NCBI GenBank assembly: GCA_026390655.1
Contig: JAPLFN010000120.1
Coordinates: forward strand, 1 to 38,252
Length of the DNA stretch: 38,252 nt
Origin: Candidatus Kapaibacterium sp.
Lineage (GTDB): Bacteria; Bacteroidota; Ignavibacteria; Kapaibacteriales; Kapaibacteriaceae
Direction: 5' to 3'
Positions 1 through 38,252 of the stretch are shown piece after piece; the stretch's first letter is position 1, and each line of letters opens with the position of its first letter. A program made the translations under genes and the position numbers. The notes beneath the pieces are model-generated. The model saw only the letters and a list, made by a program, of their open reading frames with translations. It ran no database searches and was not told the DNA's origin.

Positions 1-16
1 TGCCGTGACCGTGGTG

Positions 17-34
17 CGGGGTTACGGGGTTACG
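17..34. repeat. Octamer tandem CGGGGTTA x2 overlapping the porin stop codon
   Basis: cggggtta cggggtta cg; shares the GTTACG core of the other junction repeats. Confidence 0.4.
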
Positions 35-1092
35 AAGCCCCCCAGAGCGATGGACGTGGAGAACGTCACATAGGTATCCGACGTAGAGTGCCCGTCAAAC
101 GAAGGATACAGGGGGTTGTCGGCCCACATTGACCGAATCTCGCCCCGGAGTAAGATCGCAGGATCAGGCCTGAAATCAACATTAAGCGAAGCAGAACTGG
201 CAACAAAGTGATAGCCAGTAGGAGTGGTAACGAAAATGTGATCAGGATCCGCATAGTGTTCTGCTCGCAGTGCCACTCGCCAATCGGGAAGAAATGCCCA
301 GGCAGATATGAAGCCGAGATACCACTGCTTGTTTGCATTGTCGGACGCACTTTCTTGAAGGCAAAGGTCGGCAAGGCCAACGATCGTAACGTCGGGAGCC
401 GGCTTCCATTCAATCCAGAAGTTGTTAAAAAATCTGGTCAAAGGCTTCGCACCTCTGGGTTGTTCGTTCCCAACATACGTGCTCCAATTGACTGTAAAAG
501 TTGGGAGCGGCGTGAAGACAACCTTTGAACCAAAGGCAAGGTTCTCGTTGATGTCTACGATCTCTTGCCATCCATTTACAACGACCGCTGTTATAGCTAG
601 ATCGGATGAGGGACTCCACGTTAGCGAAGCGCCGGTCTCGAAATACGGCGTATAGTCGGAACCGAAACACCGAGAGACCACGAGATTGTCACGCGCTACC
701 ATTGACTCATAGCCTATGTGCGAAGGTAGGATCCCAGCATCAAGCCACAACCCCTCTGCAATGCGAACACCAGCCGACGCTTCTTGAATGAACCTCCACG
801 ACGTGTCCGCCCCAGTGTAGTTCACTCGTGTGAACCATCCCTCCTGGAATGCCAATCGTCCTCGCACCCGAGATGAGTTTGCTGTGATTGCGATGTGGCC
901 AAGCATCAACCCGAATTCATCATTTCTCGAGGGCTGCAGTGTGTATGCGCGCTGGTGATTAGGTGGGTGATCGAATGAGTGCGAGAAAACGATGTCCGCC
1001 ATTCCCGATACACGCACAACAAGGCTGTCGTTTGCGAGCAGCTGGCAAGGGGCGATCACCAACACTGTGATGAGTAGGATTCGTATGACCAT
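22..1092 (-). CDS. Outer-membrane beta-barrel porin, BBP2/OmpL-like (DUF1597) family
   Basis: Sec signal peptide; family-like motifs WLDAGILPSHIGYESMVARDN, DYTPYFETGASLT, VVNGWQEIVDINEN, ALRAEHYAD; alternating amphipathic strands. Confidence 0.8.
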   Translation of the reverse strand: MVIRILLITVLVIAPCQLLANDSLVVRVSGMADIVFSHSFDHPPNHQRAYTLQPSRNDEFGLMLGHIAITANSSRVRGRLAFQEGWFTRVNYTGADTSWRFIQEASAGVRIAEGLWLDAGILPSHIGYESMVARDNLVVSRCFGSDYTPYFETGASLTWSPSSDLAITAVVVNGWQEIVDINENLAFGSKVVFTPLPTFTVNWSTYVGNEQPRGAKPLTRFFNNFWIEWKPAPDVTIVGLADLCLQESASDNANKQWYLGFISAWAFLPDWRVALRAEHYADPDHIFVTTPTGYHFVASSASLNVDFRPDPAILLRGEIRSMWADNPLYPSFDGHSTSDTYVTFSTSIALGGFVTP

Positions 1093-1216
1093 TCACAAAA
1101 ATCGCACTATTGAGGGAAAGAGTCAGCCGCCCCCTGTAAAGGTTTTGTCTAGGTGTTTCAGAGTTCCCCGGTCCTGATGTTGCAACCGTATAACAACATC
1201 AATACGGAGCGCCATT

Positions 1217-2470
1217 ATGATCATCAAGAAAATCCTCGGATACCTTTTCATCCTCGGGCTGGCGCTATGCCTAGCCCCATACATGCGATGCCAGCCTCAT
1301 CCCATGACGGTTCATGCGTGGGGATCGATCCAGATTGAGGCTGTGGTTCTTGGTGAGAGGTCCACACCTGACATTGTGGAGCTACAGCTGTCAGCGCCAA
1401 TAGGGCGCACGTTCAAAGGTCGCGATGTGATCGATAGTGTGGAACCCGGTCTATATACCATCAGAGCGGTTATAGGCGGCTACTCAGCCATACAGCGTCT
1501 TAGAGTTGCACCAGGCGAGCACGCTGTTGTACGCATGGTGCTACAACCCACGGACACTATGGTACAGGTAGCCCGGATTATCGTTCGTGACGGCATCTAC
1601 AAAGAGCCGCTTGTGGAACAAGAAATACGAATTGACTCGACATCCGCCATTCTGACGGATGCTGAAGGCGGAATCACGCTGTCATCGGCGCAGCCTGGTT
1701 CGAGCATGTTCATCCGAGGTGTGCGAAGCGGGAAGCAGTCATTTACCACGAATCTTACCCTACGGCCGGGAAGAGAAGCGCGTTATGTAGTGGATGTAAC
1801 AACAGACGAACGCTTTGCTCCCGTTACCAAGGGCCTCCTTGCATGGTATCCAATGAATAGCGGTAACGCACAGCTTTTTGATGCCGGTCCGTTTCAACGA
1901 CACGGAGTTTACGGCAACGTAAAACCGAGTGAATGTGTGGATAGATACGGAGTAGCTAATGGGGCTCGACTCTTCAAGCCTGCAACTGACGCGGCTACAG
2001 TTCCCGACGGCGCATGGCAGAATTCCTTTCCGATGACCGTGAGTTTCTGGATGAAGGTAGATGTAAACTCTGCCGCCACTTGCTTCTTCCTCGGGAAGTA
2101 TCTTCATCCGTACGGCGAAGGTTGGTCCGTCTTTTTTGAAAATCAGCACTTGTGTGCGGGCTACTTTCGAAGCAATTTCAACAACTCCACTCGCGTAGAC
2201 ACCGAGTCACGCATCGATACTCTGTGGCATCATGTGCTGATAACGGTCGACAGCACTCAACTGAATCTCTACGTTGATGGAGGTCGCATTCCTGCTCGAA
2301 AGTTCGCCTCGAAAGGCGGTCCGACAACATCTACAGAGCCGATCATGATCGGGAAAATTCGCACGGAGTATTCGCAAAGCATCAATGGCTTTCGCGGCGC
2401 ACTGGACGATATCATGTTCTTCGATCGCGTGCTGGAAGAAGTGGAGATTCGGAAGCTAGGAGAGAGGTAG
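1217..2470 (+). CDS. Exported protein with carboxypeptidase-regulatory/prealbumin-like Ig domains and a C-terminal LamG-like jellyroll
   Basis: GGAG 7 nt before ATG; hydrophobic N-terminus; PGLYTIRAVIGGY; LamG hallmarks GLLAWYPMN, MTVSFWMK, WHHVLIT, LYVDG, FRGALDDIMFFDRVL. Confidence 0.8.
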   Translation: MIIKKILGYLFILGLALCLAPYMRCQPHPMTVHAWGSIQIEAVVLGERSTPDIVELQLSAPIGRTFKGRDVIDSVEPGLYTIRAVIGGYSAIQRLRVAPGEHAVVRMVLQPTDTMVQVARIIVRDGIYKEPLVEQEIRIDSTSAILTDAEGGITLSSAQPGSSMFIRGVRSGKQSFTTNLTLRPGREARYVVDVTTDERFAPVTKGLLAWYPMNSGNAQLFDAGPFQRHGVYGNVKPSECVDRYGVANGARLFKPATDAATVPDGAWQNSFPMTVSFWMKVDVNSAATCFFLGKYLHPYGEGWSVFFENQHLCAGYFRSNFNNSTRVDTESRIDTLWHHVLITVDSTQLNLYVDGGRIPARKFASKGGPTTSTEPIMIGKIRTEYSQSINGFRGALDDIMFFDRVLEEVEIRKLGER

Positions 2471-2472
2471 AG

Positions 2473-2577
2473 AGTTACTAGTTACGAGTTACTAGTTACT
2501 AGTTACGAATGACGGATGACGAATGACGAATGACGAATGACGAATCACGAATGACGAATTACGAATGACGATTCACG
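2473..2577. repeat. In-phase heptamer tandem array: 5 x AGTTAC(T/G) then 10 x AATGACG-like
   Basis: 15 consecutive 7-bp units read directly; fills the gap between two convergent stop codons. Confidence 0.95.
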
Positions 2578-2785
2578 ACACCTTGCGGACGAACTCAACC
2601 TTGACGGCGATCTTGATTCCATCCACCTTGCAGTCGATGTGTTCGGGATCGTCCGTTACGCGGATCTTCTTAATCACTTGGCCACCTTTGAGCGTTACGC
2701 TGGTGCCGCCAACCTTGAGGTCTTTGATGACCTTGATCGTGTCGCCTGTTGCGAGCACGTTGCCGATACTGTCTTTTACTTCCAT
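2573..2785 (-). CDS. PhnA/YjdM C-terminal domain protein (short form without zinc ribbon)
   Basis: MEVKDSIGNVLATGDTIKVIKDLKVGG...IDCKVDG...KVEFVRK matches the PhnA family pattern; ATG at 2785 preferred to TTG at 2791. Confidence 0.88.
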   Translation of the reverse strand: MEVKDSIGNVLATGDTIKVIKDLKVGGTSVTLKGGQVIKKIRVTDDPEHIDCKVDGIKIAVKVEFVRKVS

Positions 2786-2788
2786 GTG

Positions 2789-2796
2789 CAAAGTTA
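2789..2796 (-). promoter_or_regulatory. Bacteroidota-type -7 promoter box TAACTTTG
   Basis: Exact TAnnTTTG match 3 nt upstream of the ATG; partly formed by an AGTAACT repeat unit. Confidence 0.65.
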
Positions 2797-2800
2797 CTAG

Positions 2801-3688
2801 TTACTTCGATGGCATAGGGGGCTTTACGAGCACGAAGGCGATTCGTGTGTCATCGTCGTTGACGGTAATGCGAACAATGGTGCCAACGAGATCTGCAAGG
2901 GTAGCAAACGGTGTGAATGTTGTTGTGCCCGTCTTCCATTGTACGAGCGTATTGCCACGTACACATATCATTGTGCCGTCCTGCAGCCAACAGAAGTCTT
3001 CACTGCCAAGTGGTGCGGCGATCAACGGTGTTGGTTTGGCGTCACCCTGTGCTATGGTCGAAAACATCCATTTCGTTGAGTCCGACTTGTCAACGAACGA
3101 CAATCTTCCGTCGGGCATTCGTTTTATGGTGCGGCCAATGTTGGATGCAAGGTCAACCGTCTGGCGTGATGCAAGGTCGGTTGCAACAAGGCGATGGGGG
3201 AGCCCCTTTTTGTCATCTCCAACAATGAACAACGCAACTAGCCCGTCGTCGAGCCAGCAATGGTAGCCAACGCGACGTGTTCCAAGAATAGGTGCAATAG
3301 GTTTACCGGTGAGATCATAACGCCAGAGTTGTTGTGACTCTGTATACGCCTCGGTTGTGTCATCTGGTAGTCCAACACGAATAGCAGAGAAACTCTTGCC
3401 ATCGGTCATAGGCGTCGGCGAAAACTCAGACTCTCGCGTGTCTGTTATCTGCGTCGTTAACGATGTAAGGATATCGTACCGATAGACGTCTGTAGACCCA
3501 CTCCTGTCCGACACAAACAATAATGCATTCCCATCGGCAGTGAACGCCGGCTGGTTGTCATATCCCGTCCGCTGAGTGACGTTCCGAACATGAGAGACGG
3601 TCATTGATGTTCGATCAAGATCGGCAAGGTAGATGTCAGTATCCGGGAGTGTGGAGATGGAGGTGCAGCCAACACACAGTAAAGCCAT
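2801..3688 (-). CDS. TolB-like PD40 beta-propeller protein, possible lipoprotein (start uncertain)
   Basis: GYDNQPAFTADG, FVSDRSGSTDVYRYD, SEFSPTP; LLCVGC lipobox-like motif; the ORF-track extension to 3922 overlaps proS. Confidence 0.75.
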   Translation of the reverse strand: MALLCVGCTSISTLPDTDIYLADLDRTSMTVSHVRNVTQRTGYDNQPAFTADGNALLFVSDRSGSTDVYRYDILTSLTTQITDTRESEFSPTPMTDGKSFSAIRVGLPDDTTEAYTESQQLWRYDLTGKPIAPILGTRRVGYHCWLDDGLVALFIVGDDKKGLPHRLVATDLASRQTVDLASNIGRTIKRMPDGRLSFVDKSDSTKWMFSTIAQGDAKPTPLIAAPLGSEDFCWLQDGTMICVRGNTLVQWKTGTTTFTPFATLADLVGTIVRITVNDDDTRIAFVLVKPPMPSK

Positions 3689-3763
3689 AGTTACTAGTGA
3701 CGAGGTACGAGTTACAACTCTCGTAAATAGTAACTGGTAACTCGTACCTAGTAACTGGTAGTT
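3689..3763. repeat. Inverted heptamer arrays forming a hairpin directly after proS
   Basis: Four forward units (3689-3716) and 5-6 reverse units (3722-3763); AGGTACGAGTTAC (3703-3715) pairs perfectly with GTAACTCGTACCT (3737-3749). Confidence 0.85.
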
Positions 3764-5228
3764 AATACGCTCTTGCAAACAACACTCTTTGTGTACTTGG
3801 CTTGCCGGACTTAATGCACACGCCAACTTCTTGTGAGTTATCGAGCGGAATACAGCGGATTGTGGCCTTGGTTTCTTCCTTGATAAGGTCTTCTGTCTCC
3901 GGTGTACCATCCCAATGTGCACTCACAAAACCGGTCTTGGTATCGAGGACGCTGATGAAGTCTTCCCACGTATCCACGCGAGTGATGTGCTCATCGCGGA
4001 ATGCACGTGCACGTGTGAGCATGTTCTGTTGGATCTCTTCGAGAAGTGCTGCAACGTAGTCAGCAATCCCATCGACGGCAACGCTTGACTTTTCGCGCGT
4101 GTCTCTTCGTGCAACCTCGATGGTGCCGGCAGCAAGATCACGAGCACCAAGGCCAAGACGTACAGGAATGCCCAGTTTCTCATACTCAGCGAATTTGAAA
4201 CCCGGACGGTTCTGATCGTCGTTGTCGATCTTTACGCGAATGCCTCGTGCGCGCAACTCGCCAGCTATTCTATCCGCTACTTCAGTGAGTTCGGGAAGGG
4301 GCTTCGGTATTGGTATGATCACTACTTGCGTAGAGGCAAGCCTTGGCGGTACGATAAGGCCCTCGTCATCAGAATGCGCCATCACCAGTGCGCCCATGAG
4401 TCGCGTAGATACGCCCCATGACGACGCCCACACATATTCCAACGTGCCTTCTTTTGTTGTGAATTGCACATCAAAGGCTTTTGCAAAACTTTGACCGAGG
4501 AAGTGTGACGTGCCGGCCTGTAGTGCCTTGCCATCTTGCATGAGAGCTTCGATGCAATACGTGTCTTCTGCGCCGGGGAATCGTTCGTTTGCTGTCTTTA
4601 CACCCTTGATCACCGGAAGTGCCATCCACTCCTCAGCAAACGTAGCGTACACATCAAGCATCTTTATCGTTTCCTCGATGGCTTCATCACGAGTTGCGTG
4701 CGCTGTATGACCTTCTTGCCAGAGAAACTCCGTTGTGCGCAAGAAGAGTCGCGTGCGCATCTCCCACCGTACAACATTTGCCCACTGATTGATGAGAAGG
4801 GGCAGATCGCGGTACGACTGAATCCATTCCTTGTACGTGCTCCAGATGATGGTCTCAGACGTAGGACGGATGATCAGTTCTTCTTCGAGCTTGGCTTCCG
4901 GGTCAACGATAAGCCCCGTACCATCATCTGAATTTTTCAAACGATAGTGCGTAACAACGGCACATTCCTTGGCAAAGCCCTCGATGTGTGCTGCTTCCTT
5001 GCTCAAGAAGCTCTTTGGAATCAGCAAGGGGAAGTAGGCGTTGACGTGTCCGGTATCCTTGAACATGCGATCGAGCTGATCGCGCATGTTCTCCCAGATC
5101 CCAAAGCCATACGGCTTGATGACCATGCAGCCCTTAACGGCTGAATAATCTGCCAAGCCCGCTTTGCGGACAAGGTCAATGTACCATTGTGAATAATCGT
5201 CGGCGCGGGGTGTGATCTCTTTGCTCAT
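3762..5228 (-). CDS. proS: Proline--tRNA ligase, archaeal/eukaryote-like type
   Basis: [46 protein letters not shown]-terminal ATIRCIP...FARAY. Confidence 0.98.
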
Positions 5229-5234
5229 AGTGGG

Positions 5235-5242
5235 CAAAGATA
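5235..5242 (-). promoter_or_regulatory. Bacteroidota-type -7 promoter box TATCTTTG for proS
   Basis: Exact TAnnTTTG match 6 nt upstream of ATG 5228. Confidence 0.65.
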
Positions 5243-5249
5243 GTTTTTC

Positions 5250-6047
5250 CTACTTCGTCCCCTCGAACAAAAACACGAGCTGACCATCTGGAGACTCGTA
5301 GATAGCGTTCGCCTTGCGATTATCGGCGGTAGGAATCTCTTCTACGGGGAAGATGCCGCTGGTCCTCAGGTTCTCGATCCGCTTCTCCATATCAGGCATG
5401 AAATACGTGAACGCTGTTGACACAATGTCTCTGTCCAGGTGGATGCCGATCTCAATGTGGCCATCACCCATGTTCACAAACTCGTAGGGAATCGAATCAC
5501 CGCGCACAACAACAAATCCCAGGTCCTCCCAGTACTGTCGCTCGGGTTTGACCTTGGACGCTGCAGCGCTAAACTCCGTGAGCTTGCCACACATAGGATT
5601 GAGGGCAATCACTTTCTTGTAATCCTCTTCCAGGGTCTCAGGACGCAAAGCAAGGTAGACGTTGTTTGGTGAACGAAGGCGTAGCTCGCTGAAACTCGGA
5701 CCCTCAACATCATACGTTGATGCGATTGTTAGCGAGTCAAGCTTTGCCTTAAGGCTCTTGATGTTCTCGCAACGATAGACGAGAACGGGTGACGGCTGTG
5801 ATGTCTTTACCAGCGTGATCACTACTTGACCGTCAAAGAGAGTTATTGCTGAATCGATCTTATCCGTTGGGCGCGACACTGGCGAAAACCCCATTTTCGT
5901 CCACCACGCCATCGACTGCAACATGTTCTTTGTGCTAAGCACTACGCGAGTTGGTGTGCCGATGAGGGTCTTAGGCGTCTGGGTTGACGTTTGTGCGGAC
6001 AGGAGCCCCGTAGATAACAACAGAATGAAAACAACTCTAGAGATCAT
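5250..6047 (-). CDS. Exported two-domain VOC/glyoxalase-like protein
   Basis: Signal peptide; two repeated modules ([10 protein letters not shown] / RQYWEDLGF; RSPNNV / [10 protein letters not shown]). Confidence 0.6.
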
Positions 6048-7078
6048 GGATTGTCTCCGTTGAAGAGCGGAATGTCGGGTAATGGAGCAGAGAGTCCCAG
6101 GTGACGGTAGGCAAGGGGCGTAGCAATGCGCCCTCTTGGTGTCCGTTGTAAGAATCCCTGCTGGATAAGAAACGGTTCATACACCTCTTCAAGTGTACCG
6201 GGCTCTTCACCAACGGCAACGGCGAGGGTGGAAATGCCAACCGGACCGCCCGCGAACTTCTCGATAAGGGCGGAGATGATGCGTGCATCCATCTCGTCGA
6301 GACCAAACTCATCCACATCCAATGCCTGCAATGCCAACCGTGCTATCTCGAGCGTTACAACTCCCGTGCCCTTGATATCTGCGAAGTCCCGCGTGCGTCG
6401 TAGAAGTCGATTCGCAATCCGTGGGGTTCCCCGAGCACGTCTTGCTAACTCGTTAGCCCCTTCCACATCGATATCAGCATTGAGTAACGATGCGCTTCGA
6501 ACGATCACTCGTGCAAGGTCTTCGGCGTTGTAGTAGTCGAGTCGATTGGTGATGCCGAAACGTGAGCGTAAGGGGGCTGTGAGCAATCCTTGCCGTGTGG
6601 TGGCACCGATGAGCGTGAAGCGTGGCACAGCCAGTTGAATGGAGCGTGCTGCCGGACCAGAATCGATCATGATGTCGAGACGGAAATCTTCCATCGCCGA
6701 GTAGAGATACTCTTCTACAACGGGAGACAGCCGATGAATCTCGTCGATGAAGAGAATATCGCCCTCTTCAAGACTGGTTAGTAATCCCGCAAGGTCGCCC
6801 GGTTTTTCGAGGACAGGACCAGAGGTGATCTTGATGTGCGCGCCCATCTCCCGTGCGATGATGTGCGAGAGCGTGGTCTTGCCAAGTCCGGGCGGACCGG
6901 TCAAGAGAACATGGTCAAGTGCCTCGCCCCTTCCCTTGGCAGCAGCAATAAAGATCTTGAGATTCTCAACGATCTTGGGCTGTCCTGTGAAGTCCGCAAA
7001 CGTAGTGGGGCGCAACGCCGCCTCAACGTCTTCGTCGGTGCGTGCTAACGGATCTGTCTGTTCGTTGTGTCTGCTCAT
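6044..7078 (-). CDS. ruvB: Holliday junction branch migration helicase RuvB
   Basis: [60 protein letters not shown]; ATG at 7078. Confidence 0.98.
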
Positions 7079-7089
7079 GGATGGGAGAA

Positions 7090-7121
7090 AGTTACGGAGA
7101 TACGGAGTTACGGAGATACGG
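7090..7121. repeat. Octamer tandem AG(T/A)TACGG x4 upstream of ruvB
   Basis: agttacgg agatacgg agttacgg agatacgg. Confidence 0.9.
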
Positions 7122-7124
7122 TGG

Positions 7125-7156
7125 AGGTCCCTCCTCGCTGGGCTCGTCGGGATGAC
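7125..7156 (-). repeat. REP-like element GTCATCCCGACGAG...GAGGAGGGACCT
   Basis: Imperfect hairpin resembling the GTCATCCCG...GGGATC intergenic repeat family; single copy in this window. Confidence 0.5.
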
Positions 7157-7178
7157 GCGTGCGTTCTTTAGCCCGATG

Positions 7179-8459
7179 CTACCGCCCATTCGTGTAGATA
7201 TTACTAGCCGTTACTGCTACGATGCCGTCATAGCCACCAAAGTCGAACTCGCGGTAATAGGCAAAGGCCACAAAGCTGTTGCTGGCCGATGCAGTGTTGC
7301 CTTCGAACTCTTCAAAGGAGAGATCGAGGATCTCGTCGCTGTCTGCACTGAGGCGCCCCGTTGCATAGAGATAGTCTTGTCGACCGCGACGGAGCCAATT
7401 GCGACATCGGTAGAGGCGCAGTTCTTCGTCGTAGTGCATCATCCAGGTTCTGTCGGGCTTCCAGTTGTTGAACGACCCTACAACAAACACGTCGTCCTCA
7501 CTTGCGCCACCCGGTGCGGGATCGAGGTTGATCTCTACCGGTACGTACTCATCATTATAGCCCGAAACCATGTCGGTGATGAGAGCCCCATCGTCCGACT
7601 TCTGAATGAACATGCCGTTGCGACGTAGGTCGCTCAAGGGCATGCGAACGGGCTGACCGGTAAAAGGGAATCGGGAAAGATCTGTGAGGTCGAGCACGCG
7701 ATACTCGTTCTGCGCCGGCAAGCGAGAGATGCGAAACACCTTGCCCCCTTGAAGAATACCAACGATTGCATTCCCCACACCTCGCGGGTTGAGATCGGTT
7801 GACACCTGATCGGAGACAATGAATGGCTCATTCCATCGATGATTACGGTAGTATGTTACCGTATGAAGGTTGTTGGTGAGGAGTTTCCCTGTGCGCTCAG
7901 TTACGGTTGCCTCAATCGTGTACGCAATAGAACTCACGCGCTTCTTGGGCTCGTAGAAGTCGGTCATAAAGGCCAACTGCATAGCTGCACGTTTGTTCAC
8001 GGCAAAGATTCGCGTCTGGGCGATCGGGGCATCCGTATTCAGATCGTAGATCGTGATCAGCCAATTGCCACTGAACTTCAACGTTGTTTGTTCGTTGGGA
8101 ATCTTGATCTTACCACGATAGCGGTAGTACTTGGATCGCTCTGGGGCGAGCGACCAATTCACGAGGCTGGTTCGATTGGTTATGTCGGCTAAGAATCCGT
8201 TGTCATCCGGACGCCAATCGGCGGTGCAATGCGTAGCGCGCGCATACACATTGGGTATCGTGTTTGCCGCTAGATCAAATTCTACCGTTGCGAATGGCGA
8301 GCCCACCTCATGCTCTGCCTCGCTGTCGAGCATAACAATAGGCGGAAGTTGCTCATTGGTGCCGCCATAGGCGCGAATCATTCGTACCGTTGGTAGCTCA
8401 TCCTGCGCCAGACATAGCGACGCCGACAAGAGAATGCCAACGAGAACGTGTCGGATCAT
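7179..8459 (-). CDS. Type IX secretion system plug-domain protein (DUF5103 family)
   Basis: Signal peptide; [15 protein letters not shown]...[44 protein letters not shown]. Confidence 0.8.
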
Positions 8460-8935
8460 CCGCGCAAGGCCTTCATCGTTTCGCGTGCCTTCAATCGATT
8501 TTCGCGCCTGATCGCAGCTTCTTCAAAGCGCAATTTCTCTTCCTCAGTGACCGGCTCCAACTCAGGTGCGGGAAGGGGCTTCCCATATTGATCGATGGCA
8601 ACAAACGTGAGGAATGCTTCTGATGTACTCGTGCGTGTCCCGTGAATTGGATCCTCGCGATCCACCTCTACATAGATCTCCATGGACGTGCGAAACGCGC
8701 GCGTAAGCACGGAGCGGATGTGGACTACGTGACCAAGTTTGATAGGCTCTTTGAAGCTGATCTCGTCCACAGATGCTGTAACACATACCTTGTTGCAATG
8801 CCGTTGAGCGCTTAACGCAGCCGCAATGTCAATCCAATGCATGAGTCTACCACCAAGGAGATTCCCGAGGAAGTTCGTGTCGTTCGGCAGGACAAGCTCG
8901 GTCATAATAACCACGCTGTCAGCTGGGGTCTTCAT
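8456..8935 (-). CDS. Acyl-CoA thioesterase (hotdog fold, YciA family)
   Basis: PNDTNFLGNLLGGRLMHWID, VTASVD, FRTSMEI, TFVAID. Confidence 0.93.
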   Translation of the reverse strand: MKTPADSVVIMTELVLPNDTNFLGNLLGGRLMHWIDIAAALSAQRHCNKVCVTASVDEISFKEPIKLGHVVHIRSVLTRAFRTSMEIYVEVDREDPIHGTRTSTSEAFLTFVAIDQYGKPLPAPELEPVTEEEKLRFEEAAIRRENRLKARETMKALRG

Positions 8936-9687
8936 GGTAGTTCCTTTTCGTATTCGTCAACTTCTGCCTTCATCTTCGGTTCCTTGATCGCTCGACGATA
9001 GTAGGCGATGAGAGACCGTGCGTCGTCGTTCTTCTCTTGAAAGGTGAGGATCTTCAGTTTAAGAACCATTGCGCTTTCAAGCCATTTAGAATCCGGGTAG
9101 TCGTCGATGATCGCATCCAAATGCACAGCCGCAGCCCTACGTGCCAGCGTCTTCATGTAGTGTTCGGCAATGAGCCAATTGCGTTCTGCCAATCTATCGC
9201 GTAGGACGCGTGTTCGAATCGCTGCTTCGTGCGCAAGTGAGTCACTCATGAACATCGCCTGGAAATCCGAGTAGGCCTGGAGAGCCTTGCGTGTATTCTC
9301 TTGGTCGCGGTCCGCCGGAAGCGACATCTTATCGTAGCACAGTCCGGTTTTATACATAGCCCGTTTCACAAACTCGCTCGACGGATACGACCTTCGTATG
9401 AGACCATAGTTAAACGCTGCAAGGATAAATTCGCCCCGTTCAAAATTGATCTCCGCCAGGTAGAACTGCGCGTCGTCTGCGTACTGAGAAGCCGGGTACT
9501 GGAGCTTTATCACATCCAATTGTGCTTGTGCGTCTAGCCAATCGCCATCATCATACGACTTTTTGGCAATCACCCACACGTCATCCACCGTTCGTTGCTT
9601 ACGAGCTTCCTCAGCAGAAGAGCAGGAGAAGAGCGAAAAAGCGAAAAGGGCGAAAAGGGTCAGGAATATGTGGTGCGTGGAGGGCAT
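8932..9687 (-). CDS. bamD: Outer membrane protein assembly factor BamD (TPR lipoprotein)
   Basis: LFSC lipobox; YPASQYADDAQFYLA, YPSSEF, DRDQENTRKA, YPDSKW; ATG at 9687. Confidence 0.9.
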   Translation of the reverse strand: MPSTHHIFLTLFALFAFSLFSCSSAEEARKQRTVDDVWVIAKKSYDDGDWLDAQAQLDVIKLQYPASQYADDAQFYLAEINFERGEFILAAFNYGLIRRSYPSSEFVKRAMYKTGLCYDKMSLPADRDQENTRKALQAYSDFQAMFMSDSLAHEAAIRTRVLRDRLAERNWLIAEHYMKTLARRAAAVHLDAIIDDYPDSKWLESAMVLKLKILTFQEKNDDARSLIAYYRRAIKEPKMKAEVDEYEKELP

Positions 9688-9693
9688 AGACCG

Positions 9694-9701
9694 CAAAGAT
9701 A
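9694..9701 (-). promoter_or_regulatory. Bacteroidota-type -7 promoter box TATCTTTG for bamD
   Basis: Exact TAnnTTTG match 6 nt upstream of ATG 9687. Confidence 0.65.
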
Positions 9702-9727
9702 ACGGATAGTGCTCGCCCGTATTGGGT

Positions 9728-10627
9728 TCAATACCCAAGACTTGCCAGTTGCGTGCGGTCATTGCGCCAGTCGTTGCGGACCTTGACGTAGAGTTCTAGG
9801 AAGACGGGCTTGCCGAGATGGGCTTCAATAGTGGCTCTGGACGCCTCACCAACCTGCTTCAAGGCGCTGCCCTTGGCACCGATGAGGATGGCCTTTTGGT
9901 TCTCGCGCTCAACAACAATATCGGCTGCGATGTACCATTTGCCCTTGGTGCCTTCTTCGCGCTCTTTGAAGTCGGTTATCGAAACATCAGCAGCGTAGGG
10001 GATCTCTTCGGAAAACTGCTTAAAAATAGCTTCTCGGATAAACTCTGCTACGAAGAAACGCTCCGTTTGATCGGAGACGATTTCGGAGTCGTACTCAAAA
10101 GGATTTTCCGGTGCTAACTCACTCAACATTGCAATGAGGTCAACAACAAAGGAGTTGTCTTTTGCGCTGATCGCAATTGCTTGCGTAAAAAGTCCGCTCA
10201 ATCGCGCTTGCTCAATAAGAACCATTGCCTCCTTGGGAACACCAAGCATGTCCATCTTATTGAGGACGAGAATAACGGGGGTCTTGCGTTTTGTGATCTC
10301 TTCCGACCACATGGGGTCGATGACATTCCCGCGTTCAAAGGCCTTCTTTACGTCTACGATAATGCAAATGATGTCGGCGGCATCGAGCGACTCATCAACA
10401 TATGACATCATATGTTTTTGCATCCGATACTTCGGTGCAAGAAGTCCAGGAGTGTCAAGAAAAATCAGCTGCGTGTCGCCTTCTGTATGAATGCCCAATA
10501 CGCGCTTGCGCGTGGTCTGAGGTTTATTTGTGACGATGCTTAAGTGCATGCCAAGGATGGCATTCATCAACGTGGATTTTCCGGCGTTGGGTCTTCCAAC
10601 GAGGGCAACTGTTGCGCAACGCGTCAC
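9728..10627 (-). CDS. era: GTPase Era
   Basis: GRPNAGKSTL, KPQTTR, DTPG, NKMD, EEIPY, KH domain ILIGAKGSALK. Confidence 0.98.
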   Translation of the reverse strand: MTRCATVALVGRPNAGKSTLMNAILGMHLSIVTNKPQTTRKRVLGIHTEGDTQLIFLDTPGLLAPKYRMQKHMMSYVDESLDAADIICIIVDVKKAFERGNVIDPMWSEEITKRKTPVILVLNKMDMLGVPKEAMVLIEQARLSGLFTQAIAISAKDNSFVVDLIAMLSELAPENPFEYDSEIVSDQTERFFVAEFIREAIFKQFSEEIPYAADVSITDFKEREEGTKGKWYIAADIVVERENQKAILIGAKGSALKQVGEASRATIEAHLGKPVFLELYVKVRNDWRNDRTQLASLGY

Positions 10628-10929
10628 GCTACCTCTGTTGGCGTAGGTTGGAACGTAACGTCGGGATGTGCGGCCGTGTACGCACGCTCTCGCTCAATGA
10701 TCTCACGCACTGCAGGCTTCATGAACTGGTCATCCGGAATGAGTCTGCTCAACGCACGCGCCAGGATTACAGCCGCCGCTTCCAACGGCATCGAGCGGTT
10801 GAGGATGATGAGTCGCTGCTCATGCACTACACAGGCGCCACCACGGAATGTACCCGATTCGCGACGTACGTTGTAGTCCAATGTCTTTGCCAGTTCCATG
10901 AGTTCTTCGAGAAGCTTTTCTGCCTTCAT
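10624..10929 (-). CDS. Conserved hypothetical protein, possibly IrrE/ImmA-like fold without HExxH
   Basis: Stop/start overlap with both neighbours; VRRESGTFRGGACVV...LIILNR. Confidence 0.7.
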   Translation of the reverse strand: MKAEKLLEELMELAKTLDYNVRRESGTFRGGACVVHEQRLIILNRSMPLEAAAVILARALSRLIPDDQFMKPAVREIIERERAYTAAHPDVTFQPTPTEVA

Positions 10930-11477
10930 GATGCGGTGCTGTCCGTTAAGGGTTTCTGTAAGGGGCGAATGGTGCAGAACAAGATGATCGTAAGTGCCGC
11001 AAAGAGCGACATTCCAAGCATGACGTTTACAGCCGTATTTGTGTACCGATGAAGGAACACGCCGATGATCTCCGCTGGCTGCGCGAACGGCATTCCCGTT
11101 GTTCTGTCAAAGAAGGTCCAAAGCTGATAGTCTTCCCAGGCGACATAGGCTTGTACGGGAATCAAGAGCACGAGCAGGATAGCCGACATAAGCAACCACC
11201 CATGCGTCTTGAACGATCTGCGCACCAGGATCGCTGTGCCCACTCCTCCAACTGTGCATGTGAGGAAGGACCAACCTGTCCAGCCCCCTAACAAGGTAAA
11301 AAGCCAGATGGTATGCAGGCGGACAGATTCCGACTGTGTTGGCTTAAACACGAGCGTACCGGGTACAAAAACGTCAAACCCGACAACCATTCGTGCAACA
11401 CTTGCTCCAAGCCAAATCACGCCACCAAGGGCGAAGAGCGCAACAAAGACCCTGAAAGGCCAAGAAGAAAACGACAT
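10926..11477 (-). CDS. Integral membrane protein, about 4 TM helices
   Basis: Four hydrophobic segments; stop overlaps the next ATG. Confidence 0.75.
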   Translation of the reverse strand: MSFSSWPFRVFVALFALGGVIWLGASVARMVVGFDVFVPGTLVFKPTQSESVRLHTIWLFTLLGGWTGWSFLTCTVGGVGTAILVRRSFKTHGWLLMSAILLVLLIPVQAYVAWEDYQLWTFFDRTTGMPFAQPAEIIGVFLHRYTNTAVNVMLGMSLFAALTIILFCTIRPLQKPLTDSTAS

Positions 11478-11494
11478 GGACGAAGTTACGGAGG

Positions 11495-11522
11495 GTAGCG
11501 CGATAGCATGCTATCGCGCTAC
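11495..11522. repeat. Perfect 28-bp palindrome, GTAG-type REP-like
   Basis: GTAGCGCGATAGCATGCTATCGCGCTAC equals its own reverse complement. Confidence 0.85.
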
Positions 11523-11531
11523 AAATGCATT

Positions 11532-12524
11532 CTACCGGTAGCTATAGTACACCTTCGTTAGCCATTTCGACGGATCCTTCTCCGATGCGGGGTCGGAAAC
11601 ATACTCCTCAAAAGGGGCTCCTACGGCTGTCTTGCCGTGGTCTTTGAGCCATTTCAGGCATGCATCATGCGCCATCTCGCTCTTTTCATACGGGCCGTAG
11701 TAGTGGGCAATGATCATTGGGCCCTTACCGAGGATGACGGGATGAATCGATGCGTTGCCTTTTACAGGGGACTTGATGGGGATTACTGCTTCCATGTCTG
11801 TAGTCTTGCCATCCCAACTATGGTAGATGGCCATTGGGTAGCCATCCATGGTGATGGCATTCTGAGCCATGAACTGCATGATTGCGCCATAGCTGCGTGC
11901 TAGAGTGGTACCGATTTCCAAGGCATTAATAGTGGACCGAATCCCAAGTCCGAACCCGCCCTCGCACGTGTACTCCTCCATTTGAACGATCTTACCCATG
12001 ACGATCTTCTTTGCTGGTGCCGACATGTTGTCAATACCTTTTTCAAAGTCAGGGCCTACCATCAAATCAAGAACAACATTGAACCAACGCGATATGATGT
12101 TGCCCTTTGCATCTGTATCCAACGTCCACGTTACCTCGGTGCCATTATCTTTGGGTGTGAATGTGAATGTTGCAAGCGCCGGACCCATGTTGCCGAAGAC
12201 AAGGTCGATCTCGATCTTCTCTGGTGATGATGTTTTAATGGTGTACGATCCCTTGTCGAGCTTGTCACTGACCCATGTATACTTGGCACCAACTCCGGAG
12301 TGCGGACCTGAGAAGGTGAGCACGGCATTTGTGTCCATGGCTAGCCACGGTGACCAGCTCTTGACGAGGCTGAGGTCGTTGACCAGTTCATACGCCTGAC
12401 GTGGGGATGCATCCACATGGCCTGTCCGAGCCACATGCCCCTTGTCAGAAAGAAGAAGTCCGCCAATAAAAATGATGGCGGCGATGCAGGCAAGAACGAT
12501 ACCGACCCATTTGAGAATTTTCAT
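11532..12524 (-). CDS. SRPBCC (polyketide cyclase-like) plus GyrI-like small-molecule-binding protein with N-terminal TM anchor
   Basis: WSPW...GVGAKYTW, GTEVTW, GPDFEKG; C-terminal HYYGPYE, PFEEYVSDP...WLTKVYY; GGAG before MKILKW. Confidence 0.85.
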   Translation of the reverse strand: MKILKWVGIVLACIAAIIFIGGLLLSDKGHVARTGHVDASPRQAYELVNDLSLVKSWSPWLAMDTNAVLTFSGPHSGVGAKYTWVSDKLDKGSYTIKTSSPEKIEIDLVFGNMGPALATFTFTPKDNGTEVTWTLDTDAKGNIISRWFNVVLDLMVGPDFEKGIDNMSAPAKKIVMGKIVQMEEYTCEGGFGLGIRSTINALEIGTTLARSYGAIMQFMAQNAITMDGYPMAIYHSWDGKTTDMEAVIPIKSPVKGNASIHPVILGKGPMIIAHYYGPYEKSEMAHDACLKWLKDHGKTAVGAPFEEYVSDPASEKDPSKWLTKVYYSYR

Positions 12525-12669
12525 GACCATCTCCATAATACTTGACGTAGCCATTTCGAAGTTCGGTTCAAGTTCTATTTCGACGGCAATATCCACTTCT
12601 TTCTCTTCACATTCAACCCTTAGGTAGCATCGCTCCTTGGTTCCGGAAATTGACGTTTAAGACTCTGTA

Positions 12670-15600
12670 TCACCTAGCAACACGCATCAACGCTCTTGTG
12701 TTTGAACTCCCAACAGACACGCTATAGACTCCAACAGGGAGCGTTGACACGTCAAGACCGGCAATGCTCAACCCCGTCGTGCTGAGTTTGATCATTGTGC
12801 GAAGCACTTCTCTGCCCGCCAGATCTGTAACGATAAGATCTGTGATGGTAGGTTCTGCTTGGGCAAGATTGCCACTATTACTTGCAGCAATCAACACGGT
12901 CACCAATTCTGATGCCGGCTGCGGAATCACTTCGATGGTATTCTCTGTGAACCCTTGGCCAGAAGCCTCAATGGTCTTCATCTTTCTCAGATCCAGCACT
13001 CTTGACACTTCTTGTGTCTTGCCCTGCCTTGCACCTACGGGCGTTGGCTCCAATTCGATGTCCGTTGCAATTCCGGCATCCTCGTCCGTGCATTCCAACA
13101 CGAACCGGTATTGCTCTGACTTTGTACTTACAAATCGCCACTGAAAATCGGTTGTCTTGTTGGCGGTGGCCTTCATGTTGGTGTACTGTGGCGCAAAGAG
13201 ATTCAGCGGTAGCACGGCGCCGTCACTCTTGCGTTCAAGCCAAGCCTCGGCATTTTCTGCTGATTCACCGCTAGCGATCGACGATAATCCCAAGTCACCG
13301 ATCTCAGGAAGTTCAAACCAGGTGCTCTGAACTCTTTGAGCGTGATCGCGTGCGTATGTTGTTATCGGCGCTTCCAAACTCATTTCGAGTTCTTGCCCAT
13401 CAACCAAAATGCGTGACATCATGGCATCGAAGCCTTCGCCCCGGTAGCCCAAGAACGTGCGAGATAACTGATATCCGGGTTGGTCTTCTTTGTCTTCTGC
13501 TGCTGTTACCTTATAGAAACCTTCTGAAGACCTGCCGATAGACGGAGCCTGCTGATAGGTGCCATCAACGAAAGGCCACTGCTCATAAATACGTCTGCCC
13601 ATCGTAAGTCCATGATAGCGCGACGCTGAGTGCTTGGCCGCAGAGTGATGGTGACGTCCTCTTTCGGTGATCAGCCTGACGATGGCTCTGCTCGTTAGCG
13701 CCGGATCCCACATGGCCGACATACCGGGTGAGCCCATAAGGTCCCAGCCGAAATTTATCTGCCACAGTTTACCGTCATTAAAGCCAAACTGCGGTTTCTC
13801 ATCAAAGCACATCACCATGCTGCTGTCGTCATAGTCCCAGGACTGCGGGCGGGGCGCTCCGCCATACACGGTTTTTTGTTCTCCAAGTGATAGTTCAGGA
13901 TTTTCAAGCGAGAGCATCGAAAAGACAAAGCCCGGTGCGTTGGTCCATAGGCGCGTGGTGTCTCGTCCCTTGCATGGCAAGTCTTCAATACCGTCAACGG
14001 CCCGTCTGCCGATCATCGAGGCTCCCCACGCGGGCGGATTACTCTGCGGCTGGTGCGCGTTATACGTCCAAGCAATCCTGTCGGCCTTGTGATTAATGAG
14101 CCCCACGGAGTCGATAAATCCCTGCGGGCTATGAAACCCCGATTGGTCATAGTCTGTAAGCGAGCGGTAGATCGTAGGCTTCCCAACATAGTCATTGGCG
14201 TTTCCTTGGTAGATGAGCGCTACGCGTTTGTTATCAAACAATGGCAGAACTGTGATTGGCACTTTATCGTTGTAGCCCAGTTCACGTCTGAGCACGCCTG
14301 CGTTAGATCGAAGATGCGTATAGTAAATCTTGTTGCCCCAGTCACATCCGAACGTATTAGGTGTGCCGTCCTGCCACGCCAAAGCGCAGTCTTCTTCGCC
14401 GATCTCTAGACGAGAGTAACTGTTGAGCGTTGGATACATCGGCTTCGAGATCGTGTTAGGGCCAAGCCGAATCGATTGAAGCTGCGGCAGCACAAAGGCG
14501 CGTTCATGAGGCTGCTTAAAGCCGTAGACGATGCCGCGCTGGAAGTCACTCCAGGCGTAGTAGTTGCCCAAATGTGATGCGTTGATAACTGGCGTTCCCC
14601 AGAAGTCAAGACGTGAGGCGTAGGGATATTCGTTAACACAATTTTGATTTGTACTGGAGTACACCTCGTCGATCACTCGCGATCCCAGCGCCAATGTGCG
14701 GTAGTTGGCATCCTGATCTGCTCGAGTGGGAGCATCTGCCCACAACTGTGCTTCACAAATAGAAATGTCAGGGATGTTCGGCCCCGGTGCCACGGTGTTT
14801 TCACATGCATAGACCACGTATGCCTTTGACACACCGCTCTGGCGGTCAAAGCGAACAACAATTGACGGGTAGCCGCACGAGGGCGTACCTTGCAGGCGCT
14901 CAGTGGGGACGATAAAGTCGTTTAGCCGAATTTCTTCTTCCCACTGCACGTCACCACCGGCTGAGAATGTAGCTTCCGAGCCTCCAGAAGAGTAGAGAGG
15001 GAAACTTCGGCGGTAATACACTGACAACACATTAGGACCCACTTGAGGATCAGGATTCAAACGCCTGTGATACACCATGTGATAGCGCACAGTATCGTTG
15101 TGCTTCATAAGAACAAGTGTGGCGTCCGAACAGTTGGTTGAAGAATCCGGATGAACCCTGACAACAGTATCAAGACCTGCAAAGGCCGGAAACACTACCA
15201 TCTTGCGCTGCGTGTTGTGCGAAAGCCACCCGCGCGCTATGCCTCGCTCATCGGCGGCCAACACGTCAACTTGAAGCATCTTGCCTTCGCCCGGGAGCAT
15301 GTTGATCGATAGCTCTCTGTCTTGGCCGATCACGGTGTCGATGCCGCCACCGAGTTCACGCACTCGAAGCAGACGGTAGCGTCCATCGATGTGCTGATAC
15401 GAAAACGGTACGGTGATTTCGCGCGCGCCGCGCTGCGCATAGCGTTCTTCCGGATGAGCAGTCGTGCTGTCATTCCAATCGTTATGCGTTACAAAATGCC
15501 ACTGTGCTGTAGTGATCGTATCGGGCGAGGTATTGAACGCCTGTCCATGAGCCATCATGCGTGGATCGGTGCGCCTGTTGAGTACTCCGATCACCCAGCG

Positions 15601-17925
15601 GTTCAGCATGGATTCCTCACCGGCAAAGGCGTGCAGTGTAAGATCAACAAAGCTTGAATCATAAGGCTCATAGTTATAGTAGCCTAGTGAATCGTTGTTT
15701 AGATGACCATGTATATCTGTGCCCGTTCCCACGTATATCCTTCGCCGTGGGTGACGGGTTTTCATTCGTGTGGAAATTGTTGAGCCGAACACTCGGTTTA
15801 GACATCCTGTGTTATTTGGATGCTCAAGGTTGATGACTCCGAAGCCTTTGCCCCACCAACCTTGCAGGCGCAGGTTCATGAGTGGATGCAAGGCGGTCGG
15901 GGTGGTAGTTGCAATAGGTGTGCGCCCTAGCGAGCTGCGCATGTTTTCTACCTGGTCCGATACTTCGGCTAGTGTTTGACGCATTCCTCTCATGCCCATG
16001 AATATGCGTGAAACACCGCCCGCAGGTGCTGCGTTATTGTTAAGCCTTCGTGCGACTTCCTCAAGCCCAGTGGCGGCGTTGAGCGAGTCATCCATAAGAA
16101 ACGCAGTGCAGTTCGTTGGGTCTGTTTGCACCAGATAATCTGGACCGAATGCTTCATCATTGATGACCTGATTGGCCGTTGATGCGGTAAAAGATGCAAG
16201 AGGAAACAGTGGAGGCGTCCATTGAATTCCCGTTTCATAGTTGCGCACGTCTTCTTCTGTGCCACCTGCCTTAAAACGCGGCGCAGTATTCGGTACCGCG
16301 GCCAGCGCTTGGCCGTCCTCGGTGCCAGAGATTCCTTTGTAGACCATGAAACCTTTTGCGCCAAGCACCAGTGGCATCCAGTAGCTAAGGCGCATCTCAG
16401 GACCGCTCTTGGCTCTGTTATTTAGGTAGGCCGCCCAATGATGCATGGGCTGCTCAGCACCGTTGCCGGCAAGAGTACGCAGGTACATCTGCGGCCAGAC
16501 ATTGGAGATCCAAGGAGTGTACCTTCCCGGATGTGAGAAGTTCTGTCCAAAGAGCAGACCGGGCTCCGGCATGAATGCAATGCACAGCATAGCCTCTAAG
16601 GACCCCTGTATGCCGCCGTTTTGTCCGGATACATTCTCTAGCAGTAGTGCAAGAGAATCCGCGGTCGCTGGCAATGGGTTGGGATGAGGGTCTTTGGGGC
16701 GGAACTCTAAAAATGTTTCAGGGTCATCCTGAAACGCCGTCCCTGTGTTTGGTGCGTCCGAAAGTAGCGGCAGTGGCCATTGATTCGAAGGCTGCGGAAA
16801 GCGCATGTTTACCATGCCATACTTCAGCCCTGCCCGTTGGTTGAGGTTCCTCTCAAACCATGGCCTAAGTCGCGCGTCATACTGCGCGTCCGTTTCGCCC
16901 GTATTCTTTGCAAACGGCAGTGCTCCGCCTCTGTCATAGCCCCTCTGTATATCATAGCCGGCGATGTCATGGCTTGTGTTAAAACCCGCGCCTTGCCAGA
17001 ACGTGGATTGTAATAGGCAGTGCTGCTGTTTTACGGAGTTCTGCGCACCTACCTCGGTGATCAGTGTGGTGTCGAGCAAGATGTTAACGCGCCGAAACAC
17101 AAGCCAGTGCATGATCTCGGCTTCGTCCCTGCCATAGAAGCGCCAAATGCGCGCAGGAGGATTGCCGCCCACGCCTACGCGGGTTGTAAAATTGTGTGCG
17201 GGGTCATCCAAGTTTAATCGCGTTGCAACACGGTCTAGATACAAGTTGACAGAATCTTGGATCTGATTGTCAAAGTCACCAAACAAAACGTCCGTGGCAT
17301 GCGGTGTCTCAATCCGAAGAGAGCGAATCTCTACGCCCAAACCAGATGCAACGTCTTGGTTGTGAAAGACCTCAATTCCAAGGTGGCTCATCACGTCAGG
17401 CAGTGCAGTCTTTCCGCTGTTGGCACGTACCTGGACGTTGTTGCGGTCTCCGTTATTAACTGCTCCACTATCGCATAAAAACTCGGCCCAGAGAGTCACC
17501 AGCTCTCCGTCTGCGTCACCAAGCGGTGGCAGCATGTTGCGGCGGATGAGGAATTCCGTGGTGTGGTCGGTGAGTGGCAATGCTAATGTTGGTCTTTCTG
17601 ACAATCTGCCACTAGGCACAATTGCACCTCCTTCAGTAAATGTGCCTGCATTGTGCAAGGGTGGCGGTACGTTTGCCGGTAGACGGTTGAACTCGATAAA
17701 ACGAGTACGACTGGCGGGGTTTACCGGTATGGAAGCTGTGCCAATTTCATACGGCAGTCTGATGCGCAGGATGATGTTGTCTGGATCAGAGCCTGCAGGG
17801 TTTGCCTCAGTCCTGCGTAGCGTGACCGCTACGCGAAGGATGAACGTGTTGAGGGAGGTGAGGTGCGGGTCAGTACCTCTATTTGGTCCCTGACGAGGGT
17901 CAGTCCATACGGTGTTGTAGAACCG
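12670..17925 (-). CDS. Main part of a ~1900-aa T9SS-secreted protein (GH-like barrel segment, propeller-like repeats, type A CTD)
   Basis: Frame is open from 17925 and has no signal peptide of its own; C-terminal IEVIPQPASE...TDLAGREV...LDVSTLPVGVYSV is a T9SS sorting domain. Confidence 0.8.
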   Translation of the reverse strand, partial: RFYNTVWTDPRQGPNRGTDPHLTSLNTFILRVAVTLRRTEANPAGSDPDNIILRIRLPYEIGTASIPVNPASRTRFIEFNRLPANVPPPLHNAGTFTEGGAIVPSGRLSERPTLALPLTDHTTEFLIRRNMLPPLGDADGELVTLWAEFLCDSGAVNNGDRNNVQVRANSGKTALPDVMSHLGIEVFHNQDVASGLGVEIRSLRIETPHATDVLFGDFDNQIQDSVNLYLDRVATRLNLDDPAHNFTTRVGVGGNPPARIWRFYGRDEAEIMHWLVFRRVNILLDTTLITEVGAQNSVKQQHCLLQSTFWQGAGFNTSHDIAGYDIQRGYDRGGALPFAKNTGETDAQYDARLRPWFERNLNQRAGLKYGMVNMRFPQPSNQWPLPLLSDAPNTGTAFQDDPETFLEFRPKDPHPNPLPATADSLALLLENVSGQNGGIQGSLEAMLCIAFMPEPGLLFGQNFSHPGRYTPWISNVWPQMYLRTLAGNGAEQPMHHWAAYLNNRAKSGPEMRLSYWMPLVLGAKGFMVYKGISGTEDGQALAAVPNTAPRFKAGGTEEDVRNYETGIQWTPPLFPLASFTASTANQVINDEAFGPDYLVQTDPTNCTAFLMDDSLNAATGLEEVARRLNNNAAPAGGVSRIFMGMRGMRQTLAEVSDQVENMRSSLGRTPIATTTPTALHPLMNLRLQGWWGKGFGVINLEHPNNTGCLNRVFGSTISTRMKTRHPRRRIYVGTGTDIHGHLNNDSLGYYNYEPYDSSFVDLTLHAFAGEESMLNRWVIGVLNRRTDPRMMAHGQAFNTSPDTITTAQWHFVTHNDWNDSTTAHPEERYAQRGAREITVPFSYQHIDGRYRLLRVRELGGGIDTVIGQDRELSINMLPGEGKMLQVDVLAADERGIARGWLSHNTQRKMVVFPAFAGLDTVVRVHPDSSTNCSDATLVLMKHNDTVRYHMVYHRRLNPDPQVGPNVLSVYYRRSFPLYSSGGSEATFSAGGDVQWEEEIRLNDFIVPTERLQGTPSCGYPSIVVRFDRQSGVSKAYVVYACENTVAPGPNIPDISICEAQLWADAPTRADQDANYRTLALGSRVIDEVYSSTNQNCVNEYPYASRLDFWGTPVINASHLGNYYAWSDFQRGIVYGFKQPHERAFVLPQLQSIRLGPNTISKPMYPTLNSYSRLEIGEEDCALAWQDGTPNTFGCDWGNKIYYTHLRSNAGVLRRELGYNDKVPITVLPLFDNKRVALIYQGNANDYVGKPTIYRSLTDYDQSGFHSPQGFIDSVGLINHKADRIAWTYNAHQPQSNPPAWGASMIGRRAVDGIEDLPCKGRDTTRLWTNAPGFVFSMLSLENPELSLGEQKTVYGGAPRPQSWDYDDSSMVMCFDEKPQFGFNDGKLWQINFGWDLMGSPGMSAMWDPALTSRAIVRLITERGRHHHSAAKHSASRYHGLTMGRRIYEQWPFVDGTYQQAPSIGRSSEGFYKVTAAEDKEDQPGYQLSRTFLGYRGEGFDAMMSRILVDGQELEMSLEAPITTYARDHAQRVQSTWFELPEIGDLGLSSIASGESAENAEAWLERKSDGAVLPLNLFAPQYTNMKATANKTTDFQWRFVSTKSEQYRFVLECTDEDAGIATDIELEPTPVGARQGKTQEVSRVLDLRKMKTIEASGQGFTENTIEVIPQPASELVTVLIAASNSGNLAQAEPTITDLIVTDLAGREVLRTMIKLSTTGLSIAGLDVSTLPVGVYSVSVGSSNTRALMRVAR

Positions 17926-18470
17926 TCACCTGTGCGCGTTCCCCGAAAGCGATCTGCAAAACCAAAGACAGAGCCCGTGGCGTCCGTAGGCTCCAGATCG
18001 ACATCGTTCGTTGCCGAGTTAAAATTGAGCCACGGCGCGAACTCCACGGCAGGAGCTTCCGAAGGGTTGGTCTCTATAGTCATACCAGGTCGTGCGTCCG
18101 TCACCCCACGAACAACGGACACGAGTTGGATTCCGGGGAAGTATGTTGAGTCGAATATCGCCTGCATGTCGTCGGGATGCGTGGGACCGTTGTGAAACGC
18201 GTCAAAGTAATCAGAGACGTGCCAGCGCCTTCCTCTGAAGCGCTCGCCGAGTTTGCTCCGTGGCGCGGCCCAATTCCAGCCGAAGCTGAAATCTGCTTCC
18301 GCGAAATCGACGACCGCTTCTCGCGCTGCCGTGTAGGCTGTGTTCGTATGCGGCGGAACGTATGTTGCCCCTGGCTTCCAGCCAAGCGAAGGCAAGGGCG
18401 CAGGGCGGGGCTGAGCGTACAAGGCAGCAGTGCCCATTAGCAGACACAATACTACAATCGGCGTCCTCAT
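17829..18470 (-). pseudogene. N-terminal part (with signal peptide) of the same T9SS protein, separated by a -1 frame break
   Basis: MRTPIVVLCLLMGTAALYAQ signal; ATGA overlap with the upstream stop; overlaps the downstream open frame at 17829-17925. Confidence 0.7.
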
Positions 18471-19915
18471 TGCACCACCACTTTTTTTGAACATAGTGGT
18501 TTTGTCTGGCTTCGTAGCTGCAATACGTACGCTCCTGAACCAACAGAAGCAGGCACTACAAACGTGTAGGCTATTTTTTCTCGCACAGGTGTGGGAGCGA
18601 GCGCGCCGCGAGCTACTTCTCTGCCATCAACCGAGAACAATACCCACGTTGTGGCTTCCTTGCCCGGGCATGTTACCGTAATAACGCCCGTCATCGGATT
18701 AGGGTACACCGTATTACTGTCCTGACTTGCTTTGAAGTCGGGAACGCTAGAAGTACTCGGAATCAAACTCTCGGCGCGTAAGCCACCTTCCCCACGGCCA
18801 TTGGTGAAACCGATGGTGAGAGCCGAGTTGTTTGTGGCGCCAGCATATACGGACCACGAGTTGCCGAAAAACTTACTTGTGTCACTCATTTTGTTTAAGG
18901 GGACCGAGTCTCCAACATTGTAGAAAACGAATCCGCGCCAATCTGCTGGAATCTGCTTTGAGTCTCGCAAGCAGAAGAAGCGGGCCGCGTCCTTGGACCA
19001 TGAAGGGTTTTGAAAGTCGTCATCATTCTCCCCCGTAAAATCTCCCGTAATAGACCAGATCACCTTGCCCGTTTCGATCTCTGTGACGCTGGCTCGGGGG
19101 CCTGTGACGGGGTCGGGGCCGAAGCCTATTGGCAAACCATAGCCTGAGGCCATAACGTGGCGTCCGTCTCCCGAGACAGCACAGAAGCCACATTCCTTGG
19201 TATGCCGAAAAGTTGGTGCGCCGTTTCCTATCGTTGCAATCGAAACACGATTGCGGGCACTGACACTGCCGATGCTGCCACTTGATACGAAAACCATTTG
19301 ATGCTCTGCATCATCGAAGTCGCAACGGTAGTATGATCTTGCGTCAACGAGATACGATGTATCTTCTTGCAAGTCATGCAACCTCATCTGGTAATAGAAG
19401 TAGTTCGGCACGCTTACCGACCTTGTTGAGTCCGGCACAATCACATAGCGCCCCGACGGCGAGACCTTCACGCGCACCCCCCCCCAGTCTGCCCCGAAGC
19501 CACTGCCGTAGAACATGCTGTCCTTGATAATACGCTTGGACGGGTAGTCCATCAACAGAACTTTGCAGACTTTCTCATTTCTGGCAACAATCAACGCAAG
19601 TACCTTACCGTCACGAGAGCACGAGATGTCTACTACTGCGCTAAACCGGTCACTAGCCTTGCCATTGGACCAGTCACTCATCTTGATTGTGTCACGAGCT
19701 TCTCCGGTCTTTGCGTCAAGCACGTAGATGCGTTCATCTTGCGCACCGCCAAACAAAAGTCCCGCACCTTCGGCCAAGGCTATCCCACCAGTCGGGTACG
19801 GATTGCTAACCTCCCACAACACTTGCCCCACTCTAGGTAATGTCTGGGCTTGCATGGAGGTGGCTGCTAAGATCAACGATAGTATTGCAGCGATAATCGT
19901 TTTAATGTTTATCAT
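18467..19915 (-). CDS. T9SS-secreted beta-propeller protein (WD40/PQQ-like) with type A CTD
   Basis: Signal peptide ending AQ; SRDGK, VSPSGRY, VSGDGRH, WSKDA blades; CTD VYPNP...FSVDGREV...GAYVLQL...KKVVVQ. Confidence 0.85.
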   Translation of the reverse strand: MINIKTIIAAILSLILAATSMQAQTLPRVGQVLWEVSNPYPTGGIALAEGAGLLFGGAQDERIYVLDAKTGEARDTIKMSDWSNGKASDRFSAVVDISCSRDGKVLALIVARNEKVCKVLLMDYPSKRIIKDSMFYGSGFGADWGGVRVKVSPSGRYVIVPDSTRSVSVPNYFYYQMRLHDLQEDTSYLVDARSYYRCDFDDAEHQMVFVSSGSIGSVSARNRVSIATIGNGAPTFRHTKECGFCAVSGDGRHVMASGYGLPIGFGPDPVTGPRASVTEIETGKVIWSITGDFTGENDDDFQNPSWSKDAARFFCLRDSKQIPADWRGFVFYNVGDSVPLNKMSDTSKFFGNSWSVYAGATNNSALTIGFTNGRGEGGLRAESLIPSTSSVPDFKASQDSNTVYPNPMTGVITVTCPGKEATTWVLFSVDGREVARGALAPTPVREKIAYTFVVPASVGSGAYVLQLRSQTKPLCSKKVVVQ

Positions 19916-20186
19916 TTTCTTATTTCCTTCGGGTGTAGCAGTCAATTGTAGACGGCCGGAAAATCTGTGTCAATGTTACAGCGATTTCAACTTGCAGATA
20001 CCTTGACAAAACCTTTATTCGACAGTCGGTGCGTGAGGCAAGACATTCTAACCGAGGACGATTCACCACGACGATGAACGCGAAACAGCATACTACGGAT
20101 ACTGATCCGCCTTATGTGTTAATACGGTATAAAGTTCCTAGCTTGCTACGATTCTTCAGTCTTCAAGCTGGTTAAGGACGTATTCT

Positions 20187-20324
20187 ATGACAGAGCAGGT
20201 CGTCACGAAAAGAGAATTCAAGGACCTTGTCGCTTATGTGCGTTTTGGCCTGATCCGAGAATGGTACATTGACGTCGCTACGCAACTTCACGCCGGGAGC
20301 CATACTCTCCCGGAGACAGAGTGA
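20187..20324 (+). CDS. Possible 45-aa small protein
   Basis: AAGGA upstream of ATG; MTEQVVTKREFKDLVAYVRFGLIREWYIDVATQLHAGSHTLPETE; below the ORF-track size cutoff. Confidence 0.3.
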   Translation: MTEQVVTKREFKDLVAYVRFGLIREWYIDVATQLHAGSHTLPETE

Positions 20325-20371
20325 TCATATCGATCTCAGTAAGCACGTAATCGTCAGACTAAAGCCAGACG

Positions 20372-20818
20372 TTAATACAACGGCAACACGTCTGCATAGA
20401 CAATGCGTTTGTCGAGGGTGAAGTCCATATCGCCCCCTCCATCAGCATTCTTGTTGCCAAGACTGAGTGCGCGTAGGCGGTTGTCGAGTGGGTCAGAGAA
20501 GAACTGTTCGTACTCCTTGATCACAACGCGATGCTGCGTACCGAGAACGCCGCCATCAACACGAAGAGTACCGCCCCACATGTTTGCGGCGGGAATACGG
20601 TCAATGCGCTGTGACACTACGGGCGTCCACCCAAGATCGTCGCCACCTTCAGATGGGTTCCGCTTCTCGATGGTCACCTCAATCTCACTGCCTGTTTGAC
20701 CCGTGGTGTTGATTCGATATGTAGGCCCAACTACTTGCACGTTGATCGTAGAACCATCGGCGTCGATCGATGCCGTTGCTTGACGGTCGGGTGGAGGCGG
20801 ATGAATGGATAGTACGAC
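20372..20818 (-). pseudogene. C-terminal part of the large partner protein, in the -1 frame
   Basis: Frame is open from 20818: PPDRQATASIDADGSTINVQVVGP...RVVIKEYE...RIVYADVLPLY; no RBS or ATG of its own. Confidence 0.7.
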
Positions 20819-23800
20819 TCACCAGGGTTGATGGTAACGTCACAGAACCATAGTTGACGCTCGGTATCATAGTGTGGCTTGTAGGCCACCACGGTGAATC
20901 GTTCTGTAACACCAAGCTCCTCAAGAGAAACTCCGCTTTGAATCACATCTGCATCGGCAAAGTTTGCGGCAAGAGGTGTTGAATCAGACGGTGTTGGAGC
21001 GCTCAACCAGATCGGATCAAGACCCCATTGCGTTACGTACGGCGTGTGGCTCTCCGGAATGTCGACTTTCGAGAGCGCCATCGATCCTAGGACGGTGCCC
21101 TTCGTGGCAAGTGCTCCTCCGTCCTTGAGATATAGCGTTCCCTTGAAGTCCTTACCGCCGCCTCCACCTCCGCCGGTTCCAGGTGTGAACTTCTGGCCCG
21201 TGTACAGAACAATCCCAACCATCTCCTCATTGCCGGATGAGTACCACGTGCGCTCCATCCAAATACGCAGACCGCCACCCTTACGTGTAGATGTTACGAC
21301 GTTGCCAGTAAGAACTTTTTCGTTTTCTACCCACGTGAATGATGGTATCACATACAAGAGTTTTACAGCATCAGGACGCTTAGAGCTAAGAATGTGGAGT
21401 GCCTTGCCTACGCCCTTGCGTGTAAGGTTTGCTTGATCCTTATTGATCGACTCCGGCATGTACTCTCGGAACAGGGTAGTGGCCGTAGGGACGTATGTAA
21501 CATGACGATGCTTTGTATCGCCAAACTCCTGTGTCTTCTCCGCCATGAGCTTGTCTACTGCGCGGTCTTCCACATGCTGGTCATAAAAGTACGATCGCTG
21601 CTGAAGTTCTTCTGGTCCAGGCTTGTTAAGATTGTCTTCCTTCATCATCCACTCTGTATTCATGTCGATCTTCTGCGTTGTTCGACCATGAACGTAGGTG
21701 TCGCTGATGTTGATCGTTGCATTCGTTCCACCGAATTCACGAAGCGCAACCACCGCCGCTTTCACTTCTGGTTTTTTAAGGGGCTTCTGGGTTGCGTGCA
21801 CAAGATTCAAAACTCGGCCCGGTGTTATCAGCCACGAAAGTCCTCGCGATGCAGCTGCGAGTGCAGCTCCGGCAATGCCCGCCGCTTGTAAGGTTCCCTT
21901 GTGCCCGAGTAAGTCCAGATTCTGATCTGCTTCAGTTTGTTTCTCGCCAAGTGAGCTACTGAACAAGATCTTTGCTTGCTCGCCCTTAGGAAGCATGATA
22001 GTTAATGTGCGCTGTCCAAGATCCCACGTGGGAGCACCGGATCCTTCTGCGAGCTTGATAATGATGCTACGTATCTCGGGCCATACGTCAATCCCGTCAA
22101 AGACCACGGTAACGACGCCGGAGGCTGATGCGACACTCGCCATATTCACGCCAGCGAGAGTGACCTCCATGAGCTGACTCGCTGTAACACCAGGAACACC
22201 GGAAAGCGTAAAGCCACGCGCCAGCGGATCTGGCAAATATGGCGGAACTGCTGACGGACCAGGAACGTATGGGTAGTTGATCGCATTTTCTCGTGCGTCG
22301 CCTGCGGGTGGCACGTTGTCCGTTGCTTCCGGCTTAAGATCTCCGGTAACTGTGCGAGTGTACCAACGAGTTGGAAGCTGCCCGCTCTTCTTTACGATCA
22401 GGTCGTAGGTCGGCACGTCGCCCTTGAGTTTCCCCTTTGGAGTAACATCAAAGAATCCGTGGCGCTCGCACGTTTGTTGAGCGGCAAGGGGAGGATAGAC
22501 GTGACGTTCTGAAGCCTCTGTTGTAGGAACTTCATCAGCATCGTTCTCACTAGCATTGTAATTGCGGATGACCATTCGCTCCAGAGACTCGCCCTCTATC
22601 GGGTGTCTCTTCAGCGCAAGTATCGGCGATACGATCGGGTCCCAGCGCAGGTAACGCACAAGCGCAGTTGTGCATGAAATGTCATCGGGGGCGATCTCGT
22701 TCAAATGAGGACCGTTACCCAGCGCGTCCACCACGCGTGCACGCATCCGATAGCCCCTGCCGTACCGTAGTCGAGGCAGGGAGCCCTTCATAACGGTAAT
22801 GCTGGATTCAATCTGATAGTCGTAGTCAGATGGAGGCGATTGCTTCTTTGTGTCGGGCGCGATCTCATCTTCTGTTCCGATGTGCTGACCGATCAACGGC
22901 GCAACAAGACTCCAGCCTTCCCATTGCATCACGGTTTCGTGAGCGTACAGCGAACGCAAGGATGGCGTGTCGTCGGAGCCAACAGGACGTGAAGCACCGA
23001 AGGTCATCACTCCCTCTTCGTCTGCAACGGAAACGCCCTTGGTCTTTAAGTCGCCGGTGGCATTCGGGAACGTGTACGTAGCGTTGCGTCTCATCAACGA
23101 ATGCCACTTCTTTGAAACATCGTCCCAGACGTCAATTCTGAAGCCACGCAAGAGATCGTCTGCGTAGAGATTGACTTCTGTGTCAGTGACAAGTTTGTTG
23201 TAATTCTGCGCGCTGCGAATAAGAGACTTTGCAAGCTTTAATCCGCGGTTGACGCGGATCAATTGCAGTCCTGTTCCGCGCACTGCCGGTGGTGTTGCAT
23301 CCGACGCAGAATCAAGAGTATCAAAGGTCATCTTCAATCGGTGCAGCATGCCACGCGTGTATTGCAGCGTCTTAAGCGCTGCAGCATCAACATCAATTTG
23401 GATGATGTCAAAATGACTTGCATCGTCCAGACAAAGAACAGCCCCCCTTATCTCAGAATCCGGTAGGGGGCGAGGAAGGAACTGCCAATACTCAGGAGCA
23501 CCTACGCGGTCGAGTCGGTATGCTACCCATGGCGTTGTATTCTTAGTGCCTGGAGTCTTGGGTGACGGGAAATCAACGAGGCAACGTAGACGGCTGACGT
23601 CAGTGAAGCCCGATGGAATCTCGAACTCCACATGCTGAACAAGACCCAGCTTGCGAAGCATGATCGGATACTCGCGCATAAACGAGATCACCTGATGAAA
23701 GTCGTAGGTGGGCCGTGCGATCTTTGGGCGACCAACGCGACGCTGAATCTTATCACCCTTTTTGAGTCCGGGTTTGTCTACACTGTAGTTTCTCGCCGTG

Positions 23801-24540
23801 TGGAAGATCTCTGCCATCAAGAGTCCACCTACGGGCTTATCGTAATCGACGGGCCGAAACAACATCCGCTCAGCCTTTGATGGAACCTCTATTGGACGCT
23901 TATTGATCTCACGGACGGCTCCCTTTGCTGTGTCACCTTCATTCATCCGCTTCGCAGTGTTCGCCATGCCCTGAGACTCCCATGAACTCTTGAGCTGACG
24001 CAGACCCGCTTCGTCTTCATCTGTTGGTGTAAGATCTTTCATCAGATCCATTACCTTGGGCAGCTCAGTTAGAACTCCAAAGTTGGACTTTGTCTTCTTG
24101 AACTTCGATAGGACAACGTCAATTTTTGGAGCTGTAGAAAATTCCTTTGCAAGCGTGACGTATGCGGCGTTGACCGAGTCCATCACGTTCTTCACTGGGA
24201 ATGATACTACCTGAAAATCGGTGAACGGGCGATACTCAAATGGGCGCACAAGCGTTGTTGGCGCAAAGATCGCCTTCCACGTTTCCGAGTCCGCAGCATC
24301 ATCCTTCTGCGTTTGATCCGTCGGCTTTACCTTGATGCCGTCGAAGTCGAGAGTGACCTTGATACCTTTCAACGTTTCCGGCCAATTCAGCCAGTCCGGA
24401 TAGTCGTTCAAAGTACGAGGGGCAGTAGTTGCTTCTTGCAGCTTTGGTGTAACGCTGATCGCTACGGAGAGGTACGTTCTTCCGCTGCGTTGTTCAACGT
24501 CATACGGTATTGCGATCCATTGGAGTTCCTGTGTAGCCAT
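20731..24540 (-). CDS. Large uncharacterised beta-rich protein (1269 aa as read, ~1400 aa if rejoined), no signal peptide
   Basis: GAGGAGG before ATG 24540, 4 nt after the upstream stop; conserved-looking blocks WEGWSL, LPRLRYGRGYRMRARVVDALGN, YLPDPLA, GGGLRIWMERTWYSSG, QWGLDPIW. Confidence 0.85.
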   Translation of the reverse strand: MATQELQWIAIPYDVEQRSGRTYLSVAISVTPKLQEATTAPRTLNDYPDWLNWPETLKGIKVTLDFDGIKVKPTDQTQKDDAADSETWKAIFAPTTLVRPFEYRPFTDFQVVSFPVKNVMDSVNAAYVTLAKEFSTAPKIDVVLSKFKKTKSNFGVLTELPKVMDLMKDLTPTDEDEAGLRQLKSSWESQGMANTAKRMNEGDTAKGAVREINKRPIEVPSKAERMLFRPVDYDKPVGGLLMAEIFHTARNYSVDKPGLKKGDKIQRRVGRPKIARPTYDFHQVISFMREYPIMLRKLGLVQHVEFEIPSGFTDVSRLRCLVDFPSPKTPGTKNTTPWVAYRLDRVGAPEYWQFLPRPLPDSEIRGAVLCLDDASHFDIIQIDVDAAALKTLQYTRGMLHRLKMTFDTLDSASDATPPAVRGTGLQLIRVNRGLKLAKSLIRSAQNYNKLVTDTEVNLYADDLLRGFRIDVWDDVSKKWHSLMRRNATYTFPNATGDLKTKGVSVADEEGVMTFGASRPVGSDDTPSLRSLYAHETVMQWEGWSLVAPLIGQHIGTEDEIAPDTKKQSPPSDYDYQIESSITVMKGSLPRLRYGRGYRMRARVVDALGNGPHLNEIAPDDISCTTALVRYLRWDPIVSPILALKRHPIEGESLERMVIRNYNASENDADEVPTTEASERHVYPPLAAQQTCERHGFFDVTPKGKLKGDVPTYDLIVKKSGQLPTRWYTRTVTGDLKPEATDNVPPAGDARENAINYPYVPGPSAVPPYLPDPLARGFTLSGVPGVTASQLMEVTLAGVNMASVASASGVVTVVFDGIDVWPEIRSIIIKLAEGSGAPTWDLGQRTLTIMLPKGEQAKILFSSSLGEKQTEADQNLDLLGHKGTLQAAGIAGAALAAASRGLSWLITPGRVLNLVHATQKPLKKPEVKAAVVALREFGGTNATINISDTYVHGRTTQKIDMNTEWMMKEDNLNKPGPEELQQRSYFYDQHVEDRAVDKLMAEKTQEFGDTKHRHVTYVPTATTLFREYMPESINKDQANLTRKGVGKALHILSSKRPDAVKLLYVIPSFTWVENEKVLTGNVVTSTRKGGGLRIWMERTWYSSGNEEMVGIVLYTGQKFTPGTGGGGGGGKDFKGTLYLKDGGALATKGTVLGSMALSKVDIPESHTPYVTQWGLDPIWLSAPTPSDSTPLAANFADADVIQSGVSLEELGVTERFTVVAYKPHYDTERQLWFCDVTINPGESYYPFIRLHPTVKQRHRSTPMVLRSTCK

Positions 24541-24544
24541 GATA

Positions 24545-27500
24545 TCAGGCCTCCTCATAGTCAAAACTTGAACAATAGAGTTCCCAGAGCGATGGCTCTG
24601 GTAGTGCGTCCTTGAATGTCGGATCGCCGTCGGAGCCCTTTAGTTGACGTTCTACGGTAACGCCTACGCTAAAGCTGAAGAACAATATCTCGATCTCTAC
24701 TTCGATGGTAGCAACACCAAAGACCTTGCCGTTGCTTTGCCATGTGAGTTTCAACTCAAACAACAAATTGATGTGGATGAGACCGAGAACGGAAAGGTTT
24801 CCTGTCAGTCGGAAATAGCCGGTAAGCTCCGATTGACTCACAAGCTTGCCTTCGATCTCTTTCTGCTCAAGCTTGTAATAGATGCCGGCCATCACGCTTG
24901 CGCCGCCAGATGCTATCCCGCAATCGAATGCGAAGTTGCCTCCAAATTCGAACGCGGCCTCAAGCATGCGCACACCCGATGGTGTGATCTCTATGCCGAA
25001 GAATCCGCCCCCTGCAAACATCATAATTGTCAGGCGGAACGGATTATCCTTTGTGCAGAACGCGAAATAGGCGGAGAAGGGGCGACCATCAAATGGTATC
25101 GTGATGCTCATGAGGAAGGCCATGTTCTGCAAGGAGAACACACCTACTGTCACGTTCGGCAAGCCGATCGTCATCGAAGCGGTGATGCCCGTTGGAAGTA
25201 CGCTGAAGTCAAATGAGAACCCAACGCCACCGCCACCACCACCCTTGGGAATGAGATCCTTGAGCTTATTGACGAACGATAGCGGACCAGCAAACTCTAC
25301 GCTCTTGATGTCCGGGTTGATCGATGGTTTCTCGCCGATCTTTGCCGAGAAGGAGATCTTGTTGAACGTGATGATGAGGAACTGTGCCGCACCATCGCCA
25401 ATGAGATTGATGATGAAGTTCGAGAGCGATCCGTAGAGTTTTACCTCCGGTGGATCCAGGTTGAGCTTCTTGATGAACTCAGCCTTGAGATAGAGGAACG
25501 CTTTGTCATCTTTATTGGTAGCCGACGGATCGCGAGGCATTAGGATGTTGCCTGGCGAGCCTTTGATCTCTGTTTGCCATTCGTAGACGAGCTGCAGTCC
25601 TTTCTTCAACGACTCAAGATTGCCCGCCACTTCCTTGTACTTGTTTGCAGCTTCGTTACCCGCCTCGATAAGGGGCTCCAAGGCTTTTTCAATCTCTGAC
25701 TTTAGTTCATTGGCCTTGTCTTCGATCCGTTTCTTCCACTCCTTGACGCGATCTTCCGCAGCTTTCTTTCCCGCAGTCACGTAGCTCTGAATCTCAGCCT
25801 TTACTGCGTCGACCTCTGCCTTCAGTGCATCCTTCGCTGCGTTCACTTCGGCAGCAACATCGCCGGCAAGTTTGTTTGCCTCCGCTTTTAGATCATCTGC
25901 CTTTGCCTTGATATCATTGATGTCGTCCTTAATTCCGAAGTCATCCTTCTTGTCGAGACCCGGCATCTTATCGAGATTATTCAGGATGCCTTGCACAAAA
26001 CTCAGGATATCCTTGAGTGTGATGTCTCCGAGGATCTTGCTCTTGAGCAGACCTTCGAAGTACTGCATCGGATCGAAGTTCCCGACGGCAGCTGCAGAGT
26101 TCGCAAGGTCGTTTACTTTTCCCTGGATCGGACCCATGAGGCGTGACAACGCGTCAACGCCAATGCTCGGTGCAGCAAGGCCGCCGGCCTTGTCCGACTG
26201 AGCACCGAAGTCCATCTGCAATGAATCCTTAAGAGCAAGGAACATTTGCGACGGATTCTTAATGTCGGCTACGTTAACAGGTGCCCCCTTGGCAACGGCA
26301 GCGCCGGCTTCAAACGCGTGTGCTAAATACTTCTCATAGAACTCAACTGTGTTACTGCCGCTCGTTCCTAACAACTCTTGTACCTTTTCGATCCGCACTG
26401 TGGACTTCTCCATGCGCGGAAAGAATCTTGGTGTTTCAACAGGGATGGAGTCGTTCGAATACCCCATCAAGAAAAACTCTTGAGTGGGTAGTGCAGTGTC
26501 GCCGCGTTTGATCGAAGGAGCAAAGGCAACTTTCTGTCCGCTCAAGTTTATCGTTCGACGAGACATCAGATTGATGTAGGAGTCGGGCTTGTTAGCACCA
26601 CCCTTAACACCGGTGAACGTTTGAAGTGCTGCTGGACTTGTAGGGCCAGCTGCATCCGGCGACGTGATGAAGGTGAGAGGTATACTGAATTGAATGGTGT
26701 TGTTGTCCCAGTCAGTACCGACACAGTTCCACAATACATCTTGTGGTGAACCACCTCCAATGGTGAACATCGGCCAGAAGCTATTTCCGGAGAACAATGT
26801 TGGTTGCGATGCGATAAGGGGCTTCGGCAGTTCGAGATTCGGTGTCACCTTCGTGGTGATCGTGATGCGCCGGAATGGCAACTCTCTACCTTGATGATCC
26901 ATGCCTGTGAGACCGTCAGCCGGAAACTCTCGCGTTGGTTCACGGAGCATGATGAACATCCGCTGCATGAGATAGGCAGCCATGTCTCCGCGAGGTGTGC
27001 GAACGAACTTGCGTTCCGTTTCCTTAACGAGTGTGGCGCGGTTTCCAAACGGAAAGAGATATCCCTTGTAGGCAACACGAACAAAGCTGTCTCTGCCCTG
27101 TGCGCCGCGTTGGACCCATGATTCTACTTCCAAGTCATCGGATGCGGCAGGATCCCACGATCCCGTACCATCCATCCATGCGCCAAGGGAAGTGAGCATG
27201 AGCCGTTTTACCTTTACCGGCTCCGGCTCGGTCTTGATCATGTTGTAGTTGGATGTAAGATCTACGATCTCACTGCGATCACGGCGATTAAGCGATGTCC
27301 GAAAAGGTCGCTCTTTATAAAGGGGCTGCATTGTACGTGCAGTCCCATAGTCGGGTGACCAGATAGCCCTTACAGTGCGGAAGTATTCGGAATATTCGTT
27401 TACAGTTCCGTCTGTGTGACGAACGCCAAGACGTGTATGCCAAAGTTCCGCACGACGTTGGTCCTTAGAGAGTCCGCTATCTTTTCTGTGCGCAAAACCT

Positions 27501-29620
27501 GCATACTTATTGGGCGACAAGAAAAGTCGATACGGATATTCGATAGCAGTTTCATCGAGGTCGGGCCACTTAATAGGGGGCTTCGCGTTATAGTATGACA
27601 CGATCTCATTGATCGTGGATTCGCTGAGAGATGTAGCAAGATCCGCTTGCGTCTCAAATGATTCCTTGACCTTGGCGCTCCTGGAGGTAAGCCTACTCGA
27701 AGCGCCGGAATTGAACGAGTACTTCTTTGAGGCGAATCCCTTTGACTTTACGAGAAGCGTTGTGGCTTTTGCATCCTTCTTCTCAACATCTGCATACGAC
27801 CCAAATTTCAGGTACGTGCTCTTTGCCAATGCGCCCATTACGAATGGCATGTCAGGGGGCTTCGCACTCGGCGACACGGCGAGAGTGAACTTCGACCAGT
27901 CGAGAAGTCCTTCTATGCTGTACGAGCCCGTGTATCCACCCGGCAACTGAAACACAAGGCGAGAAGGATGCGCCATGGCTGCATCGATCGGAGGATCGAG
28001 AAGGGGCTCATCACTACTTGTCTTTTTTGATGCGTCGGCCGGCGGATACGATGAGTTGTCTTTTGGTTTGTTCTGCGTGTAAAAGAACGCACGCTCTGCA
28101 ATGTGTTGCGGTTGAAAATGAACGATAAGTTTTGACCCGGCTCCGCTCGCAGAGAATGTGCCGCCGGCCTTGTTCAGCGTGATGCCCTGAAACTCAAACG
28201 TGAGAACAAGCATGTCGTCGGGTCTGATGACCGTAACGCGTGGGTTGCTCGGCATTTTGAACTTGACCTTGCCGATATTGCCAAGCGACTTCTTCACCTT
28301 GCTCGTGATCGTTGCATCCTTCACCTGCGACTGCACGGACATCTGCTGTTTGAAGTCCACCTGCAGCGATGCGAGGTGAATCTGCGACTTCGGAAGCGCT
28401 GACGTTTTCACGGCACTCGTCAGCAAGGCGAGCTGATAGAGCGGATGCGTGGTTGTAGGCTCTGTAACTGCGCCGGAGACCGGGATCGAATATCGCTTGA
28501 GACCGGGAGCTACGATGAAACGGGTAATCTCATTGCCTCGACGCTCGATCTCCAAAGGTGGGATACCTTCACTGTCTCCAAGTTCAACAGAAACGCCTTC
28601 GATGTGTGACCACTGTGCATTGCGAGCATAACGGGCTACGAGGCCTTCGTGGCGCCCCTTCTCCGTGTCTGTCCACGCATATCGCAGATCACGCAATGGT
28701 AGATTGATACCTGCTTCCGCCACGTTCATGGACGTTGCGCCTTCGCGGCCCGACTCCAACATTCCCGTTGACCGGCCCTCGCTGGTGATCTCTACAGAGC
28801 ATGCATCGAACGACTCGTCATTGCTCACGAGTTGCCAATCAGCAAGTCCAGTTGCATCTACGCGGACATCCCATTTCTCACTGCCGCGATCAAGTCGAAC
28901 AAAAGATCGGCTCCCATTCGCGCCCATCGTGAGAGAGGGCGCACTTTTGGCAAGAGTCATGAGTGCGAACTTCTTCCCAAACAATGTCCGCCCGTCAGTA
29001 GTGAGCATCGTGGCTGCCGCAAACGATATTGTCCACGACGGACGAAACGTTGCAGACCCTGCGCCAATTGCTACAGCATTGCCATCTCCAAGACGAGATT
29101 GCAGCGCGGACGTGCGATAGAAGTTTGCTGTTGTGTTGTCCAATAGCCACGATACAAAGTCAACACTCTCTGTATTTCCGAATGACGCAAATCGGAAGGT
29201 TGCCTGCGCGCTTATGCCGCGCGTAATATGTGCCTCAACATCGGCGCGGATCTGTGTACCCGGAAACAACGCGTTGCGCAGATGGACAACGATTCCAGCG
29301 TCCGTTTCTGCCACATCAACAAATGGTAATCCGTCAAAGAGGTCAGGATCCACGGACCAACGTTCTATGCCGGCAACAAGAAAAACAACGCGCTTGCCTT
29401 TACGAAGCATCTGATACGACGTGCTGACGGCTGCGTGAACTGCGTTTACCAACGGGCCGGCCGCAAGAGTAAGAGCGCCAGCGAGTTTGATCGCATGCCG
29501 GCGGGTAAGGCTGAAAGCCTCTGGTTGATGAACGAGGGAGGCCGTAGTGCGGGTCTCGATCGGAATCCGCGGAACCTGCGCACGCTTAAGTGACGCAAGC
29601 GACAACCGTTGTCGGTTCAT
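24545..29620 (-). CDS. 1691-aa uncharacterised beta-rich protein with twin-arginine signal, helical repeat insert and beta-meander C-terminus
   Basis: GAGGTG before ATG 29620; LTRRHAIKLAGALTLAAG...VHAA; blocks ELWHTRL, MLTSLGAW, GRDSFVRV..KGYLFPFG, GGGFFGI, AFEFG. Confidence 0.88.
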   Translation of the reverse strand: MNRQRLSLASLKRAQVPRIPIETRTTASLVHQPEAFSLTRRHAIKLAGALTLAAGPLVNAVHAAVSTSYQMLRKGKRVVFLVAGIERWSVDPDLFDGLPFVDVAETDAGIVVHLRNALFPGTQIRADVEAHITRGISAQATFRFASFGNTESVDFVSWLLDNTTANFYRTSALQSRLGDGNAVAIGAGSATFRPSWTISFAAATMLTTDGRTLFGKKFALMTLAKSAPSLTMGANGSRSFVRLDRGSEKWDVRVDATGLADWQLVSNDESFDACSVEITSEGRSTGMLESGREGATSMNVAEAGINLPLRDLRYAWTDTEKGRHEGLVARYARNAQWSHIEGVSVELGDSEGIPPLEIERRGNEITRFIVAPGLKRYSIPVSGAVTEPTTTHPLYQLALLTSAVKTSALPKSQIHLASLQVDFKQQMSVQSQVKDATITSKVKKSLGNIGKVKFKMPSNPRVTVIRPDDMLVLTFEFQGITLNKAGGTFSASGAGSKLIVHFQPQHIAERAFFYTQNKPKDNSSYPPADASKKTSSDEPLLDPPIDAAMAHPSRLVFQLPGGYTGSYSIEGLLDWSKFTLAVSPSAKPPDMPFVMGALAKSTYLKFGSYADVEKKDAKATTLLVKSKGFASKKYSFNSGASSRLTSRSAKVKESFETQADLATSLSESTINEIVSYYNAKPPIKWPDLDETAIEYPYRLFLSPNKYAGFAHRKDSGLSKDQRRAELWHTRLGVRHTDGTVNEYSEYFRTVRAIWSPDYGTARTMQPLYKERPFRTSLNRRDRSEIVDLTSNYNMIKTEPEPVKVKRLMLTSLGAWMDGTGSWDPAASDDLEVESWVQRGAQGRDSFVRVAYKGYLFPFGNRATLVKETERKFVRTPRGDMAAYLMQRMFIMLREPTREFPADGLTGMDHQGRELPFRRITITTKVTPNLELPKPLIASQPTLFSGNSFWPMFTIGGGSPQDVLWNCVGTDWDNNTIQFSIPLTFITSPDAAGPTSPAALQTFTGVKGGANKPDSYINLMSRRTINLSGQKVAFAPSIKRGDTALPTQEFFLMGYSNDSIPVETPRFFPRMEKSTVRIEKVQELLGTSGSNTVEFYEKYLAHAFEAGAAVAKGAPVNVADIKNPSQMFLALKDSLQMDFGAQSDKAGGLAAPSIGVDALSRLMGPIQGKVNDLANSAAAVGNFDPMQYFEGLLKSKILGDITLKDILSFVQGILNNLDKMPGLDKKDDFGIKDDINDIKAKADDLKAEANKLAGDVAAEVNAAKDALKAEVDAVKAEIQSYVTAGKKAAEDRVKEWKKRIEDKANELKSEIEKALEPLIEAGNEAANKYKEVAGNLESLKKGLQLVYEWQTEIKGSPGNILMPRDPSATNKDDKAFLYLKAEFIKKLNLDPPEVKLYGSLSNFIINLIGDGAAQFLIITFNKISFSAKIGEKPSINPDIKSVEFAGPLSFVNKLKDLIPKGGGGGGVGFSFDFSVLPTGITASMTIGLPNVTVGVFSLQNMAFLMSITIPFDGRPFSAYFAFCTKDNPFRLTIMMFAGGGFFGIEITPSGVRMLEAAFEFGGNFAFDCGIASGGASVMAGIYYKLEQKEIEGKLVSQSELTGYFRLTGNLSVLGLIHINLLFELKLTWQSNGKVFGVATIEVEIEILFFSFSVGVTVERQLKGSDGDPTFKDALPEPSLWELYCSSFDYEEA

Positions 29621-29675
29621 AGTCCCACCTCTCCCTTGGTACATGACGCCGAAAGTCAGACCGCAAAACAACGCT

Positions 29676-29704
29676 ATCGACGGGACAAATAAAAGGTTTG
29701 TTCC
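29676..29704 (-). promoter_or_regulatory. ECF-sigma-type promoter GGAACA-N17-GTCGAT for the left operon
   Basis: Minus strand reads ttGGAACAaaccttttatttgtcccGTCGAT. Confidence 0.55.
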
Positions 29705-29729
29705 AAGTATAGTTTCAACGCGTATGTTT

Positions 29730-29758
29730 GGAACCTCACCAGCGTCTGTGGTGTCACA
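29730..29758 (+). promoter_or_regulatory. ECF-sigma-type promoter GGAACC-N17-GTCACA for the right operon
   Basis: Plus strand reads ttGGAACCtcaccagcgtctgtggtGTCACA. Confidence 0.55.
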
Positions 29759-29791
29759 TCGCCTGGTTTCATTTTCGGGGAGGGTAGCCCG

Positions 29792-32605
29792 ATGGTTCGT
29801 CTTTATGTTTCGCTCGCAGTAGTGCTTCTGGTAAGCGCACTAGGCATTCGAGGACAGTCGCCTGAGATGGTCAGTGTGCGCCTCAGTCAGCCCCCTCCCA
29901 ACCAGCTCCGCGTTGCGGATTTATGGAAGGTGCAGCTCACAAACACTTCCGGACGTCCAGTTCGTGTGTATTTACATGGCACAGCAGAGGAGACATCCAT
30001 CCCAGACGGCATTATTGCGGACGCCACAACAAAGATCTTCGAGATTCCAGTAGGCACCATTGTGGTCACGGGTTCTCAGGTGCAGCCGATCAAGGTGGAC
30101 CAATACAATCAGAAGTACCGGGATGCACTGCTCCGCACTGGCACCGTGCCAACAGGCGATTATCAGATCTGCTGTGAAGTGATCAGTGCAGAGTCGGATC
30201 AGATCCTGGGAAAGGACTGCAAGTTCACAACGGTCAATCGTCTCTCTCAGCCAATTCTCATTGCTCCGCCCGACGAGTCGGAAGTGCCCGGTGGATACCC
30301 TGTGTTCACGTGGATGTCATCTGTACCTCCGGGTCCGGGGCAACGCATTCTCTATCAACTCCGCATTCATGAGATCTTTGCTACCCAAACGCCACAAGAT
30401 GCTACTCAACGCAACCCGGCGTTTCTCGATATCAGAGACCTCAACAGAACGATCTACCAGTATCCGGTTTCTGCCCGTCGTTTCACCGTGGGTCAGAAGT
30501 ACGCGTGGGTGATCTCCGCGTATGAACAGAGTGGTTCGTCTATCATCAACCTCGGAGTCAGCGAAGTGTGGACGTTTGTCTACAGGCCCCTCGTGAACGA
30601 CACGTTGCCTGCTGACCGGCGAATTCGGGCGGCCGTAGTTCCCGAGCTAACAGAGATCTGTCCGGGAGAGAACTGGGATTTTGAGATAGGATCGTTGGCC
30701 TGCTGGACGGTTGAAGGCGATGCGTTTCAAGATGACCCTGTGAACGGCGAACATCCTGTGCTCGGCAATCTCGGTCAAAACGGTCGCTTCTGGGTAACCT
30801 CCTACGGAGCCTTTGACGCCGATGGAGCTATGGGCAGAATGCAGTCTCAGGAATTTCGCATTCAGACCAGTATGGTCGGCTTTCTTGCAGGGGGCTCAGC
30901 AAGCCCTGAGGCAGCCGTTGAGCTCTACGTGGAGAAACTGGCCAAGGACACGTTCAAACTGCCAGTGCGTAAGCTGCCGGGGCTCCCAGGTGAGTTTTAT
31001 CTAGCATACACAACCGGCGTTCCCAAGGCAAAAGCCGGCTCGAGTGAGCGGCTCGTACCTACGGCATGGAATGTGGTTCGATACATCAATCGGGCGGCAT
31101 ACATCGTTGTGAAAGACAGCGCGAAACTTGCACACATCAATGCCGACAATTTCCGATTCTTTGACCGAGAGAAACTCGACACAATCAAGTTGCCGGTTCT
31201 GATGATGGCTGCTGGTGAGCGGCATTCAATGGCGATGACGCCCGAGGAAAAAAGCCCCCTTCAACTCGTTAAAGATCTTGGCATAAGCGCAGCAGATTTC
31301 AAAGCCGGGAAGTCGGGCTTGGCAAATGAAGCCACGATCAATCAGGTGTCGATGGGACTAAAGGCAAAGAAAAATCTCGTAAGTCAGTTCGCCGGCGGTG
31401 GTAATGGCGATGCACCTCCACCAGCATTTAACGTGGTGGAGGCCAAGTTTGATCAAAAGGCATCACCATTCGCAAAGTACTTCCCACTTGCCGCCGTGGA
31501 TTCTAAAACCACGTTGTGGGGATGGGGCGACAATCTACGTGGCGAGCTCACAAAGGCCTACCCTAGTGTTGTTCCGGAACCAAAACCTCTTTTAAAAACG
31601 ATGAATGCCCTTGGCCTTGCCGCAGGGATGGATAACTCCTTTATCGTTGAGCGTGGAGGAACGGTGAAGGGATGGGGCTTTAACGACTACTGGCAATTGG
31701 GCGTGAACGATCGTGTGATCAAGAACGTGCCTACGGTGCTACCCGGACTGAGTGGCGTTATTGATGTGGCAGCCGGGTCTCGCCATGCAATGGCGTTAAC
31801 GAGTGCCGGCGATGTTTATGTATGGGGCTACAATCGAACGTTTGAGTGTGGTTTTTTTGGTGGCAAGCTCAACGCCACAACGGGTCAGCTCGAGAGCATT
31901 GACAATCCAACGGTTGCTCGTAAACATCCGATGTTGTCGAACATCCGTGCAATTGCTTGTGGCCATTCGCACTCCCTCGCACTTACCATGAGTGGTGTCA
32001 TCGCAGGATGGGGTGTTAACGGAAGTGGTCAAACGGGCTTTGATGACGATTACCCGTTCGTTCCCATCCCACTACCCATCACGATCGATTTGGGTACCAT
32101 CGCGGGTTTTAAACGTGGTAAGACAGTGATAGACATTGCTGCCGGGGATGCTCATTCGATGGCATTAACAAATACGGGTGAAGTGTTTGTGTGGGGCAGC
32201 AACTCGAGTGGCCAGCTTGGAGACGGGACCACTATTGATCGCCATACACCTAAGAAGGTGGATGGACTGGTGAACATCCGCGCCATTGCAGCTGGTGGAG
32301 CGTTCTCACTCGCGCTAGATTCGGCGGGCGTTGTGTGGGCGTGGGGGAATAACATCCTCGGTCAGCTTGGCGATGGAACGAGATATGGTCGACTCAAACC
32401 GGTGAAGGTGTCGCGCATCGATGCCGTGCAAGGTATCGTAGCAGGTGGCGCCCACGCGATGGCCGTGCGTTCTGATGGAAGTCTTTGGACATGGGGACAG
32501 AATGGACTTGGCCAGATGGGAGAGGGGCCTATCATGAATCTCGTTCCGGTTCCTACAGATCCTCCTGTTGGGCCTCTGCGTGTTGAACGGCTAGCAATGC
32601 CATGA
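29792..32605 (+). CDS. Exported multidomain protein: TANFOR-like and Fn3-like N-terminus, CBM-like beta-sandwich, 7-bladed RCC1/BLIP-II propeller
   Basis: GGGAGG RBS; signal peptide; GTVPTGDYQICCEV, PVFTW, GQKYAW; DFEIG..WTVEGDAF; seven AAG..HS.AL...G.V..WG.N repeats. Confidence 0.85.
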   Translation: MVRLYVSLAVVLLVSALGIRGQSPEMVSVRLSQPPPNQLRVADLWKVQLTNTSGRPVRVYLHGTAEETSIPDGIIADATTKIFEIPVGTIVVTGSQVQPIKVDQYNQKYRDALLRTGTVPTGDYQICCEVISAESDQILGKDCKFTTVNRLSQPILIAPPDESEVPGGYPVFTWMSSVPPGPGQRILYQLRIHEIFATQTPQDATQRNPAFLDIRDLNRTIYQYPVSARRFTVGQKYAWVISAYEQSGSSIINLGVSEVWTFVYRPLVNDTLPADRRIRAAVVPELTEICPGENWDFEIGSLACWTVEGDAFQDDPVNGEHPVLGNLGQNGRFWVTSYGAFDADGAMGRMQSQEFRIQTSMVGFLAGGSASPEAAVELYVEKLAKDTFKLPVRKLPGLPGEFYLAYTTGVPKAKAGSSERLVPTAWNVVRYINRAAYIVVKDSAKLAHINADNFRFFDREKLDTIKLPVLMMAAGERHSMAMTPEEKSPLQLVKDLGISAADFKAGKSGLANEATINQVSMGLKAKKNLVSQFAGGGNGDAPPPAFNVVEAKFDQKASPFAKYFPLAAVDSKTTLWGWGDNLRGELTKAYPSVVPEPKPLLKTMNALGLAAGMDNSFIVERGGTVKGWGFNDYWQLGVNDRVIKNVPTVLPGLSGVIDVAAGSRHAMALTSAGDVYVWGYNRTFECGFFGGKLNATTGQLESIDNPTVARKHPMLSNIRAIACGHSHSLALTMSGVIAGWGVNGSGQTGFDDDYPFVPIPLPITIDLGTIAGFKRGKTVIDIAAGDAHSMALTNTGEVFVWGSNSSGQLGDGTTIDRHTPKKVDGLVNIRAIAAGGAFSLALDSAGVVWAWGNNILGQLGDGTRYGRLKPVKVSRIDAVQGIVAGGAHAMAVRSDGSLWTWGQNGLGQMGEGPIMNLVPVPTDPPVGPLRVERLAMP

Positions 32606-34560
32606 TGCGAGCGATCTGCTTGATCCTCTTTCTTGTGTCGGTGAACGTGGCGGCCCAAACCAGCTCATCACAGCCTGACAAACCATGGGTCGTCTTCGGT
32701 GCTGATCAAGGTGACGCACCGGTGATTTTCACTGGTGGATATCGTTTGCTGGGTCAGCTTTCGAATCGCTCAGGTTCGTTTCAAGCTAAACCCCCTGACT
32801 TTTGGCGTGTAGAGCTTACACCGTCGATGATCATTTATGGGATCCCGCTTACGGCCAATCTGCTTCTGTCTTCAGAGCAACAGAGTATTCAGCAAACCAT
32901 TGACGCGTTTTCGATCTCGTTAGATCCCGACGCCGTGAAGAGAATCATTGCACAAAGAGCGTATCGCGAAGTAGAGAACTTTGCGATGTCGGAAGCAGGG
33001 TGGATGTTAAGTGAATACGATAACATCAAGGATTCCCTAGCGCAGTACGATCCGCAACAACTTGAGCAGCTCGACGCTATCCGGCAAGTAGAGCAAATGC
33101 GTGACGTGGCTAATGGCAACATCACCAACTACGAAGATGTTCTCACAAAGCTTGGCGTGATGAGTGATGTGGAGAGTGTGATGGCCGCATTACCTAAGGT
33201 TGGAGTAGGAACAGTGTTCCCGTCGTTCACGCCCCTTAGTCTTAGCGGAGCGCGTATCGTAGGGGGGAATCTAGAGTGGAATCCCGGCGGGACGTTCTAC
33301 ATTCACGGTGTATTCGGTACAACGCAGCGCCCACTCGCACGTGTGGATTCAACACGAATTGACACGACGATCTATCGCACTACGGACAATTCGGACTTTG
33401 GCCGCAGACTCTATGGTGGACGCATCGGCTATGGCACGCTCGGCGGCGATCACGTAATGCTCACTGGGGTATACACGGTGGATGACAAGACAAGTCTGAC
33501 GGTTACGGACACAACATCGGCCCTGACGCCACAAAAGAATATGCTCTCGACTGTAGACTTCCGTGTTGAACTTATTCCAAGTACGTGGACAATGGAAGGA
33601 GAAGTTGGGGGCTCGCTCACCATCGGTGATCTCAATGCGCCGCAGTTCGGTGCAAACACTATACCCGATTTTCTCCTCGTACTTGTTGATTCAAATGCTT
33701 CGTCGTACGTAGACTGGGCTGCGAAACTTTCCACAGCCGTTAACGTGCGAAGTACCGGCACCCGATTCACAGGCTCCGTTCGCCGAATTGGTGCGGGTTA
33801 CCGAGCTCTTGGCGTACCGAACCTTCGTGTTGACGTGCTGCGGTTTGATGTAAAGCTGGATCAGTCCTTGATGAAGAGACAGATGACAATCGGATTGTTC
33901 GCACGTCAGGATCGCGACAACCTTATTCCCATTAAACGATCAACGTCAACACTGTTGTCCATCGGTGCAACGCTGGGGCTCAACTTCAGGGGGCTTCCAT
34001 ATTTCCGCATCTCGTATTCGCCATATGTGCAGGAGAGCAACGCATCAGATCCGTTGTTGCAATACGTGAACCGTACAACAATGTGGAACGTTGCAGGGGG
34101 CTATGCATATCGCTTGAGTGATCTGAGTGCAAGTACCAATGTGACGGTGGCCCGTCAGGACGCAACCACAAAGGACAATCTGTATGACTACGCAGTAACA
34201 TCTGCAAACGTTAGTCAAACGGTGGGCCTCGTCATTCCGTTGTCGCTTACTGCCGGGCTGGGATGGATTCACCAGGAGGCTGTTCAAAGTGCTAGCACGA
34301 CGATCATCACCATCGATGCATCTGCATCGTACCTATTGTCTGATGTACTCAGCGCAAACGGTGGCCTGAGCGTCGCGCTTGATGATACGTATGGAAACCG
34401 CAATGGGTTTTTCATCGGCTTGAACGCACATCTCGGGAAACTTGCAGACATTGACCTGCGTGCAGAACGGACCCTCTTCAATGAAAGACTTACTCCAGCG
34501 GTGCTTGGTGGTACGTATCAAGAAACAGTGGGGCGGTTAACAATCAGCAGAAGTTGGTGA
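32602..34560 (+). CDS. Uncharacterised outer-membrane beta-barrel protein
   Basis: ATGA overlap with the upstream gene; signal peptide; many amphipathic strands; C-terminal aromatic residue (LTISRSW). Confidence 0.75.
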   Translation: MMRAICLILFLVSVNVAAQTSSSQPDKPWVVFGADQGDAPVIFTGGYRLLGQLSNRSGSFQAKPPDFWRVELTPSMIIYGIPLTANLLLSSEQQSIQQTIDAFSISLDPDAVKRIIAQRAYREVENFAMSEAGWMLSEYDNIKDSLAQYDPQQLEQLDAIRQVEQMRDVANGNITNYEDVLTKLGVMSDVESVMAALPKVGVGTVFPSFTPLSLSGARIVGGNLEWNPGGTFYIHGVFGTTQRPLARVDSTRIDTTIYRTTDNSDFGRRLYGGRIGYGTLGGDHVMLTGVYTVDDKTSLTVTDTTSALTPQKNMLSTVDFRVELIPSTWTMEGEVGGSLTIGDLNAPQFGANTIPDFLLVLVDSNASSYVDWAAKLSTAVNVRSTGTRFTGSVRRIGAGYRALGVPNLRVDVLRFDVKLDQSLMKRQMTIGLFARQDRDNLIPIKRSTSTLLSIGATLGLNFRGLPYFRISYSPYVQESNASDPLLQYVNRTTMWNVAGGYAYRLSDLSASTNVTVARQDATTKDNLYDYAVTSANVSQTVGLVIPLSLTAGLGWIHQEAVQSASTTIITIDASASYLLSDVLSANGGLSVALDDTYGNRNGFFIGLNAHLGKLADIDLRAERTLFNERLTPAVLGGTYQETVGRLTISRSW

Positions 34561-34561
34561 T

Positions 34562-34579
34562 TAGCACACTAGCACACTA
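34562..34579. repeat. Octamer TAGCACAC x2 between convergent stop codons
   Basis: tagcacac tagcacac ta fills the 16-nt gap. Confidence 0.5.
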
Positions 34580-35869
34580 ACGCAGTTCCCAGTAGAGTTC
34601 GCGGCGAAGCTTCAGCATCCACTCTTGTTCGAGGCGTTGCTTTTTCTCGAACGACGCCATTTGCTCTATCTGTTTGTAGTCTGCCTCCACGGTTGGCGCG
34701 TGGGACGGTATGATGCGTTTACGATAGAGGAGGTGGAAGCCGGGCTTTGTTGGATCTGCGGCATAGGGCATCGGCTCCGAAACACCATGGTCCTGGAGGG
34801 CATTGATCGTGTTGCGCATTTCTTCCGGTAGTTGCGCTAACTCGATCTGACCCATTGCGCCGCCAAAGCCTTGTGTTTCTTTCTCTTCACTCAGTTGTCG
34901 TGCAAGTGTTTCAAAGTCTTCACCTTTCTCTACACGAGCCTTGATCTCAAGGAGTCGGGTCTTGATTATTGCTCGGTCTTCTTCACTCTGACCCGCTCGA
35001 ATGAGAATGTGCCTCGTGTTCATAGTTGTCGTGGTACGGCTGATCAGCTGGATGATGTGCCAGCCAAACGGAGTCTCCACAGGTTGCGAGATCTCATCGG
35101 GCGTAAGAGAGAACGCCGTTGCTTCAAATGCGGGTACAAACTTTCCTTTTTCAACGTTGCCAAGATCGCCACCATTGGCTGCAGAGATCGGATCTCCGGA
35201 GTACCGACGGGCAAAGTCGCTGAAGGAGCCCCCCTTTACAATTGAGTCACGAATGCGCATAGCAAGATTGTACGCCTCTTTGTTCTTTTCGCTAGAGGCC
35301 TGTACATATTTCACGATATGGAAGAGGTCTACACGCTCTGGAACCTTTGGTAGGGAGTCTCTATACTTCGAATAGAACTCCTCTACATCGGCTCGTGAAG
35401 CCTTGATCTGACCGAATTGTTTCTGCTGGATCTTTTCAACAAGTAGTCGCTTGCGAATCTCATCACGAAACTCTCTACGGATCTTAGCCATGCTCATGCC
35501 ATACATGTCTTCGATGCGTTTCTCGGACCCGAATTGCTGTATGAGCGTTTGGATCTGATACTCCATGCGTTGAGTGATCTCATCATCGGACACATCTACG
35601 CTATCTTCAATGGCCTTGGTTACCATGAGCCGCTCGTTAATGAGCTGATCCAAAATGGCCTGACGTAGTCTGGCGTCCTTGCGGTTCACTCGTGGGTCTC
35701 GCTGGGCGAGGATCTCCATCTGTCCATCCACGTCCGACTTCAGAACGATCTCTCGCCCGACCACAGCAACAATGCCCTCCATTGAGTCTTGTGCAAGAAG
35801 CAATGGGGCTGCCCAGATAGAAAAAAACAGGGCAACGAGGAACAGATGTATATGCGAAGTGCGGATCAT
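34577..35869 (-). CDS. surA: SurA-family chaperone / parvulin peptidylprolyl isomerase
   Basis: SurA N-domain (IVAVVGREIVLKSD); two parvulin domains (FSDFARRYS, GGDLG, VETPFGWHII, RHILI). Confidence 0.85.
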   Translation of the reverse strand: MIRTSHIHLFLVALFFSIWAAPLLLAQDSMEGIVAVVGREIVLKSDVDGQMEILAQRDPRVNRKDARLRQAILDQLINERLMVTKAIEDSVDVSDDEITQRMEYQIQTLIQQFGSEKRIEDMYGMSMAKIRREFRDEIRKRLLVEKIQQKQFGQIKASRADVEEFYSKYRDSLPKVPERVDLFHIVKYVQASSEKNKEAYNLAMRIRDSIVKGGSFSDFARRYSGDPISAANGGDLGNVEKGKFVPAFEATAFSLTPDEISQPVETPFGWHIIQLISRTTTTMNTRHILIRAGQSEEDRAIIKTRLLEIKARVEKGEDFETLARQLSEEKETQGFGGAMGQIELAQLPEEMRNTINALQDHGVSEPMPYAADPTKPGFHLLYRKRIIPSHAPTVEADYKQIEQMASFEKKQRLEQEWMLKLRRELYWELR

Positions 35870-38004
35870 TTACTCTTGCCTGACGTGGCCTTGCCCCAGA
35901 TCTTATCGATCATTATCTGATCGTAGGTAACAGGATGACGGACACGAACAACAGATAGCCATTGCTCTGTTAGCCGCTTCTGCAAGGCGTCTTGATACGC
36001 GGGAGCTAGATCTGTCAGAGCAGCTTCAAAAGACTTCTGTTGAGGGGGAACTATGCCCTCAAGACGAATGATTGACCAGCCGGCATCCATTGCGAACGGT
36101 CCGATGACAGTTCCAATCTTGGTTGTTGGTATGACCTTCTGAGCGAGTTTGGATGTCTTTGGCGATACTGCACTGGTGAATCCCTTTTTGTCGCGGGCAC
36201 CTTCTCGTTGAGAATACTGCGCTGCTAGCGAACTAATGTCCTCGCCCTTCTTAATGCGGGCGTCGATGGCATTTGCAGCAGAATCGCTCAATACATAGAT
36301 CTCCGTGAGGTTGTATTTCTGCTCACTCATCCAACGCGCTTTTGTGGAATCGTAAAACACGCGAGCATCAGATGTGTCAAAGCGCAACTTGCTCCACACT
36401 TCTTTCTCTTCGACCTTGAAGAGAAGGATGCCGTCGTTAAACTCCTGCATGAGGGCGGCAAAATCAGGGTATTGCTTTTCAAGTCCGGCAGTTGCCTGCG
36501 CAAGAACGAGGGGGTCAGCGATTTTGTTGATCGCTCTCTCGAGTCCGGCACGGTTCAACGTGTATCCGCGCATGTCGATACGAAGTCGGAGTGAGTCTGT
36601 GAACTGACCGATCGCGATAGGGCCGCGAGGCATTTCATAGATCGTTCTATCTGCAAGAAATGGCGTCACCGCACGCGACCACGTAGTATCCTGCGTATTC
36701 TTCGTGGTGTCTATTGCTCCCATGAAGGCCATGAGCGCCTGATCAACCCAACGATAACCATAGACCTTCTTAATGGAGTCTAACACGAGGCGTTTGTCTT
36801 CTTCAAAGTAGAGCCTGCGATAGGTTCTCTTGGCGGCATCACGCTCTACGAATGCGTCCGGCTTCTTCGTTGAATCGCGGATCATGATGTGCGTGCCATA
36901 AAGGGTCTTTACACGACCGGAGATCTCGCCATCCTTGAGTTTGTAGATGGCTTCTTCGAAGCCGGGTGCGAGTCTGGAACCATTAGCGTCCATCCCACCC
37001 GACCGCGAGTAGGCGGAACCCAAATAGCCACCCTTTGAAGCCGATGTCTTGTCGTCAGAATAGGCCTTGGCCAGATCAGAGAATGCATCGCCACTCGGTT
37101 CGATTTTGCGCGCGCGAAGAGCCATTGCTTGTGGCGCCGGCTTCAATTTGAGGATCGCAATAAGCGTATCGGCAAACAGGTCCGTAGAAATAGAATCCCT
37201 GTCGTCCTTTGGAGTCAAAAGTATGTGGCGGAACTTCACCATGTCGCGGGGCTCTTCGTTGAAAACCTTTACAATGAAGTATCCAAAGCGCGATCCCACT
37301 GGTGCCGGAGAAACTTGACCCGCTTTAAGCGCATACGCTTCGTCCTCAACAGACTTGATGATCGAACCGCCGGAGATCCACGGCAACATGCCGCCATTGG
37401 CAGCAGTCTCTTTATCATCCGACGAATCACGTGCGAGTTTTACAAAGTCAGACCCCGCGTTCAATTGTGTGATCAAGCGCTCTGCTTTGCGACGGCTGCC
37501 GGCAGTATCCCACTGTTTCGAGACAGGATCGGCGATTGCGCAGAGGATGATGCCGATGTGCAGTTCTTTGAGCCGACGGCGCGAGAGTTGATCAACGCGT
37601 TGATCTGCAATAGCCTTGTCGTAGAAGAATGTCTCGGACAATAGTCTGCGGTTGTTTGCGAGATCAACCTTTACAGCTGAATCACTTTCAAGTCCACGAT
37701 CCTTGGCATCCTGAACCTTGAGTCGGTAGTTCGTATAGAGTCTGAGAAACTCTAACGCTGTGTCTCTTGGTATCGCTGAGAGTTTGGTATCCCGACGAGA
37801 AAGATTTTTCTGAAATGCGCGCTCAACATCTGCAAGGTCTATCTTTTCTGTGCCAACCGTGGCCACAATGATCGGAGCAGTAGACATTGAGGAAGGGGCT
37901 GATTGTTTTTTGCCCTTCTGAGCCGACGCAATAGACGCAAGGCAGAGAATGCCGAGCGCGATCGAGATTACACGAGAATGAATCGCCATGGCGGATATCG
38001 TCAT
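35866..38004 (-). CDS. Multi-parvulin peptidylprolyl isomerase (SurA/PpiD-like)
   Basis: Signal peptide; FVKLARDSSDD...GGMLPW, RHILL, SKGGYLG, FNDGILLF; the start could instead be 37989. Confidence 0.85.
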   Translation of the reverse strand: MTISAMAIHSRVISIALGILCLASIASAQKGKKQSAPSSMSTAPIIVATVGTEKIDLADVERAFQKNLSRRDTKLSAIPRDTALEFLRLYTNYRLKVQDAKDRGLESDSAVKVDLANNRRLLSETFFYDKAIADQRVDQLSRRRLKELHIGIILCAIADPVSKQWDTAGSRRKAERLITQLNAGSDFVKLARDSSDDKETAANGGMLPWISGGSIIKSVEDEAYALKAGQVSPAPVGSRFGYFIVKVFNEEPRDMVKFRHILLTPKDDRDSISTDLFADTLIAILKLKPAPQAMALRARKIEPSGDAFSDLAKAYSDDKTSASKGGYLGSAYSRSGGMDANGSRLAPGFEEAIYKLKDGEISGRVKTLYGTHIMIRDSTKKPDAFVERDAAKRTYRRLYFEEDKRLVLDSIKKVYGYRWVDQALMAFMGAIDTTKNTQDTTWSRAVTPFLADRTIYEMPRGPIAIGQFTDSLRLRIDMRGYTLNRAGLERAINKIADPLVLAQATAGLEKQYPDFAALMQEFNDGILLFKVEEKEVWSKLRFDTSDARVFYDSTKARWMSEQKYNLTEIYVLSDSAANAIDARIKKGEDISSLAAQYSQREGARDKKGFTSAVSPKTSKLAQKVIPTTKIGTVIGPFAMDAGWSIIRLEGIVPPQQKSFEAALTDLAPAYQDALQKRLTEQWLSVVRVRHPVTYDQIMIDKIWGKATSGKSK

Positions 38005-38067
38005 GAATATTGTCGCTGAGAATGTGAGTGGGATCGGTCGTCACAGACGCCCGAACCACAAAAATAG

Positions 38068-38252
38068 TCAGCCAATGAGTGCCGTCGATACCTTCCAGAT
38101 ATCTCCGGCTCCCATGGTAAGGACAAGATCGCCCTCTTGTACGATGGTTTTGAGGAGCTCCGGAATGTCCGAAACGTCTTCAACGTAGTACACGTTGCGA
38201 TGCCCGGCAGCCCTTGCAGCATCTGCTATGAGCTTCCCGTTGATGTCCGGAA
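38068..38252 (-). CDS. murC: UDP-N-acetylmuramate--L-alanine ligase, 3' end (partial)
   Basis: Manual translation PDINGKLIADAARAAGHRNVYYV...EGDLVLTMGAGDIWKV; TGA at 38068-38070; not in the ORF track. Confidence 0.85.
   Translation of the reverse strand, partial: PDINGKLIADAARAAGHRNVYYVEDVSDIPELLKTIVQEGDLVLTMGAGDIWKVSTALIG

Follow-up and report, generated by a model that had tools for sequence, protein, structure and literature searches.

Layout of the locus

The window, a 38,252-nt stretch of a Candidatus Kapaibacterium sp. contig, was subjected to ORF calling, which confirmed all four of the large genes that the initial annotation had assigned to two tight divergent operons. On the minus strand, the giant protein G1 is encoded at 24545..29620 (ORF 24545-29671; the ATG at 29620 gives 1691 aa), and its stop precedes the ATG (24540) of G2 (20372..24540) by 4 nt. 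On the plus strand, an accessory protein with RCC1 repeats (29792-32605, 937 aa) is followed by a barrel candidate of 652 aa (32602-34560), whose gene start overlaps the stop of the RCC1 protein gene by 4 nt. This spacing and overlap, together with the 171-bp region between the operons (29621..29791), fit the proposed arrangement. The intergenic region was read as containing an imperfect inverted repeat with 12-nt arms at 29700-29711 and 29723-29734 (complementarity 83%); one arm is kept in both 80% relatives but not in more distant ones. Of the mirror-image promoters described for this region, the imperfect symmetry was retained, but a scan for sigma-70 sites found none.

SurA-like and PPIase genes (minus strand, 34577..38004; Pfam Rotamase and SurA_N) abut the locus, as had been noted, and this adjacency is limited to close relatives with the same divergent gene order. 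The host genome encodes SprA, in agreement with the claim that it possesses a T9SS, and none of the four proteins matched a T9SS CTD in Pfam or NCBIfam at E<=0.01, also as claimed.

G2 occupies two frames in the window, listed as minus-strand ORFs of 1277 aa (20731-24564) and 122 aa (20372-20740), and would be about 1430 aa if intact. The apparent frameshift is an assembly mis-join at 20793..20794 rather than a biological feature, because 97 nt missing from the window are present in the aligned L002, an 80%-identical relative, and independent contigs from run X1 break at this place, one stopping at 20792 and one starting at 20794. When translated by hand, the 64-letter loose end of one X1 contig continued the G2 frame with ALVRFQPYSL, the residues that L002 has there.

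The G1-G2 pair

G1 consists, in order, of a conserved N-leader, a Tat-like signal, a lineage-specific N-domain, a beta-rich conserved core, a helical hairpin, and a C-terminal beta domain. A total of 170 homologs were recovered at E<=1e-3 from 7999 scored candidates, and neither G1 nor G2 had a sequence family match in Pfam, NCBIfam, or PDB, with no G1 match above the Pfam or NCBIfam cut-off. A twin-arginine signal (29429..29506, minus strand) was read from the sequence as TRRHAIK, a hydrophobic stretch, and AVHA; about 38 aa separate the G1 start from TRRHAIKLAGALTLAAGPLVNAVHA. TatC is encoded in the host genome, and the description of G1 as a Tat-signal protein of 1691 aa was upheld. Two arginines followed by a hydrophobic stretch were found within the first 100 aa of 64/70 homologs of at least 1500 aa, compared with 7/50 shorter ones. 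In L070 and L051, the Tat signal directly precedes the core and the N-domain is absent. Because 43 of the 50 short homologs are signal-less and the Streptomyces forms begin right at the core, export of G1 is, judging by sequence, not universal across the family.

The G1 model (residues 510-1708) had a pLDDT of 75.6. Its long hairpin of two helices of about 50 aa (25604..25933, minus strand; DSSP helices 738-789 and 795-847 of the model) is the source of an "apolipoprotein" match (PF01442) that lies below threshold at 26.1 bits (cut-off 90). The C-terminal domain (24620..25597, minus strand) is Gly/Phe-rich and amphipathic, with long strands in which hydrophobic and polar residues alternate; a profile search with it recovered 4144 cluster representatives at E<=1e-3. 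When model residues 967-1175 were compared using VIA-align, most of the 50 matches listed were outer-membrane barrels, with Z scores of 10-12.8, including CymA (Z 12.8, rmsd 6.8, 199 aligned) and OprC (Z 11.5, rmsd 3.5, 184 aligned). In the model, this likeness is at the level of fold only. The sheet may be open and curved rather than a closed pore, since halves of 22-strand barrels fitted with a smaller rmsd (3.2-3.8 Å) than 12-14-strand barrels did (6.8-8 Å).

G2 is a multi-domain beta-sandwich protein with 106 homologs, and its model (pLDDT 82.2, pTM 0.74) gave fold matches of Fn3/Ig type only. It carries no signal, consistent with its annotation as a signal-less partner of about 1400 aa. 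In 77/80 loci, G2 immediately follows G1 in the same orientation; the other three loci end just after G1. The loci span more than 10 phyla, with records from Kapaibacteria, Ignavibacteria, Chlorobiota, Bacteroidota, Acidobacteriota, Actinomycetota, Chloroflexota, Armatimonadota, Gemmatimonadales, Verrucomicrobia-type bacteria, and Polyangiaceae, confirming the initial remark that the giant pair has counterparts in other phyla. Plasmid-borne copies were found in Bacillus, Streptomyces, Cupriavidus, Rhizobium, and Diaphorobacter. Occurrence is patchy: G1 is present in 10/301 genomes of the phylum and in 0/5 other genomes of the same genus. Conservation is strong over the whole length of both proteins, with many invariant charged and aromatic residues. 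A Pfam search of the pair found no toxin domain, and the neighbors in 28 loci were unrelated housekeeping genes, with no conserved immunity-like gene among them.

The accessory protein and the 652-aa barrel candidate

The RCC1 assignment of the accessory protein was supported by Pfam (PF00415, 185.6 bits; PF25390, 258.7 bits). The repeats form a C-terminal beta-propeller (31499..32602, plus strand) that varies among lineages and is swapped for other or short C-termini in relatives. In contrast to these differing C-termini, the N-terminal module (N-module; 29855..30601, plus strand) is kept across 12 relatives and comprises a TANFOR-like and an Fn3-like domain. Its description as TANFOR-like holds as remote homology: the first 265 aa or so matched TANFOR-like N-termini in hhalign (99.5%, E 2.7e-23) as a divergent module, and the TIGR02542 model itself scored only 14 bits (cut-off 67). 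Other N-module proteins beside barrels include giants of 1658 and 4053 aa without a Pfam domain.

The barrel candidate has a signal peptide, an N-terminal helical region, and the C-terminus ...SRSW. It belongs to no Pfam or NCBIfam family, and Pfam found no POTRA, Omp85, or PorP/SprF at E<=0.01; its paralogs gave weak outer-membrane barrel matches in Pfam. The superfamily occurs in 104/301 genomes of the phylum. The N-module is predicted to sit in the barrel lumen as a plug: ipSAE reached 0.89, 0.90, and 0.89 (best of three controls, 0.11), against a mark reached by 58/80 solved complexes and 2/110 mismatched pairs, counts that apply only approximately here because own alignments were used. 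The complex runs agreed in at least 91% of contacts, partner pLDDT was at least 83 (83-84), and every second residue along many barrel strands made contact in the predicted complex. This prediction supports part of the initial interpretation. The idea that the barrel exports or anchors the giant complex did not stand as worded, because the predicted ligand is the RCC1 protein's own N-terminus.

Genomic context agrees with such a pairing. A barrel match was found near N-module matches in 74/116 cases within 5 kb and 81/116 within 15 kb, on the same strand in 81/81, and the two are naturally fused in two genomes (G177:C4, 954 aa; G049:C20, 1045 aa). Adjacent pairs are present in 60/301 genomes of the phylum; where a giant N-module protein adjoins a barrel, the barrel usually comes first.

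Linkage of the modules and candidate functions

The locus consists of two separable modules, each of which is also found alone. Both the N-module and the barrel were present in 21/80 G1 loci in four gene orders, and G164 supplied a fifth. Co-occurrence of the modules, in these five orders, is seen in Kapaibacteria, Ignavibacteria, and Chlorobiota; related genomes are not independent, and the true number of independent linkage events is smaller. Among the linked orders are operons on a single strand whose genes are spaced or overlap by only a few bases (accessory-G1-G2-barrel and G1-G2-barrel-small module). Barrel matches at E<1e-200 were found in exactly 6/301 genomes, and G1 was present in 6/6. 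The anticipated co-occurrence of the four families was therefore observed, but not a single indivisible four-gene system: most phyla have G1-G2 without the barrel, and the barrel/N-module pair lies beside G1 in only 7 of 60 genomes. Contig C46 of the window genome carries another N-module/barrel pair but no G1, and G139 has G1 on one contig and the pair on another.

The initial annotation would have been refuted if all four genes mapped to a known system. None of the known systems compared covers or explains all four, and the locus is more suggestive of an envelope or export apparatus not yet described than of any known secretion system. LptD-LptE and TonB-dependent transporters are plug-and-barrel outer-membrane complexes, and the module of about 250 aa, separate or fused, predicted in the lumen here resembles them; the natural fusions also have the N-module-to-barrel order of TonB-dependent transporters. 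However, they share no sequence family (Plug and TonB_dep_Rec were absent in Pfam), and the plug here bears a large variable extension. In Bacteroidota, giant adhesins are held by a barrel protein encoded next to them, as in SprB-SprF. As in this system and in TpsB/TpsA, a dedicated barrel here adjoins a giant secreted protein whose N-terminal module of about 250 aa is conserved, but none of the POTRA, Omp85, and PorP/SprF families was detected in this barrel (E<=0.01), and according to the prediction the module remains in the lumen instead of passing through. Type Va autotransporters share with G1 a signal, a large passenger-like part, a helical segment, and a C-terminal barrel-like domain, and the fold matched the AIDA-I, EspP, and NalP translocators (VIA-align, Z 10.2-11.3). 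In contrast to them, the G1 signal is Tat-type rather than Sec-type, no Autotransporter Pfam match was found, the family extends to monoderm Actinomycetota and Bacillus, and the partner gene G2 is obligatory.

For the TANFOR polymorphic toxins of Bacteroidetes (TIGR02542), Jana, Salomon and Bosis (2020, PMC7073777) propose export by the T9SS and describe some loci with a separate cargo gene immediately after the TANFOR gene; the word "barrel" has 0 occurrences in their paper. These toxins resemble the accessory protein in having a Sec-type signal, a conserved N-terminal module, and then an Fn3-like domain and a variable C-terminus, and their loci with a separate cargo gene match the arrangement in which a short N-module protein is followed by G1, G2, and the barrel. 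They differ in that the accessory C-terminus is an RCC1 propeller rather than a toxin domain, an immunity gene and a CTD are absent, and the linked partner here is a dedicated barrel. Tat hitchhiker pairs (PaoABC, hydrogenase small/large subunits) likewise combine one twin-arginine partner, here G1, with an adjacent partner that always lacks the signal, here G2. However, G1 and G2 are several times larger and without cofactor-binding domains, and many G1 family members are wholly signal-less.

Our tentative reading, with a probability of roughly 0.45, is that G1-G2 is a Tat-exported, membrane-inserting complex tethered or presented by a plug-in-barrel anchor. What is shown or predicted is the linkage of the genes, their signals, the folds, and the fit of the plug in the barrel; binding of G2 by G1, hitchhiking through Tat, insertion into a membrane, toxicity, and physical contact between the modules are inferred. 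G1 would fold in the cytoplasm and bind signal-less G2, giving a pair of about 340 kDa, which would be unusually large for Tat. The pair would then cross the inner membrane through Tat by hitchhiking on the G1 signal. Export of a signal-less partner together with a Tat-signal partner is established, according to the abstracts of PMC4273604 and PMC10924467. Because the hairpin and the amphipathic barrel-like sheet of G1 would then engage a membrane, G1-G2 is most likely a two-component complex that inserts into membranes, forms pores, or resembles a toxin. The accessory protein would be exported via Sec, its N-module of about 250 aa plugging the dedicated outer-membrane barrel and its variable C-terminus (here a middle domain and the RCC1 propeller) staying free. 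At the outer membrane, G1-G2 would be tethered, presented, or handed on by this plugged barrel in the lineages with both modules, namely Kapaibacteria, Ignavibacteria, and Chlorobiota.

G1-G2 might instead have a structural or adhesive role at the surface without being toxic, for instance as a giant adhesin or S-layer-like scaffold anchored by the TANFOR-like/barrel pair. The array of Fn3/Ig-like beta-sandwiches in G2, N-module giants without Pfam domains (as is often the case in surface fibres), RCC1 propellers as binding modules, and the lack of a detected toxin domain or immunity gene are consistent with this proposal. We consider it unlikely, as full-length conservation with invariant residues is unlike repetitive adhesins, signal-less pairs occur in monoderms, and the distribution is patchy and plasmid-borne. 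A role in lipid handling, in which the hairpin and curved sheet form a lipid-binding groove or cavity for envelope lipid traffic, comparable to those of large lipid-transfer or bridge-like proteins, and the barrel its outer-membrane end, is similarly doubtful; a beta-groove lipid conduit was the second idea of the initial annotation. The sub-threshold apolipoprotein-type match, the adjoining SurA-like genes, and weak Foldseek matches to OrfX1-OrfX3 (E 0.012), P47 (E 0.016), and, both at E 0.015, the LPD-3 complex and microsomal triglyceride transfer protein would suit such a role. However, these Foldseek matches all have probability <=0.23 and TM <=0.11, no AsmA/TamB-type family was found in Pfam, monoderm Actinomycetota and Bacillus have the pair as well, SurA adjacency is confined to close relatives, and patchiness is unlike a core envelope function. 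DUF6603 likewise gave no Pfam match.

If G1-G2 acted intracellularly, perhaps as an effector of defence or abortive infection that perforates the cytoplasmic membrane with its beta-sheet, the Tat-like segment would be a membrane anchor and the barrel operon would be unrelated to this action. The signal-less short forms, the compact, patchy, cross-phylum, plasmid-borne two-gene module, and the HNH, helicase, and HD genes in its vicinity on the Bacillus plasmid could be explained in this way. We nevertheless judge such a role quite improbable: the PADLOC matches on G1 were no more than coiled-coil noise and G2 had none, the neighbors in the 28 loci are not defence islands, well-formed Tat signals recur across architectures, and an outer-membrane module is linked to the pair in five gene orders. 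The two operons could also be mere neighbors, their modules functionally independent and their co-occurrence reflecting the shared ancestry of one clade. That either module is far commoner alone, and that pairs lie apart from G1 on C46 and in G139, would be expected in that case. This too appears very unlikely, because the linkage persists through five gene orders, including single-strand operons, and the barrel matches at E<1e-200 come only from G1-bearing genomes.

Gene order and the interrupted frame of G2

The four genes formed two tightly spaced pairs that diverged from a common 171 bp spacer (29621-29791). On the minus strand, the open reading frame of the first giant protein, G1, spanned 24545-29671, and the ATG at 29620 gave the 1691 aa form that is also found in public collections. 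The gene of its partner, G2, followed at 20372-24564 (minus strand) with a spacing of 4 nt and appeared as two pieces in different frames, 1277 aa and 122 aa long. On the plus strand, the gene of the 937 aa accessory (RCC1) protein (29792-32605) overlapped that of the 652 aa candidate barrel (32602-34560) by 4 nt. This ORF map agreed with the positions, the tight spacing and the 171 bp shared region described in the initial annotation, and the Pfam scan recovered the SurA-like and PPIase genes that it had placed next to the locus (34577-38004). It had also stated that none of the four proteins carries a T9SS C-terminal sorting domain (CTD) while the host possesses a T9SS; accordingly, no sorting-domain match was obtained at E≤0.01 and SprA was encoded in the genome (2.63 Mb in 131 contigs, 92% complete), of which the window is one entire 38 kb contig. 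The mirror-image promoters proposed for the spacer were recovered only in part. An inverted repeat was present, imperfect, with 12 nt arms that were 83% complementary, and no site for a sigma-70 promoter or a terminator was detected when 29621-29791 was scanned. Each arm appears similar to the Bacteroidetes -7 element (TAnnTTTG); one arm was kept in both 80%-identical relatives and lost in more distant ones.

Three genes at 12670-19945 (1662, 221, and 492 aa) were located between G2 and a gene block at 6044-12596. This block lay directly after G2 in relatives such as loci L006, L007, and L010, and from this comparison the three genes look like an insertion in the window genome. Two of them gave weak matches to T9SS sorting domains in Pfam/NCBIfam.

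Sequence comparison indicated that the window contig is mis-joined inside G2 at 20793/20794, with a loss of 97 nt. Exactly this number of nucleotides was missing relative to the 80%-identical locus L002, where G2 is a single open frame of about 1425 aa. In run X1, a possible source sample of the window in which 0.96 of the sampled words were present, two independent contigs were found, one ending at 20792 and one starting at 20794, and the second carried 64 extra letters that were absent from the window. Thirty of these letters, translated by hand, read ALVRFQPYSL in the frame of G2, which equals the L002 residues at the same place and fits the family consensus LALARYQPxS. Because the X1 contigs break at 20792/20794 and the extra letters continue the frame as in L002, the G2 of the organism is most likely intact. 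Similar faults may occur elsewhere in this assembly.

Distribution and predicted folds of the giant pair

A search with G1 yielded 170 homologs at E≤1e-3 (7999 candidates scored) and a search with G2 yielded 106; the names given in the sources were either "hypothetical" or mis-cues due to the coiled coil. When one genome per species was scanned, 352 G1 relatives were detected, and among the best 80 of these 352 loci tblastn placed G2 directly downstream of G1 on the same strand in 77; the three loci without a G2 match (L020, L043, and L062) ended within about 0.8 kb after G1. By record title, the loci belonged to Kapaibacteria, Ignavibacteria, Chlorobiota, Bacteroidota families, Acidobacteriota, Actinomycetota (many of them Streptomyces), Chloroflexota, Armatimonadota, Gemmatimonadales, Opitutus/Horticoccus, and Polyangiaceae, and protein matches added Alcaligenaceae, Symbiobacteriaceae, Roseobacter, Nevskia, and Bacillus thuringiensis. 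The suggestion that similar gene pairs recur in other phyla was therefore confirmed, with the pair present in more than 10 phyla. Within its own phylum it was sparse: G1 was found in 10 of the 301 sampled genomes and in none of five other genomes of the window's genus. Four loci (L003, L006, L010, and L013) labeled Didemnitutus, Hyphomicrobiales, or Bradyrhizobiaceae encoded a G1 of 52-80% identity in the same SurA-barrel-accessory-G1-G2 synteny as in Kapaibacteria, and the bins or labels of these contigs may be wrong.

Relatives of G2 were also detected on 15 plasmid records (Bacillus, 7; Streptomyces, 3; Cupriavidus, 2; Rhizobium, 2; Diaphorobacter, 1). On a Bacillus tropicus plasmid, a 1093 aa short-form G1, the C-terminus of which was 35% identical to that of the window (E 2e-57), was encoded directly upstream of a 1434 aa G2, both annotated as "hypothetical protein". 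Apparent G1-G2 fusions in Streptomyces loci proved to be ORFs in alternative frames, as is typical of high-GC DNA; the true genes are separate. No conserved third gene emerged beside the pair when all ORFs of the loci were clustered, and a Pfam scan of 28 neighbourhoods revealed only unrelated housekeeping genes at the flanks and no conserved neighbour.

Database searches gave neither protein a family, a structure, or a name. G1 had no NCBIfam match, and its only Pfam match was of the sub-threshold apolipoprotein type; the public name of one relative (P0002), Apolipoprotein A1/A4/E, was rejected, as PF01442 scored 26.1 bits against a cut-off of 90 and covered the hairpin only. G2 matched no family in Pfam, NCBIfam, PADLOC, or PHROGs. 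PADLOC returned coiled-coil noise for G1 and nothing for the other three proteins, and PHROGs returned the same noise for G1, RCC1-repeat matches for the accessory protein, and nothing for the barrel. The ESM Atlas held only unnamed "hypothetical" clusters, a Pfam scan of 28 diverse homologs found only Big_2 or propeller inserts, and no meaningful match to G1, G2, or the barrel came from sequence and profile searches of the PDB. In open-access text we found no paper on the G1 and G2 families, none on DUF6603, and none combining Kapabacteria, outer membrane, and Tat. The pair is thus a large piece of protein "dark matter", spread over the phyla named here and over plasmids of cultivable Bacillus, Streptomyces, and Cupriavidus.

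The Tat signal attributed to G1 held up. Its N-terminus (TRRHAIKLAGALTLAAGPLVNAVHA) contains, in the correct order, a twin-arginine motif, a hydrophobic region, and an AxA-type site; an RR pair followed by a hydrophobic stretch occurred within the first 100 aa in 64 of 70 homologs of at least 1500 aa versus 7 of 50 shorter ones, and TatC was detected in the window genome (220 bits). By sequence criteria G1 is a Tat substrate, its export being a prediction. Long forms begin with a conserved leader of about 13 aa, M-x-R-x-R-L-N-L-A-A-L-R (29582-29620 in the window), with the RR about 37 aa later. A loose version of this leader was found in 40 of 120 homologs, 39 of which also carried a Tat-like signal, and it could be a binding site for a chaperone or partner. 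Short forms start at the conserved core V-V-R-P-D-D-L-L; in the short forms of L070 and L051 a Tat signal directly precedes this core, and Streptomyces forms have no signal.

The AlphaFold model of G1 (residues 510-1708; pLDDT 75.6, pTM 0.63) consisted of a confidently modelled beta-rich core, two helices of about 50 residues each arranged as a hairpin, and, at the C-terminus, a sheet of about 18-20 strands, of which several extended over 20 residues. Foldseek against the PDB gave no row at E≤1e-3. In VIA-align, the lists of which were filled by one domain each for G1 and G2, residues 967-1175 of the model resembled outer-membrane barrels in most of the 50 rows listed, for example CymA (Z 12.8, rmsd 6.8, 199 aligned), PgaA (Z 12.1), and TamA (Z 11.1). 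The C-terminal sheet aligned with OprC at Z 11.5 (rmsd 3.5, 184 aligned) and with AIDA-I at Z 11.3 (rmsd 7.7, 187 aligned). It fitted halves of 22-strand barrels more tightly than whole 12-14-strand barrels; the modelled sheet may thus remain open or close only with partners. Along its strands, hydrophobic residues alternate with polar ones, and Gly/Phe motifs such as F-G-G-G-G-F-F-G are invariant. A profile of this domain was compared with 1.84 billion cluster representatives (clusters at 50% identity) and matched 4144 of them at E≤1e-3, in nearly every case at the C-terminus.

G2 behaved as the signal-less partner of about 1400 aa that had been described, with no signal in any aligned homolog. 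Its model (residues 9-1208; pLDDT 82.2, pTM 0.74) matched generic Fn3/Ig-type sandwiches only (best VIA Z 8.8, 93 aligned), and multi-domain arrays from the PDB, the viral BFVD library, and a VIA-wide search scored TM below 0.1. For a fold of the alpha-2-macroglobulin (A2M)/complement C3 type, a Foldseek match to Salmonella A2M had an E of 2.6e-5, but a probability of 0.30 and a TMq of 0.07, and no Pfam family was present. The many invariant charged and aromatic residues of G2 speak against a repetitive fibre and in favour of a specific fold and partner.

The accessory protein and its putative partner barrel

The RCC1 assignment of the accessory protein was secured by two models above their cut-offs, PF00415 (185.6 bits, cut-off 21.7, six stretches) and PF25390 (258.7 bits, cut-off 150). 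Among its relatives, only the first 265 aa or so (the signal and two domains, hereafter the N-module) were conserved; the C-terminus varied between an RCC1 propeller, a different beta-rich domain, and a short tail. The initial annotation had called this protein TANFOR-like. Curated family membership was not supported: TIGR02542 (TANFOR, T_forsyth_147) scored 14 bits against a cut-off of 67 (E 0.057), and no NCBIfam family matched the protein at E≤0.01. Remote homology did stand, since the accessory gene was the sole match of TIGR02542 in the 2.6 Mb genome (30101-30223, model positions 100-139) and hhalign aligned the N-module profile (A10) with TANFOR-matching N-termini (A11) over 246 columns at 99.5% (E 2.7e-23), the five comparator genes themselves matching TIGR02542 at just 28.7-35.6 bits, below the cut-off. 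Profile-profile homology together with a sub-cut-off model score makes the N-module a divergent TANFOR-plus-Fn3 unit, by sequence distantly within the TANFOR class and no member by the curated cut-off. The polymorphic-toxin layout of TANFOR genes was absent from the locus: no toxin Pfam family was detected, the C-terminus was the RCC1 propeller, and the next gene encoded the barrel rather than an immunity protein.

That next gene encodes a protein with a signal-bearing N-terminus (MMRAICLILFLVSVNVAAQ) and an aromatic C-terminal end (...TISRSW), and in eight of its paralogs an alternating residue pattern runs up to a final F, L, or I. The protein had no Pfam family at E≤0.01, no NCBIfam family, and nothing below E 0.15 in a PDB profile search; outer-membrane-barrel Pfam families matched the paralogs weakly (E 5e-4 to 3e-3). 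On these features it looks like an outer-membrane barrel. A TpsB/Omp85 translocator was rejected for want of any POTRA or Omp85 Pfam family at E≤0.01, and homology to the C-terminal domain of G1 was likewise rejected (hhalign probability 0.6%), as was homology between the N-domain of G1 and the N-module.

Across the phylum, the barrel superfamily was present in 104 of 301 genomes and the N-module in 75. A barrel match lay within 5 kb of 74 of the 116 N-module matches and within 15 kb of 81, on the same strand in all 81; 60 genomes carried an adjacent pair. In two genomes the N-module and the barrel were fused in one ORF (G177:C4, 954 aa; G049:C20, 1045 aa). We predicted the complex of barrel residues 20-652 with accessory residues 22-270. 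Three runs gave ipSAE values of 0.89, 0.90, and 0.89, compared with 0.11 for the best of three controls, and clearly passed the mark. Of 80 solved complexes 58 had attained this mark, as had 2 of 110 mismatched pairs, counts that apply here only roughly because our own alignments were used. Contacts agreed by at least 91% between runs, and the pLDDT was at least 83 for the partner and 83-84 for the barrel. The contacts fell on alternate residues of many successive barrel strands (e.g., 473-481, 486-494, 511-523, and 528-540), which we read from the contact-residue list as the lumen face, so that the N-module is predicted to sit inside the barrel. Such a pair would work like LptD-LptE or a split TonB-dependent transporter.

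One of the fusion ORFs (L091, G177:C4:5500-10000; 1428-4289, minus strand) contained, between its two N-module domains, a stretch of about 35 aa (residues ~219-254) matching elongation factor Tu (TIGR00485, E 5e-9). Chimeric assembly or capture of a fragment could explain this stretch.

Linkage of the two modules and possible roles

Among the best 80 of the 352 G1 loci, the N-module occurred in 23 and the barrel in 21, all 21 of which also had the N-module. The joint occurrence of the four families elsewhere, implied when they were described as one system, was thereby borne out, and in five gene orders: divergent as in the window (11 loci), G1-G2-accessory-barrel (L014, L015, and L016), short accessory-G1-G2-barrel (six loci and G049:C7), accessory-barrel-G1-G2 (L034), and G1-G2-barrel-small module (genome G164), the genes here being separated or overlapping by a few bases. 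A 971 aa gene upstream of G1 in G164 was considered as an N-module homolog, and homology was not found. Barrel matches with E<1e-200 came from exactly six sampled genomes, and G1 was present in all six; of ten genomes with G1, the pair lay beside it in seven, on another contig in one, and was absent from two, counts that are non-independent samples as the linked genomes are related. The linkage was restricted to the Kapaibacteria/Ignavibacteria/Chlorobiota branch, and G1-G2 stood alone in five Bacteroidota loci (L040, L041, L046, L047, and L051) and in all other phyla.

These data can be joined in one reading, to which we assign a probability of about one in four. TANFOR-type large proteins of Bacteroidota would not be T9SS cargo but would be held or exported by their own barrel, with the N-module as a lumen plug, and G1-G2 would be a new pan-bacterial, Tat-exported two-component complex, the C-terminal beta domain of which forms or inserts a membrane barrel, coupled to that route in one clade. 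The course of events that we consider most likely draws on the signals, the host Tat and T9SS genes, and both gene pairings, each shown or predicted, and on the predicted barrel-like fold of G1 and plug-in-barrel model. G1 would bind G2 in the cytoplasm and the two would cross the inner membrane together by Tat hitchhiking, a principle established for other pairs (PMC4273604 and PMC10924467). The accessory protein would cross via Sec and plug the barrel, its free C-terminal part would capture or present G1-G2 at the outer membrane, and the hairpin and sheet of G1 would then insert into a membrane.

For G1-G2 itself we favour a membrane-perforating, toxin-like role because the pair is accessory, patchy, and plasmid-borne and because the C-terminal domain of G1 resembles a membrane barrel even in monoderms. 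Monoderms have no outer membrane of their own. A further reason is that the TANFOR class carries toxins, with the cargo sometimes left to the next gene, according to section 6 of PMC7073777. Against such a role, no toxin domain and no immunity gene were found, the signal is absent from many G1 members, and the pair would be very large for Tat. Autotransporters have their parts in the same order as G1, but G1 lacks their defining family features: its signal is of the Tat type, no Autotransporter Pfam family is present, and homologs occur in Streptomyces and Bacillus, so that a classical autotransporter was rejected. For lipid transfer by a protein of the AsmA/TamB or bridge-like type, Foldseek matched G1 weakly to the LPD-3 complex (E 0.015, probability 0.20), and Pfam showed no such family in G1.

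For the accessory side, the main text of Jana et al. 2020 (PMC7073777) proposes T9SS export of TANFOR proteins and does not mention a barrel; we found no other substantive TANFOR paper in open-access text. The partner barrel, its phylum-wide adjacency, the fusions, and the predicted plug offer a concrete alternative to that hypothesis of TANFOR-class toxin export, a question raised in the 2020 text. If the joint reading were true, roughly one in five of the genomes sampled from the phylum would possess an outer-membrane route for display or secretion that had gone unrecognised. G1-G2 would then represent a new class of pore-forming agents, and a giant pair exported by Tat and equipped with a barrel-like membrane domain would amount to a new kind of membrane-active machine.

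The N-module proteins paired with barrels were often much larger. At L098 (839-5815, minus strand) and L099 (1219-13380, minus strand), giants of 1658 and 4053 aa were encoded directly after partner barrels and matched no Pfam family at E≤0.001, and open frames with an N-module reached about 6400 aa in the phylum search. By sequence, these giants appear to form a large class of Bacteroidota envelope proteins that lacks annotation. The window genome itself contained a second, diverged pair (L084, G000:C46:17500-21500), consisting of a 610 aa barrel and a 365 aa N-module protein with no G1-G2 adjacent to it.
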